A DNA stretch of 64,000 bases. Origin: Vitrella brassicaformis CCMP3155 (taxonomy: Eukaryota; Protista; Chromerida). The DNA lies in NCBI GenBank assembly GCA_001179505.1, contig CDMY01000431.1, forward strand, positions 1 through 64,000. The letters run 5' to 3'. The notes under the pieces are model-generated. The model was given only the letters and a program-made list of their open reading frames with translations. It was not told the origin of the DNA and ran no database searches. How positions within the stretch are numbered: the stretch's first letter is position 1; every line of letters starts with the position of its first letter. The position numbers and the translations under genes are program-made. This document shows positions 1 through 64,000 of the stretch, piece after piece.

Positions 1-2093
1 GGGGGGGGGGGGGGGTAGATGTGCGTTAGCGTGTGTGTACCGCATTGAGGAAGAGACCCAGCTGGGCGACCTCAATCGCCTGACACGTCAACATGTGACA
101 GGAGCCATCCCATTGGACTCGTTTCTTTTCTGGAGTCTCTATGTACTCACCTGGTCGAGGTCGGCGTCCTTGCAGACTATCAGGGGACTCTTGCCGCCCA
201 ACTCTACACACACGAAGAAACACACGACACACGACACATGAACGCTGCTGTTTTTCTGTTTGTTTGTTTGTTTGTTTGTTTGTGTGTGCACGTGGTGTAC
301 CCACCAGTGGTGACTTTTTTCATTCCGCTTTGGGCCGCCGCCACGAGGATCTTCTCGGCCGTCACACCGCTGCCAGTGAACGCAACCTGCACGGACACAG
401 ACAGAGAGAAAGCATCCGTCCACTGCCTTTCGTGTGCCACCGACTGACCGACCTTGTCGATCATTTCGTGCCGCACAATCATGTCGCCGGTGGTGGGGCC
501 GTAGCCGGACAATATGTTGATGACGCCGGGCGGGAACCTGACACCAAACACAATACCGTCGTCAAATGGTGTGGGGGTTTGGGGGTGTGGCTGCGTACCC
601 AGCCTCCTTGATGAGGTGTCCCATGAGCAGTCCGGTGAGGGGCGTCTTCTCGCTGGTCTTGATGACCACAGTGCAGCCGGCAGCCACTGCATATATGGCA
701 CACATACATCCACAAACATCCGCAAATTTGGATCAACAAGGGTTCGTGGCTTTTATCAGTGTGTGTTCTGTGTATACTGGCGGGTCCGATCTTCCAGCTG
801 AACATGGCCAGAGGGAAGTTCTGGCACACAGATACACGCAGACAGGAAGATGCACCCAGCGCATCAGTGAGTGCGCGCCTCAGTGACCTACCCAGGGGAT
901 GATCTGACCGCACACGCCGACCGGCTCACGTCTGCACATGACGTTACACAAATATGCCCACGCAGACAAGACGGGCGCATGAAAGTGTGCACATCCCTGT
1001 GGCTCACCTCTGGTAGCACAGCCAGTTGGCGGGCGTCTCGTTTAGGGAACTGATGGGGATGTGCTTGCCCTAAACACACACAGCCACACGCACACAAACC
1101 ACACACACACACACGCATTGTGACATTCTCAGCTCCACGCCGTTCCCACCCACCTGTATTTTGCCGTCGGCCCATCCGGCGTAGTAGTGGTACACCTTGA
1201 TGCACAGGCGAATGTCCACATTCCTATCACACACGCACACAGAGCCAAACACACACGTGTGTGTTGATGTGTGTGTGATGCTGGGCGGGTCGCTCACTTG
1301 GCGATGTGTTTGGGTTTGCCGTTGTCGAGCGACTCGACCTCGGCCAACTGAACCAGACAGACCGACACACGTGTGTGTGTGTGTGTCCATCCATGTGTGT
1401 GTGCTGACCTGGTCGATGTGCTTTTCCATGAGGTCAGCGAGTTTGTGCAGACACTGAGCGCGAACGGGGCCGGTCGTCTCGCTCCACGACGGGAATGCTG
1501 AATGAATGCATTCCACACACACACACACACATCCACACCCCTCCCATGTGTATGTGTGTCTGGTGCCTGCCCACCTTTGGCAGCGGCCTTGACGGCACGA
1601 TCAACGTCCAGCTTCCTTAACACACACACAGGGCAGATCCACACACACTAATATGTGTGTGCCTTGCACTGTCTGATAGAAACAAGCTCACCCGGCCTCC
1701 TGGATCTTGGCGATGACTTTGCCGTTGGTCGGGTCGACCGTATCGAAGTGCGTCCCGTCATGCTCGTCCACAAACTCACTACACACCCAGACACCCAGAC
1801 AGACAGGCCTCTCCCGCCGACACGCATCATCATTATGTGTGTGTCTGTTGGCTGACTTGTCGATGAAGAGTCTGGTCTCCATGGGGAGGGCGCCGACGGG
1901 GTAGCCGCCCTCGGAGCCGTTCAGCTGCGCCACACACACAGACATACACACACAGATGAATATATGTCTCTCTCACACCCTCAGAGAGGGCAAAAGACCG
2001 ATTCGTGCTGCGCCAAATGGGCACATTGGCAGCCTCCCTCTCTCCCTCACGCCCACATGCATCTTGTTTGTGTGCGGTTACGTCTTTGCCCAT
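1..2093 (-). CDS. Aldehyde dehydrogenase (ALDH1/2-like), multi-exon, 3' part runs off the left edge
   Basis: Spliced exons give MGKD|LNGSEGGYPVGALPMETRLFIDN|EFVDEHDGTHFDTVDPTNGKVIA..., LAEVESLDNGKP, HYYAGWADGKIQ, NFPLAMFSWKIGP, AVAAGCTVVIKTSEKTPLT, FPPGVINILSGYGPTTG, AFTGSGVTAEKI, ELGGKSPLIVCKDADLDQ, AIEVAQLGLFLNA. These are classic ALDH motifs. ATG at 2093 is followed by a GTAACC donor. Confidence 0.93.
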
Positions 2094-2489
2094 CTTGGCG
2101 GCGGCGTGGCGCTGTTGTTTGACGCGGATCTCTCTCTCCTGGGTGGTGCCTTCTCGGGTCTCGCAGCAGCGGAGGAACATACACCGATTTCCGTACTTTC
2201 AAGCTCGCATCAGCGCCTCGATCGGGGAGAGGAGGATGGCGGTGGGATCTCTGTGGTGAGGATACAGCGTGGTAAGCAACGTCATTCATCTGATGGCACA
2301 GATCTATCTCATTTTGTGTCATGATTCATCTGTTCTCTCAGGTGGTCATGTGGTCATGACCATGAGATAGATGGACTCATTGACCTGTGAGGCGTCTCGT
2401 GCGTGAGAAGGGTCCATTGCACCGACCTGCAGAGCACCGTATGTCTGGTGCGTCTGTGGTTTCTCGTCTTCCCAGTACGGTCTTCTCTG

Positions 2490-3330
2490 TGTGCAGCTGC
2501 CGCTGCAAATGAGGCCGCCTGTGCCAACGACGGCAGGTCGAAGAAGCGCAAGCGTCGGGCGGCCGAGGAGGAGTGAGACGAAGAGGAATACGGTAAGGTC
2601 TACCTCTGCACACACTGCACTGCACTGCGTTGGTCGGCTTCCCCTCCCTCCCTGTGTGTGACTTGATCAATACGCAGCAACGCGCCTCGTGTGTGCGTCT
2701 GTGTGTGTGGGTGTCAGATGACGAATACCATGGTCAGGAGGGCTACGAGGGCTACGAGTATGAGGACTCGCCAGGTGAGTGACAAACGATGGGAGGGATG
2801 GATGGATGGAGGGAGGGAGGGAGGGAGGGAGGGAGCGTGGTGCTCATCCGTTGTGTGTGTGTGTGCAGGTGGCGTGTTGTGTGTGGGGCTGCGAGGAGCA
2901 CCACCACAGCATTACTGCAAGCTGTGTGGTGACGAGAACTCCGACCACTTCGCCAGCGAGTCCCCCTATGGCGTCACCCTCTACCATCAGCACGCGCCGT
3001 GGCATCCTCAGGGCAAATGCCTCGCCGCTCCACCGGCATCGTCGGCGGCGGCATCTACCTGTGAGGAGACCACACGAACATTGCCACCCACAGCCGCACA
3101 CATGCATGTCTGTGTCTGTGTGTGTGGCTGGCGCGTCCCTAGGGCGTCATCCCCACAGCAGACCGACCGTAAGGCTCATCAGAGGGGCTGCATGGTGGTG
3201 GCGCGTGTGTACCTGGACAAGGTCTGCGCCTGACCCCCGGCCAGGCACCCACCCTGACAGCACCACCACCTACACGCGGCTGTAGTGTAGCAGGCGGGCT
3301 ACGGCTCGGTGCAGCTGGCCATGCGGTCAC
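2490..3330 (+). pseudogene. Degenerate PARP-like (Gig2-type) ADP-ribosyltransferase gene with NLS, acidic tract and Cys/His knuckle
   Basis: Exons give SKKRKRRAAEEE*DEEEY, DDEYHGQEGYEGYEY and HYCKLCGDENSDHFASESPYGVTLYHQ. After a frameshift near 2990 the text reads ARAVASSGQMPRRSTGIVGGGIYL|ASSPQQTDRKAHQRGCMVVARVYLDKV, then AGYGSVQL. There are in-frame stops and several frameshifts. Confidence 0.62.
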
Positions 3331-4016
3331 TTTGGTGGGGGAAGGGCCCTATCTGTATGTGGGCATTTTGGAGTGAGGGGTGGGTGGGTGTGGGTGGGTG
3401 GGTGGGTGGGTGGGTGGCTGCGTTTTTCCTCTTGGGTCCCATCTGCGTTTTTCCTCTTGGGTCTTTTCACGCCACGCCCTGGGGTCGATATTTTCGCTTC
3501 CCAGGGGCTTTGTTTGAGACCTGACCCTTCCCTCTCTCTGTTCTGTCGAGTTGTTCATCACGCTTGCCGCCGTTCCCCCGTGACTGACTCACAAACACAT
3601 ACATGCATATCTCTCTCTGTGTGTATGTATGTGTTCTGTTCGTGTGCATTTATCACCTGCCTGCGGTCTGCATGTGTGTGTGCGGCTGGCTGTGTGTCTC
3701 GTGTATGAGAGCCCATCGACCATGCAAAACAGACTCAGACGGACAGACAGACAGATGCCTCGCTCATTTTGAATGAGTCTGCACTTCTGTGTATTGCTGT
3801 GTGCGTGATTGACAGACTGATGCATGGATGGGTCGATAAAGAGTCGTCTGTTCACACGTATGACTGAAACACGATAGCATACGGCATCCTACACCAATCA
3901 CAGGAACGCAAACTCGTTCAAAAAGCAGCTCGATAGAAATGCCAACAGGTTGCGCGCAGAAAGCGCGTCAAGCACCAAGCTCAGCAGGAGCTGACCCTCA
4001 GGACGACAGGGGAGAA

Positions 4017-4799
4017 TTAGCTCTGCTGCACCTTCTTCGAGATGTCGACAAGAGACTTGAAGGCACTGGTACCGCTGTCGATCGTTAGGCTCTGATACAA
4101 AACAGAAAAAGTCCACAGAGCCCTACATGTGTGTCCTCTTCTCTGACCTGTCTGCGGCCCGTGGGTTGTTCCGTTGCAGAGACGTAAAGGATACCGTCGG
4201 CGTCGATCTCCATCGCCACCTCAAGTTTTTCCCCCTGGATGCCGGTAAAGGCGAATTCGCCCAGCAGATTGTTATCGCTTGCCTTCTCGTGCTCGCCTTC
4301 GTACACCTTGAAGTACATCTGCGAAGATGTGGACACACACAGGGAGATATACAGAGATACGGCGGGCGCTTCGTCGCGAACGTCTCACCTTTGTGGCGCC
4401 TCTCGCATGGAAGACCTTTGATTTCTTGGTCGGGATGGTGCTGTTCCGCTCGATGATGCGTACGACGGTGCCAGAATCGCACGCTGAGTTCAACCTCGCT
4501 TCCATATCGCGTCCATCACGGACTTGTGCATCAAGGCCGAGAGAGAGAGGCGTGACGCTGACGAGGCGGCTCTGTGCAAATGTAAAAAAAAAAGACACAA
4601 GCCTCAGAGGGTTGCACAGATTCGCATCCATGGAATCACATTCGCTTTGAGGGTTGCCTCTCACCAGCCGTGCCAGCTGTGCCTCGAGGGCCCTTATCTT
4701 GCCAGGCATGTCTGTCTTGTTATCGCCCTGCCTCTCAAGAGCGTCCAATCGCCTCTGCATGGCAGCGTGCGCAGCTTGCCATGGTTCTTCCTTCGACAT
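4017..4799 (-). CDS. Small protein: N-terminal coiled coil plus a single HSP70 substrate-binding beta domain (no NBD, no lid)
   Basis: Four phase-0 exons: MSKEEPWQ...ALEAQLARL | SRLVSVTPLSLGLD...VVRIIERNSTIPTKKSKVFHARGATK | MYFKVYEGEHEKASDNNLLGEFAFTGIQGEKLEVAMEIDADGILYVSATEQPTGRRQ | SLTIDSGTSAFKSLVDISKKVQQS*. Confidence 0.78.
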
Positions 4800-4849
4800 G
4801 ATCTGCAGCACACGTACATGCCATGTGCGCAGGTCATGTCAACTCTATT

Positions 4850-5060
4850 GCATACCTTTGTTGAGAGATCCGCTGTCAGTGAGGCTCAAGCGATGCTCGC
4901 GACGCCTTGCCTGCCCTCAAAAGGAACAGATCCGGCTGGCCTTCGGTCGACGAGCTCGCAGCTCGCGTTTTGTGCGTTAGCAACTGGTGGCCTTCTCCAA
5001 TGACATGCAATTGAACGGGTATCATTTGGATCATCAACGTGCAGTGTGTGCTGTAAGGGA
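4850..5060. repeat. Duplicated 5' leader segment, paralogous to about 11895-12140
   Basis: Shared strings such as ttgagagatcc(g/a)ctgtcagtgaggctcaa, ggtcgacgagctcgc and gggt(a/c)tcatttgg(a/c)tcatcaacgtg lie upstream of both HSP70-SBD genes. Confidence 0.8.
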
Positions 5061-5599
5061 TGCTCCTGCACACACTGCACTGAGACCTGGCCCTTCCCCC
5101 TCTCTCTTTTGTGTCGAGTCTTTCACCACCCAGCCATTCACACATTTGTATTTGTGATCGCTTTGCTTGCCGCCGACTCACCTCCCTCCCCTCTCTCCCC
5201 TCCCTCTCTCTGTGTGTGTGTGTGGGTGTGTCGCGTGGGGGAGGGTCAGCGATTTTGAGGCGGCCACTCACTCTTTCTCGCCGCATGGCATCGACAGTCC
5301 ATCGACCACACACGACAAACCGACATAGACAGACAGACAGACAGCCAGTCGTGTGATTGACACTCTCGGGCATTCATGGCCGGGTCGATAGAAAGGGCCG
5401 ACATGTGCGACGATCGTGCGTAAGTCATGATAACTCTAACCTCTTTGGCCATTGGCTGACAGCGAGATAAACGCAAACAATCAATCGCATTCGACGCAAT
5501 CATTGTGTCGACCAGTATGCAATGGGCGCGGCGCACCACCAATCGAGACCACCAAGCTTTCATCGAGACCATCATGCGATCTCATTCAGCGAACACACC

Positions 5600-6110
5600 C
5601 ATCCATCCATCCATGGCCATCCAACAGCACCAACACGTCAATTCATCCAGTCAGCACCATTAAACGCACCTCCTCACCCTGCCGCCATCTCCTACCCCTC
5701 CGGCCGTCTCTGGCTGTTCACATGCAGGCTGGCACGGGTGAGCCATCAATCAAGGCATTCAAGTCGGTGACATCCGACTGGATGAGTGTCATTGGGTGAA
5801 CACATGACAGTGACTCACACCGACAACCACTACCTGTCTGTCCATCTGCTGGCCTGTCTGCCTCCCATCTATCAGTCCGTCCACACACACAGAGGAAGCA
5901 GCGAGTGAGGCAGCGACAGAGATCTAGTCATGCACACATCAAAACCTGCCCGCCTGCCTCCCACATCGATGTGAAATGTCATCCATCAACACGGCAATAT
6001 CAGGCAGGATGATCCACTCGTACACCAAGTCACACACATGAAGGAAAATTCATCACACAGTCAGGCCAGCCGAACATGCCAAAATTGGTGATGCACCTCT
6101 CCCTCCCTCC
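5600..6110. repeat. 3' flank of ankyrin copy A, inverted paralog of about 52200-52620 (3' flank of copy E)
   Basis: For example, tcggtgacatccgactggatg...gtgaacacatga...gactcacaccgac (5760-5825) matches the reverse complement of gtcggtgtgagtc...catgtgttcac...catccagtcgggtgtcaccga (52382-52445). Confidence 0.75.
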
Positions 6111-6115
6111 CTCCA

Positions 6116-9037
6116 TCAGTTGATGCCGAGTGTCACCCACTGCCCCCGTTCGTCGACGTACCCCAGCTGCTGCCACTCGAACGCCGCCACGTCCTCGGTG
6201 AAGCCGTTGTCGATGCTGGCCGGCAGCCCGTCGTATCTCGCGGCCTCGTCCAGGATGGCCCGCTGCACCACCTCACGCAACTCCATCAGCCGGTGCTGCC
6301 CGCTATGCTGCCACCTGACGGCGAAGCACTGCAGCTGCGGCACCCGCACCCTCTCGCCGCCCACATTGGTCGTCCCGCCTACCACCTCCTTATTGCCCAC
6401 CACCTGCAGCGATGCGGCGGCCTCCACGAACCGCGACATCGCGGTGTTGACGCGGCGGCCGACCTCAGTGACGTTCTGGACGGGGCGGGGGCTCTGCTGC
6501 AGCACTGATGGGTTGACGAAGAACGACGCCACGCGCCAGGCGATGGCCGACATGTCCCGGTTGGCGAAGGGCATGTAGTCGTCTTGCCAGGAGGGCTCCG
6601 GGTCGACGTGTGGGGGGAGGGGGGGAGGAGGCACCGAGTTCTGGGATGGGTCGAATGAGGGGAAGGCGGCCTTGAGCTGCTGGGCGGTGGCATTGTGGAG
6701 TGCCTCTGTCAGCGCGTCGGCCATCTCGCGCTGAGGTCGCAAGGCGGCGTTGACGGCCGCCATAATGGCCTGTGGCAGCTGGTTGAGCACTGTCGCGTAC
6801 TCGGGCAGCACCAGCTGACGACAACGGCGGTCCTCCTCTGTGGCTGTGGGCATGAGGGCGATGTCAGCGCCTGCCTGGAGCAGCACACGGATGGTGGTCT
6901 TGATATGGAGGATCCGGATGGTGGCCCGGTCCCTCTCGACATGCCCCGTGGTGTTGTCCTGCAGCTGTTGGGTGTCGACATCGAGCGATATGGCAGCGTA
7001 GGTGAGGGGTGTGACGGTGGGGTCAATCGGCCTCCGTCTGTTGATGTCAGCAGCGGTGAGACGGTGGCAGATAGATGCAGCGACACAGTGGGCGCCACGG
7101 AAGGCCGCGAAGTGCAATGCCGTCACTCCCTCGTTGTCCACGGCCCTGATGTCCGCCCCGTTGGTCAGCAGCAGGTCGATGTAGCTCTCGATGAACTGCT
7201 GGGAATAGACGGGAGGCGTCATGGCCGCACTATGCACCAGGTTGCTGCCACTCGCTCTCCGCTCGGTTGCGAGTGTGCTGTCCCGCTCGATGAGCTGTCG
7301 GTAGAAGGACAGCAGGGTGCGCTCGTGAGCCTCAGTCGGCTGGTCCGTCAGCAATGTGGACGGCAGCGCCAGCACGTACCGCCCCTGTAGCTGAATACCT
7401 GGAAGAGACATACAGACATCATGGTGTGTGTTCCGTGTCGTAAGTGCTGTGAATGGGTGTGCACCTGGCTGGCCCATCAGGAGGTCGACCGCGGCCCGGT
7501 TGCACGAGGCAATGGCCACTCGGATGGGCGTAGACAAACGCCTACCGTCATTGATGTCGGCGCCTCCCTGGATGAGGCTTCGCATGACGGCGAGCTGGAG
7601 TCCGGGCGTCCGCCACGTGGGCAAAGCGACGGGGCAGTCGTCATCGCCGTCCTCATCGCCGTCGTCGGCTGCCCAGATTGACGGCACGCTGTCTTCCGTG
7701 AGGTTGTCAATCGCCAAAGACAGCAGCGGATAAGCGAAGCAGTCGCCCGTGGTGCCCGCCACCCGCAGCCGTGGCATCACATTGGGGTCGGCTCCATTCG
7801 GCTGAATCAGGTCCGTCACCTGCTGTGCGTCAGTGATGGTGCGGCGGATGATGGCCTTGGACAGCCGTCTGCTGGCGTCGCTGGTGCAACGAGGGAAGCG
7901 GACGTCGACGCCCTTCTCCGAGCTCTTCCAGCCGTGGGGTAGCGACGGACCTGGTGGCACAGCGTCAATATGAGAGGGTGGTATATGTGTGTGTTGGTGG
8001 GTGATTCGTTCACCTACCTCCGTCCTGTCGGCCATGTCCGCTGCCCGGCTGCCCATCGGATCCGTCACCACCGACACCAGCACCGACAGCACGATCCCCA
8101 CCAGCACTGACGCCCCCTTCGAGGCGGGGCGGTTGCGGTGGGCGATGCGCATGGCCGCTCAGCGTCGGAACAGTGGATGGCACGCCAACAACAGCAGCAG
8201 CAGGATGGAGGGGAGCGGGGGGACGCTGCACACACCATACACAACACAACACAACACAATTCACAAGACAGCCATTCCATCATCGTGCTGTGGTGCTGCC
8301 TGAGGGGCAGAGGAGGCATGCAATCACCTGTGGCGGTTGGGCACTGGGCAGCTTGCCGGCAGATTGGTGCGTCTGGCTGTCTCCCTTGGCCCTCTTGTGC
8401 TCCTGATGCTCCAGAGGGGAGCCGACACGCTTCACAACACCTACACCTTCACACACATACACACACGACCCAGACCATGATGACGTGCTGCGTCAGGCTG
8501 GCTGTGGTGCCTTCATTGACTACCTGTATAGCTGGATGACGATTCATGCTCCCCTGCTGCTGCTGCTAGTGCTGCTGCTTGTGGCCCATCCGCCACCCTT
8601 GCCGTGACATGAATGGCCTGCCGTGTGCCGCGGCGGAACAGCCGATGACACACACACGCACGGGAGAGTGGGTGAAGGTGTGTGTCTGTCTGTCTGTCTG
8701 TCTGTCTGTCGCGGTGCTCTTGTTTGTTGCCGTACCGGCGATGGCATCTGAGAGGGCTCTGTTGTGGAGGCGTTGTTCCTCTGCCTCATGACGACATCGC
8801 TCACCGCACCGCCGCCCGCACGGCCCTCCTGGCCCTCCTCCACATCCATTGGCTGCCGCTCGTCACCGCCGCCACGTTGGCCTGCAGATCTAGGAACGCA
8901 CAGACACACACGATGTTTGCCGATAATGCTGTGTGTGATGTGCTGCATCTGTCTGAGTTGAGTGTACCTTCATCGCCATCGCCACCGTCCGCCGGGCCAG
9001 CAGCGGCCATGTCGGTGTCGGGACGACCAGATGACAT
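6116..9037 (-). CDS. Ankyrin-repeat protein, family copy A (low-complexity N-terminal exons, ankyrin core, unknown conserved C-terminal domain)
   Basis: ORF 6116-8152 has ankyrin-like GADPN, GADIN, NLVHSAA, NGADIRAVDNEGVTALHFAAFRG and TPLTYAA. Upstream exons splice in phase from MSSGRPDTDM (ATG 9037) through GQRGGGDERQPMD, GVGVVKRVGSPLEHQE and RPPAPLH...GRQDG|GPSLPHGW. Confidence 0.85.
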
Positions 9038-10353
9038 CGCTCTCACAGACCAACAGCTGCACCATGGAACAAAACAGAGATGGGCCTGCAGGGACCTGAT
9101 GCATTTGGTGTGCGCATCAATCAGTGCTTGCCTATCAAACGTATGAGCCGACTGCCAGCTGCACACACACGCTCACTGAACCAACCAGTCCGCCCGTCGA
9201 CAAGGCAGACCTGAAGACCACCAACACACGCAGACAGCAAACAGATCATCCATCCTAGTGTGCTTGTGAGTGATCCAACTGCCGCATCTTGCCACTCACC
9301 GCTGGACAAGAAGCCGCTACGTGGCGATAGTGATGGTCCGTCACACAGCTGCAGCAGCTCTCAATGCTGGCGAGGCTCAATCAATGGCAGAATCGGCACA
9401 CGAGAAGCGGCTGAGCGATGGACAAGCAAACTCGTCTGCAGGGCCTCACTGTGCCTCCGCTGGCTCGCCAAGAGGCCCTGGGAAGCACGAATTGTTTCGC
9501 TTCTGGACCACTCTCTCAGGCTCGCATCGATCCCCTTGCAGGTCGACAAAGGAGGGGGAAGGAGCCCTCCTGGTGGCTCACAGGGCTCGTCAGAAGTCAC
9601 TCATTCAGCCGCAGTGAGCCCCAATCACTTTAGATGAGTTCCTCTGATGGGATGAGCAGCTCACTTGTGCGTCTGTCTGTGTGTGCCTAAGCGATGTCTG
9701 TGTCTGCACTGAGTGAATGAATAAAAAAGGCTTACTACGTCACACGCATGAGAAACAAAACAGCACGCAGCACACAACAGCAGCGTCGTGTGACACAGTC
9801 ACCATCCCGCCGTCGGCCGCTCTTCGGGCTCACTGTGGCAGACGACAGGCACACACCCAACAACCATGGCATGTCATTCTCGCTCAACAGAGCAGCCCAC
9901 ACACACACGATGGCCACACACACGATGGCATCGCTTTCTCGCGATCGATCTCTACAGCTGCCTGCCCGGGAACACAAACACACACATGGCTCTCCCTGTC
10001 CCCGCCCCGCCCCTCCCCTCCCCGCTCACACAGTCTCAAGGGCTTGCCTGACAATCCCCTCACCGCCCCAGTCGCCCCATGGTCGAAACTCGATGCCCTC
10101 AATCATCATTCTACTCTACATGCGCTCATAAAATCACCGTCTCAAAATGCCGCACGGAACGTGCCGCACACACGCGCCCATTCGACATGCACAGAGATCA
10201 ACGTGCAAGACGTAGGCCACAGCGAGATTGACAGAACAAGAAGGGCAGACTGCAACCATGCAGATATGCAATCGTATAAAGCTCGCGGCACACACATACA
10301 CTCACCGACGGCTGGCTGGCCATCGGGACAGTAGCGAGTAGAGCTCGAGAGCA

Positions 10354-11719
10354 TTAGCGGTGGCTCTTCTTTCTGATGTCGACAACGGACTTGAGCGCAC
10401 TGGCGCTGTTCTCAAACGAAAGACTCTGACACATACAAATGAAACACAACATACACAGCCTCACGCACGTGCCTCTTGTTGTACCTGTTGGCGGCCAGTG
10501 GATTCTTCCGTTGCGGTGACGCACCCGATACCGTCGGCGTCGATATCGAATGTCACCTCGATGCCTGCGCCTTCGGGGGCGGGGGTGAGGCCGGTGAACG
10601 TGAACTGTCCCAGCAGATGGTTGTCTTTGGCCATAGGATTCTCGCCCTCGTACACCTTGAAGCTCATCTGCAACATGCACACATACGGAGATGGTATGGG
10701 TGTCACACCGTCGCGAGCATCTCACCTCTGTCTGATTGTCGTAAGTAGTCCAGAAGAAGTCTGATTTCTTGATGGGAATGTTGCTGTTGCGGTCGATGAT
10801 GCGCAGGAACGCGTCTTTGACCTTGCCTTTCTTCCCCCAAATGCCGAGGGACAGAGGGGTCACAACGGGGAGGCCCTGCAGACAGACACACAACAACACA
10901 CTCTATGGCCAACGTCCACACGGGTACACCTATGTCTCTACGACTGGCTAAGACTCACTCACACACTCACAAGCCCTATGGATTGGCGCACCTGCTGTCT
11001 GACACCATCAGGCGGCTTGACCGCACTGGCACTGTTCTTAATCATGAGGGTCTGACACACACACACACACACACACACACAGAGCCTCACACACGTGCGC
11101 CCTTTGATACCTGCGGCACACAGCCCTCCCTGCCTCCCGTGTGGCCACTTTCCGACCTGTTTGCGTCCATTGGATTTGTCTGTCGTGGAGACGCGGAGGA
11201 TACCGTCGACGTCGATATCGAATGTCAGGTCGATCTTGCCTTCGCCTTTGGGGGCGGGGGCGATGCCAGTAAAGGTGAAGCTGCCGAGCAGATGATTGTC
11301 TTTGGCCATAGGGTTCTCGCCCTCGTACACCTTGAAGCTCACCTGCGACATGCACACACACTCATTAAGGTGGGTGTCTATTTGCGCGCGTGCGCATGAT
11401 TCGGTCACGTCTGTCTGGTTGTTGTCAGCTGTAATCCGCTCGATTGACTTTCTGATGGGGATGATGGTGTCCCTGTCAACGATGCGGCAGAAGCTGCCGT
11501 CCGGACTGGCAATGCCGAGAGAGAGGCGTCACGTTGACAAGACCCTGCAAAGGGACACAGAACAACACACGTGCAAGAGTGTGTGTCCACGGTCTTATCG
11601 CTCCAGCTGGTCACCGTCGCTTTGAGGGTCTCGATGGTCGCGTCCCTCTCTGCCAGCTGCGCCTCGAGAGCCTCAGCTCTGGCACGCAAGTCCGGCGTGT
11701 CGCCGCCCGTTCCGCCCAT
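10354..11719 (-). CDS. Coiled coil plus two tandem HSP70 substrate-binding beta domains (no NBD, no lid)
   Basis: [33 protein letters not shown] | [17 protein letters not shown]...NQTD | [52 protein letters not shown]... | [20 protein letters not shown] | [13 protein letters not shown]...DNQTE | [22 protein letters not shown]...[10 protein letters not shown]... | [23 protein letters not shown]. The junctions checked are phase 0. Confidence 0.8.
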
Positions 11720-12321
11720 GGCTGCACCGGGCACACGACAGGGTGCATTCTTCCTCTCAGGGCCTGTGTGCGTACCTTCGTTGAAGGACTTGTGTGTGAT
11801 GCTTCAGCTGGTCAGAGGGATGGCAGATGGCGGCAGATCTGTCGGGAGAAACAAAAGAGGAATACACGACGGATGGGCAGTGGGGGAGGAATGCATTTCG
11901 GTGTACCTTTATTGAGAGATCCACTGTCAGTGAGGCTCAAAGTGATGCTGCTGACGCTTTGCTTGCCTTCAGAAGCCCAACAGAATCACTCTCCCTTTCG
12001 GTCGACGAGCTCGCGGCTTCTTCGGGGAGGGTGGGCTGAATTCATGGCTTTTGTGTTCGTGTTTGCTTGCAGCTGTGGCCCTGCGGCTGCTCCAACGACA
12101 TGCACTTGAACGGGTCTCATTTGGCTCATCAACGTGGAGATGTCACTGCACACATACACGTCTGTCAGTCACTCAGCTGGCTATCGACACCCTTCCCACA
12201 CGCAGTCAGTCAGTCAGTCAGTCAGTCAGCAGAGAGGCAGTGGGTCCCTCTATGCTGCCTACGGCTACCTACGGAGGGGCACTCGAGAGAGAGGCGGCCC
12301 GCCCCGCAGTGTGTCAGTCTC

Positions 12322-12903
12322 TCAGTCGGAGTGCGACACGAATGGCCGCATCCATTGGGCCACTTCTTCCATCGACCCGGCAAACACGACCTCTGTCTGG
12401 CACTGCTCGCACAAATAGCCCTCCGGCCGCAGCGGCAGCGGCTCCTTTGCCTCCTTGATGCGTTCCTTGTTGTCCTTCTGGCGACGGGCGTTGTCGGCCT
12501 TGAGGCGGGGGAGGCTGTGGTGCCAGGCATCCTTGCGTTGGGCGTAGCACTTGTTGCAGATGTGCATGTGTCTGCAGGGGACGTACATGACGGAGGCAGG
12601 GCCGTGCTCGCCGAAACAGATGATGCACCCGCCGGCCTGAATGGTGCCAGCACCATCACGACCACTGCCGGGCTGTGTTGGCTCGGGTGGCGGAGGGGCG
12701 CTCGAGCTGCTGGATGAAGACGGCTGGTGCTGCTGGATGCTCATCTCGGCAAGCCTGTGTGTGTGCATCAATCGCATTATGCACGTGTGTCTGTTACGGA
12801 TGTGTGTGGGCCCGCGTACCTTCGTTCGGTCTCTGCGAGCCGCCTGGCCAGTTCATCGTTCTTCCGCTGGAGCTCAGCCTCTCGTGACGACACTCCCACA
12901 CTG

Positions 12904-12945
<42 letters not shown>

Positions 12946-15900
12946 CATAAAGACATGGCAAGGCATTCCAATCGGATCCGTACCATCCGTACGTCAACGC
13001 CCGTGTGTGTGGCACCCACCTAAGCTCTACACCACCAGCACCACCACCAGCAGCAGCAGCCGAGGCGCCCTGGTCGCCCTCATGATCATGCGATGGCCTG
13101 ACCACACACACATAAAGCCGATGAAGTGACGAGCCGCCCATCGTCGCTTTGTGTGTCGGTGGGCCTGCCTACCCTAGTGGCCCTTGGTATGGTATTGCTG
13201 CTGCTGCTGCTGCCACAGCTGGTGGTGGTGCAGCAGCACTGGAATCGTCGTAGCTACTGGACGACGGACAGGCGTCAAAGGTGGACCTGACACACCACAT
13301 AACAAACATATGGCAGTTCAATGGTGGCTGTGCTGCGATGGTTGACAGCTCTTGTGTGCTACCTTGGCCCGTAGAATGGCGACGGACGGTGCTCATTCTG
13401 ACTCAACGACGCCCCAAGTGGCCTGAGAAAATGCATGCAGAACATCCACCCACCGGTGTGTGCGTGAGGTGTCCTGATGTCGGCCTGTCTGTGCCTTACT
13501 TGGGGCACTTGACGAGTGGCGGAGGGCCCCGGTGACACGACGGACGATGACCACTCGACGACGGCGGACACACAGCCCTGGACACTGCATCCTTCAGAGG
13601 GCCCAGCGGCCCTGCTGCTGCGGATGCGCCTATGGCATGGCCACCAGACGAGAGCGACGAAGAGGGCTGCATGGATGGCGGGGGCATCATCATGGCGGCG
13701 GTCCTGGCCTCGTGGAGTGATGCAAGGATGGCCATCTGGGTCTGCGCATCATGGTCCTCGTCATTCTCACTGCACACAAACAATATGACACCTCGGTGCT
13801 CTGGGTAGTGAGTGTCGTTTGCCGCTCCGAATGACCGCGGTGAGGCAGATCCAGATGCGGCACCTGACGAGTGAGATGAGGGCCTGCAAACCAACAAGGG
13901 AGAGAATGTGATCACATCCACTGGCCAACGGAGACTCACCTGTGTCGGTTCGGCCGACGACTGCCCTTGTTGTCGGCGTCATCAGCAGCTGCCGCAGCCG
14001 ACGGCAGCCTGCATGACAGCCAGGAGAAGTAAGCAAGTCTGTGGTGGGCCTCGCTGTGCCGACCTCTGCAGTGTGTCTATGTCTTCGCCGTCGGCACCAG
14101 TTTCCTCTACGTCGCTACCAGCGTCATGCTCAACACCCTCCTCAGCCACCGACTCAACACGCCTACAAGAGCCCCCAACGACACGATAAGATCCATGCAC
14201 CATAAGCGGCCCCCCACCGATGTGTGCGTGAGGGGTCCTCATGTCGGCCTCTCTGTGCCTTACTTGGGGCACTTGACGAGTGGCGGAGGGCCCCGGTGAC
14301 ACGACGGACGATCCACACTCGACGAGGAGGGAAGCACACTGACACGAAATGAGACAACGAAACACATCAACACCATTCATTGTGCCCAGCCATCGATCCC
14401 CTTCTCTGTGTCTGTCTGCTTACGGCTGTTGTGACCCATGTGCCAGAGGGGGGAATGACTCATCGGCACCGCTCGCCGGTCTGTGTGCAGGTGGCAGGGG
14501 CCGAGGGGGTGGGGGCGGGTGAGAGGGACTCGACGACACAAACGGTCGCCGCTTGGCCGACTCGCGCGGCTCCACAGCCGACGGCAGCGGGGTAGTGGAA
14601 GGGGCCGCCCGAGACGACAACGACAGGCATGGTGCAGCAGCCGGGAGGCCCAGCCCCCTCCCTATGCCCAACTTGCTGCTTGCCGATGGACCCGGCAGGC
14701 GCTTCTCCCGCGGCGTCTGGTCGGCCGTCGACACACAGCTGGGGCGAGAGAGCAGAAGACGATCAGCCGAGGGCTGCTCTGTCGTCTTGTGCTTGGGTGT
14801 GGGGGGATGGAAGGGCGAGAAGGGGGAACGAGTCGACGCTTTGGTGTGGGCAGCTCTCTGGGTCCTGATGGGGGCCGTCTTCTGCTGTTTGTGGTGGGTT
14901 GTCTGCTTCTGCCTTTCGATGGCGCGGCTGGCGAAGGTCGACCCCACCAGCAGGGCGTCGCCGTCCTCATCTTGATCATCGGCTGCCCCACTGCTGTCTG
15001 CCTGGTCGTCTTCGCCGCCCGGCGGGCAGCTGGTGGAGGTGGAGGTGGCTGTTGCGCTCGCCTGCCTCTTGCCCCCCCGCTTGCCCTTCTTCTTGCCACC
15101 CGTCTTCTCCTTAGCCGCCGCCCTCTCCTTGTTGGCCGCCTCCTCCTCTTTGATGAGGGCCGCCATCTTCGCGTCGGCCTCCCTCTGCTGCCACGCCAAT
15201 TCGGCCTCTGTGGGCACCTCCTTGGCGTGTCGTGTGGCCTGCCGCCTCTTGTGCCTGTCGCGGTGCTCCTTCAGTTTCTGCAGCCGCTCCTGCGCCTCGA
15301 TGATGGCGGGGCGCGGCTCGCGAATGGGCAGCTGCTTGGGCAGCGCCGTGCGCTCCGCCAACACCAGCTGGCGGCAACGACGCTGATGCTCTGTAGCAGT
15401 GGGCATGAGGGCGATGTCAGCGCCCGACTGGAGCAGCACACGGATGGTGGTCTTGAGGTTGGAGATCCGGATGGTGGCCCGGTCCCTCTCGGCCTGCTCC
15501 GTGTTGTCGTCCTGCAGCTGTTGGATGTCGTCATCGAGCTCTGTGGCAGCGGTGGCGAGGGGTGTGAGAGTGGGGTCATTCGGCAGGCCTCTGTTGACGT
15601 CAGCAGCGGTGAGGCGGCGACAGAGAGAGGCAGCCAAACGGTGGGAGCCGCCGATGGCCGCGCAGTGTAATGGCGTCCGTCCGAAGGTGTCCACGGCCGT
15701 GATGTCGGCCCCGTTGGCCACCATCAAGTCGATGTAGCTCTCGATGAACTGCTGAGACCAGACGGGAGGTCTCACGGCCGCCACATGGACCAGATTGATG
15801 CCACCCGGGTCCCGCTCGGTTGCGAGTGTGGGGTCTCGCTGGATGAGCTGCCGGTAGAAGGACAGCAGGATGGCCTCGCTGTCCTCAGTCGGCTGATCCG

Positions 15901-16975
15901 TCGGCAGTGTGGGCGGCAGCAGCATCACCAAGCGCCCCCGCAGCTGAATGCCTGGAACAGACAGACAGACAGACAGACGTCCATCATGGTGTGTGTTCCT
16001 TGTCGTGAGTGCTGTGAATGGGTGTGTACCTGGCTGGCCCATCAGGAGCTCGAATGCGGCCCGGTTGCACGAGGCGATGGCCACTCGGATGGGCGTATGA
16101 TGACCCGCCCCATTGATGTCGGCGCCGTTGTCGATCAGGACCTGGATGACGGCGAGCTGAAGGCCGGGTGTCTCCCACATGGGCATGGCGACGGGAGTGC
16201 AACCACCATTGACGTCGTATGCCCAGATGGACGGCACGCTGTTGTCCGTGAGGTTGTCAATGCACAGCGACAGCAGGGAATAGGCTAAATAGGCACCCGT
16301 GGTGCCCGCCACCCGCAGCAGTGGCTCCACATTGGGGTCGGCTCCATTCGGCTGAATCAGGTCCGTCACCTGCTGTGCGTCAGTGACGGTGCGGCGGAGG
16401 ATGCACTTGGACACCATCAAGCTGGCGTCACTGGTGCCAGGAGGGACGGTGACGCCATTCCCACAGCTCCTCCAGCCAGGTGATCGCGGCACACCTGTGG
16501 TTGGCACAACGGGCAGATTATTAACGATGAGCTCTGGAAAGGCGATTCTGATTTGTGTAGCGGTGGGTCTGTCGGTCGGCGTCTACCTCTGTTCAGTCGA
16601 GTCCGGCCTTGTCCGCTGCGCTGCTGCCCGCCAGCACCCCCACCGACGCCGACACCGAGACCCCCACCAACACGGCTAACACCTGCACAAGCACACACAC
16701 ACGAGCAGTCATAACCGTGCTGCTTGCTATATCTCACAGCTCGTCGCTCACCCTCGTCAATGCCATCATTGCGATTGTCTTTGTTCTCTATGTGCCGGCC
16801 GGCACCGGTGGTCTCCTCCTCGGCTACATCGTCTGCAAAGGAACACACACATTGACACACACGATGCTGTGAGTGATGTGGTGCATCTGTCTGAGCTGAG
16901 TGTACCTTCATCGCCATCGCCACCGTCGGCCGGGCCAGCAGCGGCCATGTCGGTGTCGGGACGACCAGACGACAT
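12322..16975 (-). CDS. Ankyrin family copy B: ankyrin repeats, coiled coil/Lys-rich segment, UIM-like motif, C-terminal RING-HC (putative E3 ligase)
   Basis: Ankyrin ORF 14420-16507 ends at a CAG CC|GTAAGC donor. Later exons: VLPSSSSVDRPSCHRGPPPLVKCPK, RVESVAEEGVEHDAG, EDHDAQTQMAILASLHE, RPLGASLSQNE, SREAELQRKNDELARR, and the final exon CIICFGEHGPASVMYVPCRHMHICNKC...CEQC. Confidence 0.75.
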
Positions 16976-17579
16976 CGCTCTCACTCACTCAGACAGACAG
17001 ACAGACAGCTGCACCAGGGACCACACACACAGAGATGGGCCTGCAGGCATCTGATGCATTTGTTGTGTGCATCAGTGCTAGCCGACAGCCAGCCACAGAC
17101 GCTCACTCAATCAACCAGTCCGCCCGTCGACAAGGCAGACCTGAAGACCACAAACACACACACGGACAGCAAACAGAATGAGCCAATCGTCGCATCTTCC
17201 CACTCACCGTCGCAACACCGTCGGACGAGAAGCCGCTACCTGGCGCGATGATCTCTTGGGCAGCAGGGCTGTGCACACTCGATAAGATGGAAAGGCCGCT
17301 AATTCCGCTGATGGATAGGTGGGCACACGAGAAGCCGCTGCAGCGATGGGCAGACGGACTCGTCCGCTGAGCAGGGCCTCACTGTGCCTCCACTGACGCA
17401 CCAAGAGGGCTCGCAAGAGGGCCTATAGGAAGCGATTCGTGTCTGTTTCTTCTGCCTCTCTCTCAGGCTCGCACCGATCGGCTCGCGAGTTTTCTTCACA
17501 GGAGGGGGAGCCCTTCTGATGGGCTCACAGGGTTCGTCAGGAGTCAAGCATTCGGCCGCAGTGAGCCCCAATCACTTTG

Positions 17580-18140
17580 GATGAATTGCTCTTGATGAAT
17601 GAGCAGCTCACTTGGCTCCCGGAGTGTGTGTGCTGTCTGTCTGTGTCCTGATTCTGTCTGTCACACTGTCACGACCATTGCAGTAGTGAACGATACAGAG
17701 TAGTCATCACTTTACACGCGGTACATGTATTCATCAGCCATTCCGTCCATCAGAAAAGCCTGTAAGCACCAGTTACGCCACACATCACCAGACACTGTCA
17801 TGGATGGCAGGCAGTCGGGAGCGGCACACATCGCAATGACACTACGCCAGCAGACGGGGGGCGAGGAAAAACCCATTTGGCTGTCTGTGTGTCTGTCTGT
17901 CTGTCTCACCCTTCTGTCTGCTTGACAGTTGAGGACACCCTTCATCGATCTCTCTGTCCGCAATGGTGACCTACACTCTCTGGATAGCATCGATCTCATG
18001 GGATGGAAGAGCCACTCAGTCAAAAAGCTGTCTCTCTCCCTCCCCCAGTCCGCTACACACTCTCCTGTCCTCTCCCGCCCTCTCCCACATCGATGTCTGT
18101 TGGCAGGCTGGTAGGGACGTCATGTGATGGGCTGATCGGC
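17580..18140. repeat. Intergenic block between copies C and B, inverted paralog of about 48380-48990 (between D and E)
   Basis: For example, gacagttgaggacaccc...atcgatctc...gtccgca.tggtgacctacact...tggatagcatcg.tctcatgg.atggaagagccactcagtcaaaaagctgtctctctccctc appears as the reverse complement at 48490-48620. Homology continues on both sides. Confidence 0.88.
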
Positions 18141-18348
18141 CCACTGCCGCACACGGTGCACAAACGAATCTCACGTCAATCGTGACTTATATGAACATGT
18201 AATGGAATGCAGTGTAATGCGAAGCTCCTCCCGCTGGCTGGCCATATATAGTGAGTCGGCACGTCAACAGCTGGGCTGGCTGGCATCGTCCACCACCTGT
18301 ACAACAAACACAGCCCGCCATTCCCCTCTGCCTGTCTGTCTGACCTAC

Positions 18349-21300
18349 TCAATTGTCCGTCTGCACATGCGCTGTGATGGTCTTCTCGGCGACACTGCGG
18401 CACGCAGGGCATTGCAGCACAGAGTGGCACTTGACGTCATCGGGCACCGGCTTGCCCGCCCCCTCCGGCCGCGCCTTCTCTGCCTTGGCACTCTCGTGTC
18501 TGCCCTTCCACTGCTGCCAGCATTCGGCACACAGGCACAGGTGGCGACACGGATCAAACAGCACTGTGGGCGAGTTGTGGTTGCAGATGACGCAGATGGG
18601 ACGAGGCGGGAGAGGCGGTGCTGCAGCAGCCGATGCGGCCGCCGCTTCCCTGTCCTCCAGCCGACCCTCCATCTTGTTGGCCTCCTTGCCGAGTGCCCGC
18701 AGTGCCACCTTGGCCTTCGCGATGTCGCGCTTGAAGGCCTCCACATCTTCAGGTGACCGCAGGGATGACAGCCGGTACTCCGTCAGGCTGCATACACCCA
18801 ACAAGACGACGACGGCACCAACAAGGGTGCATGGGCGCCTGAAATCGTTTGCGCGTGTGTGTACCATGTGCGAGCTATCTGCAGCAGGCGGTCGTGCTCT
18901 TGCTGGAGTGTTGGTATGGTGGTCGCCTCGGCTGCCGCAGTCGCCTCCGTCACTGTCGAGATGTCCGCCTCCAGCCTGCAGGGCAGCGAAGGGGCAGCAT
19001 CCATCAACAGACTCCATCACTCGTTTGTACGTGTGTGTGCTTACTGCCGCAGCTTGGCCTTGGTGCTCTCCAGCATCTCACGAAGCTGCCCTTCCGATGA
19101 CAGCGAGTCGATCTCGTCGGCTATCTCGTCAGCTATCTCGTCAACACGCGAAGACCTGAATAAGTGTCGATCAATCGCTTGTGTGGGCATGCACGTGTGT
19201 GTGTGTGTGTGTGTGTTGTCGTTACTCACCTTTGAATGCGATCATCGTTGCAGGCTACATAAAATGGCGCAGATGGGGACGGCAGACGGGCAAACAGGGA
19301 CCCGCTGCCGTTGCCGGCACGTGTGTGGCTATCGCTGGTGCGGGAGGTCTCACACGCACTGCTGTAGAGTTGGTCGAGCCGCTCGTCTTCGCGCGTGACC
19401 CTCTCGCCGAACTCACACACCTCCGCTGCCGTGGTCAGGGCCATCAGCGCATCGCGAGTCAACCTGAAGGACCACATGAATCGATTAACGAAGATGATTC
19501 AAAGCGATGCATTTGTATGTATCTTTGTACGTGTCTGTTTGCTCTTGTGTGGCTTCTGTGAGTGCCCCTATGGCCGCGTTGAGCTCATTGGTCCGCTCCA
19601 TGATGCTCGAGTGCCGCTCCAGCGCCTCCCCATAGCGTCGCTCCATGCTGCAGACAAATGGAGTGAACGCACACATGACGCAGCCAACCCTCCGCCCATC
19701 CATCCATCCATCCATCCCTTGCTGACCTCTGTTGATCCTGCATAGCCTTGCACACTGCATCCCTCAGAGAGCCGAGCGATGCTGCTGCTGCCGCCGCCGA
19801 TGCGCCACTGGCGTAGCCAACAGACCAAAGTGACGAAGAGGGCGGCATGGGTGGCGGGGGCATCATGGTGGCGGTGGTGGCGTCGTGCAGCGATGCAGCG
19901 ATGGCCATCTGTGTCTGCGCATCATGCTCCTCCTCGTCCTCACTGCACACCCAACTAATGACACTTGTGCCGTGGTGCAGATGCCTGTCTAGGGCATGTA
20001 ACGGACCTGTCGTCTCCATCTTGGTGTGGTGGATGGTGCTTGTCGGCTGCCGGTATGAGAGCCGGCCCAGCTCCGACCGATGCGGCCACCGCGCTACTGA
20101 CCGAAGACGAGTGCAACACCGCCCGCACGCCACTGCCGGCCGGCCCAGCCGTGCCGCTGCCGTCGCGCTGCAGAGGCTTGGTGAGAGGCCGGAGAGGCTC
20201 AGCACCGGAGGAACGAGAAGAGGGCCGCGTGGTGTCCGCAGACTCGGACATTGGCCTGTAAATCAGGAGAGGATGCCGTCGGTATAAGTGAGGGTTGACA
20301 GCGGGGCGTTAGTGTGAATGCGTGAGCTTCGCTGTGTTGACCTCTCCTGCTGTGTGTCTGTGTCTTCGCCGTCAGCACCAGTTTCCTCTACGTCGCTACC
20401 AGCGTCATGCTCAACACCCTCCTCAGCCACCGACTCAACACGCCTACAAGAGCCCCCAACGACACGATAAGATCCATGCACCATGACCCTCCACCGATGT
20501 GTGTGCGTCAGGGGTCCTCATGTCGGCCTGTCTGTTCCTTTACTTGGGACACCTGACGAGTGGCGGAGGGCCCCGGTGACACGACGGACGATACCCACTC
20601 GACGACGGCGGTAACAGGTCGTCACTGACACAAAATGAGACAACGAAACACGCCATTCATTGTGCCCATCCATCTATCCCCTTCTCTGTGTCTGTCTGCT
20701 TACAGCTGCTGTGGCGCATACGCCAGAGGGGGGAATGACTCATCGGCACCGCTCGCCGGTCTGTGTGCAGGTGGCAGGGGCCGAGAGGGTGGGGGCGGGT
20801 GAGAGGGACTCGACGACACAAACGGTCGCCGCATGGCCGACTTGTGCAGCTCCTCAGCTGACGGCAGACGAAGAGGGGAAGGGACCGGCCGAGCCGACAG
20901 GGATGGTGCAGCAGCCGGGAGGCCCAGCCCGCTGTCTCTGCCCAACTTGCTGCCTGCCGATGGGCCCGGCAGGCGCTCCTCGCGAGGCGTCTGGTCGGCC
21001 GTCGACACACCGCTGGGGTGAGAGAGCAGCAGACGATCAGCCGAGGGCTGCTCAGTCGTCTTGTGCTTGGCTGTCGGGGGCTGGAAGGGCGAGAAGGGGG
21101 AACGAGTCGACTCTTTGGGATGGGCAGCTCTCTGGGTCTTGTTGGTGGCCTTCTTCTGCTTGGCGTTCGTGGCCTGCGCATGGCTTTCGATGGCGTGGCT
21201 GCCGAAGGCCGACCCCAAAAGTAGGGCGTCGCCGTCCTCATCTTGATCATCGGCTGCCCCACTGGTGTCCGCCTGATCGTCTTCGTCGCCCGGCGGGCTG

Positions 21301-23291
21301 CTCGTGGAGGTGGGGGCCGCTGTTGCGGACGCCTGCCTCTTGCCCCCCTTCTTGCCCTTCTTCTTGCCCGCCTTCGCCTTAGCCGCTGCCCTCTCCTTGT
21401 TGGCCTCCTCCTCTTTGATGAGTGCCGCCATCCTGGCGTCGGCCTCCCTCTGCTGCCGCGCCAACTCGGCCTCTGTTGGGGCCTCCTTGGCCTGTCGTGT
21501 GGCCTGCCGCCCCTTGCGCCTGTCGCGGTGCTCCTTCATCTTCTGCAGCCGCTCCTGCGCTTCGACGGTGGAGGGGCGCGGCTCGCGAATGGGCAGCTGC
21601 TTGGGCAGCGCCATGAGCTCCGCCAACACCAGCTTGCGGCAATGGCGGTCCTCCTCTGTGGCAGTGGGCATGAGGGCGATATCAGCACCCGCCTGGAGGA
21701 GCACACGGATGGTGGTCCTGACGTGGGGGATCCGGATGGTGAGCCGATCCTTCGCTGCCTGCCCCGTGTTGTTGTCACGCAGCCGCTGGGTGAACTCATC
21801 GAGCTGTCGGGCAGCGTAGGTGAGGACTGTGTTGGTGGGCTCATTTGGCTGCCCTCTGTTGATGTCGGCAGCAGTGAGACGGCGGCAGAAAGACGCGGCG
21901 ACACGATGGGAGCCCCAGAAAGCCGCGTGGTGCAGCGGCGTCCGTTCCTCAGAGTCCACGGCCGTGATGTCGGCCCCGTTGGCCACCAGCAGGTCGATGT
22001 AGTCCTCGATGAACTGCTGAGACCAGACTGGAGGGCTCGAGGCCGCGTCATGCAGCAGGTTGCTGCCACTGTCGGCATCGGTCTCAGTTGCGAGTGTGGG
22101 GTCTCGCTGGATGAGCTGCCGGTAGAAGGACAGCAGGATGCGCTCGTGAGCCTCAGTCGGCTGGTCCGTCGGCAATGGGAGCGGCAGCTGCATCACAAGG
22201 AGCCCCGGCAGGTGGAGCCCTGCAATAGACAGACAGACAGACAGACAGAGAGAGAGAGAGAGAGAAGGCGTCCACCATGGTGTGTTTCGTGTGTCGTGAG
22301 TGCTGTGAATGGGTGCGCACCTGGCTGGCTCATCAGGAGGTCGAAGGCGGCCCGGTTACACGAGGCGATGGCCACCACGATGGGCCTATGGTCACCCTCA
22401 CCCCCATTGATGTCGGCGCCTCCCTGGATCAGGCTTCGCATGACGGCGAGCTGGAGTCCGGGTGTCTGCCACATCGGCATGGCGACGGGACAGTCGCCCT
22501 CGCCGCCGGCTGCCCAGATGGACGGCACGCTGTTGTGAGTGAGGTTGTTGATGCACAGCGCCAGCAGCGGATAGGCCAGGTAGTCATCCGTAGTGCCTTC
22601 CACCCGCAGCTGTGGCTCCACATTGGGGTCGGCCCCCTGCTGGTGGATCAGGTCCGGCACATGCTCTTCGTCAGTGACGGTGCGGCGGAGGATGTGCCGA
22701 CACAGCCGAATGCTGGCGTCGGCGGTGTCAATAGGGAAGGCGAGGTCGATGCCGTTCTCCAAGCTCTTCCAGCCAAGTCGTAACGGCGGACCTGCGGCTG
22801 GCACAGACAATCCGGCAAAAGACACACATACAAGATTATTCACGATGAGCTCTGGAAAGGCGATTCTGCTTTGTGTAGCGGTGTCCCTGTGTCGATCGGC
22901 GGTTTCATCTGTTCGGTCGAGTCCGGCCCTGTCCGCTGCGCTGCTGCCCGCCAGCACCCTCACCGACGTCGACACCGAGACCCCCACCAACACGGCTAAC
23001 ACCTGCACACACACAACGACAGAGCAGTCATGACCGTGCTGCTTACTATATCCCACAGCTCGTCGCTCACCCTCGTCAATGCCACCATTGCGATTGCCTT
23101 TGTTCTCTATCTGCCGGCCACCACCGGTGGTCTCCTCCTCGGCTACATCGTCTGCAGAGGAACACACACATCCACACACACGATGCTGTGAGTGATGTGC
23201 TGCATCTGTCCGAGCTGAGTGTACCTTCATCGCCATCGTCACCGTCGGCCATACCAGAGGCCATGTCGGTGTCGGGACGACCAGACGACAT
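18349..23291 (-). CDS. Ankyrin family copy C: ankyrin repeats, coiled coil, UIM-like motif, helical exons, RING-HC (frame continuity of the 3' exons uncertain)
   Basis: ORFs 22193-23242 and 20700-22196 carry the ankyrin core, and 20700 ends at a CT|GTAAGC donor. Downstream: VESVAEEGVEHDAG, EDEEEHDAQTQMAIAASLHD, VDEIADEIADEIDSLSSEGQLREMLESTKAKLRQ, and CVICNHNSPTVLFDPCRHLCLCAEC...CPAC. Confidence 0.7.
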
Positions 23292-24174
23292 CGCTCTCAC
23301 TTACACAGACAGACCAACAGCTGCACCATAGACCACACAGACGGCTAAGGGCCTGCAGGCATCTGATGCATTTGTTGTGTGCATCAATCAGTGCTTGCCT
23401 ATCACAAGTAGGAGTCGACAGCCAGCCGCACACACACTCAATCAACCACTCCGCCCGTCGACAAGGCAGACCTGAAGACCGCCAACACACACAGACACAC
23501 AGACAGCAAACAGATCATCGGTGTGCTTATGAGTGATCCAATGGCCGCATCGTCACTTACCGTTGGGCGAGAAGCCGCTACAGCTACGTTGCTGGATAAT
23601 CCATCGGGCCACGAATCGTGTCGGTTCTCGCCTCTCTTAGGCTCGCACCGATCGGCTCGGAGGTCGTGGGCGAAGGAGCCATTCTGTGGGCTCACGAGCC
23701 TCGTAACGTGCCAATCATTCGGCCGCAGTGAGCCCCGCTTGCTTTGGATGAATCGTTTTGGCGGATGAGCAGCTCGCACTGTACCATGTTGTGATTGACA
23801 GACTCCTATGTGCCCGCGATGTTTGTGTCTGGCTGCGTGAATCGATAAAGAGTGGTCACTACGTCACACACGGGTGCGATCACATGAGCACACACACAGT
23901 GCAACAAAAGCATAAGACATTTCACACACTCATCATCCTTTCCCGCCCTGCCGCTCTTAGAGCTCACTGACAGCAGTCGACAGGCACACACCAAACAAAC
24001 ATGGCTCACGTCATCCTCGCTCAACAGAGCAGCACACACACGACGGCCACACACACGACGGCATCGCTTTCTCGCGATCGATCTCTACACTGTCAGCTGA
24101 CTGCCCCTCTGAGAAACACACACACAGGCTCTCCCTCTCCCCTCCCCCCGCCCCCCTAGCCCACACAGCCTCTC

Positions 24175-26192
24175 TCAAAAGGTCGCCATCTTGCCTAGCA
24201 ATCCCCCCGCCGCCCCAGTCACCACAACAGGGGCCACCAACCGCACCAGCAGCGCCGCCAGGACGACCCCCACCGCCCAGATGCGCCTTCTCGTGGCGTT
24301 GTCCCGCCGCAGCATCTCACTGTACTTGATGTCGGCTCGCGTCAGCGATGTCATCACAGAGGGGCTGAAGGCGAACGGGAACAGGCGGCTGAGCAGCCGC
24401 TTGATCAGCAGGTCCGCGAAGAGTTTGAGTTTGTAAGCGGCCGGGGTCCATTCCCTGGCGACGTTTTTGTAGCGATGTGACAGGACGGCCAGCGCACGAC
24501 AGTCGGGCTGGCGCTCCTTCGTGAAGCGCGGCAAAGCCTCTCGCCAATCGTCGTTCGTCGCGTCGAGGATGGTGCTGAGGATCTGCACATCTTCGAGAGA
24601 GGAGCTCACACCCTGGCCAATGTCCTGATTGCATCACACACATCCACACACACACATCAATGTGCCCACATGGATGTGTTGTCTTATTACTGCAGGGAAG
24701 GAGTGGATGGCGTCGCCCATCAGCAGCACCCGGCTGCCGTGATGGCACGTCGATGCGTAACGGGGCAGTGAAAACCGGCCAATCTTGCGCTTTGCAAACA
24801 GCTCGGCCTCGGCCATCGGCACGATCTCGCGAAGATTCCTCACAAACGGCAGATTACCCTCAAGACACCGAAGCACCTCCTCTCCGGTGTTGCAGCCCAG
24901 AATGGGGTGGTCCTTTGTGCAGAGCACCAGCACCACTCGCTCTTGGTTGGCCGGCCCTCCAAAAGATGTCAGTCGGAAGGGAAGCTTCCGATTGCGGAGC
25001 GCAGAGAGGAGGATGATCACAGTGGAGGGCAGAAAGCGGAGCTTCTCGCGAGGGCCCGGCTGACTGGAGGGCTGATAGTCGACGGTGAGGTCAGATGGCA
25101 GGCAGAGCATCTTGTAGCGGACGTCGTTGACCCCGGCAAGGCTGCTGATGTTGGACAGGCAGTGGATGCGAAAGGTCTTGTCGAGGCGCTTCATCGACTC
25201 GACGACCTTTGAGTTGACGCCGTCACAGCCGATCACCAGGTCCGCGTCGATCATCTTTTCCTTCCCACTGCGAGTGTCGCGGTAGATGACGCGCACACAC
25301 TCGCTGCTGGGCTTGTCCACGGTGGCCACTTCAGCCCCGAGGACAACGTGGATGGCGTCGGAGAGGCCGCTGTCGGAGTGGATGTGGTCGTATAGCATCC
25401 TCACGAGGGACTGGCGCTTGAGGGCCGTCACGTTGGAAGGCTTGGTGGCCACCAGAAAGGGAGACCAGTCGGATGGCTTCAGTGTCGTCACATTGGACAT
25501 GTACTCTGATGGATGGATGGACACATACAGAGGCAGGCAGGCAGGCAGGCTGGTAGGTAAGTGTGTTGTGCCGCGTGTCTGGCATGAGTCGCTCATTCAC
25601 TGACCAGGTACGCCTTCTCTGTCCATCCTGTCTACGTCAACGCCAATCGAGCTGAGGGCATTCCTCCCTCGAGGGAACACCCCCAACACGTACGTGCGGT
25701 CCTTCTCTGCGGACAGCGGCAAGGAAAGAAGGAAAAGATGATAGACTCCGATCTGGTTATCTGATCTGGCGTGGACAACGATCGTGTGTGCCTGCCTCAT
25801 CATCCAGCCTACCTGCCAAATACTCCGCCTCATCCATCCTCTCCAGCACAGTGATGTCCCTGATCAACGCAACAAGCGCACACACAGTCCAAGTGTGCAA
25901 GTGCGTGCGTGTGTGTGTGGGTATACCGATAGCCTCTTCTCGCGAGCATGATGGCCGTTGCAAGGCCTGTTGGTCCGCCACCGGAGATCACTATCCGCTC
26001 AGGGTGTGGACGAGAGGGAATGAGTTGCTGCTGCTGCTGCTGCTGCTGAGTGGCCGTGAAGGCAGCTGGTGCCTGATGAGTTCGCGTCAGCCATGGACGC
26101 GCAGAGTGTGACCGATGCAGCCGAAAGCCACATGCACAGTAAGACAGCACGAGGAAGAACGAGAGATGACAGATGAGATCATTGCATGCCAT
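24175..26192 (-). CDS. FAD-dependent monooxygenase, kynurenine-3-monooxygenase-like, with N-terminal targeting peptide and C-terminal hydrophobic helix
   Basis: Rossmann motif IVISGGGPTGLATAIMLARRGY, ITVLER, DADLVIGCDGVNS, VLLMGDAIHSFP(A)|DIGQGVSSSLEDV, C-terminal IWAVGVVLAALLVRLVAPVVV. Confidence 0.85.
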
Positions 26193-26493
26193 GCCGTTTG
26201 AAGCAATAGGGAAGACCGTGCCGCGTCCTCCTGAAGACAGATCTCTTAAACTCCTGAAGGCAGATTTCAGCTGTTTGCTCTCAGCCTCTGCGAGCTTAGC
26301 CTGCGAGCAGTTTTTTCTTGTACGTGATATCCGCCGTGTGTTAACGCGTGAGCAGACAGATCTGCAGTGAGAAAAGGCCAGAAGGCTGAGTCAGATCCCC
26401 AGTTGACCATCCCCGCCGAGTGTCACTGGGCCCCACGAAGAGAGAGACGCTCGCCCGGTCCAAGCAGGGCAGCCCGTTCCCCACACACAAATC

Positions 26494-29400
26494 ATGGGCA
26501 ACCTGACGAGCGTGCCCTGCATCCCCATCGCCAAGGACGCCGTACCATTCACTGCATGTACGCACACACAAACAGCAGTGCACTGCAGTGCATCGCTCAT
26601 GGGGGCGTGCGAGGGCCTGTCTGTCTTCCTGTGATGCAGGGAGTGTTGAGTGTGTGGAGGAGCTGGTGGGTTATGTGGCTGACAACGAGGAGGGCTCCTT
26701 CAGACTCACCAAGTGGAGGATGCTCTCCGTCCTCGGCAGCCAACACCTTGTGGATGTCAACAAGTGAAAGGCTTCCTGCCACTCAATGGCTCTCTCTCTC
26801 TCTCTGTCTCTCTCCGTGCGCGTCTGTTCAGTTTGTTTACCTTGTATGAGCCAGGGTGTGTGTCTGGTGCCGTCAACGGCCTATCCGTGGCGACCGGCCT
26901 GCTGCTCACCAACCGGCACATGTCGGTGGCAGAGCGCACCCGACGGTGCCTCGCAATGTTTGACTGGAACAACCGGTCCGCATCAGGGAGAGACGCTTTC
27001 ATGAACGCCAGCACGTGTGTGTCTCTGCATGTGACATGCGATCAGGGGAGGTCTGGACGCGATGGATTTGGCTATGCTGATCCGGACGGCGTCCCAGGCG
27101 GTGACGGCCCTCACACAGGGGTGTCTGCATGAGGTGACAGACGAGCAGGTGGCCAGGTGGTGCGCACTGGCTGTGCCCGACAGCCAACTCCCAATGCCCA
27201 TCAGGCAGGCAGTTGTGCATTCAGTAGCCACACCCCTTCGCTCATTCACTCGGAACAGCCTTTGCCGATTCTCTGTCTGCGTTGCGTATGCAGTGGTCTT
27301 GAGGAGTGGGCAGCCGAGAATGAGGACATCTGCATGTTCTTTGGAAAGTTGGCATTCTCACAGCAGGTACGGTGCCTACCCACGGGGATTGGGTGTGTGA
27401 GCCCTTCCGCTATTTTGCCTGTCCATATGTCTGTGTAGGATGCGGAGGCCATCACGCTGGCCTCTCGCCAGGCCGAAGAAGATCGGTTAGTACCATGATG
27501 CTTAATGTGCTGTCGCTCAGATTCCATCTCTTTCGTGTGTCCTCATCTGTGTGCAGCGCAGCACAGGAAGCCGCGGCGGCAGCAGCAATAGAGGAGGAGC
27601 AGATACAGGTATCCAAAGAGCCAAAAGGCGTACTGAGCGTCGACCCACACACAGCCCATGTGTGTGTCTGTACATGTCTAGGAGCCCCCCGATGCACACA
27701 AGGAGGGCACTCGGCTGCGTGAAGTCCAGCAGCAGCCACACATGGCCGAGGAGGGGCAGGGGATCGTCCCTGCTGATGCAGAGGGAGAAGAAGTGGCGGC
27801 GAGCCATGACTATCTGGAAGGCATGTACCGCATCAAGCTTGATGCCGACAAGCTGAGGGCATCACTCGAGGCAGCCAACCAAGATGAGAAAGAGAGACAT
27901 GAGGTGAGATCAGCTGCTCTCTTCACCCACACACACATCCATCCATCCATCCACTCTCATCCGTGTGCGTGTTTGTGTGTGCAGGTCGAGAGCCGCATAT
28001 CGGCGTTTAGAGACGCCCTCGCATCCATGAGAGCCACACTATCCTCGCACCAGCAGGCCCTGCCCACTCTGCCGGCAGAGACACTGCCCACCCTGCACAC
28101 ACTCACATCTCTCCATGCCTTTCTGCTGCCAATCATGGACTCCGCCCTCACACACGACCTCTCATCTGTGCCAAATGAGAGCGAAGGTGGTCATCAGGGC
28201 GTAAGTGTGGCTGTGGGACACGTGGTTGGCGTGGCGAGGGAGATGCGCGTGCTCCGGTGCGTGTGCGCCGCGGCCAAGAAGGCCTATGGGAAAGTGCAGT
28301 CGGCCATCTATGACGGTCGGTGAGCTGACAGGAACACAGAGATGAGGGCATTACCTGTAGTGTCTTTCGTGTGTGTTGTATCCCTCAGCGAGTGCGCTCA
28401 AGTCAGCCGAGGACGCACTCGGGTCGTTCCTCACCTCCCACCCCCCTCACACAGAAGTAGTAGATGAGGGCAGTAGGGATGACACTGATAGCGATGTGCG
28501 GGGGGCCCTGAGCAGCAGACTGACCCGCCTGCACACACTCAAGATGAGGACACTGCAGCAGCTCTACCTGCTCACCACGGTGAGAGAGATATGACTAGGT
28601 ATGTGCAGCGATCCATTCGGCGTCTCGTGTGGCTGTGGTGTGGTTGACAGCATCATGAATCCCCAAGAGAAGAGTTGAAGAGGTTAGTCACCTGTCTCTG
28701 TCTGTGTCTCTGCGCAGTCAAGAGGCACTCACTGTGTACACGCGCTTTCCTCTTTTTCTGCAGGTCTCTGTGTCGCGTGCAGTGCGCTATCGATCAGTGT
28801 GCCCACCTTATGAAGGACGACCAGGGCCTCAATCCCGATAAGAAGCAGGCCGTTTCGCGCACTCACAGCGAGGCACAGACACTGCAACAGAAGACGCAAA
28901 ATAAGGCACGTTTGCAAGAGAGAGAGAGAGAGAAACATACACTGCGCCGCCTGTTGTTTGCAGATGAGCTCTTTGTGTGACATTGTGGGTGCCTTGGGGG
29001 ACTACTTCGATGAAGAAGACGAGATATGGAGCGATCCCGACCCAGACAGTGTCACAATCCGGCTCAAACAGAGGCTTGCCGACATCAGGAAGCAGGAAGA
29101 GTGAGCAGAAGCACACAGTGGAGCCAATATGCACGTCAACCTGTGTGGCTGTGGATGGCTGTTGTGCGTGTAGGTGTTTTCGCTCTCTCTTGCCCGAGAT
29201 TGTATCGTCCGAGTCGGATCCACAGATGGTGCATGAGGAGCTCAAGAGGAAATACGGTAGTCAAATAGCGAGACAGAGACATGGGATGGAGATCGTTCTG
29301 TCTGTGTGTGTGCGTGTGTGCATCTAGATGACCTGTGTGCGCGTCGTGTGACGGCCGACATCCACTCGCACATCCATGAGCACGACGCCAAGGCACTCCA

Positions 29401-32210
29401 CACATACCTCACGTACGACAAATCAGACAGACACACACGGACATATGTGCCCTGATATGACGCAGTGCGTGTGAGGGTGCCGTGTTGGCGACCGAGGCGC
29501 TGTCGGCCGTCACCTCATCCCTCGCCGCGTGTACGTGTGTTGCAATGAAGAGGGCAACGAAGGTCTGTCTGTATTTCGTGTGTGGGCCTTCAGCGTCGCC
29601 GTTGGACGTGGAGATGGCACGTCTCGATGCTGCACAGTGGATAGACACGTACACACGCCCACCGCAAGTCACATTCATGACAGACAGACACAGACGTCGT
29701 GTCTCTCTCTTTCTATCAGTCCGGCCATATCTGAGATGGCCACACTTCACGAGACGCCAGACTACCGCGGTTTCAGTGCCGTTCCCTTCTCAAGTGTATG
29801 TCACACTCCCGTGGACACATGTGCGTGTTGCGACTTTGAATGCATCTCTTCGTCTGTCCGTCCATCAGGCATTTCCCCGCCGTGTGTTGGAGGTCGCCCG
29901 CTCACTGTGGCGAGAGGTGGAGCAGCACGGGCGGGGATGCACATGGATACAACAGCAGTCCACACCATCACCATCACCGCCAGTACCACCACCACCACCA
30001 GCAGAAGCGACCCCAGAAGACACAGACGGCACAGAGCAGCAGCAGCCACAGCAGGCCGCTGATGAGAGTGTACAGCAAGATGAAGAGGGAGCAGCACAGC
30101 CACCACAGGGACCACAAGCACACGAGGAGGGTGAGATTGAGGGTGGTGGTGAGGAAGAGCCAGTGCATGATGAGCCGGCAGCTGAGGTGGAGCCGCCGGT
30201 GCATGAGCCCGTCGATGTGGGCGAGATGGACATGGCCAGGGTGTTTGAGGAAATGACCAGACGACTCATGCTGACTGCAGTGGATGACACTGAGGCTACA
30301 CACGACGGCAATGAGATGCCGTTCAAAAGGTGAGCTGGGCGAGAAAAGCTCTTACATGGCTTGTGTGGACCAATGAACGCCGTGTGCGTGTGTCGGCCAG
30401 TGCGTGGCGATTGTCATGCCGGGCTGTGATGGAGCAGCTGTGCGCGGATACCCCCGATGCTGCTACGATCCTCAACACACTCGAAGACGACACACAAGCT
30501 GACGACACACAGCAGGTAGCACACTTATTCCTGTCTCATCTTCAATCTCTGCCTGTCTTTGTGATGGCGGGCAGGGCGTTGTCGACTCCATCACAAACCG
30601 CGCAGCGGAGGCAAGAGGCAAGGCCACCCTGCGAGCGGCAGTCCAGCACATCATAGGCGATGCCGCCACATTCCAACAGGTAGGTAGCACACCAATGACA
30701 GAGAGACAACTGGCGTGTCCTCGTGTCTGCAGGGCATGTCGTCGATAGAGAAGTTTGTGGAGGACTTCTATCTGCTGTCTCTCCGCTTCACACCCACCGC
30801 ACCCATACACCCATACCTCTCAGCCACACACAGCAACGCAGACGGCATCGTCGGCACCCCTTCGGGAGTGAGTGGTGAGAATGGGGGTGCGGTGGATATG
30901 GTGAAGGACCCTGCTGTGTCGCTTGCCAAGTGTGCCGGTCAGAAAATAATGTGGAAAGAAAGAAAGAAAGTGAGTCTGCCTTTATGCTAAATGAACGGAT
31001 GCAGGCATGTATGCGGGAGTGGAGTGTGTGAGGGAGTGCCATGGCAAAGGTGCGCTGGCACCATACGCGAGACACACGCATGAATGGATGGATGGATTGG
31101 TTGGCCACGTATTCCTTTGCTCTCTCAGACGTGGCGGATGTGCCCACACGCAGACGACTGAGGGATATGCAAAGCGTGAGCAACGAAGCTGCGTTAATGC
31201 CTCTGTCTATCTGTCTGTCTGTCTGTCTGTCTGCAGGAGTACATGTGCATCATGCGTGTCATGGAGCATCACCTGACCACCACAGAGATCGCCTTCGTCA
31301 CCAACACCGCCAAGCACAACACAGGCGACGCAAAAACCATCAACACGGAAACGTAACACAGAAAGACAGAAAAGAAGTCTAGAAGCGTGCAAAATCCTGT
31401 CCTCTGCCTTTGTCAGCATCTGCAGCATAGTTGAACAATTGGAGTCGATCATCGAGCAGCTGTTTGCCCCCGACACCCATCACCTGATCAGCGCTCTCTC
31501 TGCTGACACGGCGATCGCTGAACATGATGGCGGATGGGCCAGAGTCATCAGTGCCGTGGCGGGCGGCATGGCCGTGGAGGGCGAAAAGGGAGGAGGAGAA
31601 AACAACAACAACACAGGAGACACAGACGTCACGCTGGGCAAAGTGATCACTGACGAAACGTCCATTCAAGTGAGATGGAGAGGGACGGGAGCACACAGAT
31701 GGCTGGATGAATGTGTGTGTCGTGCCTTTGTTCTCCTCACAGTCGATGGCAGACGGCCTCCCTTCTTCGCGTGGCACAGTGGCTGATTTCTCCCTCTGGT
31801 ACATGCGCACCCTCGCACACAGCAGGGGCATCGACGACAGCCAAGTCATGGCGGCGAACGATGCACTCGCCAAACACGCATCTGCCACGCGAATATGGGT
31901 GGGTACATGAGCTGCTCCAGCCACCCTTGATGGATGGATGGATTGGTTCATCAGGTGGCGTCGCACATTCGTGCCGACGTCCTGGGCGAGATACTCAGAA
32001 GGAACGCCAACACAGAAACGGTGCAGAAAGGAACAGGAATCATGTGTCCATGTGGATCTCCTTGGCCCTCGACAGATAAGGCGTGCGGCCATGAAGAGGG
32101 CCTCCTTGCGGTGGCTGGATCGGTTTGCCAATACGCAGATATTCGAAGCCACTGTGAGACACACACAGACACAGAGAGAGGCAAATGACAGTGAGTGTGC
32201 ATGGGGATGG

Positions 32211-32241
<31 letters not shown>

Positions 32242-32930
32242 CAGCGATGGTCGATCGCCGAGTATCGCTGCGCGGCCGTCGACACGCAGCTGACATTCAT
32301 CCAGCCCCTCAGCGCACTCACATTCAACGAGATCGAACAAGTGAGTCAGTCGGACTGTCCGCCCACTCATCCACTTGTCCACATCCATCTGCACGTACAT
32401 AGGACGAGTTGTCGAGGCGTGAGCAGGTCCTCACAGACGAGCTCGAGTCGCTCACCAAAAAGGCTGGCGACCTCACCGATCCAAACGGACACCGGCAGCG
32501 GGCATACAGGAGCGAAGAGGAGGACGGTCTGCGGGAGGGCGTCGCGCTGTGGCAGTCGCTCAAATTCCCATACGTACGTGCGGCGTCAGGACACGAGACA
32601 CACGTGTGTGTTGGGCCTCAACCGATGTGCGCAGGACGGTTGCCCTGTGGACGTGCTGGCGATGCAGCTGAGGGGCTGGCAGCCCATCGACACACGAGAC
32701 CGGCCCTTGCAGCAGCACATGATTGGCATACCCACTGCAGTGATGCTCACCGATAACATGCGGTCAGTCAAAGGGATACACATGTCGAAAGCAGTGAGTG
32801 TGTGTGGTTTGTCTGGTGTGTGTGTGTGTGTGTGTGCAGGAAAATGGCTGAGGTGTGTGGGGGGCTGAGTGCGGTCAGATGGCTGAAGACGGCTCTCCTT
32901 CCACCAGCAGCACAAGACACTGCCCCGTGA
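26494..32930 (+). CDS. Large multi-exon protein (possibly two genes) with N-terminal myristoylation-like start and EF-hand-like segment; remainder unknown
   Basis: Starts MGNLTSVPCIPIAK. EF-hand-like CLAMFDWNN/GGLDAMDLAMLIRT. More than 20 further GT-AG bounded exons with helical and acidic content, e.g. YRIKLDADKLRASLEAANQDEKERHE, EEEPVHDEPAAEVEPP, DELSRREQVLTDELESL, ending near LKTALLPPAAQDTAP*. Confidence 0.5.
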
Positions 32931-33058
32931 TCGATGATATGTCACTCGATGTGTGTGTGTGTTGGGGTAAAAACATATGTGTCGCCATGCTTCTTGCGTG
33001 CAGTACGTATCTCTCTTTGGCGGGATGTATACGTGTGTACGTCTCTACATGTATCCGT

Positions 33059-33128
33059 CCAGCCAGCCAGTCATTCATTCATTCAACAAATGAAACATGG
33101 GCAATTTAGGCGAGATCACAACCGAAAG
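33059..33128. repeat. About 65 bp direct repeat, second copy at about 37327-37389; the two copies bracket the BiP gene
   Basis: ccagccagccagtcatt(cattcatt)caacaaatgaa..atgggcaatt.aggcga...acaaccgaaag at both positions. Confidence 0.8.
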
Positions 33129-34139
33129 GCCACCCGCTGTCCATCCATCCATCCATCCATCTCGTTTGTTTATCGACAGGCCACTGGCGTCACGTCAACG
33201 CACCCAGACAGACAGACAGACAGACAGACAGAGGCAAGCAGAAGGAGGCGATCGACCCATCCATCCGTCTTCGTCGGCTGCACCTCGGCAGCCACTGATG
33301 AGTGCCATCAGTAAGTTCCGCTGCGAAGCTTTCGACACCCCTACGGCACACTGAGGGCAGGTAAGCATCAGCAAGAGGGCAGACAACCTCTCTACCCATC
33401 ATGGACGCACTGTGAATCTTCCTTCGTTCCTGCCTGCCTCGTCGGGTCATCCGGTCCGCCGCCAAGAATCAAATCATGACACTCCACCGCCTTGCCGTGT
33501 CAGACTGGACCAAGAGAGACAAGACAGGCAGGCGTCTGCGTTTGCGTGTGCAATGAGACAGAGACGCAATCGATCGCAGATGGCACCACTGATAGGAGAG
33601 AGACGGACCCTAAGGCAGCTGAGCTAGACCAGACAGACAGACCGGTGAGTGAGTTGAAACTTGTAAGTATCGACAGGGGGCTGTAAGGGTATCCACAGGG
33701 ATAAAGCCGGGACCACACGCACGTGCTAGTCAGACCATATTGTACAGTAATGCATCACAGACACCACGCAGGCACGCAGGCACGCAGGCACGCAGACAGC
33801 TAATTCATCCATCCATCCATCCATCTATCCACTGTCTGTCTGTCTGTCTCTCTGTCTGTCTGTGTGCGGGAAAACGGCAGACAGAGATGTTCGCCGATCT
33901 GTCCATCATGCAGGCAGACAGACACGCATTCAGCCCAGTCACCCCCTTTAAGCAAAAATGTTGCCGTGGGAGGCAGCCACACACACACACACACACGGGG
34001 ACAAAGAGAGCGATAACACTCATCCATCCATCCATCCCTCCGAAAAGAAAGCAGAAGTCGACGGGCTACGACGCGACGACGGGAAGCTACCATCTCATTT
34101 GTCTATCCATCCGGGCGATCCATCTGTCTGTCTGTCTGT

Positions 34140-37032
<2,893 letters not shown>

Positions 37033-37163
37033 GATGCTCAAAGATGCCCACAGATACGCAAAGATGCACAGCTACCCCTGCACAGCACCGCTGATTCGTA
37101 CCGATAGCCAAAGACTACACGTGTGAATCGGAGAGAGAGGCTGCGTTGGTGATGCCATCCCCA

Positions 37164-37290
37164 CCACGTCGGGATAGATTCGATCCCCGCCACGTCACGA
37201 CCGCGGCCAAACCCTACACTCCAAACCCTACTAGTAGAACCGTGCATATTAGGTTTAAAACCCAAACCAGTTGCCCAAACCCAACCCTAA
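37164..37290. promoter_or_regulatory. Candidate BiP promoter elements: TGACGTGG (UPRE/G-box-like) and AAACCCTA telo-box-like motifs
   Basis: CCACGTCA at 37190-37197 (TGACGTGG on the BiP sense strand), CCACGTC at 37164-37170, AAACCCTA at 37209 and 37223, AACCCTAA at 37283. All lie 130-260 bp upstream of the BiP ATG. Confidence 0.4.
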
Positions 37291-37964
37291 TGGCTGAGGA
37301 TACAATGTTTTTGGCGGCTGGTCCATCCAGCCAGCCAGCCAGTCATTCAACAAATGAAGCGATGGGCAATTAAGGCGAACAACCGAAAGACCTCGGCAAG
37401 ATTAATATTTCTCGACGAGAGACAAGGCCTCCCCTTTCTTGTTTTCTTCCCCCAAAAGATCGATGTCCGGCCCATCTCAACCCCTCCCGCCTCCTGTTGA
37501 TCGCTTTATCCTGGTTGCTAAAGATGGATTAATATTTCCCCGAGGGTTCCCCCTATGGACGTTCGAATGGCTGCGCTGCCGGGTATGTGTTCAAGATCTC
37601 TCAGTCCATTCTTTACTCCCCGCTGCACGTACGTGCCGCCGCCGGCGTACCCTCCAGGGCCGCGCGGCTTCCCTCAGACCTGCCGCCACGGCCGCAGCAC
37701 CGTCTGCACGGCCTCGCTTCACCAGGTACATAGAATGTTGCATTGTGTGGGCGTTTGTGCTGACAGGACGTGTACGTGGGCCTCCCATCATCGGCAATGC
37801 GGCGGTAGGAGAGCTCACGGAGAGGACTATAAGAGTGGGCACACGTGGCTGTGTGCGTGTGTGGCGTGACGTGTACAGTCGACCACCCTGGCCTCCGGCG
37901 GACAGGCGAGGTGAACAGATGCACACGAGCGAAGGGAGTCAAACCTCACGTGTACTGTTGTCCG

Positions 37965-39249
37965 ATGAATTTATTCATGCAGCAGCCGGCCGCTCAGCCC
38001 GCGCCACACACACCACAGCCACAGCCACAGACACAAGGTCAGCTCAGCTGCAAAGAAAGAGATAGTTCGGATGTATGTCGATATGATATGCAGTCAGTGT
38101 GCTTTTCGTGTTTGCAGACCGCGGCAGGCCGACGCCGGGGTGCGAACGAAGGAGACCTGGCAGCACATGGATCGGTAAGAAGCAGCATTCCCCCCCTCAT
38201 TTATCCCGTCGGCCTTGGTGAAGCATCAGGTCATGGACATCACCGACCTGATTCGGTTTACCGGCTCCTCCGGGCTCTGCGTGGTGGAGAGAATCATCCA
38301 CGAGTGCATCAAGAACGACAATGAGACCAAGGTGCTGAGTGTCAAGTGCCACCAGCCGGGTAAGCACGACAGACGACATTTGAAGGCTGCCAGGTGCATG
38401 ATCCACCGACACCCATTCTCTCCTCCTGTGTCGTGTGCAGGGCGGTCCGGCAACCTGGTGGCGCTCTGGGAGATCATGACCAGCACTAATGCGGACTGGA
38501 CGCCATCGCTGGCCTTCCCCCGACTCTTGCCAAGGCTGCAGATAAAATGGGTCGGACATGAGAGGGGTGCAGGGAGGAATGACGGTTGCGTGGATGTTTT
38601 GTGTGTGTGTGTGTGTGTGTGTACGCATGTCTATGGGCAGTCATGGCCCCCCTTAAAATGACCGACACACCTGCACACCTTTCGTCTCGTGTCGCTTCAT
38701 ATGCTCTTATTCTTTCAGGCTGCAGGAGCGCCTGGAGACGGCGGAGGAGATGGCGTTGCAGGCGGCAGCGGCACGGCAGGAGGAGAGAAGAGGCCGAGCG
38801 CTGCATCATCTGCTGCCAGGGCGACGGAGACCCAGATTCACCCCTGCGTGAGGCCACAAACTAACAAACGTGTAACAGACAAACCAATACCGGCTTCGTG
38901 ATGTCCGTGTGTGCAGGGCCACTTTGGCCTCTGCAGCCCCTGCTACCTGCGGCTGCTGGACCACGCAACGGAGACCCAGCAGCCGCCGAAATGCCCCATC
39001 TGCCGCAGCCGCATTGCATTCCGCACTGTCGGGAGCCTGCCTTGCTCCCCGATATCATGTGCTGGCGTGTATGTGGGTTGTGTCATGGATGTTGTGTGAG
39101 TCTTGCAGGGCACGCACACGCCCACTGCCACACCAGCAACATCTTCAAGCGAATGTTCCGGCCGCACGTCGACTGAGGCGTCGGATGCGGACGAGGACGC
39201 CATCAACCACATCGCCCACATTGGGTACGACCCCCAGTACGAGTCGTGA
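37965..39249 (+). pseudogene. Coiled-coil plus RING-HC gene with two apparent frameshifts
   Basis: LQERLETAEEMALQAAAARQEE, EEAERCIICCQ and ATETQIHPC lie in three different frames within one exon (38717-38847). The next exon GHFGLCSPCYLRLL...KCPICR completes a C3HC4 RING. Confidence 0.6.
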
Positions 39250-40267
39250 CCCCCATCGCCAAGGGAATTCTCAAGGGAGACTTCAAAGAGTCAGTGAGGA
39301 GGGACGATCGAGCATGGGCACACACACACACACCTACCTACACCTGTAGTGTCCGTGATGTGCAGGTGACGAGATATCGGTTGCGGTCAAGAACGACCCA
39401 ATCGGCCTCTCTCTCTGTAGCCGGCCAGCTGTTTTAAGTGTGTGTGTGTGTGTGTTGGTTGATACCTGGGCTACCGCATCGACACACACACACACACACA
39501 CACACGGGCAGCCACTCTCTTTCTCTCTTTCTCTCTGTCTTGCGCTCTCCGTTTGAGGAGGGATTGTGTTGTGTTGTGGGTGGGGGGGGTGCGTGGGTGA
39601 GTCTGGTCTTTTGTTATGCGTGCAGCGGAGACATGCACGCAGTAACACCTATCAGTGGATGTATGAGGTGTTTTCGGGTGGAAGGAAGAGAGAATGAAAC
39701 GAACGATCGCTGTCTACGTTTTATATCTGTCTGACAGGTTTGCACCTTCCCCATGCATGAATACTTTCCCTCTGCCCGTGTCTCAGGAACAGCCAACACA
39801 CGCAATACTACAGAACAAGCACATACGGCCCACCCGCCCGCCAGCCTACGGCAGCTTCCCAACACAGAGAACTCACAGCCACCAAACAATCACTCACGAG
39901 CAGAAAACACAGTGGCGCCATAGCCCACCCACAGGAGCTGCTATGACACACACAGGTGTGTCTCTGCTCGTCCATGTCTAGTTGCAAATCCACTGGAGCC
40001 ACAGACAGACAGACAGACAGCCCTTCCACTGCGGAAGACACATCACGCCGCCACCGCCATAACGGTCAGTCAGTCAGTCAGTCAGTCAGTCAACTCTACT
40101 CTCTCTCTCTCCTCAGCTTGCCTGCGCCGCCGTGCCATGCACACAGCCACCAAGCCATCGGCAGACAACATGGACATGCACATCCGGGGGGCAGACAGCG
40201 GACAGCGTTTCAAAAACCAAAGAAAAAGCACTCACTATCTATCTATCACAGGTGGGAGAGCAGATCT

Positions 40268-40960
40268 TCATGCGTTCAGCCAGCGAACGGCGACGACAAT
40301 CGGGACAAGCGCCCCAAACATCGTCAGCGACGGGCAACAAGATCTCTCACTCCATGTCCAAATGTCTGTCCATTCTTTACTTAAGCTTTTGCAGGGCGTC
40401 CGCTGCCGCACCTGCCGCCGCGCCAATAACATGGGCCAGCGCACCAAGACCCAAGCAAAGGCCACCAAAACCCACAGCGGCTCCATCCGCTCCACCGCTT
40501 CAAGGGTCTTGGTCAGCTTGGCCTCGATGGCCGCCTCCTTCTGCAGGGCATCCGCCAGTGCCTTGTTGCTCTCCACCAGCTGTGCCTGGAGCAGACCCAT
40601 CTTGGTCTGCATGACCGTGTTGCTGTCCTGCAGCAGCTGGATGGTCGCTACGTGCTTCTCATCTCGCGAATCCGCCTGCAGCCTCTCGACAGCCGCCAGT
40701 CGCCTCTCGATGACAGCTTGCCACCTCTCCTGATTGAGTTCCCTCTCGGCATTGAGGAGCTGGTCAGTAGTCTCATCAAGCGACAACACGGCGGGAGCTG
40801 AGGACGACATCGACATCCATGCAAGCCAACAACCCCAAACCCGGCCTCAGTCAGTGAGCAGTTTTCTCTGTTGCCGCCCTGTGCGGGTACCTTGTGCGGA
40901 TGAAGCTGTGGCCTCTCTGTCCATCGCGCAGTCACCGCGAGCGAGATGGATGGCAGATCT
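40268..40960 (-). CDS. Hypothetical coiled-coil protein with a C-terminal hydrophobic segment
   Basis: ORF 40268-40816: heptad-rich DQLLNAERELNQERWQAVIERRLAAVERL...AIEAKLTKTLEAVERME followed by LWVLVAFAWVLV. Small upstream exon near 40890-40960. Confidence 0.5.
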
Positions 40961-41409
40961 GCGTGGGAACCCACCGAAACAACAACGGACATGACGACGA
41001 TTGACTGACTGCTGTCGGTTGGTGTGGTGTGGATACTCACCCTCCCTTTGTCACAGCCTTTGGTTGGTTGGTTGGTTATTGACAAAGGGTGTTCGGTGAA
41101 ACCGCTGCTGATTGGCGCTCGGTCGAACGCAAAGGACATGGCGACGAGGAGCTGGCGCTCATCTCCCTGTGATGCTGGGTACGTGAATTTGCCAAGAACA
41201 ACGGAAATTGGTCGTCAATCGATGGTCATCGGTGGTGACAAAGCTGACACACATACGGTCCACAGCTGACACACATACGGTCCACAGCCACAGCAGGCAC
41301 GCTGGCCCAGTTCATCGAGGTGCTCGTTCAATCAATGTCTTTGCAGGCACGCAACAGTCACAACACAGTCACAACACAGCTGCAGTGGCCATGCCATTCC
41401 TCTCTGAGT

Positions 41410-43952
41410 CAATCAATGCCTCAGTATCAGCTGCAGGTCGATTCTCAGCAGAATGGCGGCCGGCAGATCACACGCTTCACAGCTGCTGCCATCCCATGCA
41501 AAGCACCGAACACACAGACACAGACAGACAGACAGACAGACAGACAGAGGATGTCTTGCCGCAGCCGAGGTGAGTGAGGCGCTCACCGTGATGTGCAGAC
41601 GAGCATGAGGTTGGGCGCCATGAACTCATCCAACAGACCCGCAAACACAGCCAGCAGGTCACGTGTCAGCTGACACGCACAAACAACACAACAGCAGCCG
41701 ATGGCGTCTCTCTCTCTATCCATGCACGTGGACGCCTGTGTGCCCGTTGTGTTGTGCTCACCCTGTTGTGTGTGTGTTTGGTGCCGAATATCTCCTCTAT
41801 GTCGTCGATGAAGAGCACTGAGGGATGGCTGGCGTAGGCCAACTCGAACCGCTCACGAAGCAACGACTGCACACACACACACATGGACACACAGACATTT
41901 TGTGTGCCACTTGCCCGGCCACGTACATGCCCCTCCACCGACTTACCTGTGAGAGGCCCACGATGCCGTGGACTGTGTTGGGGATGGTCAAGGAAAAGAC
42001 ACTCACTCCGCCGAGAGATGACAGCGCCCTGCACACGCCCATCCATCCATCAATTGTCGCTTCATTTCTCCCACATGAGCGAGCACCTTCCCAGCGTCGA
42101 TTTGCCGCTCCCTGAGGGCCCCAGCAGCAGCACCGATGAGCACTCAGACTCACCTGCACAAACCAAAAAGGGGAGTGCAGATCCACACCTAACAAGTGTG
42201 ACGGCTAGCGTGAGTGCAGCTGGCGTACTTGGTGCGGCTTCGGCGTCCTCATATCGCTCTGCACGCTCAAACAGCCGCCGCAATCGCTCACACGGCCCCT
42301 GAAAAAGAAACACACCGCCACCAACAGGACGACCACTTAGAAGACAATCTGTTCGTGTGTGTGTTTTATGTGTGTGTCGGGTCTCATTCATCTCGCTGAC
42401 CTGAAGGTGCGGCCTCAGTGCGTCGGGCGATATCACATAAGGCTGATTGGCGCCTTTGGCCAGCACACTCAGTGCATTCGACACGACGCCGGGCTCTCCG
42501 GATGACGGCGCACTGGCAATCTCACTGCACAAGCGGTACACACCTGCACACACGTGTGCAGTGCACATATTTAGTCGACATGATGTGTGTGGGTCACTCG
42601 GCCACTCCCTCACTGACTGACCTGTCCAGCTGCGGCCGGCCGTCCGCTGTGCCGCCTCTCTGGTCAGCTGCTCATCCTCCATTCCCCACCGGGCCAACAG
42701 ATGCCTGCAGAAACGAACACAGAGGAGGGAGAGAGCATCATGTTGACATACACACACAGTCAGTGGCTGTGTGTGCGCGTGCGCCATGCCATTCATCCGG
42801 CTCTCGTACCTGATCCACTGCATCCTCTGTCTGAATGAGGGAGGCTCCAAGGGAAGCACCACATCAAACATATCACCTGCACAGCCACAAGCAGCATCTG
42901 ACGATGGTGCATAGGATTGCATCCTCGCTGACACCACAGCGTGCCGCACGCACCTATTGCCCTGCTGGGCCTGTCCCTCAGGAGCGCGACAACAAGACAC
43001 CCACCGACCTCCCTCATCAGCCGCAGAGCACACCTCATGTCGTGGAACATCTGCAGCGACTCGTCGCCCTCAGAAATGAGCGCATCTATTCCACTAACAC
43101 CCTCCGCAGCACCAGGTGTGTGCTGCTGTGGCTCATCGATGTCAGCCTCATGGTCATCATCTGACAGATCTGGGCTGTCGGGTGAACCGACGTGTGTGTG
43201 GGCGACATCGTCAGTGACACCACTGGCCTGCAATCGCGGGAGAAATGAAGAGTGTGTGTGTGTGTGTCTGTGTGTGTGCTGATGACCATAGGGAGGCAGT
43301 CCAGGTGAGAAATGACAATCAGTCTGCGGACTGCAGATGAGCTGTATGGAGCACCAAGAATGGCCTGCACACACACGCAAGACAGACGCCCATGACACTC
43401 AGCACTCACTCGTCCATCGCTGTGTGTGCATCCCGTCCGCTGCTTACCGCGTAGCGGCGGCGAAGGGCCTCAGCGGGGCCAAAACCTGACACACATCAGT
43501 GAGTGAATGAACGAGTGAGGCAGTCGCACACGCGCGACAAACAGGCGCCCCCATTGTTGCCAATTTTTGCGGCTGACCTCTGCAAATGGCAGCGGCGTCA
43601 ATCATATGCAGCTCGAACACACCACGACCACCGGCAGCAGACTGCTCGTGCAGCCTGTCGAGATACGCCGCCAGCCAATCCACACACAGAGCACCATTCT
43701 CACCTGCACCAAGGAGAAGCCAGACAGACAGACCATCCATTCATCTGATCTGCCGCGCCCGCGTGTGATCTGTCACCGCCCACCTTCGGTAGCACAGTGA
43801 ATGGCGAGGGCAGCCACAGAGATCTCCATCTGGCCGTGCCTTTCCTCCTCACGAGCGCCCTGCGTGCAGCACATGAGTCGCCTGTTGATGAGTCTTTGGG
43901 TCAGATCCAGGCTGAACGGCAACCCAACGGACTCGCCGAAGGGCTCAACCAT
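41410..43952 (-). CDS. Divergent AAA+ ATPase (CDC48/AFG2/PEX-like), degenerate first module and recognisable second module
   Basis: Walker A VLLLGPSGSGKSTL, SVFSLTIPNTVHGIVGLSQ|SLLRERFELAYASHPSVLFIDDIEEIF (Walker B-like), DLLAVFAGLLDEF..NLMLVCTSR, DLPAAILLRIDLQL. Earlier exons include FDVVLPLEPPSFRQRMQWIR. Confidence 0.68.
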
Positions 43953-44455
43953 TAGCCCTGACGACGAAGGTGCGCAGATGCGAGCGAGAGAGGGAGAAGG
44001 GACGGCTGGGAGAAGGGAACAATTTGTGTAGAGGCTCGCGCCAGTGGAGGCACTGTGAAGACCTGTTGGGCGGACGAGTCCGCTTGTCCATCCCTCAGCC
44101 GCTTCTCGTTTGCAACTGATCCATCAACGGCCTTCAAGTTGCTGCCCGGCGGATCATCGCGGTACGTAGCGGCCTCTCGTCCGACGGTGAGTGGGAAGAT
44201 GCGGCGATTGGATCACTCACAAGCACACCGATCTGTTTGCTGTCTGTGTGTCTGTGTGTGTCTTCAGGTCTGCCTTGTCGACGGGCGGACTGATTGGTTG
44301 AGTGTGTGTGGACAGCTGGCTGCCGACTCATGCCTTTGATAGGCAAGCACTGATTGATGCACACAACAAATGCACCAGGTGCCCGCCAATCTGTCTGTGT
44401 GTGTGTGTGGTCCATGGTGCAGCTGTCTGTCTGTGTGTTTGAGTGAATGAGAGCG

Positions 44456-47400
44456 ATGTGGTCTGGTCGTCCCGACACCGACATGGCCGCTGCTGGCCCG
44501 GCGGACGGCGGCGATGGCGATGAAGGTACACTCAGCTCAGACAAATGCAGCACATCACACACGCAGCATCATTGGCAAAGGTCGTGTGTGTGTGTCTGTC
44601 CATTCCTCTGCAGGCCAACGCGGCGGCGGTGACGAGCGGCGGCCAGTGGATGTGGAGGAGCGCCAGGAGGGCCGTGCAAACGGTGGTGCGGTGAGCAATG
44701 TCGTCATGAGGCAGAGGAACAACGCCTCCATGACAGAGCCCTCTCAGATGCCATCGCCGGTAGGCCAACAAACACGAGCACCGCGACAGACAGACAGACA
44801 CCTTCACCCACTCTCCCTTTCATATGTGTGTGTCATTGGCTGTCCCGCCGCGGCACACGGCAGGCCATCCATCTCACAGCCAGGGTGGCGGGTGGGCCAC
44901 AAGCAGCAGCAGCATCAGCACCATCAGCAGTGGAGCAGGAATCCTCATCTAGCTATGCAGGTAGTCAATGGATGCACCACAGCCAGCCTGACACAGCACG
45001 TCATCATCGTCTGGGTCGTGTGTGTGTGTGGGTGTGTGTGTGTGTGAAGGTGTTGGTGTTGTAAAGCGTGCCGGCTCCCCTCTGGAGCATCAGGAGCACG
45101 AGAGGCCCAAGGGAGACAGGCAAAGGGACCAACCTGCCGCCAACCTGCCCAGTGCCCAGCAGCCACAGGTGATTGCATCCCTCCTCTGTCCTTACCACAC
45201 TAAGACATGGCATGGCTGTGTTGTGAACTGTGTTGTGTATGGTGTGAACAGCGTCCCCCCGCTGCCAATCCTCCTGCTGCTAGTCTTGGTGTCCCTCCAT
45301 CCACTGGTCCGACGCTGAGCGGCCATGGGCGTCGCCCACCGCAACCGCCCCGTCTCGGAGGGGGCGTCAGCAGTGGTGTTGGTGCTGAAGCTGGTGTTGC
45401 TGCCTCCGGTGGGCAGCAGGGCAGCGGGCAGGACCGACAGAACGGAGGTAGGTCAACAAATTACCCACCATCAACACACATACCACCCTCCCCTGTGGAC
45501 GCTATGCCACAGGTCCGACGCTACCCCCTGGCTGGAAGAGCTTGGAGAAGGGGGTGATCGACGTCGACTTCCCTCGTAGCACCAGTGACGCCAGCATTCG
45601 GCTGTCCAAGGCCATCATTCGCCGCACCATCACTGGCGCACAGCATCTGACGGGCATCATCCACCAGCAGGGATCGGACCCCGACCTGAGGGCGGGGCTG
45701 TGGGTGGCGGGCACCACATCATGCTGGACCTATCCGCTCCTGTCGCTGTGCATCGACAACCTCACCAACAACAGCGTGCCGTCCATATGGGCAGCCGACG
45801 TCAATGGTGGTTACACTCCCGTCGCCTTGCCTTTGTGGGAGACCCCCGGCCTCCAGTTTGCCGTCATGAAGGCCCTCATCGAAAGCGGCGCCGACATCAA
45901 TGCGGGCCATACGTGCTGGCCCATCCGGGTGGCCATCGCCTCATGCAATCGGCCCGCATTCGGCCTCTTGATGAGTCGGCCAGGTGCGCACCCATTCACA
46001 GCACTCACCACACCTAACACACAGCGTGATGTCTGTCTGTTCCAGGCATCCAGCTGCAGGGGCGTCAGGTGATGCGGCTGCCGAGCAGATCGCCGACGGA
46101 CCAGCCGACTGCGGCTCACGAGGCCATCCTGCTGTCCTTCTACCGGCAGCTCATCCAGCGTCACCCCACACTCGCAGCCGAGACCGATGCGGACAAAGGC
46201 AGCAATTCGGTGCATTGGGCCGCCATGAAGCCTTCCGTCTGGTCCCAGCAGTTCATCGAGGACTACATCGACATGCTGGTGGCCAACGGGGCCGACATCA
46301 CGGCTGTGGACAACTTTGGGCTGACGCCATTGCACCTCGCGGTCATCAGCGGCGCCCATTGTGTCGCTGCCTCTCTCTTCCGCCGCCTCACCCCTGCTGA
46401 CATCAACAGAGGGAGACCGAATGACCCCACCTGCACACCCCTCACCGATGCTGCCCGATGGCTCGATGAGTCCACCCAGCGGCTGCGGGACGACAATGTG
46501 GGCGAGGAGACGAAGGACGAATCCAGAAGACAGATCCCCAACCTGCAGAAGACCATCCGCACACTCCTCCAGGCCGGTGCCGACATCGCCCTGATGCCCA
46601 CGGCCACAGAGCGGCACCGCCGTCGCCGCCAGCTCGTGTTGGCGGAGCGCACGGCGCTGCCCAACGAGCTGCCCATTCCCGAGCCGCGCCCCGCCACCAT
46701 CGAGGCGCCCTTCCAGCCCCCCACAGCCAAGCACAAAACGACTGAGCAGCCCTCGGCTGACCGTCTGCTGCTCTCTAACCCCAGCTGTGTGTCGACGGCC
46801 GACCAGACGCCCCGCGAGGAGCCGCTGCCGGGCCCATCGGCAGGCAGCAAATTGGGCAGAGGGAGGGGGCTGGGCCTCCCGGCTGCTGCACCATCCCTGT
46901 CGTCTCGGGCGGCCCCTTCGGCTACCCCTCTGCCGTCAGCTGAGGAGCTGCACAAGTCGGCCATGCGGCGACCGTTTGTGTCGTCGAGTCCCTCTCACCC
47001 GCCCCCACGCCCTTCGCGCCTCCCACCTGCACACAGACCGGCGAGCGGTGCCGATGAGTCATTCCCGCATCCAGCGCATGAGCCACAGCATCCGTAAGCA
47101 GACAGACACAGAGAAGGGGATGGATTGGTTGGGCACAGTGAATGGTGTTGGTGTGTGTTGTCGTTTTATTTCGTGTCAGTGACGGCTCGTTTCTCTCGTC
47201 GTCGAGTGGGCATCGTCCGTCAGGACATCGGGGCCCTCTGGCACTCGTCAAGTGTCCCAGGCAAGGAACAGACAGGCCGACATCAGGACACCTCACGCAC
47301 ACATCGGTGGGGGGTCGCTTATGGTGCGTGCGTCTTCTCAGGTCGTTTGGGGCTTCGTTAAGCCACGATGACGCCCGTCAGTCGCCATTCTACGGGCCCA

Positions 47401-47786
47401 GGTAGCGCACACGCTCAATCAACACACGCGGCACAGCCGCCATCGAATTGCCACGTCTGTTCTGTGGTGTGTCAGATCCGGGTTTCACGCCTGTACGTCC
47501 TCCAGTAGCTACGACCACTCCAGTGCACCACCAGCTCCAGCAGCAGCTGCATTTGCAACACCATCAGCACCATACGAAGAGCCACTAGGGTAGGCAGGCA
47601 CACCCACACACCGGCGATGGGCTGCTCGTCACGTTATTGGCTTGCGACGCCGCGTGTGCTACCAGGTCATCGCACCACCATGAGGGCGGACAGGGCGTCT
47701 CGGTGTCGGTACACCATGGTGCTGCTGCTCCTGCTAATGCTCTAAATGATAGGTGGGTGTCGATTGGTTGTCTCACTATCAGTGTC

Positions 47787-47823
<37 letters not shown>

Positions 47824-48401
47824 GATGGCCGGCTCGTCGCGGGAGGCTGAGCTGCAGCGCGAGAACGAGGAGCTCAAGAGAAGGTACACGCATCCCATAA
47901 CACAGCACATAAGAACGAAACGCAACGGTCTCGTCGGTCGGTCAGGCTTGCCGAGCTCACCATCGCCGCGCAGCAGCACCAGCCGTCATCGTCCAGCAGC
48001 TCCAGTGCCCCTCTCCCGCTACAGCCTTCCCCCAGCAGCAGCAGCCCCCGGGTGCGGCCCAGCCAGAGGGAGATGGGCGTGAGTGTGCCATCTGCCTCGA
48101 CGCGCCCCCATCGGTCATGTACATGCCCTGCAGACACCTGCGGCTGTGTCGCCAGTGCTATGACCACCGCTGCAGCAAGTGGCGGCGGGACCTCCACCAG
48201 GTGCGGGCCGAGAATGCGCGGCGGCGTCAGGAGAACGAGCGCATCAAGAGACAGAACGAGGGCCGCAGGAAGGAGAAGAGGATACCGTTGGTGGAGCTGC
48301 TAGACGACCCGGAGTACCTGTGTGAGCACTGCAAAAAGAGGGTGGAGTTCGCCGGGTCGCGCGATGAGGTGCGGCAGTGGGCCGATCAGCCCATCATGTG
48401 A
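44456..48401 (+). CDS. Ankyrin family copy D: ankyrin repeats, internally deleted linker, RING-HC (apparent frameshift just before the RING)
   Basis: ORFs 45542-46072 and 46069-47097 carry the ankyrin core, and 47097 ends at a CC|GTAAGC donor. Later exons RSFGASLSHDD, SREAELQRENEELKRR, and the RING CAICLDAPPSVMYMPCRHLRLCRQC...CEHC ending VRQWADQPIM*. Confidence 0.7.
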
Positions 48402-49509
48402 CCTTCCTACCATCCTGCCAACAGACATCGATGTGGGAGAGGGCGGGAGGGAGGGAGGCAGTGTAGCGGACAGGGGGAGGGAGAGAGGGGAGGGAGAGAG
48501 ACAGCTTTTTGACTGAGTGGCTCTTCCATGCCATGAGACCGATGCTATCCAGTGAGTGTAGGTCACCACTGCGGACACAGAGATCGATGAGGGGGTGTCC
48601 TCAACTGTCAAGCAGACAGAACGGTGAGACAGACAGACAGACACACAGACAGCCAAATGGGTTTTTCCTCTGCCCGTCTGCTGGCGTGTCATTGAGTGCC
48701 TCGAGTTCGTGTATGAGCAGAGACTGGTTGTTCGGTGTGTGCCGCTTTCTTGACTGCCTGCCGTCCATGACAGAGTCTGGTGATGCGGGGCGTAACTGGT
48801 GTGTATGTCCAGGTAAAGACCGTTTTTGATGTGTGGAATGGCTGATGAATACCGGGTGCGAAGTGATGACTACTCTGTATGACATTTAGTTCCATATGGT
48901 GGGTCGTGACAGTTTGACACACACAATCAGGGAGCCAAGTGAGCGGGTCATTCATCAAGAGCAATTCATCCAAAGTGAGCAGGGCGCACTGCGGCCGAAT
49001 GCTTCACTCCTGACGCGGCCTCTGAGCCCATGAGAAGGGCTCCTTCCCTCTCCTTTCTCGACCTGCGAGCTGATCGATGCGAGCCTGAGAGATGGCAGCA
49101 GGACACGATTTTGTTTTCCCTCGATACGATGAGGCCCTGCTGACCCATAAGCGGGGCGGATCCATCGTTATCGAGTGTGCACGGCCCTGCTGCGCAACAG
49201 ATCATCGCGGCACGTAGCGGCCTCTCGTCCGACGGTGAGTGGGAAGATGCGGCGATTGGATCACTCATAAGCACACCGATGAGCTGACAGTGTTTGCTGT
49301 CTGTGTGTCTGTGTGTGTCGGTGGTCTTCAGGTCTGCCTTGTCGACGGGCTGACTGATTGGTTGAGTGTGTGTGTGCGGCTGGCCGTCGACTCATACGTT
49401 TGATAGGCAAGCACTGGTTGATGCACACAACAAATGCATCAGATGCCTGCAGGCCCATCTGTCTGTGTGTGGTCCGTGGTGCAGCTGTCTGTCTGAGTGA
49501 GGGAGAGTG

Positions 49510-52196
49510 ATGTCTTGTCGTCCCGACACCGACATGGCCTCCCCTGCTATGGCGGACGGTGGCGATGGCGATGAAGGTACACTCAGCTCAGACAAATGCA
49601 GCACAGCACACACACAGCACCGTCGTGTTTGTGGATGTGTGCAGATGGGGAGTGCGCAGGTCCTGAGGAGGGCGGTGGTGCGGTGACCAATGTCGTCATG
49701 AGGCAGAGGAGCAACGCCTCCACGACAGAGCCCTCTCAGATGCCATCGCCGGTAGGCCAACAAACAAGAGCACCGCGACGGACAGACAGACACCTTCACC
49801 CACTCTCCCTTTCGTATGTGTGTGTCATTGGCTGTCCCGCCGCGGCACACGGCAGGCCATCCATCTCACGGCCAGGGTGGCGGGTGGGCCACAAGCAGCA
49901 GCAGCATCGGCAGCAGGGGAGCAGGAACCCTCATCTAGCTGTGCAGGTAGTCAATGAAGGCACAACAGCCAGCCTGACGCAGGACGCCATCATGGTCTGG
50001 GGCGTGTGTGTGTGTGTGTGTGTGAAGGTGTAGGTGTTGTGAAGCGTGCCGGCTCTCCTCTGGAGCATCGGGAGCCTAAGAGGGCCAAGGGAGACGGCCA
50101 GACACACCAACCTGCCGCCAACCTGCCCAATGGCCAACAGTCACAGGTGATTGCATGCCTCCTCTGCCCCTTACTCAGCACCACACTAAGAGATGGCATG
50201 GCTGTGTTGTGTTGTGTATGGTATGTGCAGCGTCCCCCCGCTCCCCATCCTGCTGCTGCTGGTGTTGGCGGCCATGCCCATCGCCCACCGCCACCGCCCC
50301 GTGTCGGAAAGGGCGTCAGCAGCAGTGCTGCTGGGGATCTCGGTGTTGGTGCTGGTGTCGGTGCCTCTGGTGGGCAGGGCAGCCGGCAGGTTCGACAGGA
50401 TAGAGGTCGGTCAACAAGTCACCCACCACCAACACACATATACCACCCTCCCCTATGGACGCTGTGCCACAGGTCCGTCGCTACCACCTGGCTGGAAGAG
50501 CTACGGGAACGGCGTCGACGTCCGCCTCCCTCTTGGCACCAGCGACGCCAGCAGACGGCTGTCCAAGGCCATCATCCGCCGCACCGTCACTCACCCACAG
50601 CAGGTGACGGACATGATCCAGCGGCAGGGGGCCGAGCCCAATGTGATGCCACTGCTGCGGGTGGAGGGCACCACGAGCGGCTATTTCCCTTATCCGCTGT
50701 TGTCGCTGTGCGTTGACAACCTCACTGACAACCGCCTGCCGTCCATCTGGGCAGCCGACGACGGGGGCGGTGGCACTCCCGTCGCCATGCCGACGTGGAA
50801 GACGCCCTCCCTGCAGCTCGCCGTCATGCGAAGCCTGATCCAGGGAGGCGCCGACGTCAATCGGGATGAGGGTGACCATAGGCCCATCGTGGTGGCCATC
50901 GCCTCGTGCAATCCGGCCGCATTCGACCTCCTGATGAGTCGGCCAGGTGCACACCCATTCACAGCACTCACCATACGGAACATACATCATGATGTCTGTC
51001 TGTCTGTTCCAGGCATCCAGCTGCAGGGGCGTCGCGTGGCGTTTCTGCCGCGCACATTGCCGACGGATCAGCCGAGTGAGGCTCACGAGGCCACGCTGCT
51101 GTCCTTCTACCGGCAGCCTGTCGACCAGCGTGACCCCACACTCGCGACCGAGCGGGGCCCGGGTGACGGCAATCCGCTCCATCGGGCAGCCGCGTCCTAT
51201 CCCGTCTGGTCCCAGCAGTTCATCGAGGACTACATCGACCTGCTGGTGGCCAACGGGGCCGACATCACGGCCGTGAGCAGCAGTGGATCGACGCCATTGC
51301 GCTTCGCGGCCATCACCGGCTCTCACTGTGTCGCTGCGTCTCTCTGTCGCCGTCTTCCCGCTGCCGACATCAACAGAGGGACCCAAAATAACCCCGCCTG
51401 CACGCCCCTCACCCTCGCTGCCATATCGCTTGATGACGACACACAGCGGCTGCGAGACGACAACACGGAGCAGGCCGAGAGGGATCGGGTCACCATCCGG
51501 ATCTCCAACCTCAAGACCACCATCCGTGTGCTGCTCCAGGTGGGCGCTGACATCGCCCTCATGCCCACGGCCACGGAGGAGGACCGCCGTGGTCGCCAGC
51601 TGGTGCTGCCCGAGTACGCGACAGTCCTCAACAACCTGCCCAATGATGTCATGGCTGCCATCAACGCCGCCCTCGCCCCTCAGCGGTCGCTCGCGGCCTT
51701 GCTCGCCCCCCGGCTGGCCGTCGGCCCGCAGGAGGCCCCCATCTTCGCCTGGCGCATCGCATCGTACCTCTTCGACATGGACGCCGCCACCCAGACCATC
51801 ACCGAGGCCATCGGCGTGCGGCACTCCGCTATGGCCCATCGTGTGCGTGCGTCTGTCGAGCATTTCGTCCGGTCGGCAGTGTACGAGGCCAGCAGCAACA
51901 GGGAGGTGGTGGGCGGGATGGCCGATGTGGGCGGCGAGACGGTGCGGGTGCCGCTGCAGTGCTTCGCCATCAATGCCGGACAGCAGGGGAGCGGGCAGCA
52001 CCGGCAGCTGGGTGTGCGTGAGGTGGTTCACAGGGCTCGGCTGGACGAGGCGGCCCAGCATGGCGTCGCGGGGCTGGTCAAGGGCTTCAACGAGTACCTG
52101 GGCAATGACGACTGCCAGTTCCAGTGGCAGCAGCTGGGGTGCGTCGAGAGGGGCCGGGACGGCATAGCGACCTTCAGACCGCTGCAGCTGACGTGA
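49510..52196 (+). CDS. Ankyrin family copy E (same architecture as copy A)
   Basis: ORF 50193-52196 with GAEPN, GADVN, NPLHRAA, NGADITAVSSSGSTPLRFAA and a C-terminal QCFAI...HRQLGVREVVHRARLDEAA...FQWQQLG domain. Upstream exons from MSCRPDTDM at 49510. Confidence 0.85.
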
Positions 52197-52899
52197 TATG
52201 GGCGAGCGGGGCACGTCGATTTGTGGATGGATGGATGGATGAGGGGGAGGGGCAGACGGGCGGGCAGGCTTTGATGTGTGCATGACTAGATTGCTGTCGC
52301 TGCCTCACTGGCTGCTTCCTTTGTGTGGGTGGACGGAGAAAGGGGAGGCAGACAGGCCAGCAGATGGACAGCCCGGCACTGGTCGGTGTGAGTCATTCTC
52401 ATGTGTTCACTCAGTGGCACTCAACATCCAGTCGGGTGTCACCGACGCGAATGCCGTGGTAGATGCTCACCTGCTGCCAGCCTGCCTGCCTGCCCGCCTG
52501 TGGAAGGTGGAGATGGCGGCAGGATGTTGTGAGGTGCGTTTAGTGGTGTTGACTGAATGAGTTCACCTGTTGGTCGTGCTGGTACATGGCTGTGTGCAGT
52601 GGATGACCGAACTACTGAATGACATTGCATGATGGTCTCGATTGGTCGACACGCACAAGACAGCGGCTACTCGTTTCGCTATGCGTCAAATGCCTTTCTC
52701 TCTCGAGGATGAGAGAGACGGCACACACCCTCGTGCACGGCACAGGCAGGCAGAAGCGCTCCACCACACAGCCATCCAAAGAGATATATAGATGTGGCGA
52801 GTGAGTCAATAAAGCAGCCAAAGGCAGTCACACATCGGCCTCAGCATCACATCAAAATCGGCCAGCAGCGGATCTTACCGCACCAGATGAACCCACACC

Positions 52900-54300
52900 C
52901 ACACCCATCAGAGCCAACGTAGACCGACTGACACCCATCAGAGCCAAGCCAGCCATTCGGTCACACATCAGCAGCAGCAGCTGTGTCTCGAAGAAACGGA
53001 TCGCCTTCAGAGATGATGACAGCCAGCACCCAGGGGATACCCTCCTGACGACACACACACATACACACACAGGGGGCAGGCAGGGCGACATTCCCTCATG
53101 GTGACAGAGGGACATGTATCGCTGCTCACCCACCAGCCATTGACTGAGGGATCCATCGGCTGCACCTCAACTGCGCCACCGTCACCTGCCGAAGCCACGA
53201 CACACACTCACACACGCGAATGAATTTGATGGATGTGGGGGCATCTGTGGTTTGTGTGGCTGCCTTTATCCACACCGACGGTGTCAGTATCATCGCCGCT
53301 GCCATCGTCTGAATCTGCACATGCCGCACACAAACAGAGAAGGCCACTGTCGTTATCTCGCAGCGCTTGAGCATCATCTTGTACTGCGCACACACCCACA
53401 CACACACTGTGCATCTCTGCTTCTGCAAATCGCAGCTGCAGACGCACCCACAAGTGCGTTGTGTGTGCACCTGATTGATCGTGGGAGTCCCTAGTCGTCC
53501 TGCGGCACTCGTTGCACCTGATTGGTCATGCAGTCTTCTCTTGCTCCATGGCCAACTGCCCGTACGTCTCTCGGTGGCCGCCGAAGCGGCCAAATATGCG
53601 TTAACACACAGACGAGAAGAGACACGATGAAGTTCCTTTAGGGCCTTCCTTTCTCCCTCACCTACGCAGCGGCGGGCTGCCGGGGGCAGGCGTGGATGAA
53701 GTAGGTGCATCGGAGATATAAGAGGGAGACAGTGATCCATCTGCACACACACACACGAGACACATACGCACGACCTGATCAGTATAGAATACTTCGACAG
53801 CTCACCTTCGATGTGCAATTGGCGGGACAATACAGTGCAGTTCAAAGTTGTCATCGGCCGATCTGCACACCACCCATCCCCGGAGAGAGAACACAAGACA
53901 AGTATCCCTTGTGTGTGTGCGTGTGTGTGTGTGTGTGTGCTGTTGGTCTGGCTATGGCTTGTGACGGTGCCGTCAACAAGCGACGTACTGTTCTCCAACA
54001 CACATAAACACACGAGATGACGTTGGTCGCCTTAGTATTCCCCTCTGGTTCGCCATGATGTTGTCCTTTTCAGCATGCCGCAACTTCATCTCCAACAGCA
54101 CATTCATCTGTGCGTCAGACATCCCCTTGCTCTTCCGCGTGTTGTCAGCCTCGAGGTCACGCTGACATGGAAGACACAGCTGCTGCGAGAATGAGAACAA
54201 GAAGCCGATCGAATATAAAATGTAGGCAGCAATTGAAGGCCTGCAGACAGACACACAGACAGACAGACAGACAGACAGGAAAGAAATCAGTCGGTCTGTT
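52900..54300 (-). pseudogene. Fragmentary exon-like segments of an unidentified, probably decayed gene
   Basis: Splice-bounded pieces such as [18 protein letters not shown]...MNVLLEMKLRHAEKDNIMANQRG. No coherent frame or family could be recognised. Confidence 0.3.
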
Positions 54301-54377
54301 TGCACTCGCCCCACACGTTGGCGTTCGTCCACGAGGTAAGTATCCGTGTGGAGGGGGCCGCACGTGCTGGGGCGCCG

Positions 54378-54750
54378 TGCATGTCAGGTGGCGTCGCACC
54401 TTGAGCAGGTTTGCAGCGTCCATCGTGCCTTCTCTGGCGGCTCCTGCGCCCACGATTGTGTGAATCTCGTCGATGAACATGACAATCATCCCTTCGGCCT
54501 CCTCCACCTCCTTCAGGACCGTCTCGAGCCTCTTCTCAAACTCTCCTCGGAGCTCGGCACCTGATCGATGCGGTGCGATGCGATGCCTCCAATGAATGGC
54601 GGCAATGAATGGATGGATGGCGATGTGAGCGGCTGGCTGGCTGGACGGCTGACCTTCAATCATGGCGCCCATGTCGAGAGCTACAAGTCTCCTGTTCTTC
54701 AGGGAGTCTGGCACGTCACCCGACACAAAGTCGCCTCGGAACTCGGGCGA
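54378..54750 (-). pseudogene. Isolated ClpB/HSP100 NBD1 fragment (two exons with their intron) inserted in an unrelated exon
   Basis: [24 protein letters not shown]|[54 protein letters not shown] is the Walker B region of ClpB. No other ClpB exons are present in the window. Confidence 0.88.
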
Positions 54751-55689
54751 GGGGACGCACGGGCTCTCCTCCGGGCGGGACGAAAGGGGGGAAGCGGACA
54801 CCGACGACGCCGGGAGGATGGGGCTGGAAGGCGAGGCTGAATGTCCTCATCATCCTCGTGTGAGTGCCGGCGAGCGGGGAGGTCACTCGCGCGGCGCCAG
54901 TGGATCGACACACACGATCGGCGTTTGGCCTCCTTCTCGAGCCTGCATCCACACAATTAGGAAACGACAGGCAGTTTGACGCAGTACTTCTCCGTGCGTG
55001 TCTTGATTGAAGAAACGGTGCGCGCTGTAATCAAAGGGGCGCAGACAGACAATGCCGTGTGGATAATACATGTAAGAAGGTTGGCGGCTTTTACTGACTT
55101 GCGGGCCCTTGGCCCGTGGCGTTGGGCAGCAGGCGTTGACGAGGTTTCCGCCTCCTCCACCTGCTTACAATTTGACAACAACAAATTGAGCTCAATGCCT
55201 ACCTGTCTGTGCGCCTCCGTGCACAAGAATCGAAAGAAGAGACTTCAGAATATAAAATGTAGACAACGATTTCCAGGCCCGACTGCCTGCAGACAGACAG
55301 GTATCTCAGTACATGTCTCTGTCCTCTTTTGAGACACAGACGACCGTCAGACGTCAACACACGCATTCCGGCGCTTGTTTTGTTTGCAAGCGCCTCCTTC
55401 TGTACTTGTCAAGTGCTGTTGGCGGCGGCAAGGGGCGTAGCTTGCTTATAGGCGGCGGCCCGAGAGCAGGCGGTGCAGGTGGCTGGACGAATGCGTGCTG
55501 TTCCTGCATTGAAAGAACAACAAAGGACCAATTGATTCATGATCTTTTCTTCATTTCCTTCCGCCCACCCGTCCGCGGAGATTCACGTAAGCGGGACCAG
55601 GCCCAGTCTGCAAGGGGAGGGGGGGAGGGGTGAAATGCATCTTCCATGCTCATCATAGATCAACAGGTCTTTCTCTCTGACCCCCGCAG

Positions 55690-55985
55690 ATGGATATCCG
55701 TGCCTCGTTGGCGTTCGCCCACGAGGGGGAGGGGAGTTTGCGAGTGGCGGGGGCCGCACAGACTGGGGCGCCTGAGTGCCGTAGGGGGGGAGGGGACGCA
55801 CGGGCTCTCCTCCGGGCGGGACGAAAGAGGGGAAGCCAACACGGACGACGCCGGGGGGTCGCACGGGTCCCTGAGGAGTGGGGTACGCGTGGAAGGCGGG
55901 GCTGAATGTCGTCATCATCCTCGTGTGAGTGCCGGCAAGCGGGGAGGTCACTCGCGCGGCGCCAGTGGATCGACACAAGCAAAAT
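55690..55985 (-). repeat. Pro-rich exon duplicated at about 54310-54920, where it is split by the ClpB insert
   Basis: Near-identical ggggacgcacgggctctcctccgggcgggacgaaag and catcctcgtgtgagtgccggc.agcggggaggtcactcgcgcggcgccagtggatcgacac. The distal part cgttggcgttcg.ccacgagg...ggggcgcc is also found at 54316-54376. Confidence 0.85.
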
Positions 55986-56020
55986 GCATTATGACCGAAC
56001 ACATGGCCAAATGCACACGT

Positions 56021-56440
56021 GTGTGAAGAGATCGATGAAAGCACTGTCGTTGAAACCGTTTTTCAGCGGTACGTTGACCGAATAACCAAGGCCAGGACCC
56101 TCACCAATGTCCTGACACGCACACACGAACACACACGCACTCGTTGACGTGTGTGTTCATTTCTCTGTTGTCTGCGTGTGTGACACACACATGCACCTGT
56201 TAGTGCAGAAGAAGGCTTTCGCGACCCCCATCGCCATGGTGTTTGTCAGCCAGTACGCAGTCGTTCAGGTGGCAAAATCCTGCATGCACACAAACAGAGG
56301 GCGAGACCACGCTGGTGGAATTGCTGGTGGCTCAGCCTGTCTGTCTGCGTACATACCAAACGGTCCGTCTTTCTCCCTGTGGAGCCCTCCCAGCTAAAGG
56401 CAATGCGGGCCTTCTTGTGATTGAGGATTCGGGCGCTGTC
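56021..56440 (-). pseudogene. Class I histone deacetylase (RPD3/HDAC1-like) exon remnants
   Basis: Three consecutive exons: SARILNHKKARIAFSWEG, then GFCHLNDCVLA-DKHHGDG(+1 frameshift)VAKAFFCTNR, then DIGEGPGLGYSVNVPLKNGFNDSAFIDLF. These match the class I motifs GFCYVNDIVLA, DxHHGDGVEEAF and DIGxGxGxxYxVNVPL. Confidence 0.8.
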
Positions 56441-57162
56441 TGAATACACACACGTGTGTTCTGAGGTCGCCCCTGCGGTATCCTATGGACGCTTCTGTCA
56501 TTCGCTCCTCTAGCTCTTTCCAATTGGCTCTTTCTCTTTGCCTACCTTTGCTGTTCAAGGATGGGCGGCAGGAGCCCCATTCCCAAGCCATTGGCTGCTG
56601 ACGTCGACCTCATCAGAGGAAAGTCACCATGATCCATATCGTTCAAGGGGCGCCAAGAAGATCTAGATTAAATCTCCAAAGTCTCGCACACTCTCTCTAT
56701 GGGCTCTCGCTGGGAATAGGCCGTGCCGATGACTCGTAGGTCCTCAAACGTCCATGAGGATCGCTGTGGCATCTGATGCTGACGCAGGAGAGGGGCCACC
56801 AATGTGGGGAAAGCTGGGCAGAAAGACGTGCAGAAAGAACGCGGAGTGGGCAAACACACAACCAGAAGTAAGATACGAGGGAGAAGTGAGAGAAACTATG
56901 AGAACGGAGAAGAACTGGCACGACCCGATTTTTAAATCCTCGCGAGACGGGAGACGGCCAAGATCGAATCTCGCCGCGAGATTCTCGCCGCAAGCTTGAA
57001 AGGTCTTTCCGGCTCTGATGCTTCCAGGGCAGTGGACATCTCTACTGTTCTGCCAGGTAGATAAAGCCACCCAGGAAGGCTGCCGTCATTGCGTGTGTCA
57101 CCAACCAACGTATAGATCCCCTAGCTCGCACGGCAAGGGGATTCCGGTCAAAAGAAGCGAAG

Positions 57163-57810
57163 ATGGCCGATATGTGGCCTCGCGAGAAGTACCTCATATG
57201 GTTTCGGTGGTCGGACTCCTCGCTGTCCACCAACTGTGTGCTGCGCGGCCTCAAGACGGTAGCTGACTTGAAGGGGGTGTTGGTGAAGGAACACGCGGTG
57301 AGGAGGGGGACAGGAGAGGCGCCCAACACCCAACGCGCACACCAACGTCTGTCTTCATGTCGTCATTTGTGCCTGCAGCATCTCTACAAGATCACGAGCG
57401 AGATCGTCTTGTTCGGCCGTGCCGGTGAGCCGTCCACCGATGCCGACGACCACAAGACTCTCGACGAGTTCTTCGGCGAGCTCGGCAGAACAGAAGAGCA
57501 GCCGATTGTCATGAGGAAGCCACCGACGGTGCCCAAACTCTCGACAAGTGACTGTCTGTGAGGCCGAGAGAGGGAGACAGAGGCAGGCCGGTGGCCGGTG
57601 TATGTCTCACTCGCTGTGTGTGTCGTCCACAGAGCTCCCCGTTACTCCTCCGGAAGTCACAGGTGAGGGAGTGAGGGAGTGAGGTGACGGTGCGTTGCTT
57701 TCTATCTGGCTTCTCATTCATATGCAGTCATTGGCACAGTCGAGGAGCAGTGGAAAAGGCGGCAGCAAGCGAAAGACCCGATACCTGCGGCATTCTTTGT
57801 TCAAGACTGA
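57163..57810 (+). CDS. Small spliced protein, possible ubiquitin-like header domain
   Basis: MADMWPREKYLIWFRWSDSSLSTNCVLRGLKTVADLKGVLVKEHA|HLYKITSEIVLFGRAGEPSTDADDHKTLDEFFGELGRTEEQPIVMRKPP..., then two short exons to a TGA at 57808. Confidence 0.45.
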
Positions 57811-58390
57811 CAACTGGCTGCTCGTTACCCCGGCCGTGCGATCTGCCTGTGCTCGATGCGAACCGTTCCTGCGATGTACATATTCATGATGTACACTAAC
57901 ACACCGACTTGCCTACGTGGTCGTCAAGGCGTGTATTGTTATGTGCCTGTCGCATGTCACACAGTCAATACTTCCTGTGTGAAGCGTGATTGGTCATGGA
58001 TCATATTTCTGCCCTTCATTACCCGCCCACTGCGTGCACAGATGAGGGAGGCGATTGATTTTCTGCCTGGTCTCCCTCTGTCGTGGCTAACTGACTTAAC
58101 ATCGTCTGTTCAGTCCCCCGTTTGTCTCGCAATGCACCAATACAACCTACTAGACACACATTCGCACACACAGAAAGAGCAGAGCAGGGTGCTTGACCGC
58201 CCAGCTGCACAGCACAGCACAAGACGGCCAAATAAAGCACGTCAGTCAGTCATCAGTGACCTTCGCTCACCGCCTCAGCTCTCGCTTCCAAGGAAGTCAT
58301 TCACTCACCTGGTGGCGTCACTCAGACTCTTGCCGCCTTGCAGACAGAGGCAGTGGCCCGCCAGGTGATGGTCAATGATGCCTCTGTCTG

Positions 58391-58474
58391 GACGACATAT
58401 GAACAGGTGAGACATATGAACAGGACGACATATGAACAGGTGAGACACACCTGTGAGACACACCTGTGAGACAC
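58391..58474. repeat. Compound minisatellite (gacatatgaacagg x3, then gtgagacacacct-type units)
   Basis: Read directly in the sequence. Confidence 0.85.
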
Positions 58475-58589
58475 AATCCACACGGATGCGTCTCTCATGA
58501 TTATGCTAGCTGTGTGTGATCTTTGGTGTGCGTGTGTGTGCAGTCATGTGAGGATGAGCGAGGAAATGGGGCGGCTGGTGTGATGATGA

Positions 58590-58697
58590 ATGGATGGAGC
58601 GACTCATGTACGTTTTCTGTGCGGCATGGATGGAGCGACTCATGTACGTTTTCTGTGCGGCATGGATGGATGGACTTATGTACGTTTTGTGTGCGGC
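58590..58697. repeat. 36-bp tandem repeat x3
   Basis: atggatggagcgactcatgtacgttttctgtgcggc at 58590 and 58626, with a diverged copy at 58662. Confidence 0.92.
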
Positions 58698-58879
58698 GAA
58701 TGAACAAACACCGATCCATCGAGCCCATGCATGCATGCCTACTACCAAAACAATGCATCTACACAACGCTTCTCTCAGCTAGCTACAGCTCTTGTGCGTC
58801 AGCGACATGATAGTGAGCACACTGCTTCAGAAATGACCTGAGGGAGACACACATGAGGAGGGAAACCCATTTTCCCCAC

Positions 58880-60485
58880 CTATGTGTGGGTTGTCGTCGT
58901 GTGTCTCAGCCCATCGTACGTGATGGTATCTGTGAAGTGTCTGGTGGCCTCTGCCTCGTTCATGCTCATCTGCACTGTCGTCGATATCTCATAACCCACA
59001 TAGTCACCCTCGCCACCACCAGCCGCAGACGAGGAGAACGACTCCTTCCTGTCCCCCTCACCCCCCTCCCCCTCTGTCAGTGTCTCGTGCTGGCGATCCT
59101 CGGTGGGTGTGTGGCTGCTGCTGCTCTCACGCCTCCTTTCCTCCTCCTTGTGTTGCTGCGGGGGTCTTGGCAGGCCGCCATTTGCGAGCGGGATCTCGGT
59201 ACATCGGACAGTGGGCAGTGAGCGGAATCGCTCCCACTCATTTGTCTTGAGGAACAAGCGACTCAGACGGACCTGCGAGAAAGCGACGGCAAAGAGAGGG
59301 TCCGTGTCTCGCTCTCTATGCTGAGTGTGGTCACCCGAATGTGAGGCGTGAATGCAGTTCCGACACTCTCGAGGAGGTTCGGCCCCATAAAGCCGACCGA
59401 TGGGCCGTGCGCGAACACCTTAGAAGTCCACTGGCCATTTGTCCCACCATTGCCGTCTCCCTCCTCTCGCCGAGGGGAGGTGTTAGGCGCACTTCCCTTT
59501 TCTGTTGTGTCTTTGGTCCATACGAGGGACTCTGGCGAGAGGCACTCGCCCATTTGCGTCTGGACGTCCGCCAGGATGGCCGCCAGCTCGGCGAAGACCG
59601 CACGCACAGGGCGGCCAGCACTGCACGGATGCATGGAGGCAGAATTGATGCAGATGCCTGTCACTTTCTTCTCTGTACCCGATGACTTTGATGACGAGAT
59701 GGTCAGAGAAGTTGATGAGTGCTGCGGCTGTGGGCGTGTCGCCGGCGGACACCAGCACAGACCGATGACGGGGCCACCAGCGAGGGAGCGACTCCTGCAA
59801 GCGAGCGACCCATCCATGCACAGCTGGGGAGGACAATGAGTGTGCGCCGCACCTGTCGCTGATTCTCAAAGAGATTGATGCCAAATTGGCCGGTGAGGAG
59901 AGACTGGTCTTCGGCAGACAGCGACTGATCGACACACACGCACAGACTTCGCCAGACAGTGCCTGTCTCTCTGACTCACGCACCTCCACGAGCAGGTGTC
60001 TGGCGTCTTTGAATGCCGCGCATTTCTTCATCGCCGGCACCAAAGCTTTCTCCACCTCCCGCAGAGAAAGCACCCCACGATTGGTCGTCCCTGCATCCAT
60101 CGGACAGACACACGATGGGTGGATGGACAGACGCCATGATGCACATGTCTCCCTGACCAGAGAAAGAGCTGGTGGTGCATGTGGAAGTGAGAAACGGCGT
60201 CCCTTGCAGATTCCGCCGCACCGCCAGCTGCCACTCCGACTTGCCCAACCCAGGCGGGCACACAATCGGGCTGTCCATCTGGTGGCTCACAGACGCGTCC
60301 ACCAATGCCTTGCTGCCGCTCTCGATGGGCGTGAAGACGGAGAGCGGCGGGAAGGTGGCCGCCTGTGCCCATGGTGGGTGGAGAAATGTGAGGATGGCGT
60401 GGGTGAGCGGCTTGAAGAGGGTGAAGGATTCCTCGTCACCGGCAGATGCCCCGCCTGTCATGCGTCGTGCATCCCTGACCGTGCA

Positions 60486-60521
<36 letters not shown>

Positions 60522-63500
60522 TGTCATAACCTGGCAGCTGAAATATCTCTCCTGCGAGAGCGATCTCGTTCAGAGTGAAGCCGGAATCGGTCCTGCACAA
60601 CACGCATCGACAGACAGTCAGTGAGACGCCAGCAATGTCGATCGAGGAGAGCGTCACAGACACACACACTCACTGTTTGCCTCTGAGTTGTGCGGTGATC
60701 TCATTGATGTCGCCGCCCTTGATCGTGAAGTCAAATGAGGGCACTGGCAGCTGACAAGAGGGAGAGGGAGACAATTTGTGAGTGGGTGTGTGAGCAGTAG
60801 AGACAAACAGGTGGACCATGGCATCAGCGTCTGCGCCAGGGATGTGTGTGTCCTCTGTGGCCAGCTCTTCTTCTCTCTCAATCAGCTCCGACACCCCTCT
60901 GTTGAACTGCTCGACCACCTGTGCCTCGCTCATGCCCAGACTGCTGACCGTACGCACCCACACCAAACCTGCACACAAGTCAACACACAGACCGATGGAT
61001 GCACGTCTCTGCATCTTCCCTCTCCATGCTGCATTCTTACCAGAGTTGCCCAACTGTTTCAGTGGTTTCTTGCTCTCAACAAAGCGGAAAGCCAGGCGGT
61101 GCTCTGCGCACATCTTGGCCAGCTCACTTGTGTCCCTCCCCACCATACTCCGCCGACTTCTCTGCGACCGCACTTCGCCACCGCTCTCCTGCTGCTGAGG
61201 ATGCTGTGCTTGTGTATTGTCCATCATGGCCGGGCGCAGGTGGTCTTCCATCAGTTTGGGGATGACCAGACGAGCCGAGAGCTCTAGTGCGGTGCCGAGG
61301 CCTTCTGGGAGGGCGGTGAGGTAGCCGAGGCGATTGGAGTAGGCAAAGGCCATGTCTGTGTCGCTTGACTGGAAGGCCCGCAACACGTGGAAGAGGCGCT
61401 CTACGCAGCGGAGAGCGTTTCCCTCCGCGTCGCAAGAGGCGATGTCGAGGTGGTTGCGGGCGTTCATCACGCCGCCCCACAGACAGCTGCCACTCAGAAA
61501 CGCACTACGACCTGACACACACACATACACACAGACACACATACACACAGACACACACACAGAGTTCGTTGCTGTGTGAATGCATGCGTGTGTTGTGTAC
61601 CGACCAATGGGCCACTTTTGCTTGAAGCCGGCACACGAGTGGAACTCAGTCAGATTGGGATAGAAGCCCAGAGGGAACATCAGGTCGCGACCGAGCTGCA
61701 ATCAGTAAGACAGTCAATCAATCAACAAATCAGTCGATCAATCGGTCAAGAAACATGCCCTCGTGTTTGTGTCTCAGACTGACTGACTTTGTCTTGTGGC
61801 GAGTCAGAGAAGCCGAAGACGGCTGGCGGGCCGACATACTGCGCATCAGGCTCAATGGCCGTACTCAGTTCTGCCGACGACTCAACCGCATGGAAGGTGG
61901 CACGCAGCTGACGCAGACACACGCACACGAGTGATGCACATCGTCTCCTTCCACCCTTTCCGCATTCCTCGCTGACTTTTGTTTCGATGTGTGTGAGCTG
62001 CTGCGGCAGTGCGCCCGGCACAAAGGGCTCATTTGCCACATTCCGTTGCACCTGATGTACACACACTTACGCTACGCTTCTTTCTCCCTGTCTCTGTTCT
62101 GTATGCTTCTCGGATTACCTTGGCAACGATGAGCGGTACGTATGTTTGGCTGAGCGTCTGGATGAATCTGTCCTTCAGGGGAGCAGTGGGAGCATCAGAA
62201 GGACAGGTGGGAGACGCCAACACGAGATCGTCGTGCTGCAACGAAAGAAGGCACACCACACAACAGTCCCTCTCTCTTTCTCCGATTCTTAGGATGCGCG
62301 TGTGTTCAGACCTAATCGACGCACTCACTTGGAGCTCTTGTGGTTCTACTTTGTGGTATGCGGCGATGAGGGGATCGAACAGCTCCTGATAGACGTCGTA
62401 CGCAGCGGCCTCGCCCACCGACACGCCGCAGCTCGTCACGCCGTCCCACGAACTGACATTGGTAAAGTGAGAGAGTATACAGACATCTTTCTGTTTGAGT
62501 GTATGTTACGTGTCTCCGCTGGGGCAGAGGCAGCATGTGAGGAGGGCATCCAAAATGGGCCACTTGAACTCAAGCCGAGGCGCACCCTCCTCGCCCTGTT
62601 GGTCATCCTCCTGCATGCATATACACAGGCACACAACATGCATGTCTCTATGCATGCGTCGCGGCTTACGGTAATCATTTTGTGTTGCAGCATCCTGAAT
62701 GTCTCCAGCTGTGATGGCGTGAGGAGAGTGCTGTTCTGCTGTGTGATGTGGCTTAGCTGCAGCCCCGCCGCCATGGCAGCGTCCACGTCAAACAAACCGT
62801 CACGTGACGGCAGTGAGATGTCCGTCTCGCGCCGCTGGTGCCGGAACGTCTCAATAGCCGCCGTCTCCCCACCGCCCCTCTCTTCTTCGTGGTCGAGGGC
62901 CATCTGCAGCAGCGGGGAGAGGTCGGCCCTCCATGTCTGCGTCATGGTTCACACACACAGCAATGAACACACCAAGACAGAAGAAGAAAGAGGAGAAAGG
63001 GGCGTTCAGACAATCAGCTCATTTACAGCGGCGAAAGGGCTGAGTAGCTCGTCCATGAGTATCTGGTCCACCCGTACCACCCCCTGCGCAGCCTCCAGCA
63101 GCTTGGTCAACGTCTCAACCTCATCCGCACCGAAACGCGACCGCCACACCAGCTCCACCACACCCTGTAGGCACACACAGATGGATGAGTGGATGGATGG
63201 ATGGACACTCAAATGTGCATGTAAGTGGCCTTCTCTCTTTCTCTCTGCGTGTGTGTACTTGCCTCTTCCAGTCGTGTGTATTTGCCAATCTTGAGGCCCC
63301 GCCCATCAGCCTCTTCACGCAGCCGCTGGTGGCCCGCCAGACACAGCCCCGGCAGCCGCAGCCCGACAGAACACCTGACGAGAAACAGAGGCCAACAAGA
63401 TGAATTCAGGAGTGCGTCCATTTGTGTACCGTAGAGAGTGTCCTGCGTTGCCCGGGTCGTAAGAGAGGAAGCCAAATGTGGAGTGGTAGCTATATGCCTG

Positions 63501-64000
63501 GCTCGCCACCTCAGAGCCCAATGTGCGCTGCAGCCATTCACCGACAGACAGACAGATGGCAATATAAGCACGCAAAGACGGACGGAGAGAGCTTCATACC
63601 GCGATGAGCTCCAGGATCTCTGCCACTTTGAGCAGGCCCTTCTGGAAGGCACTTGATGTGGGCGAGGTGACCCGCTTGACCACCTTGACATGATCGGTGG
63701 TGTTGACCCATATGGCGGTCTCCATGTCGTCTCCCAGCCACATGAGACGGCCCGTCGGCCACTCACGATTCAGATCGATGCAGTCCAACATCTCAACCTG
63801 CATTGAATTCAGCACGACAGTGGGCGTGGCTGTGTTGTGTGTGTGGTTGGTCATCTTGCCTTGTGTGGGAAGAGGCCCAGCCGAGAGAGCCGGTGCTTCA
63901 AGTGGGGCTGCCGCTCTTCCAATGCTCTCACTGGCACATAGTCACCCTGACACCGCACACACAGTTGCACACAGAATGCCATTTCTCGCGCTCTTGTGCA
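58880..64000 (-). CDS. Multi-domain phosphagen (arginine/creatine) kinase-like protein, at least three tandem degenerate domains; 5' end beyond the right edge
   Basis: Repeated family motifs: WPTGRLMW..WVNTTDH / WPIGR..VMNARNHL / WPRHR..LINFSDHL; GEAAAYDVYQELFDPLIAAYH / GDEESFTLFKPL; RLGYLTALPEGLGTAL; RTDSGFTL; VRRNLQGTPF; SSLGMSEAQVVEQFNRGVSELIERE. Confidence 0.8.

What the first reader, a model, noticed from the sequence alone, without database searches (positions are those of the whole stretch)
4017..17600. Repeated two-gene cassette: ankyrin(-RING) gene followed by an NBD-less HSP70-SBD gene
Seen: on the minus strand copy B (ends 12322) is followed within about 600 bp by the double-SBD gene, and copy A (ends 6116) within about 1.3 kb by the single-SBD gene. 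The two SBD genes share a paralogous leader. Inference: a co-duplicated module in which a variable ankyrin recognition/E3 protein is paired with a truncated chaperone that could hold or present clients, reminiscent of sensor-helper or decoy pairs. This is the best candidate for an undescribed system here, though simple tandem duplication of neighbours could explain it.
Basis: inference. Interest (0 to 1): 0.75.

Follow-up and report, generated by a model that had tools for sequence, protein, structure and literature searches.

The report
Duplicated ankyrin plus motorless-Hsp70 gene pair
In the alga Vitrella brassicaformis, a stretch holding an ankyrin-repeat gene followed by a small gene for only the peptide-gripping part of an Hsp70 chaperone occurs twice in tandem; the small genes are real and unusual, but only shared duplication history, not function, links them to the ankyrin genes.

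Summary
The window is from Vitrella brassicaformis CCMP3155 (contig C431). On the minus strand it runs ankB-RING (16975..12322), SBD gene D (12139..10354), ankA (9037..6116), SBD gene S (5044..4017). Four collinear DNA blocks show that the two units are duplicates.

Corrections:
- The "double-SBD" gene lacks 2 nt in a CT run at 11518/11519, so its first SBD is broken. The annotated protein has about 1.5 SBDs.
- Only ankB carries a RING.

The SBD genes form a three-member, Vitrella-only family (third copy at C305:511k, also between ankyrin genes). Each encodes a coiled coil, the Hsp70 beta-sandwich and one helix, with no ATPase and no lid. Both introns sit where those of the mitochondrial-type Hsp70 gene sit. 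dN/dS is 0.4-0.6, and two members have spliced transcripts.

The ankyrin genes belong to a private family of at least 67 annotated genes. Nearly all lack an SBD neighbour, and none is fused to an SBD. Ankyrin copies are about three times less diverged at silent sites than the SBD copies, and the SBD-adjacent ankyrin genes are not one clade. Other ATPase-less SBD genes (C395, C299) lie away from ankyrin genes.

Verdict: real duplicated neighbours inside an ankyrin array; a functional pair is not shown.

The scan had already described the C305 member (s1-221718).

The parts
4017..4799 (-). SBD gene S, coding part: coiled-coil exon 4799-4665, SBD exon a 4571-4389, SBD exon b 4318-4148, tail exon 4091-4017 (stop 4019-4017). 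The annotated protein P0001 (174 aa) starts at the second ATG.
   Evidence: All four exons have AG/GT borders. P0001 matches this model. The AF2 model gives helix 3-32, a beta sandwich 43-154 and helix 161-173; the top Foldseek hits are DnaK/mortalin SBDs at E~1e-11.
4853..5044 (-). Conserved upstream block of gene S, ending at a GT donor. Probably a non-coding 5' exon (inference).
   Evidence: 69% identical to 11904-12139. Stops in the frames read, and a donor 'AAAG|GTA' in both copies.
6116..9037 (-). ankA gene (annotated P0160, 801 aa): 5' exons at 9037-8966, 8882-8736 and 8617-8522, and a main exon ending at 6116. It has ankyrin repeats plus the family's C-terminal domain of unknown fold, and no RING.
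   Evidence: The C-terminal domain model has pLDDT 64 and no fold match (best Z 4.1).
5562..5962 (-). 3' flank of the ankyrin unit, shared with other family copies.
   Evidence: 78% identical to 52251-52642, and about 81% to C305:507804-508043 and C305:512248-512463.
10354..11719 (-). SBD gene D, coding part: coiled-coil exon 11719-11615; first SBD unit (a 11544-11409 with the frame break, b 11342-11157, tail 11051-10992); second SBD unit (a 10875-10726, b 10667-10485, tail 10425-10354).
   Evidence: Annotated P0151 (255 aa) and the transcript-derived ORF P0002 (216 aa).
11518..11519 (-). Frame break in the first SBD of gene D: a CT run 2 nt shorter than in gene S puts 'VTPLS' and 'LGIAS' in different frames.
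   Evidence: Sequence read; the two exon frames overlap by 2 nt. Exon D1_a also has dN/dS of 0.8-1.0 against S and D2.
11904..12139 (-). Conserved upstream block of gene D, paralogous to 4853-5044. It starts about 180 bp after the ankB stop.
12322..16975 (-). ankB-RING gene: first exon about 16975-16904, long ankyrin/coiled-coil ORF 16507-14420, further small exons, and a RING exon ORF 12777-12322.
   Evidence: Ank_4/Ank_2 hits, and zf-C3HC4_3 at 27.1 bits against a cut-off of 27. P0188 and P0218 are collinear with it. The first exon is identical to residues 1-24 of P0160.
18349..22806 (-). ankC-RING gene, upstream neighbour of ankB. It is followed by ankB, not by an SBD gene.

Best explanation
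The region is part of a tandem array of a private, fast-evolving ankyrin gene family of Vitrella brassicaformis. A small family of Hsp70-derived genes is embedded in that array. An ancestral gene arose when the exons for the substrate-binding beta-sandwich of the mitochondrial-type Hsp70 gene were copied at the DNA level, introns included, and joined to a coiled-coil exon. That gene lay beside an ankyrin gene and was copied along with array segments, giving S and D here and a third copy on contig C305. Inside D, the three SBD exons were duplicated again, and the first copy has since been broken. The ankyrin units around these genes were later turned over or homogenised with other family members, so the two halves of the 'cassette' now have different ages. 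The SBD proteins have no ATPase, no lid beyond one helix, and a coiled coil (one member also has a membrane helix). I infer that they most likely act as ATP-independent, oligomeric peptide-binding or holding proteins. The pairing with ankyrin genes is best read as inherited neighbourhood, not as a demonstrated two-gene system. Shown: the gene structures, the duplication, the family sizes, the selection, the intron sharing and the transcripts. Inferred: the order of events and the biochemical role.
For: The organism is named by the sources of P0001 and P0151. The third paralogue, C305:511213-511739, has the same exon plan and a homologous coiled coil, and lies between ankyrin genes at 505990-507702 (+) and 512581-514492 (-). 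Both SBD-gene introns (after 'DNQTx' and after 'TGRxQ', phase 0) coincide with introns of the mitochondrial-type Hsp70 at C531. They do not coincide with those of the cytosolic-type C708 gene, the BiP-like C278 and C431:34k genes, or the C266 and C220 genes. The best solved-structure sequence match of P0001 is mortalin. SBD dN/dS is 0.39-0.61, with bootstrap upper bounds below 1 except for D1-D2. Reading frames and splice sites are intact at about 33% nucleotide divergence, where a neutral sequence stays stop-free in about 3-15% of simulations. Spliced transcript-derived ORFs exist: P0006 (MMETSP, complete) and P0002. No protein outside Vitrella is closer than ordinary Hsp70s among 1.84 billion representatives, and a metagenome scan found only canonical Hsp70 SBDs. 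The ankyrin family has at least 67 annotated members, all from Vitrella, none with PF00012, and 345 first-look candidates in the genome. All four SBD-adjacent ankyrin genes fall in one subclade of 20-21 members, but each has nearer kin without an SBD neighbour. Ankyrin dS is 0.24-0.36 against SBD dS of 0.48-0.94.
Against: All three members of the coiled-coil-SBD family lie within 0.2-3 kb of an ankyrin gene of one subclade, on two contigs. Adjacency has outlasted much sequence divergence, which selection for linkage would also explain. The dS contrast could be inflated by codon bias in the GC-rich ankyrin ORFs, and non-coding blocks differ less (76-81% against 67-69%). The ankyrin subclade tree is star-like, so ankA+ankB as sisters is not rejected (AU p=0.08). 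Expression of gene S itself is not shown. No biochemical data exist for any member.
Confidence: 0.6

Rival explanations
1. Functional two-gene module. A variable ankyrin recognition protein, sometimes with a RING E3 domain, works with its neighbouring ATPase-less SBD protein, which holds or presents clients, as CHIP works with Hsp70 or as sensor-helper pairs do. Linkage is kept by selection.
For: 3 of 3 coiled-coil-SBD genes sit beside ankyrin genes of one subclade, at two loci. In this window they share a strand, with gaps of 0.2-1.3 kb. The SBD genes are under purifying selection while the ankyrin genes evolve fast (dN/dS 0.7-0.87 by NG86). The cleft-forming exon a is the most variable part of the SBD.
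Against: At least 63 of 67 annotated family members have no SBD neighbour, and there are no fusions. A RING lies next to one SBD gene only. At C305 the arrangement differs: one ankyrin gene is convergent, and the co-oriented one is about 2.9 kb away across an assembly gap and a possible opposite-strand ORF. The ankyrin and SBD parts have different divergence, and there is no co-phylogeny. The two loci are paralogous, so adjacency counts as one event. On a rough estimate that the family's neighbourhoods cover 1-2% of the genome, one of five ATPase-less SBD loci landing there is not remarkable.
Confidence: 0.15
2. The SBD 'genes' are decaying captured fragments of an Hsp70 gene, like the ClpB and histone-deacetylase fragments noted elsewhere in this window, with no function of their own.
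For: They arose by partial DNA-level duplication. The first SBD of gene D carries a frameshift, and its exon a has dN/dS of about 0.8-1.0. A clearly degenerate mitochondrial-Hsp70 fragment exists at C320:11.2-12.1k. Earlier first-reader notes record gene fragments in repeats at 54-57k of this window.
Against: S, D2 and the C305 copy keep open frames and all splice sites at dS of 0.6-0.9. dN/dS is significantly below 1. Complete spliced transcripts exist. The AF2 model of P0001 is confident over the sandwich.
Confidence: 0.1
3. The order of events is reversed. A tandem pair of SBD genes came first, and ankyrin units were inserted or copied between them later by array expansion or ectopic conversion, so there was never a co-duplicated cassette.
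For: SBD dS (0.74 for S-D2) is about three times ankyrin dS (0.24 for A-B). The ankyrin unit has sharp shared borders (3' flank 5562-5962, upstream block to about 10079) that recur at other family copies. The subclade is star-like, as after a burst.
Against: Gene conversion among ankyrin copies would give the same pattern after a true co-duplication. The block order is perfectly collinear.
Confidence: 0.25

Closest known systems
Canonical Hsp70 substrate-binding domain (DnaK / mitochondrial mortalin type)
   Same: Same beta-sandwich fold and sequence family: PF00012 positions about 381-515, Foldseek E~1e-11, 31-36% identity. The hydrophobic core motifs are kept, and two intron positions are shared with Vitrella's own mitochondrial-type Hsp70 gene.
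   Different: There is no nucleotide-binding domain. Of the lid only one short helix remains. A coiled coil (plus a membrane helix in the C305 member) sits where the ATPase would be. The cleft loops L1,2 and L3,4 are rebuilt, including a 16-residue insert in S.
CHIP (STUB1)-Hsp70: an E3 ligase working with a chaperone
   Same: The idea is the same: an E3-type RING/U-box protein next to a client-binding Hsp70 part. ankB has a RING and its neighbour D has SBDs.
   Different: CHIP binds the Hsp70 C-terminal EEVD motif through TPR repeats. Here there are no TPR repeats, no EEVD motif and no ATPase cycle, and only one of the three SBD genes has a RING-bearing neighbour. This is recalled knowledge and was not tested.
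Paired sensor-helper or integrated-decoy immune receptor genes (plant NLR pairs)
   Same: A fast-evolving repeat protein is genetically linked to a second gene, in a lineage-specific expanded family.
   Different: Such pairs are typically head-to-head and co-evolve. Here the genes are tandem on one strand, there is no co-phylogeny, there is no NB-ARC or other signalling domain, and most family members are unpaired.
Vitrella genes with [Hsp70 SBD + SUMO-like] modules (C395:174-177k, C299:26-28k; earlier finding s1-231049)
   Same: They are also ATPase-less Hsp70 SBD genes in the same genome, which shows that stand-alone SBDs arose more than once here.
   Different: They are a different family, with a BiP-type intron inside 'IEV|TFDID', several SBDs alternating with ubiquitin-like-looking segments (Rad60-SLD below cut-off), and no ankyrin-family gene within about 8 kb.
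Plant truncated Hsp70 (Hsp70T; PMC10687569)
   Same: A naturally shortened Hsp70 paralogue.
   Different: According to that paper's abstract, Hsp70T lacks only a conserved C-terminal motif. I did not read its body. The Vitrella proteins lack the whole ATPase and the lid.

Membership tests
Hsp70 (PF00012) | N-terminal actin-like nucleotide-binding (ATPase) domain | tested here: not met
   Pfam matches of P0001, P0151 and P0152 cover only profile positions about 381-515. There is no NBD hit within the loci in the six-frame scan. The N-termini are coiled coil.
Hsp70 (PF00012) | Substrate-binding beta-sandwich (SBD-beta) | tested here: met
   Pfam E-values are 3e-31 to 3e-50. The AF2 sandwich has pLDDT above 90 over residues 70-150, and the top Foldseek hits are DnaK, mortalin, Hsc70 and BiP SBDs.
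Hsp70 (PF00012) | Alpha-helical lid (helices A-E) and C-terminal tail motif | tested here: not met
   The proteins end 20-25 residues after strand 8, with one predicted helix at 161-173.
Ankyrin-repeat proteins (PF12796/PF13637) | Ankyrin repeats above the Pfam cut-off | tested here: met
   Ank_4 scores 36.7 and 39.4 bits (cut-off 22.7) and Ank_2 scores 33.2 and 36.8 bits (cut-off 27.3) in ankA and ankB.
RING E3 ligases (zf-C3HC4_3, PF13920) | RING finger present in the ankyrin partner of each SBD gene | tested here: not met
   The ankB exon scores 27.1 bits against a cut-off of 27, and ankC scores 36.5 bits. ankA has none, and P0167 (the C305 506k ankyrin gene, identified) has no PF13920 in its precomputed Pfam list. 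Ligase activity was not tested.
Conserved two-gene functional module (sensor-helper type pair) | Adjacency recurs in independent lineages or family-wide | tested here: not met
   Only 4 of at least 67 family genes flank an SBD gene. The two loci are paralogous. No relatives outside Vitrella were found to compare.
Conserved two-gene functional module (sensor-helper type pair) | Partners share one duplication history (co-phylogeny, equal divergence) | tested here: not met
   dS is 0.24-0.36 for the ankyrin genes against 0.48-0.94 for the SBD genes. The AU test rejects ankA+ankB+C305_506k as one clade (p=0.005); ankA+ankB alone is not rejected (p=0.08).
Conserved two-gene functional module (sensor-helper type pair) | Co-expression or physical interaction of the partners | not testable with these tools

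The most novel reading that the evidence does not exclude
The coiled-coil-SBD proteins are dedicated, ATP-independent client holders for the neighbouring fast-evolving ankyrin (and ankyrin-RING) proteins. They would either present bound peptides to them for ubiquitination or stabilise these rapidly changing proteins. That would make this a new kind of chaperone-derived adaptor paired with a diversifying binder repertoire in an alveolate.
Probability: 0.12. Interest if true: 0.7.

Novelty: new variant of a known kind. Interest (0 to 1): 0.35.

Why it matters
Stand-alone Hsp70 substrate-binding domains encoded as genes of their own are rare. Two full-text literature searches here found no description of them. 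This family is a natural experiment on what the peptide-binding sandwich can do without its ATP motor and lid, when oligomerised by a coiled coil or tethered to a membrane. It also gives a clean example of a new gene made by partial, intron-preserving duplication of a housekeeping chaperone gene. The link to ankyrin genes matters only if it proves functional. At present it mainly shows how a gene embedded in an expanding array is carried along with it.

Tried and rejected
1. BiP origin of the SBDs. I guessed this from the motifs 'DNHLLG' and 'KVYEGE'. Identity to all Vitrella Hsp70 paralogues is similar (about 42-52%), and the intron positions point to the mitochondrial-type gene instead.

2. 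Relatives outside Vitrella. The word search found only the protein itself. The full HMMER search gave only Vitrella proteins above ordinary Hsp70s and mis-joined Hsp70 models. The metagenome scan gave only canonical Hsp70 SBDs, and none of the N-terminal patterns hit.

3. Fusion ('Rosetta stone') evidence. No ankyrin-family protein carries PF00012.

4. Fold of the ankyrin family's C-terminal domain. The model is weak (pLDDT 64) and has no match (best Z 4.1).

The inference rests on P0002 starting exactly at the GTG that opens exon D1_b.

6. Repeats shared between the SBD flanks and the 54-57k gene-fragment repeats of this window. None were found.

7. Literature on natural NBD-less Hsp70 genes or on the Vitrella ankyrin family. 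Nothing relevant turned up.

I used the databases' own annotated proteins (P0001, P0151, P0152) instead. Exons were joined only inside scripts, for dN/dS and for trees.
Full report
**Source**

The genome has 72.7 Mb in 1064 contigs, and the window is contig C431:1-64000. Database proteins encoded here are labelled Vitrella brassicaformis CCMP3155. Genes have short GT-AG introns, so the mechanical ORF lists show only exons.

**What is at 4017-17600**

Reading the minus strand from high to low coordinates:

- **ankB-RING.** The first exon is about 16975-16904. A long ORF at 16507-14420 holds the ankyrin repeats and a charged coiled-coil stretch. The RING exon ORF is 12777-12322. Two annotated RING-bearing paralogues, P0188 and P0218, align collinearly over 16.5k-12.35k, and again over ankC at 22.8k-18.35k. 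The ankyrin and RING parts are therefore one gene.
- **SBD gene D.** It has an upstream conserved block at 12139-11904 and an ATG at 11719. After the coiled-coil exon come two sets of three exons (a, b, tail), and the gene ends at 10354.
- **ankA.** This is annotated as P0160 (801 aa). It has 5' exons from 9037 and a main exon 8152-6116, with no RING.
- **SBD gene S.** It has an upstream block at 5044-4853 and an ATG at 4799. Exons a, b and tail follow, ending at 4017. It is annotated as P0001, 174 aa.

**Is it a repeated cassette?**

Yes, at the DNA level. Four blocks occur in the same order in both units:

| Block | Unit A | Unit B | Identity |
|---|---|---|---|
| Ankyrin upstream / first exon | 8926-9245 | 16864-17177 | 81% |
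| Ankyrin core | 6774-7964 | 15327-16511 | 80% |
| SBD leader block | 4853-5044 | 11904-12139 | 69% |
| SBD exons with introns | 4032-4460 | 10366-10803 | 67% |

The leader block has no other copy in the genome.

**Correction to the 'double SBD'**

Gene S reads 'VTPLSLG' across a CT run. In the first SBD of gene D that run is 2 nt shorter. As a result, the frame entered from the coiled-coil exon ('GLVNVTPLS', ending at 11518) and the frame of the rest of the exon ('LGIAS...', starting at 11519) do not join, and the first frame stops at 11479.

- The annotators avoided the break with a 12-nt mini-exon ('GLVN') spliced straight to exon b. P0151 therefore has half an SBD plus one whole SBD.
- P0002 is a spliced ORF from a 1213-nt transcript contig. 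It starts exactly at the GTG that opens exon D1_b.
- That start is what a gene caller would give if the mRNA keeps the out-of-frame exon.
- Exon D1_a also shows relaxed constraint, with dN/dS of 0.8-1.0 against 0.35-0.5 for exon b.
- Skipping from the coiled-coil exon to exon D2_a would be in phase, and would give an S-like single-SBD protein.

**What the SBD genes are**

- **Fold.** Pfam places all products on Hsp70 profile positions about 381-515 only. The AF2 model of P0001 (mean pLDDT 82) has an N-terminal helix at 3-32 and the eight-stranded sandwich at 43-154. The sandwich has pLDDT above 90 except for a 16-residue insert in loop L1,2. One helix follows at 161-173, which corresponds to the first lid helix. 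The top Foldseek hits are DnaK, mortalin, Hsc70 and BiP SBDs at E~1e-11.
- **Third paralogue.** It lies at C305:511213-511739 and has the same three-exon plan and a homologous coiled coil. Its product is P0152, or the complete MMETSP transcript P0006. This protein has a long coiled coil interrupted by a 28-residue hydrophobic helix.
- **Distribution.** These three genes are the whole family. Only two proteins in 1.84 billion representatives score below 1e-30, and both are from Vitrella. The next hits are ordinary or mis-joined Hsp70s. A metagenome scan matched only through the universal 'FEIDANGI' pattern.
- **Origin.** The two introns inside the SBD lie after 'DNQTx' and after 'TGRxQ', both in phase 0. 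They coincide with introns of the mitochondrial-type Hsp70 gene at C531:318-320.5k. They do not coincide with those of the cytosolic-type C708 gene, the two BiP-like genes (C278 and C431:34.4-36.8k), or the C266 and C220 genes. The best solved-structure sequence match of P0001 is mortalin. The ancestor was therefore a partial, intron-preserving DNA copy of the mitochondrial Hsp70 gene joined to a coiled-coil exon. That join happened before the family diversified.
- **Selection.** Pairwise dN/dS is 0.39-0.61 by NG86 (about 0.17-0.27 by YN00 where it converged). Bootstrap upper limits are below 1 for all pairs except D1-D2. Frames and all splice sites are intact in S, D2 and the C305 copy at about 33% nucleotide divergence. 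In simulation, only 3-15% of neutral sequences stay stop-free at that divergence.

These are genes, not debris, apart from the first SBD of D.

**What the ankyrin genes are**

ankA finds 345 first-look candidates in the genome. It also finds 67 annotated proteins with strong matches, all from Vitrella. Nothing outside Vitrella matches beyond generic ankyrin repeats, and none of the 67 carries PF00012. The family's C-terminal domain gave a weak model and no fold match. Within the subclade studied, dN/dS is high: 0.7-0.87 by NG86 and 0.4-0.6 by YN00. An earlier report of this scan (s1-197196) describes what appears to be the same family as a repertoire of at least 150 genes with a variable binding face and a constant tail. 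I did not verify that it is the same family.

**Is the pairing more than neighbourhood?**

For:
- All three coiled-coil-SBD genes lie next to ankyrin genes.
- All four flanking ankyrin genes fall in one well-supported subclade of 20-21 members.

Against:
- The closest kin of ankA (P0162 and P0163 in the core-region trees, and P0161 over the full length) and of the others have no SBD hit nearby in three genome-wide SBD searches.
- The subclade is star-like. The three co-oriented upstream ankyrin genes are rejected as one clade (AU p=0.005). ankA+ankB alone is not rejected (p=0.08). I had seen a quick tree before running the test, but the group was defined by SBD adjacency.
- Silent divergence is 0.24 for ankA-ankB and 0.24-0.36 for all ankyrin pairs, including pairs between contigs. 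For the SBD genes it is 0.74 for S-D2, 0.48 for D1-D2 and 0.64-0.94 against the C305 copy.
- Alignable non-coding blocks differ in the same direction, though less strongly (76-81% against 67-69%). The ankyrin halves are therefore either younger or homogenised.
- At C305 the layout differs. One ankyrin gene is convergent, about 0.5 kb beyond the SBD stop. The co-oriented one is about 2.9 kb upstream, across an assembly gap and a possible opposite-strand ORF.
- A RING accompanies only gene D.
- Other ATPase-less SBD loci exist without ankyrin-family genes within about 8 kb. C395:174.3-176.8k and its paralogue C299:26.2-27.6k have several SBDs with a BiP-type intron, alternating with sub-threshold Rad60-SLD-like segments. 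C320:11.2-12.1k is a degenerate mitochondrial-Hsp70 fragment.

The C431 and C305 loci are paralogous, so the adjacency is one historical event. Ankyrin-family neighbourhoods cover very roughly 1-2% of the genome (my estimate from 70-150 genes at about 10 kb each). On that estimate, one of five ATPase-less SBD loci landing in such a neighbourhood is not striking.

**Mechanism, with likelihoods**

- **Most likely (0.6).** This is duplication of neighbours inside an expanding ankyrin array, followed by turnover or conversion of the ankyrin units. The SBD proteins work on their own as ATP-independent, coiled-coil-oligomerised peptide binders, one of them tethered to a membrane. The biochemical role is inferred from the domain content alone.
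- **Functional E3/recognition-plus-holder module (0.15).** It is not excluded.
- **SBD genes are junk (0.1).** This is unlikely except for the first SBD of D.
- **Order of events (0.25 for the alternative).** It remains open whether the cassette was copied whole or the ankyrin units came in later. This overlaps with the best explanation.

**Novelty and score**

The Hsp70 sandwich as a free-standing gene product with a coiled coil is a new variant of a very well-known family. This scan had already reported it from the C305 member (s1-221718). The specific claim of this finding, a two-gene system, is not supported beyond shared duplication. Interest is 0.35.

Noticed in passing
window 11518-11519 (-): A CT dinucleotide run is 2 nt shorter than in the paralogous gene S, which breaks the frame of the first SBD of gene D. 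This could be a real mutation or an assembly slip.
   Followed up: partly
L002/L007 (C395:174300-176800) and L003/L008 (C299:26200-28150): A second, unrelated family of ATPase-less Hsp70 SBD genes. Several SBDs with a BiP-type intron alternate with ubiquitin/SUMO-like-looking segments (Rad60-SLD at 18-20 bits, below cut-off). An upstream ORF has a faint ART hit (E=0.08). No ankyrin-family gene lies within about 8 kb. This matches earlier finding s1-231049.
   Followed up: partly
L004 (C320:11200-12100): A degenerate partial copy of the mitochondrial-type Hsp70 gene (SBD and the start of the lid) with many replaced conserved residues. It looks like a decaying example of the kind of partial duplication that gave rise to the SBD genes.
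   Followed up: no
window 34427-36801 (-): A full-length BiP-like Hsp70 gene lies 22 kb from the SBD genes. It has a near-twin with the same exon plan at C278:27136-29809, and contig C278 also carries ankyrin-family genes at 81-85k, which hints at a larger segmental duplication.
   Followed up: no
window 44613-48398 (+) and 49513-52193 (+): Two further members of the same ankyrin subclade (annotated P0181 and P0166) lie on the opposite strand. With ankC (18349-22806) the window holds five family genes, and only two are followed by an SBD gene.
   Followed up: partly
L001 (C305:505993-507249 and about 508600-509100): The ankyrin gene upstream of the C305 SBD gene has an in-frame TGA in its core, which the annotated P0167 avoids. 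A run of N (assembly gap or withheld stretch) lies between it and the SBD gene.
   Followed up: no
window 10483-10686 vs 11155-11361 (-): Exon b of the two SBD units of gene D is 83.7% identical, and the match runs about 20 nt into the intron. This is much closer than the rest of the units (73% overall), which suggests a later conversion or stronger constraint on this exon.
   Followed up: no
window 6119-6700 (-): The roughly 190-residue C-terminal domain shared by most of the ankyrin family has conserved Cys, Trp and Gly positions. It has no Pfam match and no structural match (AF2 pLDDT 64, best Z 4.1).
   Followed up: partly
window 40580-40813 (-): A weak match (E=7e-5, 37% identity) to the N-terminal coiled coil of the C305 SBD protein. 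It is probably coiled-coil composition only.
   Followed up: no
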